A DNA stretch of 64,000 bases from assembly GCA_002269645.1 (NCBI GenBank), contig NIVC01002527.1, positions 1-64,000 of the forward strand, written 5' to 3'. Shown in pieces: positions 1 through 64,000 of the stretch. Source of the stretch: Macrostomum lignano (taxonomy: Eukaryota). Numbering within the stretch: position 1 is the stretch's first letter; every line of letters begins with the position of its first letter. The translations under genes were made by a program, and so were the position numbers. The notes under the pieces were generated by a model that was not told the DNA's origin, did not search any database, and worked only from the letters and a program-made list of their open reading frames with translations.

Positions 1-897
1 TCTGCCCATTAAAATACTTTCTGTTTATTTCTGTATCTGCTGGCATTCTTAAAATATGAGCACTTTTCTGCCTCATCCCCTGTGCTACTTTACAAATTGC
101 CATAGACTAAAGCTTTGTACTGATGCATGAAACAATGAAACATTCAACGAATCAACAAAAACATCCACAACATGAAAGCTGAGGAAAGAACAGTCAAAAG
201 TTAATCATCAACATTGTCCTGAGGCTTCTCCCACATAGTCATTACTGCGCTGCACACTTCTGCCATTGGCTGTGCATGTTGTCAATGTCATCAATCAGCA
301 AAATCTGAGCACTGCATTCTCATGAAAGAGAACTTGGCAAGTCAATGCTTCCAGGCTCCTACAACAAGCAAAGATTTGTCCATGCAGTAGCTTCTTCCTC
401 TTTGAAAAAAGGCAAAGTCAGCTGTTGACAAATCAGGAGAGTAGGGTAGCAGTGAGAGCAGCACAAAATTTTCCTGCTTGATTGTCTTCTCCATTTTCTT
501 GGCCATGTGGGACATGCCTTGTTGACATGCATAGCCAATGGCAGAAGTGTGCAGCGCAGTGGTGACTATGTGAAGAAGCCTTAGGACAATGTTGATAATT
601 AACTTTTGACTGTTCTTTCTTTAGCTTTCATGTTGCTGATATTTTGTTGATTTGTTGAATGTTTTGTTGTTTCATGCATCAGGTACAAAGCTTTGGTCTA
701 TGGCAATTTGTAAAAGTAGCACAGGGGTAGGGCAGAAAAGTGCTCATATCTCAAGAATGCCAGCGGATATAGAAATAATCAGAAAGTCATTTTAATGGGC
801 AGATAATTCTTTTTTCAATTGCAACAGACTTAATATTTCTGATTGGTCAGAAAAGGCTATAATGAAGAAAGTGCACTGACTTTTGGGAAACCCCTTG
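1..897. mobile_element. Mariner-type non-autonomous foldback element with very long inverted arms; left end lies outside the window
   Basis: 1-~283 is the reverse complement of ~522-803 (tctgcccattaaaat... / ...tttaatgggcaga). The right arm continues to ...ttttgggaaaccccttg|TA (897/898-899), which reads TA-CAAGGGGTTTCCCAAAAG on the other strand, close to the terminus of the 34489-35452 element. Confidence 0.75.
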
Positions 898-2646
898 TAT
901 ACAACTTTTATGTAATAAACTTTATAATTAGCTATATTGTTGGCATTAATTTTTATTGTTTACAGTGTCCTAAATCAATATATGAACAATTTGTTTTTTT
1001 TAAATAAATTTAACTAGCCTTGATCACAGATACTAGAATAACTAGATAGGCCATTCAGCACATTTGCATGCAGGCTACTTTCAGCTTAGTAGTAAGTTAA
1101 ATAGAAGCATTTTTATTTATTTTTAAAGCCAAGGCTTATTATTTATTGGCTCTTATCCCCCAGCTTAAACCTTCCAACTGCACCCCTCCACACTACTCTC
1201 TACCTTTCCATCCAATTTCATTGCCTTTCTTGGAATTCTATTCTAAAGCTGCCATGTAAAATATATAAGCAACACTTTATTGAAGCCTAAGCCTAGTATA
1301 AGTATACACTCAGCTCTATATATATTGCCTATATACTCTACATATATAATCGATATATACTGTAGAGCCTAAAGCCACTAACTAAAAGATGTAATCTAAA
1401 ACACAGGCCTGTTTTCCCTGTTTTCACCACATTATCCATGAAGATGACAGTAAAGATCTCGATCTGCCTAATCTTTTACTTATTTCCTCTCTTCTCATTA
1501 AAAACCGAAAATATAGTAAAAATTATTAAATAAAATTACAAAGTTGAGACAGCATCAATAATTATTTATACAGTTCAAAACGATTAATCTAATGTCAATG
1601 AATCACAATAAATATAAGTAGAAGAAGTATATAAATATAATAAATGATGTATACAACAAAATTAAAACGTAAGTGTGTAATTAAAGTTGGAATTTAAAAA
1701 ATCAAAAGCATATTTTATGTAAAAGTTTCTTAAGGGTAATTTTAGCCATAGTTTGTTAACGTCAAACTTGAAGATACAAAAGTAGATATATTTAGTTATA
1801 ACTATATTGCTGCTATAACAACGCTAAAAATTTAGATTGTACAATTTACAAAGATTAGAACTTCTATTAACTTCGTAATTTCTGCAAGCTGTAGTAGCAA
1901 ATGTTTGATTTCTTTGGCCAAGCAATTAAACGCAAGAAGACGCTTCCTATAAAACTTTTCGATTGCGAAACTTCTAGACACAACCCCTACTACTCGTACA
2001 TATGAGCGTAGACTCAAAAAATGAACTTTGTACCTTTTACTGTATCGCAGTGTTTGAACATTGTCGAAAATCCAACCGAAAACTATTGATTTAATGTTTG
2101 GATCTTTTAGTTTTGCTTGATTAGAATTTGATAGAATTATTAAATTTGGTAAATTAATAATTTTTAATTATAATGGCTTAAATCCAACGCAATTAATGGG
2201 ATTAGAGAAGGAAAGTATTTGTTTGCTTCACCAGACACTTACCTAGTGATATATTTTATGATGTTCTATGGTTATATGGCCTATTAGAAATTATACACTT
2301 TTAGTTGATCAAACAATAAATAGCATGGTCTCTTAAAATAAGTATACTCGCTTATGCAAGAACATACTATTTTAGGACATGCAGCAGAATTTATACTTGT
2401 GCATATAGTTATATTAAATATGTTAAGCAGTCTCCATTTTAAATGCCAGCTACTCGTATGTGCTTTTTCGTCTGGTAAATTTTATGAAGAGAAAGAAATT
2501 TTTTAATTAACAAAACTTTCAGTTTTAAAGTATCAATTTTCCGATACGCTAGATAAGCAGATGACTAAAATTTATTTGAATTCTTCTATAAAAATGTCTG
2601 TTAATTCGCTTTTAAACTGACTATTGCATGCTGAGCCAGCATCAAA

Positions 2647-3298
2647 ATGACAGAGCGACCTTTGGCGGAAAAAGTTGAGGAACTGCGCAACAAAATCAAC
2701 CTGTTGGAGGGAGACAGGAAAGCCTACTATGAGAACAGCTATTACACCCAGAAGCAGAACAAGGAAAAGATTGGGCAGCTCCGCAAGGAGAACAAAGACC
2801 TGCGCAAGCAGCTCAAAGATCGGCTGTCAGCTGATGATCACGTGATCAATCAGGCCTTCCAGGACCGGCCGGTGGAGCGGGCGGCACTGTCCAACAAGAC
2901 CGGGCGGGACGCCATCCAGACCATGGACTACAAGGTCAGCGACACCAAGAAGAAGCTGAACGCATTGAAGCACATGACGGCGGTGAAACAGAGGAAGCTG
3001 GACGAGCTGCAGCAGGAGAACAAGGAGATGGAGCAGGACGCCGAGGAGGCCAAGGCTACGGAGGAGGGCGAGAGCTACGAGGGCCGTCGACTGCGCGACC
3101 TGGAGAACAAGATGGACAAGACCAACATGAAGCTGAAGGAGGCTGAGCACATCAAGCGAACCTACGAGCAGATCAAATCCCGGCTGCAGGAGGACCACCT
3201 GAGCTTCGGCAACACGCTTGACGCGATGGAGGCGGAGATTCGCGAAGGCCGAGAGGAGATCAGCGAGCTGGAGCGCACAGCCGAGGAGGCCAACCGCA
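2647..3298 (+). CDS. ODAD3: Outer dynein arm docking complex subunit 3 (CCDC151), exon 1 of 2; join(2647..3298,4057..5024), 539 aa
   Basis: Coiled-coil N-terminus ELRNKINLLEGDRKAYYE...QNKEKIGQLRKE matches the CCDC151 motif (ELQRKIQLLEGDRKAFYES). Donor A|GTGAGT at 3298/3299, phase 1. Confidence 0.9.
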
Positions 3299-3682
3299 GT
3301 GAGTAGCAGCAGCCAAGGGGTGTTCGCGGTTCGGACTTGAATTTTGCTTTGGTCTGTTGCTTTCCGTTTTTGAAATAAAGCGGAAATGCTAATTCTGAGC
3401 TAAGCCTTGATTTCCTTTTAATCTCTCTAATGCATTTTAAAACGAGTTTATCCTCCTGCTAAGACTTCGTTGCGGTCAAGCCTCGGTTATTGCGATTTAC
3501 AGGGCAATCGTTTGGCAAAAATGAAAATTTTGTTTCACACTGCCCAGATTTGCCTTGTAGTGAAGTTTACATTCAGCCGTATTCCAATATTTTTGGGACG
3601 AAGCCGTTCTTATCCGGCCCTCGGGTCCCTTGACACTTCACAATAGCAATTCGGCTCAATGTTCATCTCTCTTCTCAGATCA

Positions 3683-3977
3683 CTCTCTCTCCCCTCTTCT
3701 CTCCCCTCTTCTCTCTTCTCTCCTCTCCCTCTCCTCTCCCCTCTCCCCTCTCTCCTCTCCCCTCTCCCTCCTCTCTCCTCTCTCCTCTCCTCTCTCTCCT
3801 CTCCCCTCTCTCCTCTCCCCTCTCTTCTCTCCCCTCTCTCCTCTCTCCTCTCCCCTCTCTCTTCTCTCCTCTTCCCTCTCTCCTCTCTCCTCTCCCCTCT
3901 CTCTTCTCTCCTCTCCCCTCTCTCCTCTCCCCTCTCTCCTCTCTCCTCTCTCCTCTCTCCTCTCTCCTCTTTCTCCT
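3683..3977. repeat. Polypyrimidine (CTCTCCTCTCC-like) low-complexity tract in the ODAD3 intron
   Basis: Almost pure C/T for about 300 bp; source of the spurious LSPLSS/ERGE ORFs. Confidence 0.95.
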
Positions 3978-4056
3978 CTGTAAAATTGCAAAAGCAGTGA
4001 GGAACTACAAGTCTCCGATTTCCAATTCCCCCCCCCCGACCCCAACTCAACTTCAG

Positions 4057-5024
4057 GCAAAGAGGAGGCTGCGCACAAGCTCAAGAAGATGGAGGAGACA
4101 GTCTATACCGAGCGCAAGCGTCGTGAGCAGGAGATCCACAAGCTCAAATCCGAGGCGGACGAGAAGAGGCTGCAGTACGAGAAGATGGAGCGACGCCAGG
4201 CCCAGCGAGACTCAACGCAGGACCAGGGCCCGGAGAGAACCTCGTCCTCCCTCGGCGACAGTCAGCAGGAGAAGATCACCGACCTGCAGGAGGCCTTCAA
4301 GCGCATCAAGGAGGCCACAGGCGTCAGCGACCTGAATGAGGTGGTCATCCGCTTCGAGAACCAGGGCTCCACCCGGGAGCACCTCGAGGAGCTGAAGAAG
4401 GACTCCGAGAAGGAGACGCAGAGACTGCGAGCCGAAAGGGACACGCTAAAGACGCAGTTCGACGACGTGAAGTATTCCGGTGAGTGCAAACTGAGCTCCG
4501 GACAGAAGATTCTGGAGAACTACCAGACTCAGCTGCGCCGCGAGGAGGAAGACAGGGCCGCCGTGGAACAGGAGCTCGAGTCCGCCTCCAAGGTGTTGGT
4601 GCAGTGCAAGGCCGGCGTGGACCACCTGCACGAGAAGCTGTCGCACATCAAGGTGGCGCGCAGCCACGCCGCGCAGGCCCAGATTGATCCGTCAAGCGAC
4701 GCCTACGTTCTAGACGTGCTCGGCAAGTGCGAGGAGCGCCTGCTGAAGCTCATGGCGGAACTGGAAAAGGAGGACGTCGAGGCCGAGCTGAAGGCGATGC
4801 GAGCGGAGGAGTTCAACCAGCAGGTGGAGTCGAAGCTGCCGCAGCACAACGTGCGCATCAGCCTGGCCGGCCAGTCGCGGGAGAAGAGCTACGACGACGA
4901 CTCGGACTCGGCCGAAGACGACGGCGAAGTGCTGTCCCGGGCGGCCGTGAAGAAACAGTCGCAGCAGCTGATCGACCAGAAGACCAAGAAGCGGGTGGCG
5001 CGAAAGAAGAAGACCAAGAAGTGA
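4057..5024 (+). CDS. ODAD3: ODAD3/CCDC151 exon 2 of 2
   Basis: Acceptor caacttcag|GC; the splice gives ANRS-KEEAAHKLKKMEETVYTERKRRE. Downstream motifs IKEATGV, LKYSG-like VKYSGE, LPQHNVRISL, and an acidic patch followed by LSRAAVKKQSQQLI all match the CCDC151 C-terminus. Confidence 0.9.
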
Positions 5025-5847
5025 ACAGACTGTTAAAATCGAATTCAAATGAACAATAGCATTTTGAGAGCTAAAAATAGACTACCAGCGAACGATTGAA
5101 TCCACTATAGGATTAAGTAAGGCTTTACCATAGACAGTCTCGCTTTGCATTGAACCAATGGTCTATAGAGTTTTGGCCATAGACATTCTACAGCGGGTCG
5201 GCTTAGGCTATGTATCTAAGTAATTATAACCATAGTTCTGACCATAGACAGTAGAAAAATTGCCCTAAATGCATGGATTTTCTATTGCAGTGGAACCCCT
5301 TGCTCGCTCCCAGTCTAGTTTAGCTCTCAAAAAACGCTCTCAAATTATTTTCTACACGACTGAACTGTTCTGTTGCGGAAACCCGGATTTGGCAAATTTT
5401 CCTACTAATAGCCGCGAAATTATAATTTACAAAAAGCTCGCCCAAACGTAGCGATGACTGTCTTCTGTCTTCCCCGCGCGCTCGAGGCTGTGGCTATTCG
5501 GTATTAAAAATTTTCTCCGTTATTATTTTATATTCCCCTACCCGAGAGCCAGGAGTTTTTCCTGTGTTAACAACCGTGCTTCCTTGGACTTTCCGATTCG
5601 TGTCTTCCCAGCTCCCTTCTCTCCCCATGTTTATCGTCCCCGGCTGTGCACTCCACTGATCAAAACATTAATATTTTTTCTTGTTGCTCTGATTCAAGCC
5701 AATGAAATAAAAAAGCGTTGAAAAATATTTAGTATCATCCAAATCGGTCGTTCTTTGCTTGCGTTCACGTGAGTAAAATACGAGTACATTTGAAAGCAAT
5801 TAATTTGAATTTAATTTTACCTGATTTTGTTCAGTAATCTGGGTAAA

Positions 5848-7085
5848 CCATGGGGTCATGGGGTCATGGGGGTCAATTGGGGTCATAGGTCATGGGGTCA
5901 TGGGGTCAATGGGGGACATGGGATCATGGGGGTCAATGGGGGTTATGGGTCATGGGGTCATGGTGATCATGGGGTCATGAGGGCCGATGGGGGTCAATGG
6001 GGGACATGGGGTCATGGGGTCATGGTGGTCATGGGGTCATGAGGGCCGATGGGGGTCAATGGGGGACATGGGATCATGGGGATCAATGGGGGTTATGGGT
6101 CATGGGGTCATGGGGTCATGGGGTCATGGCGTCATGGGGTCATGGGGTCATGGGGTCAATGGGGGTCATGGGGTCATGAGGGCCGATGGGGGTCGATGGG
6201 GGAGATGGGATCATGGGGGTCAATGGGGGTTATGGGTCATGGGGTCATGGTGATCATGGGGTCATGAGGGCCGATGGGGGTCAATGGGGGACATGGGGTC
6301 ATGGGGTCAATAGGGCATGGGGTCATGAGGGCCGATGGGGGTCAATGGGGGACATGGGATCATGGGGGTCAATGGGGGTTATGGGTCATGGGGTCATGAG
6401 GGCCGATGGGGGTCAATGGGGGACATGGGATCATGGGGGTCAATGGGGGTTATGGGTCATGGGGTCATGGTGATCATGGGGTCATGAGGGCCGATGGGGT
6501 CAATGGGGGACATGGGGTCATGGGGTCATGGTGGTCATGGGGTCATGAGGGCCGATGGGGGTCAATGGGGGACATGGGATCATGGGGATCAATGGGGGTT
6601 ATGGGTCATGGGGTCATGGGGTCATGGGGTCATGGGGTCATGGGGTCAATGGGGTCATGGGGTCATGGGGTCATGGGGGTTATGGGTCATGGGGTCATGG
6701 GGTAATGGGGTCATGGGGTCATGGGGTCATGGGGTCAATGGGGTCAATGGGGTCATGGCGTCATGGGGTCATGAGGGCCGATGGGGGACATGGGATCATG
6801 GGGGTCAATGGGGGTTATGGGTCATGGGTCATGAGGGCCGATGGGGGTCAATGGGGGACATGGGATCATGGGGGTCAATGGGGGTTATGGGTCATGGGGT
6901 CATGAGGGCCGATGGGGTCAATGGGGGACATGGGATCATGGGGGTCAATGGGGGTTATGGGTCATGGGGTCATGGTGGTCATGGGTCATGAGGGCCGATG
7001 GGGGTCAATGGGGACATGGGGTCATGGGGTCAATGGGGTCATGGGGTCATAGGGGTCAATGGGGGTCATGGGTCATGGGAGTCAA
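5848..7085. repeat. G-rich minisatellite built on GGGGTCAT/GGGGTCAAT with higher-order blocks
   Basis: Tandem GGGGTCAT units interspersed with recurring GAGGGCCGAT, GGGGGACAT and GGGATCAT variants. Confidence 0.95.
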
Positions 7086-8203
7086 TGATCAGGTCATAAC
7101 CCCCCTAAACGGCCCGACCATTAAAATTTCTTGATCATAATTTTTACCATTGCAAGTTAAAAGGTTGATGGCATACTTACAGGTATAAACACGATTTTAA
7201 AATGTTGCTTTTTTGCGCTTTATATTGGCGCTGATTGGCGCCGAGGCGATGAAAGGTAGGCAGCTTGCTGGTTGTGGATATCTGAGACTCTGAGGGTTCA
7301 GTGCAGAGGCAGCGGGCGGGTGCGGAGACTGTCTGTGGTAAATCCTCACTTTGTCCCAGGCAAACTGCAACACAAGTATACGGTAGATTTCCATGCATGC
7401 AAGTGTTTTTAGAATCTCAGCAAGCATTCTTCGGGGATGCTCTTGGAAATCTCCATTCTCTTTGCACAAATCTATTAGAAAATATTTGATATAATCTCAC
7501 TTGTCTTTCGTCTACAGAAGAAGAATCTGTGTATAGAATCTGTGGGTTGAGCCAATCAAGTATAGAGAACTGCTATTTGGCAGCAGGAGATTTGGTTTTG
7601 CCCATAGACAGACCCATAGCTTGACCCTGAGAGTCCGCACTGTCTCCAACAGTTGTGTTGTCGTCCGGAACTGTGGGGCCATCCAAATCAAAATTGCTTT
7701 TTCTTTCGTATGTTGCCTCTTTTTCTGGGCAATTCTGTAATCAACGCGCACACATGGGCTCTGCAAAGCGTGAGGACAAAAGGCCCCACAGCAACCAGCT
7801 GTACTTGACAATTTAGCAATAAAGGCTTTAATCCCAGTTTGAATGGCGATGTAGGTTCCTCGGGTAGTTTAGCCATTCTCTCACTCCCATTTTCTGCAAC
7901 AAGCAAATTTCCTGACCTGCAGCAGAAGCGGCATCAGCTGTCTTTCCTGGCGCACAGTAAAAGCAATTTTTTCAGCTCAATTTTGTTGGAACTGAAATTG
8001 GTGGGCCAGAATGCACCTGATCGATATTAGAATGCTGGTCCCGTCCTCAGCTGCAATGGCTCTACTCTTTCGTGGAAAGAAGTCCCAAATTCCAAATTGC
8101 AGGATTTCAGAATTAAATACCGGCGCGGCACCGTGCAGGTGCGTTGAATGCAATGGGGGAGTTTGGCTTGTCTTGTAAGTTGGTAAAAAGCCTTTCAGAG
8201 TGG

Positions 8204-10945
8204 CCAGCATGAAATTGTCAGGATGGTCAGAGTGAGATTGTCAGGATGGTCAGAGTGAGATTGTCAGGATGGTCAGCATGAAATTGTCAGGATGGTCAGA
8301 GTGAGATTGTCAGGATGGTCAGAGTGAGATTGTCAGGATGGTCAGAGTGAGATTGTCAGGATGGTCAGAGTGAGATTGTCAGGATGGTCAGAGTGAGATT
8401 GTCAGGATGGTCAGAGTGAGATTGTCAGGATGGTCAGAGTGAGATTGTCAGGATGGTCAGAGTGAGATTGTCAGGATGGTCAGAGTGAGATGGTCAGCAT
8501 GAGATGGTCAGCATGAGATTGTCAGGATGGTCAGAGTGAGATTGTCAGGATGGTCAGAGTGAGATGGTCAGCATGAGATGGTCAGCATGAGATTGTCAGG
8601 ATGGTCAGAGTGAGATTGTCAGGATGGTCAGCATGAGATTGTCAGGATGGTCAGAGTGAGATTGTCAGGATGGTCAAAGTGAGATTGTCAGGATGGTCAG
8701 AGTGAGATTGTCAGGATGGTCAGAGTGAGATTGTCAGGATGGTCAGAGTGAGATTGTCAGGATGGTCAGAGTGAGATTGTCAGGATGGTCAGAGTGAGAT
8801 GGTCAGCATGAGATGGTCAGCATGAGATTGTCAGGATGGTCAGAGTGAGATTGTCAGGATGGTCAGAGTGAGATGGTCAGCATGAGATGGTCAGCATGAG
8901 ATTGTCAGGATGGTCAGAGTGAGATTGTCAGGATGGTCAGCATGAGATTGTCAGGATGGTCAGAGTGAGATTGTCAGGATGGTCAAAGTGAGATTGTCAG
9001 GATGGTCAAAGTGAGATTGTCAGGATGGTCAGAGTGAGATTGTCAGGATGGTCAAAGTGAGATTGTCAGGATGGTCAAAGTGAGATTGTCAGGATGGTCA
9101 AAGTGAGATTGTCAGGATGGTCAAAGTGAGATTGTCAGGATGGTCAGCATGAGATTGTCAGGATGGTCAGAGTGAGATTGTCAGGATGGTCAGCATGAGA
9201 TTGTCAGGATGGTCAGCATGAGATTGTCAGCATGAGATGGTCAGCATGAGATTTTCAGGATGGTCAGCATGAGATTGTCAGGATGGTCAGAGTGAGATTG
9301 TCAGGATGGTCAAAGTGAGATTGTCAGGATGGTCAGAGTGAGATTGTCAGGATGGTCAAAGTGAGATTGTCAGGATGGTCAAAGTGAGATTGTCAGGATG
9401 GTCAGCATGAGATTGTCAGGATGGTCAGAGTGAGATTGTCAGGATGGTCAGCATGAGATTGTCAGGATGGTCAGCATGAGATTGTCAGCATGAGATGGTC
9501 AGCATGAGATTTTCAGGATGGTCAGCATGAGATTGTCAGGATGGTCAGAGTGAGATTGTCAGGATGGTCAAAGTGAGATTGTCAGGATGGTCAGAGTGAG
9601 ATTGTCAGGATGGTCAAAGTGAGATTGTCAGGATGGTCAAAGTGAGATTGTCAGGATGGTCAAAGTGAGATTGTCAGGATGGTCAAAGTGAGATTGTCAG
9701 GATGGTCAGCATGAGATGGTCAGCATGAAATGGTCAGCATGAGATGGTCAGCATGAGATGGTCAGCATGAGATGGTCAGCATGAGATGGTCAGCATGAGA
9801 TGGTCAGCATGAGATGGTCAGCATGAGATGGTCAGCATGAGATTTTCAGGATGGTCAGCATGAGATGGTCAGCATGAAATGGTCAGCATGAGATGGTCAG
9901 CATGAGATGGTCAGCATGAGATGGTCAGCATGAGATGGTCAGCATGAGATGGTCAGCATGAGATGGTCAGCATGAGATGGTCAGCATGAGATTGTCAGGA
10001 TGGTCAGCATGAGATGGTCAGCATGAGATTGTCAGGATGGTCAGAGTGAGATTGTCAGGGATGGTCAAAGTGAGATTGTCAGGATGGTCAGCATGAGATT
10101 GTCAGGATGGTCAGCATGAGATGGTCAGCATGAGATGGTCAGCATGAGATGGTCAGCATGAGATGGTCAGCATGAGATGGTCAGCATGAGATTGTCAGGA
10201 TGGTCAGAGTGAGATTGTCAGGATGGTCAGCATGAGATGGTCAGCATGAGATGGTCAGCATGAGATGGTCAGCATGAGATTGTCAGGATGGTCAGAGTGA
10301 GATTGTCAGGATGGTCAGCATGAGATGGTCAGCATGAGATGGTCAGCATGAGATTGTCAGGATGGTCAGAGTGAGATTGTCAGGATGGTCAGCATGAGAT
10401 GGTCAGCATGAGATGGTCAGCATGAGATGGTCAGCATGAGATTGTCAGGATGGTCAAAGTGAGATTGTCAGGATGGTCAGCCTGAGATTGTCAGGATGGT
10501 CAGCATGAGATGGTCAGCATGAGATGGTCAGCATGAGATGGTCAGCATGAGATGGTCAGCATGAGATGGTCAGCATGAGATGGTCAGCATGAGATGGTCA
10601 GCATGAGATGGTCAGCATGAGATTGTCAGGATGGTCAGAGTGAGATTGTCAGGATGGTCAGCATGAGATTGTCAGGATGGTCAGCATGAGATGGTCAGCA
10701 TGAGATTGTCAGGATGGTCAGCATGAGATGGTCAGCATGAGATTTTCAGGATGGTCAGAGTGAGATTGTCAGGATGATCAGCATGAAATTGTCAGAATGG
10801 TCAGAGTGAGATTGTCAGTATGGTCAGAGTGAGATTCTCAGTATGGTCAGAGTGAGATTCTCAGGATGGTCAGAGTGAGATTGTCAGGATGGTCAGAGTG
10901 AGATTGTCAGTATGGTCATGGTCAGAATGAGGCTGTCAGGATTGT
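8204..10945. repeat. 2.7-kb minisatellite of a 23-bp unit (GTCAGGATGGTCAGAGTGAGATT) and a derived 14-bp unit (GGTCAGCATGAGAT)
   Basis: Direct reading; runs of 14-bp units dominate from about 9715. Confidence 0.95.
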
Positions 10946-11164
10946 CAGAACCACCCTTTTCCTGGTATTGGCCGCTACAAACCTAAGGCTCAGGCTTGAG
11001 CAGCACAGCAACTTCCCCATTGGCCATGAGATGGGATTAGCTGCGTCTCGATTCTCCATCCCCAGTATAAACTTTGCGGCAGCCATCGAGAAGCCATCGC
11101 GCTGCCAGGAAGGAAATCGCCCGCATCCTCCCCTAGCTGTCAAGAACCGAAATCCGGAAGCGGC

Positions 11165-11995
11165 ATGGAATCAAAGGAGCTGCTGCACATGGATCAGCAG
11201 CAGCAGGAGTCGCTGCTGTACTACGATATCCCGATCAGGGTCACCGGGACGGCTCTGTCCCTCCTCATCCTCTGCATCGGCTTTGTCGGCAACGTGCTGG
11301 TGATGGCGGTGGTGCTCACCGCCCGCGGCCGCATGATCACCACCACCAACTGCTACCTGGTGTCCCTGTCCCTTGCTGATCTGGTGGTTCTAATTGTTGG
11401 AGCCGTCACCATGGTAACGGAGCTGAACATCGTCCGGGACCGCTGGCTGCTCTGTGGCCTGGCCGGCTGCAAGCTGTCGGTCTACCTCACCTACGTGGGG
11501 GTGAACACCTCGGCCTTCTCCATCACGGCCTTCTCCTTGGAGCGCTGGGTGGCCATCTGCCATCCCATCACTGCGAAGACAGCCTGCACCGTCCGCCGCG
11601 CCTTCCGCATCATCGCTGGAATCTGGACATTCGGCCTGGCCTACAACGCGCCCTGGCTGTACCTGGCCACGGTCAGGCCGACCCGGCCGGGAAACGGCAG
11701 CCTGGAGGTGCCCAGCTGCCAGCACAAGCTGGCCAGGTCCGACCCCATCTACATGTCGCTGTACCTGGCCGACCTCAGCCTGTTCTATGTGGTGCCGCTG
11801 CTGCTTCTGTCTGGCGTGTACACCGCCATCGCCAGGGCTCTGTTCCGCTCGTCTGCCTCTAGGAGCAACGGCCGCGACGGAGTCGAGAGAAGAGGCGGCC
11901 GATGCTGCGGCAGCGACACCGGGAGCGGCATCGCCAGAATGACGGAGCCGCTGAGATCGTCGAATACCGCCAGGCTGCTGCAGAGTCGAATCCAG
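11165..11995 (+). CDS. TRHR: Thyrotropin-releasing hormone receptor-like class A GPCR, exon 1 of 3; join(11165..11995,13637..13868,14210..14373), 408 aa
   Basis: GN in TM1; TNCYLVSLSLADL; GCKLSVYLTYVGVNTSAFSITAFSLERWVAICHP; YLADLSLFYVVPLLL. All closely parallel TRHR. Donor CAG|GTTGGC, phase 0. Confidence 0.85.
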
Positions 11996-12023
11996 GTTGG
12001 CTGGCCTGGGGAATTGTCTTGAG

Positions 12024-12369
12024 CAGGGGCGTCGCCACCGGGAGGACAGGGACACATGTCCTGCGGCGCTAAAATGAGTGCCTGTGGCGCTAAAATGAGT
12101 GCCTGTGGCGCTAAAATGAGTGGCTCCGGCGCTAAAATGAGTGCCTGCGGCGCTAAAATGAGTGCCTGTGGCGCTAAAATGAGTGCCTGTGGCGCTAAAA
12201 TGAGTGCCTGTGGCGCTAAAATGAGTGCCTGTGGCGCTAAAATGAGTGCCTGTGGCGCTAAAATGAGTGCCTGTGGCGCCAAAGTGAGCGCTGACGATAA
12301 TCTGAAAATATTGTACATGTAGGATTTTGGCTTTTTCCCCCCACCATAAAATCCATGGCAACGCCCCTG
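12024..12369. mobile_element. hAT-like MITE enclosing a 21-bp minisatellite (GGCGCTAAAATGAGTGCCTGT) in TRHR intron 1
   Basis: TIRs CAGGGGCGTCGCCA / TGGCAACGCCCCTG (13/14 match). Flanks gtcttgag / atcttgag form a 7/8 8-bp TSD. About 11 tandem 21-mers inside (12061-12291). Confidence 0.75.
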
Positions 12370-12436
12370 ATCTTGAGCAGTCTTTGGGATTATGAGTGAC
12401 AAGTGTGTAAAATCTTGCGATTTTAAGAGCCGTGTT

Positions 12437-12648
12437 GGGGTCCGTAGCCTAGTGTTTTGATGTCCCAGCGGCCCAGGCTCGATTCCAAGTGCAGTCACAT
12501 TAATTTGGGGCTAAATGGGAATCTCGGCTTGGCTCTGCTCGTGCAATTAACGGCCTTGAGGGCCAACCCCCAAGGCACATGGCAAGGAAGTGTACATGCC
12601 TCATGATAAATAAAGTTAGGGCCGCTGTGCACCCCTGTGTGAGTGTGA
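12437..12648 (+). mobile_element. tRNA-derived SINE (family A), 3'-truncated copy
   Basis: GTAGCCTAGTG A-box and GGCTCGATTCC B-box; body near-identical to 60007-60376 (ccaagtgcagtcacattaatttggggct...gtgtacatgcct). Confidence 0.8.
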
Positions 12649-13295
12649 CATGTTTAAAATGATTTTGAAATAGATAACATTTGAGATAGTTTTGAGAAAT
12701 TTATAGTGTGAGGGGCTGTGAGCTACTTATAGGCTTTGAGGCAGTCGAAAGACCGAATTTGGTATGCAAGTTGTATATGTCGGTGCGGATGGGGGCTGAA
12801 GGCCCTCGGGGACAATGATTTGCCAGAGGCGCCAGGTGTAAGAGAGCCTAATTTAGCTAATTATAAAACCAACACGGACAAAACGGGACAAAGATGAAAA
12901 ATGATTGCCCACCTTGAAGCACCTGGCAAGACATAATCGAACTAACTAGAGCATAATATTATTGACAAGTTATAGCATTTTTGGAAGGGAATAGGGGAAA
13001 ACAAGCATATATCTCCCACTCCAAGTCGCTTCAAGCGGTACCCTGTATAATTTATTGGCCAACCTTGGCGGACACCTGCAAGTCTGTAATGAAAAGCGGA
13101 GAGTTGACGAAAATCGAGAAAGCAACCTGCCTAATTTTTTATTCAAGAACTAACTGCTTAAAATAAAGCGCATTTGTTAAGAGCAAAAAAAGTGTTGATA
13201 ATTTTGACTTAACTATCAGTTTATTGGGGGGGGGCGCAGAGGCTGGATGTAGAGTAGTATAGAGAAGATAGCGAAGCGAGGCGTGAATGGGTGTC

Positions 13296-13550
13296 GAGGG
13301 GCAGAAAGGCGAGGCGTGGGGTGGGTGCAAAGGGGCAGAGGCGAGGCGTGGGGTGGGTGCAGAGGGGCAGAGAGGCGAGGCGTGGGGTGGGTGCAGAGGG
13401 GCAGAGGCGAGGCGTGGGGTGGGTGCAGAGGGGCAGAGGCGAGGCGTGGGGTGGGTGCAGAGGGACAGAGGCGAGGCGTAGGGTGGGTGCAGAGGGGTAG
13501 AGAGACAAGGCGTGGGGTCGGTGCTGAGGGGCAGGACGAGGCGTGGGTGG
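13296..13550. repeat. About 28-32-bp G-rich minisatellite (GGGGCAGAGGCGAGGCGTGGGGTGGGTGCAGA) in TRHR intron 1
   Basis: Direct reading. Confidence 0.9.
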
Positions 13551-13636
13551 GTGTTTAAAGGCGTGAAGAGATATATTGAGAGCGAAAAAAGAAAATGATA
13601 ACCCTTCTGAAGCCTTCCGGTTCGCTCCATCCGCAG

Positions 13637-13868
13637 GTAGTCAAGATGCTATTCGTGGTAGTGACAATGTTCGCTTTCCTGTGGCTGCCTTACCGCCTGA
13701 TGGTCGCCTACAACAGCTTCGCCGCCGCGGATCGCCGCCTCAACTCCGAGTGGTTCGTGGCCGTGAGCCGCCTGCTGATCTTTGTCAATTCGGCCATCAA
13801 CCCGGTGATCTACAATGCCATGTCGGGAAAATTCCGGCGCGAATTCAAACGTCTCCTTCGATGCTCCG
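13637..13868 (+). CDS. TRHR: TRHR-like GPCR exon 2 (TM6-TM7)
   Basis: Acceptor ccatccgcag|GTA; VVKMLFVVVTMFAFLWLPYR...NSAINPVIYNAMSGKFRREF; donor CCG|GTAGAT, phase 1. Confidence 0.9.
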
Positions 13869-14209
13869 GTAGATTCCTATTGCTTAAACAGAGTTACATT
13901 TTGAAATTACTTGGTTAAAAGCTGTGTAGAACATTTGTACCTCCGTCACGGATGGCCAGAGGTGAAAATCAATCAGAGTGAATTTTTTAATTGGCTTTAG
14001 GAAAAAATTAATACCTCTTAAATTTGTGATTTCTATCAGGGCTCCGATTTATCAAGCAAAATTGCTTTGACTACTTTTACGACATTCTAGCTCGCTCGTA
14101 GAATCCATTAAATTTAATCACATCCCAGAAAAATAAGCATGCAATTCTACTTCTACAACTTGTCACGATTCAATGAAATTGAAATTAAAAAATGCTTCAA
14201 TCTATGCAG

Positions 14210-14373
14210 GGAGCCGCGGCTTGAATGTTGGAAAGGCCCCGCGCGTTCACAACGGCAGCCCATGCAGCCACTCCGTCGCTAAGCCGGAGCTCTCATGCGG
14301 TGACGCCAATGATGGCAATGTTCAGCAGCTACGGGAGATGCTGCGCCGCATGGAGGGCGCCAGATTGAACTGA
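14210..14373 (+). CDS. TRHR: TRHR-like GPCR exon 3 (C-terminal tail)
   Basis: Acceptor tctatgcag|GG keeps the phase-1 frame through to TGA at 14371-14373. Tail sequence is not conserved, so support is splice logic only. Confidence 0.6.
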
Positions 14374-14409
14374 GGTGTGTGGTGTCCGTTGAAAGCAGCT
14401 TGGGCTCGA

Positions 14410-14927
14410 GTGGGGCAGATAGAGGGACATGGCGTGAGGTGCTGAAGGATAGAGAATCGGGTTATTCCACAGAATTCTATGGGCAGAGGGACAAGGCGTG
14501 AGGTGGGTGCTGAGGGATAGAGAATCGGGTTGTTCTAGGGGCAGAGGGACAAGGCGTGAGGTGGGTGCTGAAGGATAGAGAATCGGGTTATTCTAGGGGC
14601 AGAGGGACAAGGCGTGAGGTGGGTGCTGAAGGATAGAGAATCGGGTTGTTCTAGGGGCAGAGGCACAAGGCGTGAGGTGGGTGCTGAGGGATAGAGAATC
14701 GGGTTATTCTAGAGGCAGAGGGACAAGGCGTGAGGTGGGTGCTGAGGGATAGAGAATCGGGTTGTTCTAGGGGCAGAGGGACAAGGCGTGAGGTGGGTGC
14801 TGAAGGATAGAGAATCGGGTTATTCGAGGGGCAGAGGGACAAGGCGTGAGGTGGGTGCTGAGGGATAGAGAATCGGGTTGTTCTAGGGGCAGAGGCACAA
14901 GGCGTGAGGTGGGTGCTGAAGGATAGA
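14410..14927. repeat. 58-bp minisatellite related to the 13296-13550 repeat
   Basis: AGAATCGGG recurs at 14521, 14579 and 14637 (period 58); shares GGGGCAGAGG...AGGCGTG.GGTGGGTGC.GA. Confidence 0.9.
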
Positions 14928-15751
14928 GTTTAGGCTTGACCTATCTAAAAGATTGTACAGTCAGCAATGGAGTCGAATTTAGAGATTCATTAGATTTTGT
15001 TTTACCCTTTGCCTTCTCAAAACTGTGAAGTTTTATGGCAATAATTTCCTGCTTTTGAAACTCGGAGTCGAGACTAACAAAGACGAACGGCTTAGTTTTG
15101 GCTATTGACTGGGCGCCCGCGGGAAATTAATCTGGCAGTAGGTAGCATATGCGGTAGCTTAATATGGATTTGGGATCTAATCATACGAAGTAGATTATCC
15201 ATCTTCTTTAGCAATAAGAGTGGATTAGCCAGCAGCACCCCCGCTCCCTAGAGACTGAAATCAAAGCAACAGCTGCTGATATGAAATAAGATAATTTTCT
15301 TTGCACAGCTGTGGCCCAACTGATAAATATGTTTATTTCAATTTTTGATCTTATCTGGAAAATTTTTGCGCAATCAAATATTGCAAACAAGATTTAATCC
15401 CCAGCCAAAAACTTTTTGCGATATCGAAATATTCTGGCGAAATCATTTCAGAGCGCCGATCGACAATGGAATTTTAATGGGCGGTCGATGCAGCCCGGCC
15501 TGACGGCAGTCAGCAGTGACACTCTCAAGCTTCAGCACATCTGTATTTCATGCATCAAAATCATTATGCAAACTCGCACTCACTTCAACTGTCGATTATT
15601 TTTTTTTGCCTCCTTGAAGAGAAAAGCATACAAACAGATCTTGAAGATACTCTGGACCATATGGTCACTTTACCCATATAGAGATAGCGAATACTATGGG
15701 TGTAGTGATAGTGGCAGAGATGGAAGGGAGAGAGATACATGTATAGGAAAA

Positions 15752-15848
<97 letters not shown>

Positions 15849-15851
15849 CTA

Positions 15852-15902
<51 letters not shown>

Positions 15903-15922
15903 GAGACAGACAGACAGACAGA
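15752..15922. repeat. (CAGA)n microsatellite
   Basis: Direct reading. Confidence 0.97.
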
Positions 15923-16239
15923 CCAGTTCAAGCTGAGGTTTATTCTTAGACCCGACCCGCTAAAGACGCAGAACCATCAAATATTACTCAATGTACTTTA
16001 TAACCAGAACAAAGCACGGAGCCCTAAGCCCTAAAATTACTAACTGTAATCAGCATATTTTCGAAAACTTAATTTTGCTTTTGTTTTTCTCTCTGCTGCA
16101 GACGCGTGAAAATCCACAACGTTGCAAAATAAAAACAAAATATAGAAAGCAATAAATATGAAGCTCTCTCTTCTCTAGTTTTCTGTTTTATTTTACAACT
16201 AAAGGTTAGCAAGCGCTATAAAATTTTGCTGAGGTTTCC

Positions 16240-17110
16240 ACAGTTCACCCGCAGGACTGCCTCACCCACCCAGTTCACGCACAAGACTGCACCACCCGCC
16301 CAGTTCACCCACAGGACTGCACCACCCGCCCAGTTCACCCACAGGACTGCACCACACGCCCAGTTCACCCACAGGACTGCACCACCCGTCCAGTTCACCC
16401 ACAGGACTGCACCACCCACCCAGTTCACCCACAGGACGGCACCACCCACCCAGTTAATACACAGGACTGCACCACCCACCCAGTTCACCCACAGGACTGC
16501 ACCACCCGCCCAGTTCACCCACAGGACTGCACCACCCACCCAGTTCACCCACAGGACTGCACCACCCACCCAGTTCACCCACAGGACTGCACCACCCACC
16601 CAGTTCACCCACAGGACTGCACCACCCACCCAGTTCACCCACAGGACTGCACCACCCACCCAGTTCACCCACAGGACTGCACCACCCACCCAGTTCACCC
16701 ACAGGACGGCACCACCCACCCAGTTAATACACAGGACTGCACCACCCACCCAGTTCACCCACAGGACTGCACCACCCGCCCAGTTCACCCACAGGACTGC
16801 ACCACCCGCCCAGTTCACCCACAGGACTGCACCACCCACCCAGTTCACCCACAGGACTGCACCACCCACCCAGTTCACCCACAGGACTGCACCACCCACC
16901 CAGTTCACCCACAGGACTGCACCACCCACCCAGTTCACCCACAGGACTGCACCACCCACCCAGTTCACCCACAGGACTGCACCACCCACCCAGTTCACCC
17001 ACAGGACTGCACCACCCACCCAGTTCACCCACAGGACTGCACCACCCACCCAGTTCACCCACAGGACTGCACCACCCACCCAGTTCACCCACAGGACTGC
17101 CTCACCCACT
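16240..17110. repeat. 30-bp minisatellite (CAGTTCACCCACAGGACTGCACCACCCACC)
   Basis: About 29 near-identical units; the stop-free frames are an artefact of a unit length divisible by 3. Confidence 0.97.
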
Positions 17111-17569
17111 TTTCGAAGTACTCGTAAATAAGGTCAGAAGCCGGCGCATGAAAAATTCTTTAAATTCTGTTTGACCTTTCGTGTGAGAGCCGCATAGGTG
17201 CATGTTCTATCTCTATCAGTCAGTTAGAGTAAATAAAGTTTGGGATCAGCTGGCAGACGGGTTTAAACAGGATCTGGAGTTCAGCTTAGTCAGGGAAGTT
17301 GCCTTCAGCTCGCAGATGAAAATCCGCATTCTTATGGGAATTCGCAAACGGAGACGGAGGAATTTAATTGAACCAGTTTGCCATCGCTACAGAATGCAGC
17401 GGCAGACTCTCTCGACTGAAGTCAAAGATGATGTAAAAAGAAATTGGCGGACGCTGGAGGCCCAGGCCCCACTTCATTGGTTATTATGCGATGAAATTTC
17501 ATTCCTAAATGACTGCAGAGTTTTGAAGTGCAGCTTTTGAATTTAAAAAACTGCGAAGAACTGCCACGG

Positions 17570-18024
17570 CGACCCTGGACTTTTAAATCAACCCTGGATT
17601 TCCAAATCTACCCACGGATTTAATAGGCGACCCTGGATTTCCAAATCTACCCATGGATTTAATAGGCGACCCTGGATTTCCAAATCTACCCATGGATTTA
17701 ATAGGCGACCCTGGATTTCCAAATCTATCCATATATTTAATAGGCGACCCTGGATTTCTAAATCTACCCATATATTTAATAGGCGACCCTGGATTTCCAA
17801 ATCTACCCATGGATTTAATAGGCGACCCTGGATTTCAAATCTACCTATGGATTTAATAGGCGACCCTGGATTTCTAAATCTACCTATGGATTTAATAGGC
17901 GACCCTGGATTTCCAAATCTACCCATATATTTAATAGGCGACCCTGGATTTCCAAATCTACCCATGGATTTAATAGGCAACCCTGTATTTCCAAATCTAC
18001 CCATGGATTTAATAGGCGACCCTA
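17570..18024. repeat. 39-bp minisatellite (GGCGACCCTGGATTTCCAAATCTACCCATGGATTTAATA)
   Basis: Direct reading; the unit contains a hAT-TIR-like word GGCGACCCTG. Confidence 0.93.
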
Positions 18025-18584
18025 AATCCTAGAGCTACGAGTATAAGGGATAGTTGAAGCCCTAATTGCGCCATCTCCAGGATTCTGACCGTCCTTATTA
18101 AAAAGGTTAACCTAAGATCATCAATCAATAATCATGAACAAGCCTATAATTAAGGAAGAGCTACGGCTTCCAATGGGCTAGGCATATCATTTTGATTCAG
18201 CATAGCGACATCGTCTGCCTTCAACATCAAATACAAGATGTCTTGTTAGACTGAGGCAGAGAGGCAACAGCAGCTGCAATCAACAGGACTTTAATACTCG
18301 TACCTGACAGAAAAGGGCTCCCAACTCGTCAAAAATACAGGAAGCAAAGTTTGCCTCTGAGAAAACGTAGCGCATCGTGAACGACACGCCTGACGAAAAA
18401 CTTTCATCAAATTATCTGCCAAGTTATCTAACTTTTATCAAAGTCTGGGACCGAGTTTTTATAAATGTCTTATTCTTAAGGAAAATGTTTTTTTTAAATG
18501 CAGCCCTTGAAACCGAGACCTTAATATGATATGATAATCATATTATATAATCCGGATATGATAATCCGGTGGCCCAGCACTTAA

Positions 18585-19997
18585 GGATCTGGGAGGCTGA
18601 CCAAGCAACTGAGGATCTGGGAGGCTGGCCCAGCAACTGAGGATCTGGGAGGCTGGCCCAGCAACTGGCACTCTGGGAGGCTGGCCCAGCAACTGAGGAT
18701 CTGGGAGGCTGGCCCAGCAACTGAGGATCTGGGAGGCTGGCCCAGCAACTGAGGATCTGGGAGGCTGGCCCAGCAACAGGATCTGGGAGGCTGGCCCAGC
18801 AACTGAGGATCTGGGAGGCTGGCCCAGCAACTGAGGATCTGGGAGGCTGGCCCAGCAACTGAGGATCTGGGAAGCTGGCACAGCAACTGGCACTCTGGGA
18901 GGCTGGCCCAGCAACTGAGGATCTGGGAGGCTGGCCCAGCAACTGACGCTCTGGGAGGCTGGCACAGCAACTGAGGATCTGGGAGGCTGGCCCAGCAACT
19001 GAGGATCTGGGAGGCTGGCCCAGCAACTGAGGATCTGGGAGGCTGGCCCAGCAACTGAGGATCTGGGAGGCTGGCCCAGCAACTGACACTCTGGGAGGCT
19101 GGCCCAGCAACAGGATCTGGGAGGCTGGCCCAGCAACTGAGGATCTGGGAGGCTGGCCCAGCAACTGAGGATCTGGGAGGCTGGCCCAGCAACAGAGGAT
19201 CTGGGAAGCTGGCACAGCAACTGGCACTCTGGGAGGCTGGCCCAGCAACTGAGGATCTGGGAGGCTGGCCCAGCAACTGAGGATCTGGGAGGCTGGCACA
19301 GCAACTGAGGATCTGGGAGGCTGGCCCAGCAACTGAGGATCTGGGAGGCTGGCCCAGCAACTGAGGATCTGGGAGACTGGCCCAGCAACTGAGGATCTGG
19401 GAGGCTGGCCCAGCAACTGAAGATCTGGGAGGCTGGCACAGCAACTGAGGATCTGGGAGGCTGGCCCAGCAACTGAGGATCTGGGAGGCTGGCCCAGCAA
19501 CTGAGGATCTGGGAGACTGGCACAGCAACTGAGGATCTGGGAGGCTGGCCCAGCAACTGAGGATCTGTGAGGCTGGCCCAGCAACTGAGGATCTGGGAGG
19601 CTGGCCTAGCAACTGAGGATCTGGGAGGCTGGCCCAGCAACTGAGGATCTGGGAGGCTGGCCCAGCAACTGAGGATCTGGGAGGCTGGCCCAGCAACTGA
19701 AGATCTGGGAGGCTGGCACAGCAACTGGCACTCTGGGAGGCTGGCCCAGCAACTGAGGATCTGGGAGGCTGGCCCAGCAACTGAGGATCTGGGAGGCTGG
19801 CCCAGCAACTGAGGATCTGGGAGGCTGGCCCAGCAACTGAGGATCTGGGAGGCTGGCACAGCAACTGAGGATCTGGGAGGCTGGCACAGCAACTGAGGAT
19901 CTGGGAGGCTGGCCCAGCAACTGAGGATCTGGGAGGCTGGCCCAGCAACTGAGGATCTGGGAGGCTGGCACAGCAACTGGGGATCTGGGAGGCTGGC
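18585..19997. repeat. 28-bp minisatellite (CTGAGGATCTGGGAGGCTGGCCCAGCAA)
   Basis: About 50 units; the minus strand is stop-free in all frames, giving the three long spurious ORFs. Confidence 0.97.
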
Positions 19998-20798
19998 CGC
20001 TCAGTCCGACTAAGAATAGACAATAATGCAGCCAACAGCTGAGCCAAGAAAGGCGAAGAATAAAATGCGATCTTCGAACTTCAACAGCACACGCTGTACA
20101 CCGGTGGTCAGACATCTCAAAAAAACCTCACGAGATTCCAGCGTCACTGTCAGAGATCATCACCTTATCTAATGCCTGACGTGTGCGTTTTAGCATTTCT
20201 GACGCGATGAAGCTCGAGTGACAGTCCGGGAGTTGCAATAGTGCAGATGTACTAATAAGCATATGGATAGGTTTCGCCAGCTGTCAGCAGACAACTTGAA
20301 TACAAATGAAAAAAAAGATAAGCCAGCACAGACGGAGACATCCAGCATATTTCGTGCACTGCTGATAAAGCTTAGATGATTAATTATTATTGTAAGAAAC
20401 ATTTGGCTCGCCTGAGCGAGTGAGAATCAGCAGCTCACTTCAGCGAGGCGGGCAATCACTCTGGATCAGTGCGGGTTTATTACGATCATATTAATAGTAC
20501 GGTGCTGGACAACAGAGGCAGTGAGAATGGTTAAAGCAGAAAACAGAGCCACAGTTCATAAATAACATAGCCGCACAGATTTTCATAAACAGCCGGCACA
20601 ACACTGAAGTTGACAACAGGAAGGAAGCAGGAAGCTGAGCAAACAGAGCGAAATGGTAAATTGTACTGCGGTAAACAAACTGCCGACTGCCGGGGATTAC
20701 AAAGCAACTGCTTAGGGAAAGAGGGGATGAGTCAGGGGATGAGTCAGGGGAGAGTCAGGGGATAAGTCAGGGGAGAGTCAGGAGATAAGTCAGGGGAG

Positions 20799-21653
20799 CA
20801 GTGGTGTGATTGGAAAGTTTGCCACATTTCGCGCCGACTGAAAATTTTCGCGCCATGCCAATGATATTCTACTGACAGCCAAATAAGTCAATTGATGACA
20901 CTTTTGAAGATGCGTCTGCATACATGCGCAACTGCTGGCCGACCTGGCCGATCTGGCCACTGTAAATTGTGGTGGACCAGGGGTAAGTCGCAAAAATGCC
21001 CACCCCAAAGAAGACATAGTACTAATTAGATGACGAGACATTTAGCCCTTATAAGAGAGTCATAGTTACTCCTGCCGTTTACCCAAAATTGCGTTAATGT
21101 TGCTCTAGGGTTTCTTTTACAGGTAAGTCGCATTTTTGGTCAAAAAGTAAGTCGCATGGCCAGTGTAAATCAGGGGGGTTGCGCATGTATGTGCGTCTGG
21201 CTACCAATTAGCATGTCTCTCAAGTCCCAGCCGTGTCCCGCCTGAACTTCTTGTTGGCGATGCTGGGTGGAATCTTTGAATCTGGGCAAATGGCCATCAG
21301 ATCCTCGGCAAAGGTCCTCTTTTGATTCGAAGCTGCGATTCTTCAGTGCAATCCTGACAACACATCTGATCTCTGCCACCCTTGCAGGCGTAGCAGCCAC
21401 ATCTTCAGTGTCACTTTGCTTCTTTGCGACCACGAAAGTCTCCACGAATCTCGAAATTCTCGAGATTAATCTCCTAAGCTATGACATTCTTGTATTTCAT
21501 ACTGTCTGACAAGAGAATAAGTGTAAAAAGCAGAAAATAAGAATGCAATTTTCGCGCCCATGGTTCCACAAAATTTCGCGCCAGACCCCCAGGATTCGCG
21601 CATTCGCGCCATTTTCGCGCCTGGCGCGAATTCGCGCCTGAATCACACCACTG
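20799..21653. mobile_element. Non-autonomous hAT-type element (855 bp) with TTTCGCGCC subterminal repeats
   Basis: TIRs CAGTGGTGTGATT / AATCACACCACTG; perfect 8-bp TSD caggggag (20791-20798, 21654-21661). Confidence 0.85.
20919..21191. mobile_element. hAT-type MITE (family B, 273 bp) nested in the 20799-21653 element
   Basis: TIRs CATACATGCGCAAC / GTTGCGCATGTATG; perfect 8-bp TSD tgcgtctg; homologous to 39409-39705. Confidence 0.9.
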
Positions 21654-22450
21654 CAGGGGAGAGTCAGGGAGAGAAGAGTCAGGGGAGAGTAAGGGGAGAG
21701 TCAGGGGATAAGTCAGAGAGTCAGGGGAGAGTCAGGAGATAAGTCAGAGAGTCAGGGGATAAGTGAGGGGAGAGTCAGGGAGAGAAGAGTCAGGGGAGAG
21801 TAAGGGGAGAGTCAAGGGATAAGTCAGGGGAGAGTCAGGGGAGAGTCAGGGGATAAGTCAGAGAGTCAGGGGATAAGTGAGGGGAGAGTCAGAGGATAAG
21901 TCAGAGTCAGGGGATAGTCAGGAGATAAGTCAGGGGAGAGTCAGGGGAGAGTCAGGGGAGAGTCAGGGGGATAAGTCAGGGGAGAGGACAACACAAATCA
22001 GTCAGTCATAAAGCAGCCAGCACAGGGGATGATGCCCAAGTGACGCTTCGCAAATAAAACGGTTCAAAACTGCCTGAAATCCAGGAATCCAGCACCAGTG
22101 AAAAAGTTGCGCATACAAAAGCGTCGTGAAATTTCAAAATTTTAATAAATTGAAGTCAAGCTGATATTAAACAAATGCTTTGTAAATGTAAATCAATAAC
22201 AGTAGTAGAAAAGGTTAATTAACAAAAATACCTGACCTATAATATTATTATAACCGGGAGATAACTATAGATTATAAATGTAGAAAATTGGTTATTAAAG
22301 TACATAAAAATGCAAAGCGCCAAGTTAATAAAATCATTTTTAATGCATTGTAGTGCATGATAGTAAAGTTTTTTATTTATTAATTCTTTGGCTCTGCCCG
22401 CCAATCAGTGTGAAGTTCCCGCACACAGCCGCTGCTCTCGGTGAGACCAG

Positions 22451-23705
22451 CTAGCGACCCTGGCCGGTCACGGCGCCAGCATAAGAGCGGCCTGACGGAG
22501 CTCCGGCCTGCCGCTGCTGCTGCTGCTGCGGCGTCGGCAGCGACTTGGACGAAGCCGGCAGCGGTGGGGCGTCAGCAGCTCGATTGTTCACCGTCAGCGG
22601 CCGACGGTCAAGCAGGTTGCCAGAGGCGGACGCGGACTTTGTCGGGTCGGCCAGCTTGTTGGCGGCTACAGCGGCGAAAGTGGCGCGATTTGAAATTGCG
22701 CGCGCTTCCGAAGCTGAATTCTCCAACTCTGCAGCTTCAGGCTTCTTAACGACGGACTCGCCTGAATTAGCTTCAGGCTTCTTGGCGGCAGATTCACCTA
22801 AAGCTTCAGGCTTCTTGGCGGCGGATTCACCTAAAGCTTCAGGCTTCTTGGCGGCGGATTTGCCTGAAGCTTCAGGCTTCTTGGCGGCGGATTTGCCTGA
22901 AGCTTCAGGCTTCTTGGCGGCAGATTCACCTAAAGCTTCAGGCTTCTTAGCGGCGGATTCGCCTGAAGCTTCAGGCTTCTTAGCGGCAGATTCGCCTGAA
23001 GCTTCAGGCTTCTTAGCGGCAGATTCGTCTGAAGCTTCAGGCTTCTTAGCGGCAGATTCGCCTGAAGCTTCAGGCTTCTTAGCGGCAGATTCGCCTGAAG
23101 CTTCAGGCTTCTTAGCGGCGGATTCGTCTGAAGCTTCAGGCTTCTTGGCGGCGGATTCGTCTGAAGCTTCAGGCTTCTTGGCGGCGGCTTGAGGCTTTTT
23201 AGAAGCGCTTTTAGCTTTTTTCATAGATTTTTTCGAATTGTTGTCGCGTTTTGCCTTCGGCGCCTTCGTCTGAGCCGACGCTGGTCGTTCGGCAGACTTT
23301 GACGCCGCCGACCTGCCACGGCCGCTGCCGCCATTGCCGCTGCAACTGCGCGGCAGCCTCAGCAGAGGCCGCGGCGGGCGAGGAATCTGCCGCAGCATTG
23401 ACATCGGCTGCTGCTGCTGCTGCGGCCCGGGAGCCGTTGGGAACTTCGGCGACGAGGAGGCACGAAAACGCGGAACCTGCGGTCGCTGGCGGTACTGCTG
23501 ATGATGCGGATTCTGGAACTGATGCTGCTGCCGCTGCGGAGGCGACGACTTACTAGGAGCGGCAGCGTCGGCGCCGTTGGCGGAGGTCGCGACCAGTCGG
23601 CCGGCGAATTTCTCGTAGCCGGAGCGGCCGCGATTCTCCAGGGTGCGCTGGACTCGCTCGACCAGGCGCTGCATGGGCGGCACCAGCTGCTGCTCTTCCA
23701 GGCGC
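22451..23705 (-). CDS. TUT/Cid1-family nucleotidyltransferase-like protein, exon 4 of 4 (low-complexity tail with AAKKPEASGES repeats)
   Basis: Acceptor ctcctccgccag|G, phase 2, gives PAFK-RLEEQQ; open to the stop at 22451. Repeat units vary at synonymous sites (GCC/GCT, TCC/TCT) in this frame. Confidence 0.7.
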
Positions 23706-23758
23706 CTGGCGGAGGAGGGGAGAGCCAACGTTAAATGAATCGCCAACCAAGGCATAAA

Positions 23759-24393
23759 CTGTTACAGACAGGAAAACAGCAACTCATGAGGCTGTTACAG
23801 ACAAGATAACAGCAACTCAAGAGGTTGTTACAGACAGGATAACAGCAACTCAAGAGGCTGTTACAGACAGGATAACAGCAACTCAAGAGGCTGTTACAGA
23901 CAGACAGGATAACAGCAACTCAAGAGGCTGTTACAGACAAAATAACAGCAACTCAAGAGACTGGTACAGACAAAATAACAGCAACTCAAGAGACTGTTAC
24001 AGACAGGAAAACAGCAACTCAAGAGGCTGTTACAGACAAAATAACAGCAACTCAAGAGGCTGTTACAGACAGACAGGATAACAGCAACTCAAGAGGCTGT
24101 TACAGACAGACAGGATAACAGCAACTCAAGAGGCTGTTACAGACAGACAGGATAACAGCAACTCAAGAGGCTGTTACAGACAAAATAACAGCAACTCAAG
24201 AGGCTGTTACAGACAGACAGGATAACAGCAACTCAAGAGGCTGTTACAGACAGGAAAACAGCAACTCAAGAGGCTGTTACAGACAAAATAACAGCAACTC
24301 AAGAGACTGTTACAGACAGGAAAACAGCAACTCAAGAGGCTGTTACAGACAAAATAACAGCAACTCAAGAGACTGTTACAGACAGGAAAACAG
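23759..24393. repeat. 33/37-bp minisatellite (CTGTTACAGACAGGATAACAGCAACTCAAGAGG) filling intron 3 of the TUT-like gene
   Basis: Direct reading. Confidence 0.95.
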
Positions 24394-24404
24394 CAAGGGC
24401 TCAC

Positions 24405-24837
24405 TTGAAAGCGGGCAGCTGCTGCACCAATTTAGCCTTGCGCATCCCGTCCAGGTTGCGAGCGAAGCAGGCCGTGAACAAATCGTGGTCCTTGGCCAAG
24501 TTAAGCGCCGTCCGATAGAAGGGCTCCTCCGGTTCGGACACCCGTGAATAGGTTCGGCCAGCATTCTCTCCGGACACCGGACAGGGCAGGCTGACCCGGG
24601 CGCCGGGAAACGGATCCTCGCGGCCGCCCCGGTCCAGCAGGCGGCCGGTGAGGACGCAGACGGCGCTGGAGGCGAAGAAGCCGATGGTGGCGTACAGGCG
24701 GACCAGGCCGCAGAACTGCTCACCCAGCTGCTCTGTGCTCAGCGGCTCCGGCTGCCATTTGCGCAACGCCTCGGACACCTCGGATTTGCGATGGCCTCGG
24801 GCCAGGGCGCGAACTACGGACGGCGGTACCAGGCCGC
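24405..24837 (-). CDS. TUT-like gene exon 3 (PAP-associated domain region)
   Basis: Acceptor ctctgccgcag|GC, phase 1; LGEQFCGLVRLYATIGF...VCVLTG...ENAGR resembles the PAP-associated domain pattern (L..LL..FF.FYa..Df...iSir.G...NvaR); donor AA|GTGAGC. Confidence 0.75.
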
Positions 24838-24884
24838 CTGCGGCAGAGAGGACATGTGTTGATGTGAATAAACAAAGTGGCAGT

Positions 24885-25462
24885 GAGTCAGTGGGTCAAT
24901 AATTCAGTGGGTCAATAATTCAGTGGGTCAATGATTCAGTGGGTCAATGATTCAGTAGGTCAATGATTCAGTGGGTCAATTTTACAGTAGGTCAATGATT
25001 CAGTGGGTCAATTAGACAGTGGGTCGATGATTCAGTGGGTCAATGACTTAGTAGTGAGTCAATGATTCAATAGGTCAATGATTCAGTGGGTCAATTATAC
25101 AGTGGGCCGATGATTCAGTGGGTCAATGACTTAGTAGTGAGTCAATGATTCAATAGGTCAATGATTCAGTGGGTCAATTATACAGTGGGTCAAGAGTGGA
25201 TCAATGAATCAGTAGGTCAATGATTCAATAGGTCAATGATTCAATGGGTCAATGATTTGGTAGGTCAATGATTCAGTGGGTCAATTATACAGTGGGTCAA
25301 GAGTGGGTCAATTATAGTGGGTCAAGAGTTGGTCAATGAGTCAGTAGGTCAATGATTCAATAGGTCAATGATTCAGTGGGTCAATTAAAGTGGGTCAAGA
25401 GTGGGTCAATGAGTCAGTAGGTCAATGATTTATTAGGTCAATTATACAGTGGGTCAATGAGT
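24885..25462. repeat. About 16-bp minisatellite (GTCAATGATTCAGTGG) filling intron 2 of the TUT-like gene
   Basis: Direct reading. Confidence 0.93.
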
Positions 25463-25486
25463 GGGTTATCAAGGCCGCACACTCAC

Positions 25487-25895
25487 CCTGCTCCATGTGA
25501 AACAGCACCAGCAGGGCCACAGCGTAGCCGGTCAGCGCTCCCTTACGCCTAATAAGCTGCCTGGACAGCGCCCACTCTCTCGTTACAACGGTCAGCAGGC
25601 GAAAAGCTTCGCTGAGCGAGGCCAGGCCGTTTAACAGGGCCGCGGCTCGCCTATGCTGCTGGCCGCCTCTGCCCAGCCTGACGGAGCAGCGCAGGTCAGC
25701 CTGCCGGTACACGCAGGTGACCACCGACACCTGCCGGCTGTGCATCACCTGGACGCGGATGAATTCGCCTTCACGACGCTGCAGCAAGCCAAAGATTTGA
25801 TCCGCCCGCTCGCGGTCGCGGCTGGCCGCGTCGGCCTGCGGAGCGGCTTCCGCTGCGGTGGGCGCATTGGCACCCGTTGGATCGTCATCCGGGAT
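25487..25895 (-). CDS. TUT-like gene exon 2
   Basis: Acceptor ttcccccccgcag|ATC, phase 0. RQVSVVTCVYRQADLRCSVRL ... FRLLTVVTREWA ... GALTGYAVALLVLFHMEQ aligns with TUT4/7 AKVPIVKF...GDISL...LGYTMKVFAK...GSLSSYAYILMVLYFLQ. Donor G|GTGAGT. Confidence 0.85.
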
Positions 25896-25959
25896 CTGCG
25901 GGGGGGAAGAGGGGGAGCGGAGCATTGAGTTTGGTAGCTGGTTCGTCTGTGCGGGACCT

Positions 25960-26272
25960 GTGAGGCTGAACTTGAGGATCTGTGAGGCTGAACTTGAGGA
26001 TCTGGGAGGCTGAACTTGAGGATCTGGGAGACTGAACTTGAGGATCTGGGAGACTGAACTTGAGGATCTGGGAGGCTGAACTTGAGGATCTGGGAGGCTG
26101 AACTTGAGGATCTGGGAGGCTGAACTTGAGGATCTGGGAGGCTGAACTTGAGGATCTGGGTGGCTGAACTTGAGGATCTGGGAGCCTGGTGGCGACTCAG
26201 CAACTGAGGATCCGGGAGGCTGGCCCAGCAACTGAGGATCTGGGAGGCTGGCCCAGCAACTAGGGATCTGGG
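25960..26272. repeat. 22-bp minisatellite (CTGAACTTGAGGATCTGGGAGG) plus 28-bp units of the 18585-19997 family, in TUT-like intron 1
   Basis: Shared core GAGGATCTGGGAGGCTG; GGCTGGCCCAGCAACT units at about 26215-26262. Confidence 0.93.
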
Positions 26273-26351
26273 AGATAACATCCCAAATAAACATGCTTAA
26301 AAGTGCGACACCGCGTGCAAGAACTCGCAAAGCTAAGGACAGAAGCCTCAC

Positions 26352-26573
26352 CTCAATGGAGAGATCCACACTGGAATTCTTGGAGGCGATGCCGCTGGCC
26401 GAGGAGCCGACCAGGTGCACCGTGGCCTTGGGCAGGGTCTCCGACACCAGCTCGGTGAGTCGGTCGATGGCCAGCTGTCGCTGGGCGGCCTCCTCAGCCG
26501 ACAGCAGAATGCAGTTATAAAACGCCTGCAGCTGCTCGCCCAGGCTGCGGTTTGACATGTACTCAGTGCTCAT
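26352..26573 (-). CDS. TUT/Cid1-family (pol-beta NTase fold) protein, exon 1 of 4; complement(join(22451..23705,24405..24837,25487..25895,26352..26573)), 772 aa; predicted catalytically inactive
   Basis: LSAEEAAQRQLAIDRLTELVSETLPKATVHLVGSSASGIASKNSSVDLSI matches the ncPAP/TUT helix plus GSS motif. Donor GAG|GTGAGG. All four exons splice in frame (2319 nt). Confidence 0.82.
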
Positions 26574-26751
26574 GGCTGGTGGGCTGCGAGGCTTTCTTAG
26601 AAAATGAGGAAGGAGAAAACATACTGATTTTTAAATGGGAGCACTTCTTCTAGTCTAAGTTCCTAATATTCTCTCTATTCACTATTGTTAAAAGGCAAAG
26701 CTTCTTAAATCCACAAATTCTTTTAATTGCACTATTAAGAGAATTATGCCT

Positions 26752-26974
26752 ACAGCAATTCTTAGAAACACACAGCTTCAACCACAGCAATTCTTAGAAA
26801 CACACAGCTTCCCCTATTGCAATTCTTAGAAACACACAGCTTCCCCTATTGCAATTCTTAGAAACACACAGCTTCAACCACAGCAATTCTTAGAAACACA
26901 CAGCTTCCCCTATTGCAATTCTTAGAACACACAACTTCCCCTATTGCAATTCTTAGAAACACACAGCTTCCCCT
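26752..26974. repeat. 32-bp minisatellite (GCAATTCTTAGAAACACACAGCTTCCCCTATT)
   Basis: About 7 units upstream of the TUT-like gene. Confidence 0.9.
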
Positions 26975-27584
26975 AAGTTGCTATTGCTAAGTTGCATTAG
27001 TTATTACAAAAATGTTTTGAAATAAGGACACGAAGCGAGAGGCACCGCATCAATCCAAAAGGAGCAAACTGTTAAAGGAAGCGACTCTTAACTATCGATT
27101 CTGAACTGGTGTACTTGCCATTTAAAATTACTAAGTTAGTCATAAATTAGCAACCAAAAAAATCATTCAACCGCAAATATCAATCTAACATTCACGGGAT
27201 TTTAGCGATCACAATAAATTTTTCCTCGAATACATGGCACAAGTAATCCACGTCGCTTCTAAAAGCAACAAGATTACTGTTGCGAAAATTGATTGAATAC
27301 GTTTAAGCAGTTTACAGTTACACAATTCTGTTTATTTATTTTTTCATTCTGTGTCAGAAGCCCACGAAGAGACAAAGGCTTCACCGCTGCAAAGCTGTTT
27401 GTTTGAGTCCCATTTAAACAAAAAACTTTCTATAGTAGGATTTGAAAAGCCTAATAACAACACGACGGACTCTCAATTAGAGGGCATTAGCACAGTTGAC
27501 TCGAGTGAGCTGATGCTGGTAGAAAAAGAATGGTCCAATTAGCGATTTGACTGTCTTAGAATTACCGTAAAGTCTTTATATAGG

Positions 27585-27812
27585 GTCAGGCGCTGTGTAC
27601 TGGCGCACTTTAAGCGACATTGTCATGTCACACAACCGACGAGAGGCATTACTGCCTATTCCGACTCCTCTGAGCAGGCACACATACTTCACTGTGCCTT
27701 GCTGGCAGAGCCAAGCCGAGATTCCAATTTAGCCCGAAACTAATTTGACTGCACTTGGAATCGAGCCTGGACCGCTGGCACATCAAGAGCGCCCACCAGA
27801 CCATCAGGCTCT
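27585..27812 (-). mobile_element. tRNA-derived SINE (family A), internally deleted copy
   Basis: Reverse complement matches both the head (caggctcgattccaagtgcagtca) and the 3' part (gcctctcg.cggttgtgtg...atgtcgcttaaagtgcgccag) of 60007-60376. Confidence 0.75.
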
Positions 27813-28014
27813 AGCTGTCTAGTGAGACACTGCGAACTAACCAAAACCAAATCAGCTTAACTTCCATGTTTCTCAATTTCAAATTTCTAATTTTAGAAAT
27901 CGGTATAAAGTGACTTTTAGTAAAGACCTTTCGAGTTTGTAAAACTACCTTTCCACATGCAGCTCACTTGAGCCAACGGACCAACGGACCAATAATTACA
28001 GTAAACCAACGTCT

Positions 28015-28278
28015 TTATTTCCCAACGTCTTCTTTCAGCGTGACAGTTCGATTAAAGATAAGCCGGCCAGGCGGGCTGGAGTCCTGATCCAGATAAAAAT
28101 AGCCCAGCCGTTCGAACTGCAGGCGGCGCTGAATGGCGGCAGCAGTCAGCAGGTAGCGATCGGCCAGGGCGCCGGGCTTCACCGCCAGAGAGTTCGGATT
28201 CATGGCCGCTATGAGGCCGTCGGGATGCTCCTCGGGGTTCTTCATGGTGAACAGCTGCTCGTATAAGCGGACCTCCAC
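28015..28278 (-). CDS. QARS1: Glutaminyl-tRNA synthetase exon 6 of 6
   Basis: Acceptor tatccaatccag|GTG; VEVRLYEQLF...LQFERLGYFYLDQDS...LIFNRTVTLKED. Confidence 0.95.
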   Translation of the reverse strand: MEVRLYEQLFTMKNPEEHPDGLIAAMNPNSLAVKPGALADRYLLTAAAIQRRLQFERLGYFYLDQDSSPPGRLIFNRTVTLKEDVGK

Positions 28279-28540
28279 CTGGATTGGATATTGTGTGACA
28301 GACAGAGTCGTTGCAGGTAACCCAGGTAAAAAAGAAAAGAAGTGACTCTGGACGACTCTAAAACACGACGCGATGTCACGGTACAAGTCGCCAAAAAGTA
28401 GCCTAAGAGTCAATTTGAAGCCTTTTATTGTCTGTGACTATGAAACGACTCTTGGGCCGTAAATTTGCACTTTAAAGCCCACAGCAGACATTTATTTCAA
28501 TCTTTTCTTGCCGCAAGAAAGGGGGTTGTTCTTTCTTCAG

Positions 28541-28830
28541 AGTTGTTAGCCTAGTGGTTGGAGCGTCGGGCTCATGACTTGAAGGTTGGGGGTTCGATTC
28601 CCGATCCCACTGGAACAGTTTGTGTCCTTGAGCAAGACACTCAACTCTGCATTGCTTCAGTTCACGCAGCTGTAAAATGGGTGCCAGCATTAGCTGGGGT
28701 AATTGAGGGTGAGTGTGGCCGTATGCAGCTTTAAAGATGCGCCGCGCAATAGCTGCGGCTGAGCCTTCGGTTGCACAACTGGCCCAATTGGGACAGGGTG
28801 TTAAAAATTGTTATTATTATTATCATTATA
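28541..28830 (+). mobile_element. tRNA(Met-like)-derived SINE with a CORE/Meta-type central domain and (ATT)n tail, in QARS1 intron 5
   Basis: TAGCCTAGTGG A-box; GGGCTCATGAC anticodon-like arm; GGTTCGATTCCC B-box; GTGTCCTTGAGCAAGACACT...CAGCTGTAAAATGGG; tail ttattattattatcatt. Confidence 0.75.
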
Positions 28831-28939
28831 TTGGACCAACACTACGAAAATAGTTTTCACTTTCTTTGCTTGCTACTAAATAAGTAGCAAGCGGATTTTA
28901 TCATCTTTATTCGCAATTAGGCCCGATTCCCGCTCTCAC

Positions 28940-29653
28940 CTGCACAGGATCCGCCACCCAATGCACAAAGCATTTCGGCTTGGCCGGCAGGCTGTCCAAC
29001 GGCAGACAGGCCACTCGGAGCTCGGACACCTGTCCGGCAGCGTTCCGGACAACCTGACGCACAGCGATGGCCACATTGGCGTGCTTCAGGCCGACTGGCT
29101 GGTCCTCGGTGAGCCGTTTGAACCCGGCGCCAGCGCCCGCCTTGCCGCCGTCGCGAAAATCTTCTCTCTCCAAGTAGAGCACGCCGGATGAGGCGGAGAA
29201 GCTGGCAATGGAATGCGAGCCCCGCTCCGGACTGGCCGGATAGTCTGGCACCGTCAGGGCGGCCGATTTGACGGCGTCCAGGCCTTCAACTATGGTGACC
29301 TTCAGCGGATCGAGTACAACCATGGTGCGCGGCGCCGATGTGTTAAGGATCTCTCTGGTGCAGGCGTCAAGGAGGCTGGGATCGATGTAGGCCGATGCCA
29401 TGGTGACGCCAACCTTGGCGGCGAATAGGTTCACAGCTTCTGGCGGGACACCGCGGCGGCGCAGCGCTGTGAGGGTGAACAGCCTGGGATCGTCCCAGTC
29501 AGCTACAGCTTTCTTCTGCACCAGGTTGAGAATCTTCCGCTTGGACATGACCGTGTTGCAGACGTTGAGCCGGCCGTACTCCCATTGCACCGGGCAGTAC
29601 AGGTCCAGCGCGTTGCACAGCCAGTAATAGGAGGACCGGCGGTTCTGGAACTC
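28940..29653 (-). CDS. QARS1: QARS1 exon 5
   Basis: EFQNRRSSYYWLCNAL...QWEYGRLN..VMSKRKI (KMSKS-equivalent)...WDDPRLFTLTALRRRG; phase 0 to 0. Confidence 0.97.
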
Positions 29654-29749
29654 CTGCGATTGTTGTTCACAGATGGGGGATGAGATTTGCTTGCGCGGTT
29701 GCTATGCGGTTTATAATAAGATAACTGCAGCCAGATGAGGGATCATTGA

Positions 29750-29910
29750 GGGAGGCGTCAGACAGCTGAAGGATCATGGAGGGGACACTAGGACATGAAT
29801 AAGTATGGAGGGGGACATTAGACACATGAAGGATCATGGAGGGGGCATCAGACACATGAAGGATCATGGAGGGGGCATCAGACACCTGAAGGATCATGGA
29901 GGGGACATCA
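29750..29910. repeat. 30-bp minisatellite (AGACACATGAAGGATCATGGAGGGGGCATC) in QARS1 intron 4
   Basis: Direct reading, about 5 units. Confidence 0.85.
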
Positions 29911-29966
29911 AACAGGGAGCAATAGCATGGAGGGGGCAATAGCCCCAAACGCCCCTAAAGGCTCAC

Positions 29967-30347
29967 CTTGGTGCACAGAGAGTGAGTAATGTTCTCAATG
30001 GAGTCGCACAAGCAGTGGGTGTAGTCATAGGTGGGATAGATGCACCACTTGCTGCCAGTCCGGTGGTGCCGGGCATATTTGATCCTGTAAGCCACGGGAT
30101 CCTGCTTGGAGTCCTCCATAGTGAGCCGCATTCTCAGGCAGGCCTCGCCCTCCGCGTACATGCCGGCCCGCATCGCCCTGAACAGCTGCAGCGACTCCTC
30201 GGCTGGCCGATCTCGCCAAGGCGACGGCGGCGGGTTGTGGCCCTTCAGCTGGTCTGGCGACTGATGGCACACGTAGGCCTTGCCGCGCATGATGAGGCTC
30301 TCAGCCCACTCGTACAGCTGGTCGAAGTTGTCCGACGCGTACGTCAC
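29967..30347 (-). CDS. QARS1: QARS1 exon 4
   Basis: [12 protein letters not shown]...GKAYVCHQ...SPWRDRP...DPVAYRIK...[27 protein letters not shown]. Confidence 0.97.
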
Positions 30348-30384
30348 CTGGTTGATGGAAGGGATGTGCGGGCTTGGAGTTAGG

Positions 30385-30545
30385 CGTTGGAGTGACGAGA
30401 GCAGTGAATTTGGTGACCCCAGAGTGACGAGAGCAGTGAATTTGGTGACCCCAGAGTGACGAGAACAGAGAATTTGGTGAACCGGAGTGACCAGAAAAGT
30501 TTAAATCGGCGTCGGAGTGACGAGAACAGTGAATTAGGGATCGGA
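30385..30545. repeat. 32-bp minisatellite (GAGTGACGAGAGCAGTGAATTTGGTGACCCCA) in QARS1 intron 3
   Basis: Direct reading, about 5 units. Confidence 0.85.
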
Positions 30546-30589
30546 GTGACAAGACAGTAGTCACAACTGGCTAATAAAGTTCCACCAAC

Positions 30590-30680
30590 CTTATAAGGCG
30601 TGTAGCCGAGCCACTCCACTATGTCACGAATGGCTACAAAGAATTTCTCCTCCTCTTTCTCCGGATTCGTGTCGTCATAT
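30590..30680 (-). CDS. QARS1: QARS1 exon 3 (91 nt, only partly in the ORF track)
   Basis: aaaatttcag|A TAT GAC GAC ACG AAT CCG = (R)[30 protein letters not shown]|gttggt. Confidence 0.95.
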
Positions 30681-30704
30681 CTGAAATTTTAACAAAGCGA
30701 GGGG

Positions 30705-31218
30705 ATTCTGGATAGGGTTCAGGGCGATTTTGGATAGGGTTCAGGGCGATTTTGGATAGGGTTCAGGACGACTCTGGATAGGGTTCAGGGCGATTCTGGA
30801 TAGGGTTCAGGGCGATTCTGGATAGGGTTCAGGGCAATTCTGGATAGTGTTCAGGGGCGATTATGGATAGGGTTCAGGGTGATTCTGGATAGGGTTCAGG
30901 TCGAATCTTGATAGGGTTCAGGAGCGATTATGGATAGGGTTCAGGGGCGATTATGGATAGGGTTCAGGGCGATTATGGATAGTGATCGGGGCAATTTTGG
31001 ATAGGGTTCAGGGGCGATTCTGGATAGGGTTCAGGGTGATTCTGGATAGGGTTCAGGGGCGATTCTGGATAGGGTTCAGGGCGATTCTGGATAGGGTTCA
31101 GGGCGACTCTGGATAGGGTTCAGGGTGATTCTGGATAGGGTTCAGGGGCGATTCTGGATAGGGTTCAGGGCGATTCTGGATAGGGTTCAGGGGCGATTAT
31201 GAGTAGGGTTTAGGGGCT
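30705..31218. repeat. 22-bp minisatellite (TTCTGGATAGGGTTCAGGGCGA) filling QARS1 intron 2
   Basis: Direct reading. Confidence 0.95.
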
Positions 31219-31235
31219 TCTAGCAATCAGCGCAC

Positions 31236-31694
31236 CTGAGATAGCAGTGCCCGTTGTGAGCTCGCGCGTAGCCGAAGTTAAAATTGATGGCTTTAGCGTG
31301 CCCGATATGGAGAATTCCGTTGGGCTCGGGAGGGAATCTCGTGAATACCTTGCCACCAGTCTGCTCGAGGTGCCGCCCGAGCAGAAATCGAGTCCGCGGC
31401 GTCATCACGTAGCCGTCAGTAAGGTAATTTTCGCCCGGCTTGTGAAATTTGGCCGCGTCGCCGCTGATCATCTGGTCGGCCAGGGAGCGGGTCTCTTCGC
31501 GGAAGACCTCCGCGTTCCCGTTGGCGGCGGCTGCGACTGCCGCTGGCTTGCCTCTGGCAGCTGGTTGCTTAGCAACTAAAGAGGCGTTGGCGGCGCCGGT
31601 TCGGTCAGCGTCGGTCTTGGGGCCCAGCAAGTGAAGGATTTGCACCTCGAATTCGCATTTCACCTGCTTGCCGTCGGCCCATTTCAGGTTGGAT
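31236..31694 (-). CDS. QARS1: QARS1 exon 2
   Basis: [12 protein letters not shown]...HLLGPK...FHKPGENY...[26 protein letters not shown] (HIGH motif); phase 2 to 2. Confidence 0.97.
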
Positions 31695-31759
31695 CTTTGA
31701 TAGCGGGGTAAAGGTGGGTAGGATTGCGTGGGACAGGATTGGCTTTAAACATTTCTTGG

Positions 31760-32360
31760 CTAGATATCCTACTAGATCTGAGCTAGATAACCTACTAGAT
31801 CTCAGCTAGATATCCAACTAGATCTCAGCTAGATAACCTACTAGATCTCAGCTAGATATCCAACTAGATCTCAGCTAGATATCCAACTAGATCTCAGCTA
31901 GATATCCAACTAGATCTGAGATAGATATCCAACTAGATCTGAGATAGATATCCAACTAGATCTCAGCTAGATATCCAACTAGATCTCAGCTAGATATCCA
32001 ACTAGATCTCAGCTAGATTTCCAACTAGATCTGAGATAGATATCTTACAAGATCTGAGATAGATATCTAACTAGATCTCAGCTAGATATCCAACTAGATC
32101 TGAGATAGATATCCAACTAGATCTGAGATAGATATCCAACTAGATCTGAGATAGATATCCAACTAGATCTGAGATAGATATCCAACTAGATCTCAGCTAG
32201 ATATCCAACTAGATCTGAGATAGATATCCAACTAGATCTCAGCTAGATATCCAACTAGATCTGAGATAGATATCCAACTAGATCTGAGATAGATATCCAA
32301 CTAGATCTGAGATAGATATCCAACTAGATCTGAGATAGATATACAACTAGATCTGAACTA
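31760..32360. repeat. 23-bp minisatellite (CTAGATCTCAGCTAGATATCCAA) filling QARS1 intron 1
   Basis: Direct reading. Confidence 0.95.
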
Positions 32361-32422
32361 GGTAATTAGACACAAGCACTAACTACGCCAAGACCCCCCA
32401 GAGAAGCTGTATGGACACAAAC

Positions 32423-32877
32423 CTGGCCTCTCCGAGAAGCTTATTTATTCCAAACGCATAACGCTGTGCCAGCAGCTCCTGCTTATGCTTATTAATCACT
32501 TCTTCTACCGCCCGTTCGATATCTTCGGGAGTGATTGACACTCCGATGCCGCAGGCGGCTTTGAAGGCGTCCAAGTCGCCGCTGCCGATTTGCTTGAGGC
32601 AGAAATCGCAGGCGGCTGTTACCTGGGCCTCCGTGGCCAGATCGCCGTTAATAATGTGGTTGACAATCAGTTCATGACCGGCAAATGCCTGCTTTTTCAG
32701 CTTAGTGCCAGTGTGGTAAATCAAATTTCCCTGCACTTTACTCAACTCCTTGGAGCCCAGCTTGTCCTTGGCGCAGCGGACCAAAGCCACTAAGCGCTCG
32801 GTGAGGTCTTTGTTTCGCATTGTTTCTTCAATCTTAGGCCCAGATAGGCCTAGACTGGCCAGACATTCATTTGCCAT
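32423..32877 (-). CDS. QARS1: Glutaminyl-tRNA synthetase exon 1 of 6; complement(join(28015..28278,28940..29653,29967..30347,30590..30680,31236..31694,32423..32877)), 787 aa
   Basis: Eukaryote-specific N-terminal domain (LGLSGPKIEETMRN...ACGIGVSITPEDIERAV...QRY); donor AG|GTTTGT; total 2364 nt in frame. Confidence 0.95.
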
Positions 32878-33149
32878 GCTTGTTGAAGTGCTCTGCGAAA
32901 ATAATAAGCAGATTTTTATAGTTATACATAAATAATTCAGTACATGGCTGCGGGCCACATGAGAAAGGAATTAAGGCGATAAAATAGATGAGAGATAACA
33001 GAGAGGAGAGGCGAGAGATAGGATCAGAGAAGAGATGAGAGCAGATAGGAGAAAAGAGATGAGAGAGGAGAGGAAAGAAGAGGGAGGGGAGAGAGAAAAG
33101 GGGTGAGGAGAGGGAATCATCTACTGCTTGTTTGCAGGGTTGCATACAA

Positions 33150-36100
33150 TAGGTGTTACTATGAAAGACTATAGCAAGGTTTGATCAAACAGTTTGCTTG
33201 TTTTGCATAAAAATGTTTGTCTATAAGCTTTTGGATACTGTCTGGCTTGTATACATAGTCTAAGTTTTTATTTAGTGGATTGAATCATTGCTAGAAAACT
33301 TGTACTATATATATTTAAGCCTCAATGACTCAATGTCTAATTGAAAAAAGGTTGACAAAAAAAGTAAAGGCTAAATTAAATTATATTAATAGCAAGTCAT
33401 TATCATACATTAGTTAACTATATAGTTATACAATTTAAATTAAGTCTTGTGGTAACTCCTACACTGTTTTCAACACTGATACAATTCAAGTCAGTGTCAA
33501 AATTTAGCTAGTATACAGTCAAAAGCCTTGTATAATGCAATTTTTATCAGAATAAGAATTCAGCCAGTCAGTTTTTTCTCTAGCTTTCTTACAATGCATT
33601 TAAAGTTGAAAAGTCTACTTGACCTTTGTAAAAAGCATGTTTTTTATATTCAATCCCTTTTAACATTGAACAACTTTTTAGCCAAGACACATTTAACACC
33701 AGGGAAAGATTTCTAATTGAATGGTGCAAATTTGAAGAAGATTGGTTGAGTTTTTTTAATTGATCACATACTGACAACATATTTTTAGAATATAAGAAGG
33801 AAAAAGGAAAAAAGGATAATATCTATTATATACCAATTAATTAATAAGTAATTTTTAAGTAATCTAGAAAAAATATATCAAGATGCCTAACATACCAAAT
33901 TATTTTAATATTTTAAACTTAACCCAAAATGTTTATTAGCCAATGGCATATGAGTTTAGACAATGCTATAAGGTCTTACAACTATAATGCATATATACAA
34001 TTATGAAGCTATTAGTATAATATAAGGCTTATTAACATGTCCTTATAACTTATACTATATATATTTGTATATATAGTATAAGTTATTATAGTATATATAC
34101 AATATATAGTATATATAGTATATATAGTATATATAGTATATATAGTATATTATTATAACAAGAACTTAATTTGATACTTATAAAAAATCTTATTCTTAAA
34201 TTATTATATTAAAATTATAAAATTGAATATATAGTTATATTTATAAAAACTATAATCACAAACTTGAATTTATACTAGAAGGCTACTAGTCACTTTGGCA
34301 ATAAGGCATATGATATTAGTAAGACATTTTGGTAAAAAAATTAAAATATTTGAATAAATTGCTAGATGTTTGAATTTTACAAAATAAAGATAAAGCTAAG
34401 GATATTGCTTGATAACAATGGAAAGACTTTTTATGCTTTGAATAGAAAGAGTTATTAATTTTAATTTTTTTGTATTAAAATACAAATACAAGGGGTGTCC
34501 CAAAAGTTCCCTGAATGTCTAACGTAGCTCTTCAACAGAGCCATGAAATTTCATGCCCCTGGTGTCAAATGAAAGAAAAATTTGTCACAAAGAAAACAAA
34601 GTTAAAATCATGTTGATATCTTTTTTACTCAGGAGCTGCAGCAAGAAACATGTGCAAAGGTCAGGGGTAGTGTTACACAATCTCACATATCAATGAAAAT
34701 ATAATTTTTCATCTCCATTTTTAGATATTTTCATTTTGTATTCGTGCTATTGACATGTCAGAAAGACATGGTAGTGTCTATGGAAAAAAGCAGAAATGCT
34801 CATAAAGCTAATCTGAGCTTTTGTGCAAGTGCAAATAATTTGTACCAAGCACTTGCTTTCAACTTGGAATTTCTTTGCAAAAATGAGTTCTTTTCAGAGC
34901 CTTGAAAGTTAGCAAAGTCAAGTTTTTGCTCTTTGGTCAGTAGGATAGAGTGGAGCCAAGATTTCTACCACTTATTCTCCATCCACAGTGAGAACAGCCT
35001 AAAAAACTGCCATTCACAGATGGATTGAACACTTTAGAGATGGCCAGTCTGCTGTGAATGATCAGCCATACTCTGGCCATTCTTGCACGTTGGGTGGCAA
35101 GATATCCCATCAATGGATTGAGGCCCTGCTAGACTTGGATGCCCACTTGACTATTTGAGAGATCTCTGATTAATTGGATATTGCCAAGTCAAGTTGAGGA
35201 TTCATCAATGGTATGAACTGTTCTGTGTTTTATTGTTTAAAATCATTGCCATAGATTTTTGAGATTGTGTAACACTACCTAACCTTTGCGCATGTTTCTT
35301 GCTACAGCTCCTGAATAAAAAAGATATCAACATGATTTTAACTTGTTTTCTTTGTGACAAAATTTCCTTTCATTTGACCCATGGGCATAAAATTTTATGG
35401 CTCTGTTGAAGAGCTACGTTTGACATTCCAGGAACTTTTGGGACACCCCTCATATGTTCATTTTTCAAGTGTATTTTAGGAATCTATCTTTACTAGGTTA
35501 ACTTGCTAATAGACACTTTGTCTCTAGATGCATATGAGATATACTGACAAAGTTAACAATTAGTAACTCTAATTATGGACAAGCATTCAAGCAAGCATAC
35601 AAACCTTAGAGATTTAGTATATTTAGATAGTAACTCTAATTTAATGCCTGTACCTTGTTGCTTAAAGCAAATAAAAGTTATTTCAATCAACTTTGCCTTG
35701 TTAAAGCTCTAAAATATAAATGTCAATATAAGATAATACTTGTTATACTTTTAAAAATTATCTTTGTAACCAATATATAGTTGATCTTACTAGTTAAAGT
35801 AAAAATATAGATCTCATTTATTAAATTAAAATCTAATTTTATTTATACATTTATGTTGTAGACTTTTTGCCTAAACGTCTTTCTTTTGTTGCTAAAGAAA
35901 TAGGGTTATTACCTTATGGTTAGAGCATTAGACTTATGACTGAAAGTTTAGAAATTTAATTCCCTTTTGTAGCCAATGACCATTATCAGATAATGTCTAG
36001 CACAGATTGGTCTCTAGCAATGAATATAGTCAGGTGTGCTGGTATAGTCTAGCAAAAAGGAAAAGGGGGTATCCCACAACAGCATAGTTTAGAACTTGGC

Positions 36101-38830
36101 TGCAATAGGTTTGATTCTTAATCTTATTTTTTGTCCTTAAGTAGGACACTTAACTTTGCTTGCTCCAGTTCACCTAGCTATACCAATATTAGCTAAGATA
36201 AGTAAAAGTGTATATGTCAAGCCCTTAATCCTTGGACTGAACAGCCATGTGCAACCTTTAGATATACTATAGAATAGCTATGGCTAAGCTGTCAATTGCA
36301 TAATTGTCCATTAGGGCCTATGCAATCAATTATTTTTATTATTTTTATTGTAAATAGCTTGCAAATGCCAGTATGGCAACTACTAGAACCTATCAACAAA
36401 AATGTTTATTACTTGCCCCTAATTTTTACTATAGAATATCTGTTGCTAAGTCTTATTGTTGGCTTCTAGTGAATTTGATAACAGGCTATTTTGGCAATAG
36501 CCAATTTGGCAAATGCTTAAGTTAAAAGAAAGCTGACACTTTTATTAAAATTCAACATATTGTCATTAGACATTAGTCCTTGCCATTGAAATTAAGGTAA
36601 TTTAGATGTAGTCATATTAAATAATACATTTTCAAAATGATGTCTATAAAAGCTATACTATGCCTCTTTAGAGTATTTAACTAATAGCTAAATTAACAAC
36701 TTATACATAAAACATTAGTAGAAGCTTAGACTTATACTAAATTTATAAGGGCTTATATAGACTTATACTAAAAATCAAAGTTTTTTAAAATAAATTTAAC
36801 TAGGGTGTCCAGTGAGCCTATTTTTAGCAAGTGCAAAAAACGTGAAAAAGTGGTCTTTTTTAGATGGCTATAACTTTTTAAATATTTCAGATATGGCAAC
36901 ATTCTTATATTTGTTGAAAAGTAGACAAACAGATCTTTCAAATGATATATAGTTTGCATGTTTACTACATACAATTACAAGATACAGATTGTCAAACATT
37001 GCATACATCTTCGAAACTGTGCCAATTTTGCTTGAAAATATGGGGTAGGGAGAATTCATTTTTTAGTAAATAAGTGCATAACTGCTAAGAATGCTTGCAT
37101 ATTGGTTGTAGGTAACTTCCTGCAGGTCATTTTAAATGAATTTTTTTTGTTCAAAAATATTTATATGTACATGTAAAATTTAAAATGGCCATAACTTTTA
37201 AATGGAAAGAGTGGCCACCCTAATTCTTTTTGCTACTTACTTCGAGTGACAAAACGAAACTTTTAAGCAAGACAGGATGAGTGTAACTCCTGTCACAGTA
37301 TGCCTAATAGAGATTGCCAAAATGCATGCAAATCCCTGAGACAAATTCTTAAAGAAATTTTTTAAGCTCAAAAGAATGGCCAGTTAGTTTCTTCAATAAA
37401 ATGATAGCAAAACAGGCCAAGCTCTTAGCTCTTTGTCCTAAAGGCACATCCTGATAACTTTTGCTGCACCAAAGTTATTAAGCATATTTGGCACAGCTGT
37501 ACATGCAAATACACTATGGAGATAGGAAAAATGTACATTGAGGGGCTGTATGCTCTACAAATCAGTTACACATCCAATTTTTTCCAAAAAAGGAAAGCTC
37601 TTTCAATAGACACAATTTTAGCCTATTGAACTCTAATTGCACTCTAACTAGCCTACTGAGTTAGTAGAAAGTTAAGCATCAGCACAACAATTCTTAGACA
37701 ACTTTTTCATCAAGAGTTAAAGAGTTGTTTGGAACAACTTTTTAGTGACTTTTATCACATTATCATTTTTAACAGGTTAAGATTTACATGAGCTACATAG
37801 ATTTATAGACACAATTGACATCTAGAATGGTACTTTGGAAGACTCATTTTCATGTAAATAATGGTCAAATCATTTGCATACTACTTACAGTAAGAAGTCA
37901 AGAATCTTACTAATTATTGTATACAAGTATTACTTTGATATGAAAGTAATAAAAATAAGGTAACTGGAAAGTATACTATGACAAAGCCAAAGAATGATAC
38001 TCCTGCAATTTTTTCTACACCTCTTTTGTCTTAATCCCCAGATCTAGAGATATAGAATAGTATATATATACACAAGATCATAAAAAATTGTGGTAACAAA
38101 AATCTATAAAATAACACCTCAAACACTAAAATCTTCATGAAATAAAAAAGTTACAGACATTTTACTGTTACAGACATGCTTTTTGCCCAAAAATGGCAAA
38201 GTTTTTAGTGTATTTGAGATAGGGAAAAAAACACAAAACTTTTAAAACAAAAAACTTAATAACTTTTTTATTACTTGATCAATTTTCAAATTTTCTGTTA
38301 TGTATGCGGCTTGTATGCTGGTTAGGGTTCTTGCATTCTGATTGGCTGGGAGGTTTGTCTGTCTGCCCAGACTGGCCTAGGCCAGGTAGGGAGTTTAATG
38401 TTTGCTAAATTATGCTAGTTAGTAGTTAACTATAATATAAGTGTGCACTGGCCTTTCAAAAGCCTTTGTGACTTTTTCTACCTTGCAATCGCTTCTTACA
38501 TCTTATTCATTTGGCCACGCTGCCTCAAAGTACAACAATTTCACTTATAACACTCAGAGCTACAGTATGACAATTAAAATTTTAGATTTCAAAAAAAATT
38601 TTCTCATTGGACCCCCTATTAACTATTATAGGGGCCTATTGTATGCACATATATATTAGCAGTAGCAATAGCTAAGCAGTGTTCTTTTGTCATTGCAACA
38701 TTGACAGTTTTTTTCTATTTCATTTTATACTTGCATTTGATGATTGCACTGCTTGCACTTCTAGTCAAATAAAGCAACAGACTTAAGGTAGGTATTTAAA
38801 AGTATTTTGAAGATATCTTTATAGACTATA
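33150..38830. other. AT-rich, CpG-poor block of decayed transposon-derived sequence
   Basis: About 13 CG dinucleotides in about 5.7 kb by eye (none seen in 33181-34500); TA-rich; contains recognisable TE relics. Confidence 0.8.
34489..35452 (+). mobile_element. Decayed mariner-type element (964 bp) with about 195-bp TIRs, TA target duplication and a transposase HTH relic
   Basis: TA|CAAGGGGTGTCCCAAAAGTTCC ... GGAACTTTTGGGACACCCCTCA|TA; arms 34489-34684 and 35261-35452. 35009-35083 translates AIHRWIEHFRDGQSAVNDQPYSGHS (mariner consensus-like RW..RF..G..S..D.PRSGRP). Confidence 0.88.
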
Positions 38831-38838
38831 GTCTAGAT

Positions 38839-39237
38839 CAGGGGTCCCCAACCTGTGGCCCATGGCTGCATATGGCCCGCAAGCCCTTTTTGTGGCCTGC
38901 AGCACCTTCCAGTAGTTTGCATTACATGCGGCCCACTAAGTCTATCACTGGATTTCATTGCAGCCCCCGAAAATGTTAAAATTTTCCTAGCTGTATTGAA
39001 AATATTCCCAGAAATTTCTTACCCTCTCCACTGCTAGAAGCAAAGCTTCAATTCATTTGGATTGCTATTTTAGCCACTCCTAGTGCACAAATGTACATGC
39101 AGTCAAGAGTTGAAGTGAAAAGTAGGAAGGAATGCTAGCTTTGCTTGGCTTTGCATATTTTATATTAGCATGCAGCCCGCACACCCTAAGCCAGTTGTCA
39201 ATATGGCCTACCACCCATAGAAGGTTGGGGACCCCTG
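38839..39237. mobile_element. hAT-Charlie-type MITE (399 bp)
   Basis: TIRs CAGGGGTCCCCAACCT / AGGTTGGGGACCCCTG; perfect 8-bp TSD gtctagat (NTCTAGAN Charlie preference); GGCCC/GCCCGC subterminal words. Confidence 0.92.
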
Positions 39238-39408
39238 GTCTAGATCATACTAGGTGCATGCCTAAAAAGAAATTGAATAGTTACAAATGCATGCCAAAAA
39301 AATTAAGTGCATATCCATACCCTTAAATCTAGGCTAGCGTTTTGACAATAAATTACCTTTTTACATTGAATAAAGGACCTTTTGGCTAATAATTTGGTTA
39401 CTTATTTA

Positions 39409-39705
39409 CATACATGCGCAACAGTCGGCCGAGTCGGCCGATCTGGCCGACCGATTTGGCAGCCAACCAAGGAAGTCGCAAAAATACCCACCTGAAAAAT
39501 TACCCAAGTAGTAGTATTAAGTAGCTGACGAGACATTTTGGCTCAATAAGACAGTCATAGTTACTCCTGCCGTTTACCCAAAGTTGCGTTAATTTTGCTT
39601 TAGGGTTTTTTACATGTAAGTTGCATTTTTGGCCAAAAACTACGTCGCATTTTTGTTAAAACTAAGTCGCATGGCCGACCGAATTTTGGAGGTTGCGCCT
39701 GTATG
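39409..39705. mobile_element. hAT-type MITE (family B, 297 bp)
   Basis: TIRs CATACATGCGCAAC / GTTGCGCCTGTATG; perfect TSD cttattta; shares internal sequence (gtcatagttactcctgccgtttacccaaa) with 20919-21191. Confidence 0.9.
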
Positions 39706-40059
39706 CTTATTTATGTCTTGTCTATACTATTTATAGCAGAAAATTGATATGTATAAACATTTGTTTAAATGGCTTTTTACAAAATAAAACACTAGAAAGC
39801 TTGAAATTTATGCTCAAAAATATGCTTTTCAATCTTTTTTCCACTTAACACTAACTCTGTATGATTTTATTAAGTGCATGCTAGGTATACATGCACACTA
39901 TTTTCTTAGGGGTAATGCATGCCAACTTGTGCATGCCTAAATTTTTGCGTGCAAAGCAAGGTCAATGCATGCCTGACATTTTAGGCAATAGGCATATACT
40001 AAATGATCCCAAGTGTGCCATTGCATATAGAAATGAATCATATTATTATACTATGACCG

Positions 40060-40241
40060 ACCTTTCTCTACTTAATTATCCAGATCTCTTGAAGCAGATA
40101 TTCAAATCTCTTGCAGTTGGTGTCATTTTAAAGAAGAGACTTGCCGCTTTCAAATGACACCAGACTCATGCAAGTGCAACTTTCCATACGTCCACACCGA
40201 GTAATAGTAACACTACTTTCTAACTTTCCGGACGCCCCTCG
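40060..40241. mobile_element. Solo right end of a mariner-type element, CpG-intact
   Basis: ...ACTTTCCGGACGCCCCTCG|TA = TA-CGAGGGGCGTCCGGAAAGT; shares ggtgtca..tgaaag with the 34489 arm. No partner end found; left boundary approximate. Confidence 0.6.
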
Positions 40242-43200
40242 TATTTATTGCTGCTTTACTTTCAGAAGTTGTAGCTTTTCAAGCGACCAGCAGGCAAGCA
40301 AGCAACCATGAATGCTACGTACAACGTACAATTATCATAATTTTCATTAATTTAATACGTTGCATGCATGCATGCATGCGGTTACATCATATAATTCATG
40401 AACATTTATAACAAAGCATCAACATCAAGTACGTTACTGCAGACAATGTTTTTTATTTTTTTATTTGACTAAAATTCAGTATGTCTTGTACGTATAAACT
40501 TGACCGCTTTAAGACAAATTGATTTTTGGAAACTTATACCTGACCTGACCACTTTTGAGGGCTCCGCCTCCGTGCAATAAACAGGACTGCGTCTTACGAA
40601 CTCACGCCGCGCGTCTCCGTACCTCTGCCCCTCGATCATTGTGCTTGATAAATGTATTAAATATAATTTGTCCCTTGCTCTTAAATAATTTCGTTTGATT
40701 ATTAATTTCATGTAAGTTATAGCTGTATCAAACTATTGTTTTATTAATGATGATCATTTGAACATTTCGTTACGATGAAATCGACCTAAAAATCGGGGTG
40801 CGCCGAAAGTAGTTCATTGGATTTATACATAAGCCCGTGTCACGTTATTGGCGTAGAGGTTATGACCCTTAGAAGGGCCGTTTTACGAGAGTTGTAAGTC
40901 GTAGTCCCAAATGAATCGAGTCAAGTCTTGATAAGCGGATTGAGTAGCGGAGCACTTGGCATACAAGGCAGGGAACTGCCGAAATTTGGTTATTATTGTT
41001 CAGATCAATATTCAATGTGGTTAATATCAATATAGAACTTATTGCGCTTTGGGGACCATAGTGTAGATCATGTAGTGCACGCGAGAATTTTCCCGCGTGC
41101 ATTTTCAAAAGTGGCGTGCACCGGCGTGCAATTAGGTAAGTGTCGTGCATTTGGCGTGTATAATGCACACTACATAAATACACTGGCGTGCCTGGCATGC
41201 GCCGCGTGCCGCGTGCCTGGCACCTGATGTGGCAAAGCTGCCGATGCAATGGTAAGCAGACATAAAATACGTATTATTGTATTTAACTTTTGAAAAAAAC
41301 TATTGTAAATAAACAGTGTATAAGACTGTTAAATAAATTAATGTATTAGAAATACACGTTTTTAAAGATATATCATTTCTTTTGTACATCGTTTGTTGCT
41401 TTGTTTTACACAATGCAATTTAAAATACGTTTTTTGTCTTCAATTTGAATTTTAATTTATCGGCGTGCATCGGCGTGCATTCGCTTGTCGTCGGCGTGCT
41501 TTTGGGAATTAGCTTTGGGTCGTTTCTCGCGTGCACTTAGCATGATCCACACTATGGTTTGGGGACACTGGCGGCTGCAACAATGGTTTTGAATTAAAGG
41601 TGAATTAGAGATTGTAGTCGAGTGGTAGGCGAGTGATGCAAGGCGATACAACGTGGTGAGTAACGGCGATGAGTACAACAGTGACAGATGCGTAGTCGTG
41701 AGATTGGCGTTAGCCGTGGCAGACAGTGGCAGGCAGTGTAAACAGGCTGGCCAGACAGAGAAGGAAAACAAGGCCGCGAAGGGGCGGCAGAACGAAAGGG
41801 AGAAGAAGAAGTAGAGGAAGAAGTGAAAAACCAGCCCGCCGCCAGACGGGGGGGGCTATTAAAGAGCGAAAACAGGGGGTAGCGCAAACACGGAGAGCTT
41901 TCATTGGCTGGCGAGAGAACTTGAAATTATCGATCGTGCCATTTTTATACGGTCGCGAGAGAGGATAGCAAATACACAGTGAACTAGCAATTGATACAAA
42001 TTATTTGCACGCTACTATAAGTAAACGTTAGAATAAACTATTGGAAAAATTAATATGAGAAATTACAAGGGGAACTATAGTCCAACGGCCCTTTTGCGGG
42101 ACCACTTAAACTAGCAACGTCACACCCGCTTTTAATTGAGTAAAAGACATGTCACCGTGGCATATGACATAGCATTTACCCGATCTTATGCACTCGTTTT
42201 TGCACCTTTAGTCCGGGTTTTGATCGATGCCACTCGGGTGAAAATCGATAGAGACATCTAAATCTATGTACAATTTTTGCAGCTCGCGTACAAACGTATT
42301 GGCTAGGCCAAGTAAAAAATAAGTAATTGATGAATTTGTGAGTTTGTCTATTTATTTAAAGAGAGACTGTGACAGCGCTGAAAGATGTGCTGTCCAATCA
42401 AAATTTTAAGGTTAAAAGTTGTACCTCAACGACGGGGCCAATGCACCAATCAGAGAACGGCAAGTCGCCTCAACATGTGTAAACAATTTTCTAGCAGGTG
42501 AAATCCCGGTCATGCGGCTTTTTGGATGCGCGCTTCTTTTGCGAGGGCGACTGGTGATAGCAATGTTTGTGTAAAATCGTGCATCGCAAATACATGTATT
42601 ATAATATTCAAACTAGCTCATATCGAAATCAGCTACTATAAGCAACATATGTTTTACACAATGCTAATCCATAGTCACCTTTCTATAGTGTCATTTTCAT
42701 CCTCGCAAAACTTTTAACTCTGTGTGTCAGTGTGTTAGCTCAAAAGTTAGTATGCATTCTGCAAATATTTAACCACTTATTGTTATCTTGCCACAATATT
42801 TGAAACTTTAAACCAAGCCATTGACTCACTTGACTAACTGCATGGGGCTCCAGTATCCGGATGAAGCGGGGAGGGATCGGCACCAATTCCACTAACCCCT
42901 GCAGCGACAACGATCAGCAGTTATAGTGCTGCGGTGTCGCACAGGGAGATCCGCGGTGGTGCCAGAGTCTACGGAGCAGTCCATAGGCGCCTTGCAGCGG
43001 TTGAGAATTATGTGATGAAGTCGAGCACTGTACTCGAGAGGCGGTGGTTCGCTCAATGACGTGGATCACCGATTGATTCTCTGATGAGTGGACGATATGA
43101 TCTTCTTCTCCCAGACTCGCGGAATGGAGTTGAGGAGCAGATCGAACTTCGTTCTGTGGAAGACGGTGCTGGGATCGAGAAGGACCAAGCAATTATATGT

Positions 43201-44018
43201 TGATTTCTGTAACTAAAATTTCGAAAATAAATTTTTTCAATTTTGTTTTCTAAAAAAAAATTTTTTACCATTTTTATTCTAAAAGATGTTGAGTCAAGTA
43301 AATGAAATCTCTTTGAGTTAGATCGAAACAAAACTATTTAAATTCTCATGCTCTGGATGCGCGGGACCAAACAATACCCCCTCAACCTTGTTAGGATGGC
43401 AGCACAGCTAAGTGCTCGTTAACTATTCCCATATTTCATTTTTGCAATAAGGAACAGTGCCACTCTCTCGTCGATGCGTAAACTCTCTATTTGACTGTCT
43501 GTAAGCTTCCAACCTGCATGGCTTCTCGTTTCAATACTATAGTAAAAGCAGGTGATTTCTCAGGTGACTGCATCTTCCACTTGTTTTCCTTGGTAACGTA
43601 ATAAACACAAGGCACGACAGCGATTGGCATCGAAAAAGCGTATGAATGCATGCATGCAGTCAAATGCGCTGCAGAGAGCTTTTCTCATTTCATCCTTTTT
43701 AAGGATAAGGAAACCCCTTGCAATGCAGTCCCACAGTCGGGGCGCCGTTCGTTCAGAAATTCATACACAATGCCCTATTGTTTTAACTAAAGAATGGCCT
43801 GTACACGTACAGGCTGTTGAGCATTCTGAATTTTCATCCCCAACCCTGCAGCATAGGTTTAGAAAACTGCTTCAGCTTTCAGTCTGACTAATTGAATTTT
43901 GGCTTGCTGACTAAAGAGTATATAAATATAACTGATCGGGAGGAATTGCTTTTCAGCGATCGCGATCCCGCCTACGTAACAAGCGGAGCCTATATCCGTA
44001 ACACTCGCTCTCCTTACC

Positions 44019-44129
44019 ATGCCTCTGAGAAAGAAGCTGTCAAGATCACAGGTGGCGTCCCGGCCAGTCAGGGTGTACACTGATGGAGAGATTCAGCGGC
44101 GCATTGCCGAGCTGCCGTTCAGCGTGCAG
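44019..44129 (+). CDS. Uncharacterised protein, exon 1 of 2; join(44019..44129,44746..45033), 132 aa
   Basis: accATG after an in-frame TAA at 43977; MPLRKKLSRSQVASRPVRVYTDGEIQRRIAELPFSVQ; donor CAG|GTGTGC, phase 0; intron filled by minisatellites as in neighbouring genes. Confidence 0.6.
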
Positions 44130-44204
44130 GTGTGCAAAATTTTAAATTAATTAAGGCTGCTACAGCCTAGCTGCCGGCTTATCTTTGTATTCAAAACCTG
44201 CTGA

Positions 44205-44732
44205 GTCAAATCTACCCAGTTTGAACCCAAATCTGCCCAATCTGAACCCAAAACTACTCAGTTTGAATCCAAAACTACCCAGTTTGAACCCAAATCTACC
44301 CAGTTTTAACCCAAATGTACGAGTAACCAATCTGAACCCAAATGTAACCAATCTGAACCCAAATGTAACCAATCTGAACCCAAATGTAACCAATCTGAAC
44401 CCAAATGTAACCAATCTGAACCCAAATGTAACCAATCTGAACCCAAATCTACCCAAGCTGAACCCAAATCTACCCAGTTTGAACCCAAATCTGATTCACC
44501 TCACAAATCTACCCTAGTCCAACTGTATAGTCGCTAGTACGTGCAAAACTACCCTAAACAAAGCGCAAAACTACCCTGAACAAAGCGCAAATCTACCTCT
44601 AAACAAAGCGCAAATCTACCTCTAAACAAAGCGCAAAACTACCCTAAACAAAGCGCAAATCTGCCCCTAAACAAAGCGCAAAACTACCCTAAACAAAGCG
44701 CAAAACTACCCTAAACAAAGCGCAAACTACCC
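44205..44732. repeat. Two adjacent minisatellites: 21-bp (CCAATCTGAACCCAAATGTAA) and 22-bp (ACCCTAAACAAAGCGCAAAACT)
   Basis: Direct reading; 44205-44515 and 44540-44732. Confidence 0.9.
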
Positions 44733-44745
44733 CCAACCCGAGCAG

Positions 44746-45033
44746 CTGGTGATGATGAGCGCCATGGAGAGCCTGATCCAGAGTGAGATTCGCGCATCGC
44801 TCAGCTCCCTGACGGCAGCCAGGCAGGATGTCCGCTCGCTTCAATCGCACCTGGACAGCCTGGTAGTTGACGGCTTTCAAGAGGCCGAGACCGCGCGTGA
44901 AGCCGCTAAGGGGGCCATCCGGTTGGAGGACTTTGCCGACAGAAGCCAATCGACGCTGCCGAAGAACCCGGCTGGGCCGAGCAGCCAGCTGTCAATCCAG
45001 GACGAGGTTATCAACAAGACCAGCGTGGTCTGA
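44746..45033 (+). CDS. Uncharacterised protein, exon 2 of 2 (coiled-coil-like)
   Basis: GAGCAG|CTG acceptor (NAGNAG; 44743 is an alternative); GC3-rich codons; LVMMSAMESLIQSEIRASLSSLTAARQDVRSLQSHLDSL...NKTSVV*. Confidence 0.65.
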   Translation: MVMMSAMESLIQSEIRASLSSLTAARQDVRSLQSHLDSLVVDGFQEAETAREAAKGAIRLEDFADRSQSTLPKNPAGPSSQLSIQDEVINKTSVV

Positions 45034-45728
45034 TGCGATTAATAATCTCTATTTCGGGATCGATATAAACTAAAAATTTGCCTCAAAATATTTAATAAAC
45101 TCGGAAAAATTTCATGTCCCTATGTATCGAATTTAATATTTTTTGAGAAGCCTCTATACTATTAGAAAAATCCCAGTGACCTGCAGAATATCGTAAAAAA
45201 CCTAATATTCAACTTACAGGATATTTCCCTGCATCATTGCCGCTAGAAATATTCCCTCATGAACTAAATCATTGTGTGCAACATTTTTAACTACTATAAA
45301 GTCCTAATTTTAGTCTCATTTCGCACCAGTTTAAGAAAAATTTGTTTTATTGCCAGCTAAAATAAATACGCTTGTATACTATTAAATATCCAGAATCATA
45401 GTGATTTGGGTGTTGCCAATTTTGTTATATTCATTATGACAAGCTATCAAAACCAATGTCTACTTTATTAGGTCAAAGTAAAAAAGGTTTTAAAACTTGA
45501 CTCAATTTGTTTAAGTTTTTGCTAATATGTTTTTGGCTTATATTTGTTTTAAATTATTTAAATATTTCAGGTATTTGTTTATATTATTTATTAATTATTT
45601 ATATTATGTTAATTTAGTATGATTTTTCTATATTTGATTTGTTATGATAAGTTGCACTACACAAATTTCGTCTGGATTTATTTGTTTACGATATAGCGAA
45701 TCGATCTAATAACTACATCTGAAAAGTT

Positions 45729-45760
<32 letters not shown>

Positions 45761-46357
45761 TGTACATATAATCCATTTTAAAGGAATTTATCCAGTCGAT
45801 TTTTTTCAAACTTGCACCATTCGATCAGAAATTCTTGCGAATCGGTACAGTTCTCTTTGGCTAAGAGATTTCTTCATTTTAAAGGTGTTAAATATTCAAA
45901 AAACAGTATTTTCCCTATCTAATTAGTGTATTTTTCTTGCAGTGAGAGCTCAATACGTCTACGGCCATAGACTAAACTTCAACTTCTTGAGCTGATGCTC
46001 CGAGCTATAAATAATTAAATATGAGTATTCGAAAACATGCTTTTTTGCATAAGGGAGAGATATCAGCCAGTGCACTTTAAAAGCATTGAAGTATTGCGCC
46101 ACTATATAGAATATGCAAGGGAGAGAGAAATGCTTAGTGGCTGCGTGCTGTTGAGGGGACGCTTGCTGTGTGGGGGATGCAATTGCTGTCTAGATCTGGG
46201 GGATTGTAAGTATCAGATTAAACCATAGACATAAAGACTTGACGGGATTTTATTGAATATTACCAAATAAAATCCCGGGGAACGCAAATATTGTCACGGA
46301 AAGTCTTTATTTCTATGGATTATGTATAATTTTACCCAGACGCAATAACAAAATATT

Positions 46358-47395
46358 TTGGCCATTATTCCACAGTTTTGATGTGTACCATAGACATTTG
46401 GATTGAAAAAATCCATCGCTCAGTATTTTTGTTATTAAATACAGAACAACAAGAAGTAAATGAACAAAAAGGAAAAATCATTAAAACAAAAGTACCAGCT
46501 ACACGAAAAGAGTTAATAATAAATGTCACAGCTAGTGCAGTTTATCAGTTTGTAGTCGAAATTTGACAATGTAAAAATCAATTTGTCACCTAAAGTGAAA
46601 CATGCAGTTCTCAAAGCTGCAGTTTCCAAAGATGCTCGACACTTTAGCCTGATGATTTGGCACAATGGCACTGCAAAAGGAGTTGGTCTATGTTGAATGT
46701 TTTCTATGAAAGAGAAATACAGGTGCTCAAGTATAGTTGCCGAACTTACAATTTAAAAGATGCACGTCTTGGTTAAGTTGGCATGCGACTGATGAGCTTC
46801 GTCTGATGAGCTTCTTTGGTACCGCAGTATCCAAGTTGGGATTCTTTGGGACTGTCGGCTGCTCGACTGAATCGATTGTCCGCTTTAAGGCATCGCTTAT
46901 AGCCGTCGAGGCGTTGAAGACTGCATGGTCGCGTTTTCTTCCTAGGTAGCGCCGCACGGTTCGTTCAGTCGTCGACAGGAAGATTTTTCCAATTAATAAG
47001 CGCGGCTGTTTGACGAGATGCACCAGCCATTAGTTGTTTGACAAGATAAATAGCTTTTTTCTCGCTCTACTCGCTTTCCTGATTTCTTGTAAGACGCAAG
47101 CAAAATCAGCACTCATCAGTGTTGTCTATGGTCAAACTAAGCCACGCAACTCAGTTGTCTTTGGGTAAAACAACTCTTAAAACAGCCAATTGAAGCATGA
47201 TAAAAAGTGTGGAATAATGACAGCGACAAAAGTGTGGAATAATGGCCGCAAGAGTGTGGAATAATGACTGAGCGCTGAGTGAAAGTATAAATACAATGCA
47301 CTTGTATCGTATGCAACTTCGTTGAATAATGGCCATAGACACTCGTGCGCTACGCGCACTCGAGTTTTGGCCATTATTCAACTCAGTTGCATACT
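46358..47395. mobile_element. Unclassified inverted-repeat element with an HTH-like transposase relic and a terminal hairpin
   Basis: GGCCATTATTCCACA at about 46360 is inverted at about 47230 (three tandem TGTGGAATAATG). Minus-strand fragment LIGKIFLSTTERTVRRYLG is HTH-like. Hairpin at 47308-47393. Confidence 0.4.
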
Positions 47396-50300
47396 ATACA
47401 TTGTCGGCTGATTTTCCATGCAAGAATGGCATTCTTGCACTCTTTTGCGTGCAGGAATGGATGTCTATGGTAAAATCTCACTGAAAAAGCATTAGGCGCA
47501 GAAATGCATTCCTGCACGGTTTTGTGCATTCCTGCACGATGAATCATCCGACAATGGAATTCCTTCACGTTCACTCGTGCGTGAAGGACATCGTGCACTC
47601 GTGCGCTAGCGCGCACTCGTGCAGATGTCATTCCCGCACTCGTGACCGTGCAGGAATATATCAATCTACCATTGCTTGCTGTCCATGGGATGCTTGCTGT
47701 CTGGGGGATCGCTAGCTACATTACATCATTATTAAAATTATTACATTGTTTCTTTGCTCCCCAACGGGGGGCTTATATTGCTAGTATTTGTCTAAATTGA
47801 ATCCTCACAGGCTAAAAAGAATTTCAGTTTGTCTAATTTGAATTTGAATTTGAATATCGTCTTGTCTAAAAAGAACTGTTGTTTTGATGAAATTGAACGA
47901 GAAAAGCGAACTCATGTTTGCTGCGCGTGTAGCCTGCAACATATCGAATTGATCAATTGAAGTCTCCGGTTTCGAGGGATCAATCTTTGCTGAGTACAAG
48001 TTTGAAAACTGCACATTTCAATTTTCAAAGTGAGCTTCTCCTCCGCTTCAAGAATTTGAACCCGTATTGAAATAAAAAAATCGAAGTCATTCCCATGATT
48101 ATTTTTACCGTTTCTCTGCAGAGAAAATATACGTTCATAGTTGTGTGTGACCAATTCCAAGAATTAAAAAAACGCGTTATTTTTACTGCGTAATTGCTTA
48201 AATTGATGCAATGCGGATATCATTGTAGCAATGCAGCTGTGTCGCCTTTAAGAACGGAATGAAAATGTAATGGAATGATCTGTATGGCGATCAACCCACC
48301 ACTTATAGAATAAAACGGCGGCCAAGACTCCAAAAATCGAAATGAAGTCCAAAATCCAAAAATCAAAAATCGAATTCTCTGCAGCTTTTAGCTATGCAAG
48401 CCATCGTATTTATAAGCAAACCGGTTCTCATCTCTGCCCCGAATTTTCCACTGCAATAGTAGTTCATTCCTTTGTGTTGGCTGAGAATTTTCTGGCTTCT
48501 GTAATTTTGCTGCATTCATTTTGAAAGGGCTTGAATAGCTAATGCTAAATGAATGCAAAACTCAGTTCGTCGCTTGCTGGGTTATTGTGCGACATTTCCA
48601 CCTAAAATGCAGAGTAAAATGCATACGGTACAATTGGACACGTACATTAACTGATTTTAAATGATAGAAGGATAGGGCAGTGTTAGCCCAGCGGGGGTAT
48701 GTATAGGTCTTGCTAGGGGAGAGATAAGGAAGGGGTTGTACAGGTAATTTGCGGAGGGTTGCACAGGCGCCAACCCTATAATTGGCAAGCGTGTTAATGG
48801 CTAGCCTTCACTGAACACTTAGAAAGGAAGGAAATGGGGCTTTGGTTATGCAATTCCTATGCCCTTGCTTTCAGAGAGGGGGGGGGGGGTAAATAAGGAA
48901 TCATCTATGAGAGCACTTCAATTTGTAAATATGTTTGAATTTGTTTGTATTCTTGAATCTTGTACATTTGGCTCTAAGTGCGAGCTCCTAATTTAAATTA
49001 ATTTGATTAGCATTAAACTGGGAGAAATATGTTTTTAAATTTGAGTCCCCTTACAATGGAATATTGAATACAATGTTTACGAGCCTGCCTTTGTGGTTAA
49101 TTAAGTTTAAAACTTGTGTTGTCTAGACTTGATATTGCGGGTAAATCTTTATGGCGAATGGAGCAGGGAATCTGTAAGACTTCTCTCTCGGGCCTCGGTT
49201 ATGCTTCTCTCTCGTAGTCGTCTAGCGGTCTTGTTGGATTACTTTTGCGTCTTCGAAGCCTAAGAGAGCTTACAACAAGGAGATCGCTACTTTGGCTGAT
49301 TCTGACTCGTGCCTGTAGCACAAATAACGAATATGAATCTCTTTAGATTTATTGGCGAATTGCACAAGGCTTCTAGTTCGGAAGCTTAAATCTTTCCTTC
49401 TATGTGCCCATTTCGGGGCCGAGGCCGTGTCTATTTTATAGATCATTTGATACACGTCATCCCCCGCCGCTGATTAGCAACGGCGGGGTGCCAAAACAGA
49501 CGCAGCAACATTAGATTAGCGCGTTGCTACGGGGCGAGAGAGATAATCTGCTATCGGTTAATTGGTCGCATCAGGCGATGGTTAAAGGTCAGTTCAGGGT
49601 TCATCGTTCGAGTCGATTCGCACGTCAGACCCCTCGTGCGTCCCTCGGTGAGTCGTCCTCTTATTCCCTGGGGACGTTCGTCACCGCTGACCTTGGCCTG
49701 TTGACCATTGCTTTATCTCGCCCGCCAGTCGGGCTTTGTGTCATATTGCTTCTCCTGGCACCGCGCCGACTGGCTCAGCCTGGTACCTCGGCCGATTTGA
49801 TATCATCTGGTTTTAGTCTGAAATCTTGGGGGAAAGTCAAAGTTAGTTTCTTATCTATAGCTTATTTCACTTTCTTGCCGTTCTTTAATTTCTCTCACTT
49901 AGGTGTCTTATCTTTAAATTGAACTTTCGCCCCTTGCTTTTTTGCTTCTTACTTTGCCCTTTAGCGAACTCTTATTTGTCCCAACTTTCATAATTTCTAA
50001 TCCCTATAGAATCGTAGCTATCTAGTAATTACCAAGGCTCTGTTTATGACTCGAGGTTAAAATGGCCACCGCCAGCGTATGATAATTTAATGAAAATAGT
50101 GAGTATAGCTATCAGTGTTGTGACTATGAGGAGAAATGTAACGGTATTGGACTCCTAAAAAGTTTTAAAATATTGTAAAAATAATGTTGTAGATCCTTGA
50201 ATGCAGTAACGATACCGCACTAGTAATATTAAGAAATCTTTATAAGGTGTGGAGCTGTGCGGGTATATAAGGGATGGAACAGAGTTGAGCAAATATATAT

Positions 50301-50440
50301 ATATAACCTACTACCTGATAAAATTCAGATTTGCAAAGCCTACAAAAGCACCTATAGTTATTCGGAAGTTTGTGCTGCTATCAACATAAGTTCAGTAAAA
50401 AGGCAAAAGAATTAACTAAAAATGGCGACCGAATGGCACT

Positions 50441-51498
50441 ATGAAGTGTGCTTGCTTAGACTGTAAAAAGTGCAAGCAAGGAGGCCTTGACTCTAATCGC
50501 CATGCAAACTGGCAGAATTTAACAAAATGGATCCTGTCTGTTGGCAGTGTTCGGAAGTCCTTCTTTTCTCGGAAAAAGGAGACCAAGCAACGCTCCAACC
50601 TGCTGAGCCAGGTAATTAATGGCGTCATTCGCCCGGCAAGTGCAGACAGAGGTGACAGCACCAACTCAGATGATGACTTTGAACTAATCCCAGGAGAAGG
50701 AATGCACTGCCAGGAGGAAGCGGAAAAGCAGTTGAAGGTATTGCATTTCCTATCCGTCAGGCGCCGTCAATTAGAGGGAAGGAAATGCTTCAACCTGAAA
50801 GCCCTATAATTTTTGAAGAAGAAGGCGACGACATCGAGCCTGGTGGAATCTCAGTTTGCTCTGCTGCTGCTGCTGCTGCTGCTGCTGTTGACGCTCCGGT
50901 TGGTGCCACCTCTGCTGCTGACGCCCTGGATGGTGCCAGCTCTGCTGCTGACGCCCTGGCTGATGCCAGCTCTGCTGCTGACGCCCTGGCTGGTGCCAGC
51001 TCTGCTGCTGACGCCCTGGATGGTGCCACCTCTGCTGCTGACGCCCTGGCTGATGCCAGCTCTGCTGCTGACGCCCTGGATGGTGCCAGCTCTGCTGCTG
51101 ACGCCCTGGCTGATGCCAGCTCTGCTGCTGACGCCCTGGCTGGTGCCAGCTCTGCTGCTGACGCCCTGGATGGTGCCACCTCTGCTGCTGACGCCCTGGC
51201 TGGTGCCACCTCTGCTGCTGACGCCCTGGATGGTGCCAGCTCTGCTGCTGACGCCCTGGCTGATGCCAGCTCTGCTGCTGACGCCCTGGCTGGTGCCAGC
51301 TCTGCTGCTGTTCCAGCTGTTTCAGTTCTCAATGGTCAGGATGAGCTCAACGAGCTACTAGCGTCAATTGACTTACCAACGATGGCGCCGACGAATCATA
51401 CAGGTGCAATTGATTACATGATTACAGGTAATAATAATTTTAATAACAATGCTAGTTGCCCAGTAAGCAAGGGACGATACGTGGATGAATCCCACTAG
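50441..51498 (+). CDS. Possible spliced ORF ending in an Ala/Asp-rich decapeptide repeat; coding status uncertain
   Basis: ORF 50441-50809 and ORF 50785-51498 can be joined via acceptor ccgtcag|GCG (50760/50761) from donors at 50611 or 50737. Codon style differs from the GC3-rich genes. Confidence 0.35.
50911..51300. repeat. 13 x 30-bp repeat (TCTGCTGCTGACGCCCTGGCTGATGCCAGC) with a 5-unit higher-order period
   Basis: Direct reading; SAADAL(D/A)(G/D)A(S/T) in the long frame. Confidence 0.93.
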
Positions 51499-52329
51499 CG
51501 GCTGCAGTAGGCAGATGGGAAGGCCGGGGTCGGGGTTAACCGCGGCCGGAATACAACTTTTCAGCGATAATGCATACAACATACAAAGCCATGCATGATA
51601 TCAAGCATTATGTTCGTAGTTGTGTTAAAAAATATAATAAACAGGTACAACAAGCTTTTTAAATAAGTGGAAGCGCATAAATTCGTCATTCGTGATTTAT
51701 AAAGATTTTGATTTGCTTCAAAAAATCCCACCCCAAAGATTAAATCCTAATTGCGTCACTGATCAAGCAAGAGTTTTATTCTGCAATAGAAAATTAGGCC
51801 CTTGAGTTTTTTATTGCTTTTGCAGAAAAAGTACAACAGACAGTTATTGTATTATAGCTAGCTATTCATGTTCTGTTATACCTGTTACACTGTTACACTG
51901 TTTTGTTATACCGTTTAACTATACACTAGCTATATTTCCAGTGCAAAATATTCTCTCTAATGTGATCTCAACTCGCTACTTGATAGTAGGAGGCTATGCA
52001 TATATTTAATTTCTGCCATTCAAACCACAATACCAGCTCAACCTGCCATTGGCTCGCGCATCTGGAAAGCAATCGTTGGTCAGTCACCGTTGGTTGTGCC
52101 TTTTTAAGACTAAAGTTTTCTCTCTGAGAGGTCGCCTGCAGTGCTTTCGTCTGATCCAGCGCGCGGTACACAGCTAATAAATTAATTAGCAAAGTTTGAG
52201 AACGCGCCTATAGAGACTGGCTGGCCACGTGAGAACTTGAGAATATTCTGAGCAGGTGAGACAGAGGGAGAGATGAAGTGACAGGCGGTGCTGCTGCTAC
52301 TCAGAGACAATAGCCTCCCGCAGCTGTGA

Positions 52330-52500
52330 ACGGTGAGTTTACTGTTGCCACTATAAACTCATCTAATTGTTGCATTGCTTGATTCACTCGAACAATAAAA
52401 GAGTTTCGAAATTTTCTGCTCCAGTAATTTGTTGGTCGATTGTTCAACCCCCCCCCTCTAAGCCGACTCTCCAGGTTGACTGGGTCTGGTGGTAAATGCA
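52330..52500 (-). mobile_element. Possible 3' fragment of a non-LTR retrotransposon ORF2
   Basis: LHLPPDP...RLR...SRKFRNSFIVRVNQAM resembles the L2/CR1-group C-terminal motif (LP...R.R...RT.RF.NSF.PR.I..LN). Confidence 0.35.
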
Positions 52501-52734
52501 GTGTTTGACAGGCAATGCTTGTTCTGCTTTCTCGATCCAACAAATAGATTGCACTGTAAGCTGCCTAGTTACCTAGGAGGAATGTCAATGATGCAGAATG
52601 CACAGCTGGAAAATTTTTGCAAATATCGGAATCAAAATTCTGTCATTCTACGATTCTTTGGCGTTTTAATATTCTCCCAGAGTTATCGAAACTACCCAGC
52701 ATTTTCCACCCTAAGAACTAACCCCCCCTAGCAG

Positions 52735-54356
52735 TATCCACCCCAGCAGTCTCCACCCCCTAGCAGTCTCCACCCCCTAGCAGTCTCCACCCCCTAGCAG
52801 TCTCCACCCCTAGCAGTCTCCACCCCCTAGCAGTCTCCACCCCCTAGCAGTCTCCACCCCCAGCAGTCTCCACCCCCCCTAGCAGTCTCCACCCCCTAGC
52901 AGTCTCCACCCCCAGCAGTCTCCACCCCCAGCAGTCTCCCCAGCAGTACCCCCAGCAGTCTCCACCCCCCCCAGCAGTCTCCACCCCAGCAGTCTCCACC
53001 CCCTAGCAGTCTCCACCCCCTAGCAGTCTCCACCCCAGCAGTATCCACCCCTAGCAGTCTCCACCCCCAGCAGTATCCACCCCTAGCAGTCTCCACCCCC
53101 TAGCAGTCTCCACCCCCAGCAGTCTCCACCCCCAGCAGTCTCCACCCCCTAGCAGTCTCCACCCCTAGCAGTCTCCACCCCCAGCAGTCTCCACCCCCAG
53201 CAGTATCTGTCCCAGCAGTATCCACCCCCAGCAGTCTCCACCCCCTAGCAGTCTCCACCCCCTAGCAGTCTCCACCCCCAGCAGTCTCCACCCCAGCAGT
53301 ATCTGTCCCAGCAGTATCCACCCCCAGCAGTCTCCACCCCCAGCAGTCTCCACCCCCAGCAGTCTCCACCCCTAGCAGTCTCCACCCCAGCAGTATCCAC
53401 CCCCTAGCAGTATCCACCCCCTAGCAGTATCCACCCCTAGCAGTATCCACCCCTAGCAGTATCCACCCCTAGCAGTATCCACCCCCAGCAGTATCCACCC
53501 CTAGCAGTATCCACCCCTAGCAGTATCCACCCCTAGCAGTATCCACCCCTAGCAGTATCCACCCCTAGGCCTAGCAGTATCGGTCCCCAGCAGTATCCGC
53601 CCCACCAGAACCCACCTCCACCAGAATCCGTCCCTGCAGTATCCGCCCCAGCAGTATCTGTCCCCTGCAGTATCCGCCCCCAGCAGTATCCGCCCCCAGC
53701 AGTATCCGCCCCCAAACAGTATCAGCCCCAGCAGTATCTGCCCCCAAACAGTATCCGCCCCTGTAGTATCCGCCCCCAGCAGTATCTGTCCCAGCAGTAT
53801 CCGCCCCCAGCAGTATCTGTCCCAGCAGTATCCACCCCCAGCAGTCTCCACCCCCAGCAGTATCCACCCCCTAGCAGTCTCCACCCCTAGCAGTATCCAC
53901 CCCTAGCAGTATCCACCCCCTAGCAGTCTCCACCCCCAGCAGTATCCACCCCTAGCAGTCTCCACCCCCAGCAGTATCCACCCCCAGAAGTATCCACCCC
54001 CAGCAGTATCCACCCCTAGCAGTCTCCACCCCCAGCAGTCTCCACCCCTAGCAGTATCCACCAACTAGCAGTCTCCACCCCCAGCAGTATCCAACCTCTA
54101 GCATTATCCACCCCTAGCAGTATCCACCCCCAGCAGTATCCACCCTCTAGCAGTATCCACCCCCTAGCAGTCTCCACCCCTAGCAGTATCCACCAACTAG
54201 CAGTATCGGTCCCCAGCAGTATCCGCCCCACCAGAACCCACCTCCACCAGAATCCGCCCCTGCAGTATCCGCCCCCAGCAGTATCCGCCCCCAAGCAGTA
54301 TCCGCCCCCAGCAGTATCCGCCCCCAGCAGTATCAGCCCCAGCAGTATCCGCCCCT
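52735..54356. repeat. About 16-19-bp C-rich minisatellite (CAGCAGTCTCCACCCC / CAGCAGTATCCGCCCC) upstream of APCDD1
   Basis: Direct reading; includes a duplicated CCCACCAGAACCCACCTCCACCAGAATCCG block. Confidence 0.95.
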
Positions 54357-54457
54357 GGGAAAATCCATCCGGCTCAAAAATCCGCTCAAATCTTATGAAC
54401 GCTGATTCCAAGCATCCCCAACACGCCTACACAGAGACGCACAGCTCCAATCCATCC

Positions 54458-54672
54458 ATGGATCCGACATCGACGCTGCTGCACCTGCTGATTATCGCCG
54501 CGCTGGGTCTCGAAGCTTCGCGTAGTCAGGGCGCCGAGCCGAGCGGAGACGAACTACCAGCAGGTGGCACCAGCGACGATGGGTTTTGCGACCGGAACCT
54601 GGAGGCTCTGACGGCTGGCCCGGCTGAGACCTTGACGCCGCCACGACTGCGGGGACTCTGGGTGTCCACGGG
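54458..54672 (+). CDS. APCDD1: APCDD1 homologue, coding exon 1 (signal peptide and start of the first APCDD1 domain); gene continues beyond the window
   Basis: MDPTSTLLHLLIIAALGLEASRS signal-peptide-like start; PPRLRGLWVSTG matches APCDD1 PPRLEGHWVSTG; donor GG|GTGAGA, phase 2. Confidence 0.85.
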
Positions 54673-54704
54673 GTGAGAGTCGCTGAGCAGGTTTTTAATC
54701 AGAT

Positions 54705-55470
54705 TCGGGTTTGGTGAAGATTCAGGTTGGTGAAGATTCGCGTTGGTGAAGATTCAGGTTGGTGAAGATTCGAATTGCTGAAGATTCGGGTTAGTGAAGA
54801 TTCGGGTTGGTGAAGATTCAGGTTGGTGAAGATTCGGGTTGGTGGAGATTCGGGTTAGTGAAGATTCAGGTTGGTGAAGATTCGCGTTGGTGAAGATTCG
54901 CGTTGGTGAAGATTCGGGTTGGTGAAGATTTGCGTTGGTGAAGATTCAGGTTGGTGAAGATTCGCGTTGGTGAAGATTCAAGTTGGTGAAGATTCGCGTT
55001 GGTGAAGATTCGGGTTGGTGAAGATTTGAGTTGGTGAAGATTCGAATTGCTGAAGATTCGGGTTAGTGAAGATTCGGGTTGGTGAAGATTCAGGTTGGTG
55101 AAGATTCGAATTGCTGAAGATTCGGGTTAGTGAAGATTCGGGTTGAAGATTCAGGTTGGTGAAGATTCGAATTGCTGAAGATTCGCGTTGGTGAAGATTC
55201 AGGTTGGTGAAGATTTGCGTTGGTGAAGATTCAGGTTGGTGAAGATTCGCGTTGGTGAAGATTCAAGTTGGTGAAGATTTGCGTTGGTGAAGATTCAGGT
55301 TGGTGAAGATTCGCGTTGGTGAAGATTCAAGTTGGTGAAGATTCAAGTTGGTGAAGATTCGCGTTGGTGAAGATTCAGGTTGGTGAAGATTTGCGTTGGT
55401 GAAGATTCGGGTTGGTTAAGATTTGTGTTGGTGAAGATTCGAGTTGGTTAAGATTTGGGTTGGTGAAGCT
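54705..55470. repeat. 16-17-bp minisatellite (GTTGGTGAAGATTCGG) at the start of APCDD1 intron 1
   Basis: Direct reading. Confidence 0.95.
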
Positions 55471-56844
55471 TTTAATTCGTGAAGATTACGAGTAACGCAA
55501 TCCTCAAATTAGTAAACTTTTGGGTGTATAAGACTCTGGATTCTGGAATAGGAAGGGTTTTTGCCACTGAATAGAACTTTTCTTAGAATTTGGGCTTGAA
55601 AAAGTACTCAAGCAATGAGAAAGGCCTAATTAAAAGAGCTTATCGAGAACTGCCCGATTGAATCAATAAATACACTAGCAGTCCACTTCAGAGTGATCGA
55701 ATGAAAGTTAAAAGAAACAGTCTGCATTGAACCGCATGACGAATCTCAATGCCAAGGTTCAATGAATATTTAATGCGAACGGGACAGTGCTCAGAAAACA
55801 TCTAAAATTTAATAGGATCTCTACCTTATAAGAGGATGAGGCTGCTTTAAGCTTGCGGTTGGCGAAGGAAAAAGTTCTTCTAAAAGAACAAGCAAGGACA
55901 GGAAATTGCTGCCACCAGGGAGAGAAAGAGAGGGGGAGACTCGGGGACAAAGTTCGATCGGCAACAGCTCGTTATGCTCTTGAGAAGAAATTGAGGCGGT
56001 CAAGCGCGAAGCGACAGCCCTATAGCGAGATTCTCCTCTGTAAGACTCCTCATGTGAGCTGCCACCATGGCGCTCGTTCATTTACTACATTAGTGCTGGC
56101 TACCGGCACCTTTCACAGCCGAGTGAGCACCCTAATCTGCTCAATCTCCCAGATTCCCTGAGCCAGAACAATCTCCCCCTCACCCCGATCTCCTTCTCTT
56201 TTTTTCTAAACAGAGGGAGAGAAGAGAAGGGGAGAGAGGGCACAATGAACGAGACAGAGGGGACAGGGAGAGGGTAGTCAAGAGAAGAAGAGGGAGGGAG
56301 GGAGGGAGACAGTGAGACAAGGCGAGAAGACTCGAACCCGGCCTCACCACCTTCCAGCCGGACTTTGACATCCCCGCATGAGTCATCGCTGGCATGAAGG
56401 GCAAATGCAGGGCAGAGGCCAGGAAAGGGGGCGGACGCGGACGGACGGCATTTCGTCGCTGGATACGGGAAATTATCTGGGGAGCCGCATTCTTCTGAAT
56501 CGGGAAAAAAGGAAGGATTTTGCGCTTCCTGAGGCTGCTCTTCTTTCAGTCGTTTCTAAAGAAGAGATAGAATATAAAATAATTATTCGCTGCCAAATAA
56601 GGGAGTCAGCCGCCCCCGGTCCCCCACTGTCCTCCGAGGATTCCAGCTATTAATCCGGGCTGAGCGTGGCCCGAACTCGGGGGCTCAGATAAATATGGGC
56701 AGGAGAGAGACTTCGCTTTCCGGTCATTCCTAGTAATTAATCCTGCAGGCGGGCGGTGCGCAGCGGCTCCCGGCCTCGGAGCCGGACTGACTGACTTCCA
56801 GGCAGGCCCTTCGGCTGAAGCCATCACGGCTTTGAGCACTGAGG

Positions 56845-57066
<222 letters not shown>

Positions 57067-58389
57067 GTTGGAAGATCCCCGAGTCCGATATACCAAAAGC
57101 CCCGGGATGCCACAAAAAGCTCTGCTTAGCTAATAAAAAATCGCAGATTAGCAAAGCTGATCCAGTCGCATCCTCGGTCGTGAGCGCCGATCCCAGCGCA
57201 GCGACGGGAGCGCGAGTTAATCCGGTAGGGAGAATCTGCTGCTCTCAGCCGAGGACACGAGAGTGCTAAGAAGTCCATGCGAACCCGCCCCAGAGGAAGT
57301 CATAAATCCAGCGAGAATCGCTTCTAGGATGCCCGGCTATTGGGTCTGTTATGGGTTATGATTATTAAAATTATGGTCAAGACGTTCCAACCGGATATTT
57401 GCATCGGCTGGTCGTAAATCTTCCAGCTCACTGACTGTCTACTTCTGAATCTTTCCTATGCTGCTCATCTCGCTCATCCGTGGGTTTATTTTAGTTCAAT
57501 CCAACTGCCGCTTCTAATCAGCCAATATCAATCAATATTCGCAGGAGGGCTGCGCAGGGGTTGCTGTTGCGCCAACACCCACTCTGGCGCAATGCGTTCG
57601 GAGACGTACACCCGCTCACACAGCATGTACAGTCGAACCAGGAATCGTGGCGAGAGAGGCTGACGCGTTTGCCACTGAGCTGATGATGATTTAACAAATT
57701 TCTGAAAATGAAATTGTTCGTATCAAATTTTCATAATCTGTCCAGTCTTAACTCGACCTCATTAGTCCCCAAATACCCCCTGTAGCTTACAGCTCTCTCA
57801 GCAGTTCCACGTTGCTGTCAACAAGAGATTTATAGAGAGCAATGCCAGGCGAGCTTTTGCCAATATCAATATCAGCTCCCGACCCCCCCCCCCGGTTTCT
57901 GGACGAATTGCCGCCCACGATCCCGGAATCCCCAGATTTTGGGAGATAACTAGCGACTTTCACTGTGTGTGCGCGCCAGCACCCAGCTGTGAGTTCTCTT
58001 CTCTCTGTCGCACAGGCCGAAATTTTGGACTCCTGCATCAGCTGCCTGCTCATTCCCCCCCCCCTGTCCCTCTCTCCCTTCCCTTTCACTCACTACAGTG
58101 GGGTTGAGTGACTGCAAAAGCTGGACCGCGTATTCCATTAGCAAACGCTTCAGCGCATTCTGGACACGGGTGCAGATTGAGAATGGGCCAGTCAATATGG
58201 GGTGTTACACGGCTTTGCTTTCTCACTGGGCTGCCGGCTCAACTAGTGATCTCAGGGATTAATATATTGTAGTTGCGGCCCGGGCATGACAGCAAGAGGT
58301 CTGCTCACAGGAGAGAGGCTGGCAGCGAGACAAGAAGACAGAGAGACAGGAGAAGAGATGGGGATACAGGCAGATTGACAAGCAGAGAG

Positions 58390-58715
58390 AACACAGACAG
58401 ACAGACAGACAGACAGACACCAAGACACTAAGAAACTAAGACACTAAGAAACTAAGACACTAAGAAACTAAGACACTAAGACACTACGACACTAAGACAC
58501 TAAGACACTAAGACAGACAGACAGACACTAAGACACTAAGAAACTAAGACACTAAGACACTAAGACACTAAGACAGACAGATAGACAGACACTACGACAC
58601 TAAGACACTAAGACAGACAGACAGACAGATACTAAGACACTAAGACACTAAGACACTAAGACAGACAGACACTAAGACAATAAGACACTAAAACACTAAG
58701 ACACTAAGACAGACA
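58390..58715. repeat. Mixed (CAGA)n / (GACACTAA)n repeat
   Basis: Direct reading. Confidence 0.92.
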
Positions 58716-59585
58716 CATAGACAGGAAGTGAGAATAGTAGAGTCAGACAACAGACAAACAGAGACAGGTAGAGAGAGAAGACAGGTAGATACAGGCAAGG
58801 GAACAGTAGAGTCAGGGAGACAGCCGCACCCCATGTCTGCACTGACGTTAATTCGCTGGGAATTGAAGGACATCGGCAAACTGGCAGCGCAAAATAATTT
58901 CAAACTTTCAAGAGAAAGGCATTCGAGGCGCTGCGTCATCTTATCTTACATTCGATTCTCCACGCTTCATCTGTCTGACAGACAGAAATGTCGCAGCTGC
59001 CTCCCAGCCCCTCCATGCCCCTGCGTCTGTGCGAACTTCATTCAGTGGAACAGGAGAAGCTTAGAAGCTGTGGGGCGGTCGGGACAAGGGATTTCAATAG
59101 CGAAGGGGTGGGGAGTCGGGGATTTGGGAAAGCAGAGCCAGTGCAGGCTGCTGCAGTGAGAGGTGGGAAGTATCAACCCTTGGTTTTCCCTTTCCCCTAT
59201 ACACAGCCTTCTTACCTCTTTATTTTTCTGTTGCCATACCTGACTGTTGCCTCTGGTCGAGGTATAGCTTTCACCAGCGGGGTCAAGATGAAGCGGCAGG
59301 GTTCACCCAGCCTCCCGTGTCATCTGTTTCAACTCCTAGCTGTTTTATTCGCCCTAGTAGTTTAACTGTAAACCTGCACTCGCTATCTAAACTGTAAATT
59401 TCGGTCAAGTAAATTCTCAAATGGTTTTTACTGACGCGGTCAGATATTCAAAATTGTAGGAAAGGTAGCTGTTGCGAGCTGTTTATTATAATAATTTTCT
59501 GGTGATCACTCCATCTAGATTGGGAGCCATTGATAAGAAACGGACCATGCAGAAGCTTTAAAAGTAGCTAGTTGAGCCAGGACGA

Positions 59586-61160
59586 CTGTGTCAGGAACTG
59601 TGTCAGTAACTTTATCAACTCTATCAACTGTGTCAGAAACTTTCAGTATCTGTGTCAGGAACTTGATTAGTAATTATGCCAGTAGCTGTCAGTAATTTTC
59701 AGTAAATGCGTCAGGAACTGTTAGAAATTTGTCAGGAACTGTGTCAGAAATTTGTCAGGAACTGTGTCAGAAATTTGTCAGGAATTGTGTCAGAAATTTG
59801 TCAGGAACTGTGTCAGAAATTTGTCAGGAACTGTGTCAGAAATTTGTCAGGAACTGTGTCAGAAATTTGTCAGGAACTGTGTCAGAAATTTGTCAGGAAC
59901 TGTGTCAGAAATTTGTCAGGAACTGTGTCAGAAATTTGTCAGGAACTGTGTCAGAAATTTGTCAGGAACTGTGTCAGAAATTTGTCTGAAACTGTGTCAG
60001 AAATTTAGGGGGGCCGTAGCCCAGCGGTAGCGCAGCTGCTCTGGTGTGCCAGCGACCCAGGCTCGATTCCAAGTGCAGTCACATTAATTTGGGGCTGAAT
60101 TGGAATCTCGGCTTGGCTCTGCTCGTGCAATTAACGGCCTTGAGAGCCAACCCCCCAAGGCGCAGTGAAGTGTACATGCCTAACGATAATATAAAGTTAG
60201 GGCCACTGTACACTCCTGTGTGAGTGTGTGCCTGCGTACGTATCCGCGCGCTTGTATGCCTGCTCAGGGGAGTCGGCGGAAGGGGCAGCAATGCCTCTCG
60301 CCGGTTGTGTGCCAATGTCGCTTAAAGTGCGCCAGGGTGCACACAACCCCGCTGCCTCTAATAAAAAAAAAAATAAGTGTCAGAAATTTGGCTGGAACTG
60401 TGTCAGAAATTTGTCAGGAACTGTGTCAGAAATTTGTCTGAAACTGTGTCAGAAATTTGTTAGGAATTGTGTCAGAAATTTGTCAGGAACTGTGTCAGAA
60501 ATTTGTCAGGAACTGTGTCAGAAATTTGTCAGGAACTGTGTCAGAAATTTGTCAGGAACTGTGTCAGAAATTTGTCAGGAATTGTGTCAGAAATTTGTCA
60601 GGAATTGTGTCATAAATTTGTCAGGACTTTGTCAGAAATTTGTCAGGAACTGTGTCAGAAATTTGTCAGGAACTGTGTCAGAAATTTGTCAGGAATTGTG
60701 TCAGAAATTTGTCTGAAACTGTGTCAGAAATTTGTCAGGAACTGTGTCAGAAATTTGTCAGGAACTGTGTCAGAAATTTGTCAGGAATTGTGTCAGAAAT
60801 TTGTCAGGAATTGTGTCAGAAATTTGTCAGGACTTTGTCAGAAATTTGTCAGGAACTGTGTCAGAAATTTGTCAGGAACTGTGTCAGAAATTTGTCAGGA
60901 ACTGTGTCAGAAATTTGTCAGGAATTGTGTCAGAAATTTGTCAGGAACTGTGTCAGAAATTTGTCAGGAACTGTGTCAGAAATTTGTCAGGAATTGTGTC
61001 AGAAATTACTCGTGTTTCAGTAGCTGTATCAACTCTATCAACTGTGTCAGAAACTTTCAAGATCTGTGTCAGGAACTTTGTCGGAAACTGTACCAAAAAT
61101 TGTGTTAGTAATATCAATGTGTCAGAAATTTTCGGGACGTGTCAGTAATTTCTGTGTCAG
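59586..61160. repeat. 23-bp minisatellite (AGGAACTGTGTCAGAAATTTGTC) in APCDD1 intron 1, interrupted by a SINE
   Basis: Homogeneous core at 59705-61007 with degenerate units at both edges. Confidence 0.95.
60007..60376 (+). mobile_element. Full-length tRNA-derived SINE (family A) with an A-rich tail, inserted in the 23-bp array
   Basis: GGGGCCGTAGCCCAGCGGTAG A-box; GGCTCGATTCC B-box; tail AATAAAAAAAAAAATAA; 13-bp flanking repeat gtgtcagaaattt (59994-60006, 60377-60389). Confidence 0.88.
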
Positions 61161-61211
61161 GAAACGGTGCAGAAAAGCGACCCAATTTAAACCCAATCTT
61201 TTCATCAACAG

Positions 61212-61413
61212 GTGCGAAATCCGCCCAGGTCCTGAGTTCGTTACCCGTCGCTACCAGTTCATCAACGATACGCACTTCAGCGCCTTGCAGTTCTATTACT
61301 CTGACAGCAGCTGCAGGGACGCCTTCTATGGCCTGGAGACCAGGGGATACCTGAAGGTTGAGGGAAACTCATTGTCCCCCGGCTTATTGGGATGGAAATC
61401 CTCCGGAGACCAG
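61212..61413 (+). CDS. APCDD1: APCDD1 homologue, coding exon 2 (3' end 61413, or 61356 if the upstream donor is used)
   Basis: Acceptor ttcatcaacag|G completes STG-CEIRPGPEFVTRRYQF...FSALQFYYSDSSCRDAFYGLETRG, against human CEVRSGPEFITRSYRF...[24 protein letters not shown]. Confidence 0.88.
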
Positions 61414-61449
61414 GTGAGGCGCATGAGTTCCAGTTGTACAGGTTGAAGA

Positions 61450-62012
61450 GGACAATCTGGACTGTGTTTCTCGAGTGTACATTGGATCTGAACTGTTTTC
61501 TCGAGTGTACATTGGATCTGGACTGTGTTTCTCGAGTGTACATTGGATCTGGACTGTGTTTCTCGAGTGTACATTGGATCTGAACTGTTTTCTCGAGTGT
61601 ACATTGGATCTGGACTGTGTTTCTCGAGTGTACATTGGATCTGGACTGTGTTTCTCGAGTGTACATTGGATCTGGACTGTGTTTCTCGAGTGTACATTGG
61701 ATCTGAACTGTTTTCTCGAGTGTACATTGGATCTGGACTGTGTTTCTCGAGTGTACATTGGATATGGACTGTGTTTCTCGAGTGTACATTGGATCTGGAC
61801 TGTGTTTCTCGAGTGTACATTGGATCTGAACTGTTTTCTAGAGTGTACATTGGATCTGAACTGTTTTCTAGAGTGTACATTGCATCTGAACTGTGTTTCT
61901 CGAGTGTACATTGGATCTGAACTGTGTTTCTCGAGTGTACATTGGATCTGGACTGTTTTCTCGAGTGTACATTGGATATGGACTGTGTTTCTCGAGTGTA
62001 CATTGGATTTGA
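61450..62012. repeat. 30-31-bp minisatellite (TTCTCGAGTGTACATTGGATCTGGACTGTGT) in APCDD1 intron 2
   Basis: Direct reading. Confidence 0.95.
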
Positions 62013-63129
62013 ATTATTTCTTTGGTGTACATAGCTAGGTTTTAAATTAGTTTTTGCAAATTTGTGTATACAATGTACATTTGGATGTACATTTGCTAGT
62101 TTAATACATGTACGAAACGTTGTGCCTGATGTAAGTACTTCATTGGACATAGATTGATGTTTCACAGTACTCGATGGTATAGTTGTTTAAAGTCGAAACG
62201 ATTAAATTATGAAACCGGGGGCGGCAAAGTGACTCGGCAATTACCGCGCCAAAGAGCCAACCCCACAGAGAGTGTACATGCCTGACGATAAGAAAGTCAG
62301 GGTCGCTGTACACCCTGCGTGAGCTGACCCGGCGAACTGACTGACTGAAAGTAAGACAAAGGAAATGGACAAAGATTTCATTGAAGCTTGCTGCAGACGG
62401 TTCGAGTCTCGATAGTAACCATGGCACCGAGGCTGGGCAGCCGCATTGTAAAAGCATCAGGTTTGACAGCTTCCTTCATCCTTCCCTTCCCCCTTGTCTG
62501 ACGTAATTATGAGGCCTAAGACAGCTTAGGCCTGGCTGTGTATCAAAGGGAGGAGCCAGATACCTGCCTCTGCCAGCACCGTGTATTCCATCAACAACCT
62601 CAATGCAGACTTGATGCTTGGAGTTCTACGCAATTCAAAAGAAGCACGCAATTTCTGCAACAAGATCCTGTTAGCTAGCCAGGACCCTCGTCTTGCCGCG
62701 GCAAATTAATTATAGCTAGTCGTCTGGCTTGGCCTTTCCCCGCGAAAATTAAAAACAAAGACCTAAAGGCAGTTTACGACCTGCAATCAGTGCTTTTCCA
62801 AATGACTGACTTCTTCTTCAGCAGAAGCAGCAATTAGCCAAAGCCACCCAGAATCCGGCGGTCGCAAGAAATTGCTTTGGCAGCTCCCCAAATTGCTGGC
62901 CAGAGATCGGCTTTGCCGTTGCGCGCTAATCGAGGCCCAGCTGAGTTTATTTTTCTCTCAGTCTCAGAATCCTGGCGACAGAGAAAATTGCATCGCTTTT
63001 ATGAGCCACCGGGCTGTACAAATGAAGTTTACGACACTCTGCCCAGCCAGCATTGTGCGCGCTGGTCTCCACGCCCGGTGTTTTAGTTTGGTTGCGGTTG
63101 AGTGTCTTTGTGACTTACTGTGTGTTCAG

Positions 63130-64000
<871 letters not shown>

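Follow-up and report, generated by a model that had tools for sequence, protein, structure and literature searches.

A stand-alone Cid1/TENT-like protein of Macrostomum lignano lacks two of three catalytic aspartates and is a probable pseudoenzyme

Cid1/TENT enzymes are non-canonical ribonucleotidyltransferases of the pol-beta superfamily that add NMPs to RNA 3' ends without a template. GLD-2 (TENT2), a cytoplasmic poly(A) polymerase, is an active enzyme with an intact D-x-D...D triad that is recruited by RNA-binding partners. Inactive copies of RNA-tailing enzymes have been reused as binding modules, the clearest example being the N-terminal domain of TUT4/7. In TUT4, two of the three carboxylates of this domain (NTD1) are replaced, and the inactive domain serves as a binding module; the catalytic positions are D412/N414/R468 in TUT4 and D1058/D1060/D1119 in TUT7 (PMC6488673). 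The replacement of two catalytic Asp residues by Ala in MUT-2 also abolishes activity (bioRxiv 10.1101/422972).

We analysed a window of 64,000 nucleotides from Macrostomum lignano (contig NIVC01002527.1), in which a minus-strand gene of four exons encodes a protein of this family. Two of its three carboxylates are absent, as in the NTD1 of TUT4 and TUT7, a part of the Lin28-interacting module (LIM) that is used for binding and not for catalysis. The pair that is lost differs, being the first and third in the M. lignano protein (S/D/S) and the second and third in TUT4 (D/N/R). In TUT4/7 this domain follows a C2H2 zinc finger and precedes an active catalytic module and CCHC zinc knuckles; the M. 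lignano protein, by contrast, is a separate polypeptide without any of these and displays a basic repetitive tail in their place. Like GLD-2, it is a minimal protein consisting of the catalytic module with no recognisable RNA-binding domain, and the two share the LVGS motif and a similar recognition loop (EEPFDGTNTAR in GLD-2, CPVSGENAGR in M. lignano). In contrast to GLD-2, to which it is about 18% identical, it has lost two of the carboxylates and a number of NTP contacts.

Gene structure and maintenance of the reading frame

The four exons are delimited by canonical GT-AG boundaries (Table 1) and splice into an ORF of 2319 nt, made up of 772 codons uninterrupted by stops and a final TAG; an alternative donor shifted by one base loses the frame. 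GenBank already lists the product as the hypothetical protein PAA57122.1 (P0001), and the three junction peptides of this entry and of PAA86740.1 (P0065) are identical to our exon chain (SIE/IPDD, MEQG/GLV and AFK/RLEE). The boundaries, the frame and these junctions confirm the initial annotation, which had joined four exons in frame into an intact 772-aa ORF. Both entries are products of RNA-seq/transcript-guided annotation (PMC5730564). Because the annotation is transcript-derived, the gene is transcribed. The small-RNA or germline pathway initially suggested for it is speculative, and a search for the gene in the supplements of published M. lignano studies found no entry.

Table 1. Features of the M. 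lignano gene, in positions of the window
Feature	Position	Strand	Details
AG after pyrimidine tract (ttttctaAG)	26596..26597	-	22 nt upstream of ATG
Exon 1	26352..26573	-	codons 1-74; junction matched by P0001 and P0065; N-terminal helices, degenerate DxD strand NSSVDL
Start ATG	26573-26571	-	exon 1
GS motif G56 S57	26408-26403	-	exon 1
Codon 68, AGT (Ser)	26370..26372	-	first catalytic Asp position; same in second copy (L003)
Codon 70, GAT (Asp)	26364-26366	-	sole retained carboxylate of triad
Intron 1	25896..26351	-	GT..AG; nearly all 22-bp and 28-bp minisatellites
Exon 2	25487..25895	-	codons 75-211; Ala/Asp-rich variable loop, palm beta-sheet with degenerate third-Asp strand DLRCSVRL, first C-lobe helices (TREWALSR, GALTGY)
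Codon 145, TCC (Ser)	25683..25685	-	third catalytic Asp position
Intron 2	24838..25486	-	nearly all 16-bp minisatellite, about 37 copies
Exon 3	24405..24837	-	codons 211/212-355; remaining C-lobe, PAP-associated-like 'fingers'
Intron 3	23706..24404	-	nearly all 33-bp minisatellite, about 19 copies
Exon 4	22451..23705	-	codons 356-772 and TAG at 22453-22451; low-confidence helices, then basic low-complexity tail
In-frame 33-bp coding tandem repeat	22729..23187	-	TRF 13.8 copies; 13 units AAKKPEASGES
AATAAA polyadenylation signal	22376..22381	-	69 nt past stop codon

The only close relative found is P0004, an 866-aa protein encoded on an intronless RNA-seq contig (run SRR26183987), which is 37% identical to the M. 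lignano protein (E 2e-53). Apart from the M. lignano protein's own, its 50%-identity cluster was the only one to pass E<1e-10 in a search of 1.84 billion representative proteins. The alignment of the two proteins is colinear over all exon junctions, with gaps confined to variable loops.

Dense minisatellite introns and a repeat-rich region make assembly difficult here, and the GenBank model PAA57122.1 has six AAKKPEASGES units fewer in the tail than the genomic ORF. The missing Asp residues might thus be an artefact of assembly or sequencing, of a wrong exon chain, or of an unseen exon carrying the catalytic strand. The probability of this is close to nil, and the artefact reading is refuted by a second genomic copy (L003, contig NIVC01000267.1), which again has AGT, GAT and TCC at the three codons and exons of matching lengths. 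Moreover, the transcript-derived proteins share the junctions, P0004 is colinear over them, and the introns hold short-period repeats only.

The loss of catalytic residues, the very narrow distribution and a repetitive tail of variable copy number would also suit a young pseudogene, that is, a decaying duplicated TENT gene whose long ORF has survived by chance. This explanation is highly improbable and largely refuted, since the 772-codon ORF is intact in both genomic copies, splice sites are canonical in both, the annotation derives from transcripts, and P0004, 37% identical, is expressed in another organism and has strongly conserved blocks in common. The two copies differ at 7 synonymous and 1 non-synonymous sites (dN/dS about 0.05, binomial P 4.7e-4); the duplication is recent, the test counts just 8 substitutions, and gene conversion could blur the result. 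These differences support maintenance of the ORF by purifying selection and bear out the earlier statement that it has been kept intact. Taken with the identical Ser codons of the second copy, they argue against both an error of assembly and a pseudogene in decay; no hidden exon came to light, and dN/dS is not near 1.

Fold and catalytic positions

A Pfam search of the 772-aa protein, carried to E 1, gave solely PF22600 (MTPAP-like central palm; 45.5 bits, cut-off 27, E 1.1e-11), PF19088 (TUTase; 23.4 bits, slightly under the cut-off of 25.8) and PF01909. PF03828 was not detected in the protein, and neither a zinc finger nor an RRM nor a further NTase domain was recognised by Pfam; a single NTase-like region was found in the gene and the window. 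The description of the protein as stand-alone thus holds. Its sequence matches in the PDB were TUT4/7, TUT1, GLD-2 and Cid1. The AlphaFold2 model, computed with a 29-sequence alignment, reached a pLDDT of 82.9 and a pTM of 0.81, and it leans towards the TENT fold because that alignment is made up of active TENTs.

The top Foldseek matches of the model were GLD-2, TUT1, Cid1, TUT7, CutA and MTPAP (E 4e-16 to 4e-12, about 350 aligned columns; about 345-365 for GLD-2, TUT1 and Cid1). GLD-2 was the best structural match (6lbj/6lbk, E 4e-16, TM 0.79 normalised to target) and also the best profile match (E 1.6e-17), with both lobes covered. Superfamily and domain order are shared with Cid1, TUT1 (Star-PAP), URT1 and MTPAP as well (Foldseek E 1e-13 to 4e-12). 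The DZF of NF45/NF90 and the Mab21/MiD51 profiles gave no Pfam match, and the 50 Foldseek matches listed were all of Cid1/TENT type. The PAP-associated 'fingers' lobe, which in this family encloses the cleft together with the palm, is covered by the subfamily profile, which reaches through the GLD-2 recognition loop, and the model, its alignment being built from TENTs, agrees. The two-lobed palm-plus-fingers fold is thus shown by the predicted structure to be kept, and the TUT/Cid1 fold initially assigned stands, with PF22600 over its cut-off and Foldseek E-values down to 4e-16.

The catalytic-motif region of the protein reads GSSASGIASKNSSVDL. The triad of the family consists of D-x-D on strand 2 and D on strand 5. 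Of the 52 segments spanning all three catalytic columns in a phmmer alignment to 59 homologues, 37 have D,D,D, against S,D,S in the M. lignano protein. The change from DxD to SxD at the first catalytic position, read earlier from the AGT codon, is confirmed by this alignment and by the codons of the two genomic copies. So is the replacement of the third Asp by Ser, which is encoded by TCC and recovered in phmmer, HMMER and MAFFT alignments; S145 pairs with the Asp of TUT4 GLEGDISL (HMMER, domain 4). This strand can also be aligned with a two-residue shift that brings R143 into the column, and the residue is non-acidic in either register.

Several substrate contacts are altered too. The N(N) following the third-Asp strand is gone, as had been noted, and so is the downstream N-T (MAFFT view), which has become R-R. 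Other changes in NTP or primer contacts are WAK to WAL (L184), SSY to TGY and DPF to CPV (Asp to Cys), while the first Lys of K..WAK is conservatively replaced by R180. In the aligned active Cid1/TENT relatives of the hit set, by contrast, the catalytic columns are D,D,D, and K..WAK, SSY and DPF are mostly intact. Retained in the M. lignano protein are the GS motif of the palm helix-turn (hG[GS]; G56-S57, invariant across the 29-sequence alignment), D70, and R180, T196 and Y198 of the triphosphate/base-stacking region. Judging from the losses in its sequence, the protein is very probably catalytically inactive.

P0004 shares some of these losses. Its triad is D/D/T, the third Asp being replaced by Thr, and the WAK Lys is replaced by Leu; the D-x-D pair and the Asp of a DPF-like motif (DPV), which are disrupted in the M. 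lignano protein, are still present. Identity between the two proteins reaches 53-55% in the C-lobe helices and the region of the nucleotide-recognition loop, and falls to 25-36% in the palm. Strongly conserved blocks include LIRRKGALTGY and NAGRxYSRxSxPEEPF, and the top-conserved block in exon 3 is PVSGENAGRTYSRVSEPEEPF...TACF. As P0004 too lacks the third Asp and the conserved Lys, despite its DxD, the small lineage formed by the two proteins has probably been inactive for long. An expressed relative that is 37% identical and shares these blocks points to long-term constraint following the loss of the third Asp.

The retained D70, GS motif, R180, T196 and Y198 make residual nucleotide binding or unusual chemistry conceivable. 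In a nucleotidyltransferase still active through a non-canonical site, D70 could pair with a displaced acidic residue such as D141 or E74, or Ser could assist in binding metal, and RNAs would still be tailed; the cleft architecture is predicted to be intact overall, and D141 is conserved in P0004. Such activity is nevertheless very unlikely. Both genomic copies encode non-acidic residues at two of the three metal-ligand positions, the losses extend to the WAK Lys, the N-T motif and the DPF Asp, and D141 and E74 each lie four residues along the strand from the canonical position. In addition, TUT4 NTD1 is inactive without two of three carboxylates, MUT-2 mutants of two Asp are dead, and the palm is the part least conserved with P0004.

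Origin, tail and possible role

The M. lignano protein might descend from a dead TUT4/7 NTD1/LIM that became a separate gene, in which case inactivity would have been inherited instead of evolving independently. The best single-sequence PDB match is indeed the N-terminal half of TUT4/7. When one profile was built from the NTD1 segments of 13 TUT4/7 proteins and another from their catalytic domains, the first gave 87 bits with the M. lignano protein and 93 bits with P0004, the second 42 and 57 bits. We consider this descent unlikely, since the TUT4/7 NTD1s among the hits have D-x-N or otherwise lack an intact DxD, a motif that P0004 keeps, and the M. lignano protein has no C2H2 zinc finger. With the two-sequence subfamily profile, GLD-2 (66.8 bits) is at least level with the TUT7 NTD1 region (63.3 bits), the structural comparison likewise ranks GLD-2 first, and the best pairwise domain E-values belong to single-domain TENTs. 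Shared relaxation of catalytic motifs can, furthermore, inflate the likeness among dead domains.

The tail (residues 397-772) had no Pfam hit and consists to 72% of A/S/K/P/E/Q. It comprises a Q/P/R-rich linker with GSGRGRS, the AAKKPEASGES repeat block and a C-terminus ending in ...RSYAGAVTGQGR. As in the M. lignano protein, where the tail has a pI of about 10, the NTase-like module of P0004 is followed by a long, K-rich, repetitive tail; both tails are basic and of low complexity, with sequences that are unrelated in detail. The repetitive basic tail is probably disordered.

The explanation that we favour, with somewhat better than even confidence, is that the gene, expressed and selectively maintained, encodes a stand-alone paralogue of the Cid1/TENT family of non-canonical poly(A)/poly(U) polymerases, a lineage-restricted pseudoenzyme that would work through binding instead of catalysis. 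The conserved face of the C-lobe cleft may accommodate the 3' end of an RNA, a nucleotide or a partner protein, and the long basic tail may add non-specific RNA affinity or multivalency. By analogy with the dead NTD1 of TUT4/7, the protein could serve RNA 3'-end metabolism as an adaptor or regulator; we put forward this role in binding RNA or a partner only tentatively.

A more specific version is rather doubtful. It holds that the M. lignano protein and P0004 form a small flatworm-restricted, dead GLD-2/TENT-like lineage of dedicated non-catalytic regulators of RNA tailing, in which the cleft of the C-lobe would recognise or cap RNA 3' ends, or else titrate away the partners of an active TENT, and the basic tail with its RG motifs would drive association with RNA or granules, possibly in the germline or neoblasts. 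If true, the lineage would parallel in trans the cis-acting LIM of TUT4/7.

The initial annotation considered this gene the best candidate for an undescribed component, which overstates the case, given the existing GenBank entry and the dead NTase domains already known in this family (TUT4 NTD1, PMC6488673). The gene is uncharacterised and narrowly distributed, and its sole firm property is that its product is almost certainly unable to catalyse nucleotide transfer. It opens no long-standing question and should hold little surprise for the specialist. Still, in a flatworm that regenerates and for which transgenesis and RNAi are established, a stand-alone dead copy maintained by selection would be a convenient case. 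It could show how a lone module acts, whether by binding RNA 3' ends or by competing with or recruiting active tailing enzymes.

The 5' end of the PAA86740.1 model coincides with the AG that follows a pyrimidine tract upstream of the start codon (Table 1), which suggests that this AG is an SL trans-splice acceptor.

Structure and transcription of the probable pseudo-nucleotidyltransferase gene

The four exons of the pseudo-nucleotidyltransferase gene are bounded by canonical GT..AG sites and join into 2319 nt, namely 772 codons and a TAG stop with zero internal stops, while shifting the exon-2 donor by 1 base loses the reading frame. The spliced ORF contains both motif sequences reported in the initial annotation, VHLVGSSASGIASKNSSVDLSIEI and QADLRCSVRLGRGG. 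This gene is not new to the databases: a homology search returned, at 100% identity, the previously deposited hypothetical protein BOX15_Mlig004094g4 (PAA57122.1), located at 22451-26582 of NIVC01002527.1 (assembly GCA_002269645.1). Its coordinates match those of the window, which accordingly spans the first 64 kb of this contig. The three junction peptides of the exon chain are present exactly both in PAA57122.1 and in PAA86740.1, the protein of a second genomic copy. The Mlig_3_7 annotation (PMC5730564) rests on RNA-seq processed with StringTie/TACO and on a de novo transcriptome, together with evidence on trans-splicing and poly(A). These deposited proteins therefore provide transcript support for the exon chain and for expression. 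The intact four-exon, 772-aa ORF proposed initially is thus borne out, with splice boundaries, frame and deposited junctions in agreement.

An AATAAA signal lies 69 nt downstream of the stop codon. At the opposite end, a pyrimidine tract ends in ttttctaAG, with its AG 22 nt upstream of the ATG. The mRNA model of PAA86740.1 begins immediately 3' of this tract, and that of PAA57122.1 begins 12 nt further downstream, still between this AG and the ATG. The site resembles a spliced-leader trans-splice acceptor, and spliced-leader trans-splicing is common in M. lignano. PAA57122.1 is shorter than the genomic ORF by six of the 11-aa tail repeats, probably owing to repeat collapse in transcript assembly or to a spurious intron. 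In the second genomic copy the coding 33-bp repeat is intact and of the same length as in the window. Each of the three introns is made almost entirely of its own, different minisatellite, and further arrays lie beside the gene.

Coordinates of the probable pseudo-nucleotidyltransferase gene and of other features in the window
Feature	Position	Strand	Details
Exon 1	26573-26352	minus	
Exon 2	25895-25487	minus	
Exon 3	24837-24405	minus	
Exon 4	23705-22451	minus	
AG of ttttctaAG with the following 22 nt	26574-26597	minus	upstream of ATG
Coding 33-bp repeat	22729-23187		AAKKPEASGES x 13
Minisatellite	25896-26351		22-bp x 11 + 28-bp unit; nearly whole intron
Minisatellite	24838-25486		16-bp x 37; nearly whole intron
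Minisatellite	23706-24404		33-bp x 19; nearly whole intron
Further repeat arrays	21654-22001, 26755-26975		
Glutaminyl-tRNA synthetase gene	about 28015-32889	minus	tRNA_synt_1c_R1/R2, catalytic and anticodon-binding domains
ORF, rhodopsin-family 7TM receptor domain	11165-12022	plus	7tm_1, E 2e-37
ORF, ODAD1 central coiled coil	4089-5024	plus	E 8e-9
Three overlapping long ORFs	18538-20115	minus	up to 488 aa; GC-rich repetitive stretch
AT-rich block	33001-41000		

A second copy and the signature of selection

The second copy, on NIVC01000267.1, has the same exon lengths and splice sites as the window copy. It also has the same AGT, GAT and TCC codons, which in the window encode S68 (26372-26370), D70 and S145 (25685-25683), refuting an assembly error as the origin of the two serines. 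Over 2316 coding nt the copies differ at 8 positions, seven synonymous and one non-synonymous (D79N). Nei-Gojobori counting gave pS = 0.0117 and pN = 0.0006, a ratio of 0.05 drawn from few counts between young copies, and the probability of one or fewer non-synonymous changes among 8 under neutrality is 4.7e-4. Despite the small counts and the youth of the copies, the direction of this signal is clear, and it is far from the dN/dS near 1 of a pseudogene. The locus is neither an error nor a pseudogene. The non-coding flanks are about 2% divergent and carry indels, and the introns measure 456/649/699 nt in the window copy and 745/703/802 nt in the second.

Three UniRef entries with 56-81% identity were considered as paralogues and rejected, being models of the gene itself that are fragmentary or frameshifted. 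These older M. lignano models, A0A1I8JR07 (P0003), A0A1I8F3Y2 (P0066) and A0A1I8I3K.. (P0002), carry unrelated cluster names (ELM2, DUF4149 and Pex2_Pex12 domain-containing) and would mislead annotation by name.

Fold, closest relative and active site

Pfam placed the protein above cut-off in PF22600, the MTPAP-like central palm (1.1e-11), with weaker matches to the TUTase and NTP_transf_2 profiles, and its sequence matches in PDB were TUT4/7, TUT1/Star-PAP, GLD-2, URT1 and Cid1. When 1.84 billion representative proteins were scanned in full with HMMER, 63 matched at E <= 1e-3. Outside M. lignano's own models, the sole close match was an 866-aa protein, P0004 (37% identity, E 2e-53); the remaining matches, all at E >= 1e-9, were ordinary TENT enzymes. 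P0004 is encoded on a 2.76-kb contig of RNA-seq run SRR26183987 that is intronless and has adapter sequence at its end, and it therefore represents an expressed mRNA. A word-indexed homologue search with the two-sequence alignment found fragmentary M. lignano models and nothing else, and with P0004 it gave zero matches, P0004 being evidently absent from that index.

An AlphaFold2 model from the single sequence was unusable (pLDDT 38) and was replaced by one based on a 29-sequence alignment (pLDDT 82.9, pTM 0.81). The best Foldseek match of this model in PDB was GLD-2 (E 4e-16, TM 0.79 on target), followed by TUT1, Cid1, TUT7, CutA, MEAT1, MTPAP and URT1, each match spanning about 350 columns and thus both lobes of the fold.

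Of the segments in a phmmer alignment with 59 homologues, 52 span all three catalytic columns, and 37 of these carry the D,D,D triad. At the same columns the window protein has S,D,S and P0004 has D,D,T, as a MAFFT alignment also indicates. In the latter alignment the window protein has lost the Asn or Asns that follow the third-Asp strand, has R-R in place of N-T and TGY in place of SSY, and shares with P0004 the change of the WAK lysine to leucine; the DPF aspartate has become cysteine and is kept in P0004. A two-residue shift of the third-Asp strand would place R143 there, and no acidic residue is supplied either way. The initial annotation had raised an unseen exon as a possible source of the missing Asp strand; this was rejected, as short-period minisatellites make up the introns and the alignment with P0004 is colinear.

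In TUT4, the N-terminal nucleotidyltransferase domain (NTD1) is catalytically inactive and carries D412/N414/R468 where TUT7 has its triad (PMC6488673), and MUT-2 with a double Asp-to-Ala mutation no longer shows any tailing activity (bioRxiv 10.1101/422972). Because of these precedents and of the substitutions at triad and contact positions, we strongly infer that the window protein has lost catalysis, and its initial reading as a pseudoenzyme is well supported. The loss seems to be ancient and to have proceeded in steps: the WAK lysine and the third Asp appear to have gone before the split of the window-protein and P0004 lineages, and the first Asp and the DPF aspartate afterwards, on the M. 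lignano side. Dead nucleotidyltransferase modules are a known theme of the Cid1/TENT family.

Affinities, conserved regions and neighbouring genes

A profile of the dead N-terminal domains of TUT4/7 scores the window protein and P0004 at 87-93 bits, against 42-57 bits for the catalytic-domain profile from the same proteins, which fits the comparison with TUT4/7 made initially. However, GLD-2 scores equally high or higher by profile and by fold, and it is the best PDB sequence match to the two-sequence profile (E 1.6e-17), with the TUT7 N-terminal domain practically equal. Pairwise values are best for single-domain TENTs, and P0004 retains a D-x-D that is missing from the TUT4/7 NTD1s among the hits. 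A profile of single-domain TENTs, also scored, is biased because its members were picked for similarity to the query. From sequence and model, the subfamily may be either GLD-2-like or TUT4/7-NTD1-like.

The window protein and P0004 are 25-36% identical in the palm, 53% in the C-lobe helices around REWAL...LIRRKGALTGY and 55% in the recognition-loop region PV(S/T)GxNAGRxYSRxSxPEEPF...TACF. Both proteins end in long tails that are basic, of low complexity and internally repetitive: that of the window protein (pI 10.2) comprises the AAKKPEASGES units, a linker rich in Q/P/R and a GSGRGRS stretch, and that of P0004 (pI 9.9) is K/V/S-rich. Judging from this anatomy, the window protein would act through binding at the cleft-facing side of the C-lobe, assisted by an RNA-philic disordered tail. 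A role in a small-RNA or germline pathway, or as a TUTase partner, is speculation. The loci Mlig004094.g4 and Mlig028901.g2 do not occur, under any expression class (neoblast, germline or position), in the supplements of five published M. lignano studies, an uninformative absence as one table is incomplete. The interest of this gene lies mainly in the availability of RNAi and transgenesis in M. lignano to test it.

Near its C-terminus each tail carries two copies of [S/T]-x(0-2)-[F/Y/W]-x-x-V, namely ATFAAVAA and RSYAGAVTG in the window protein (residues about 712-720 and 760-768) and SPGWTPVIK and SPVWMEVKK in P0004. The resemblance may be fortuitous or may reflect a conserved short linear motif.

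The upstream neighbour of both genomic copies is the glutaminyl-tRNA synthetase gene, which in the window lies about 1.4 kb away on the same strand. The suffixes of the locus names (.g4,.g2) are a hint that the pseudo-nucleotidyltransferase gene may be part of a transcriptional unit comprising several genes. The 7TM receptor and ODAD1 ORFs are probably exons of neighbouring genes. For the three overlapping ORFs, Pfam gave only matches that are low-complexity or below threshold (DUF4081, GBP repeat), and their stretch could be either non-coding repeat DNA or an exon rich in repeats. The long AT-rich block has a GC content of 0.27-0.38, compared with 0.5-0.63 in the window's GC-rich genic stretches.
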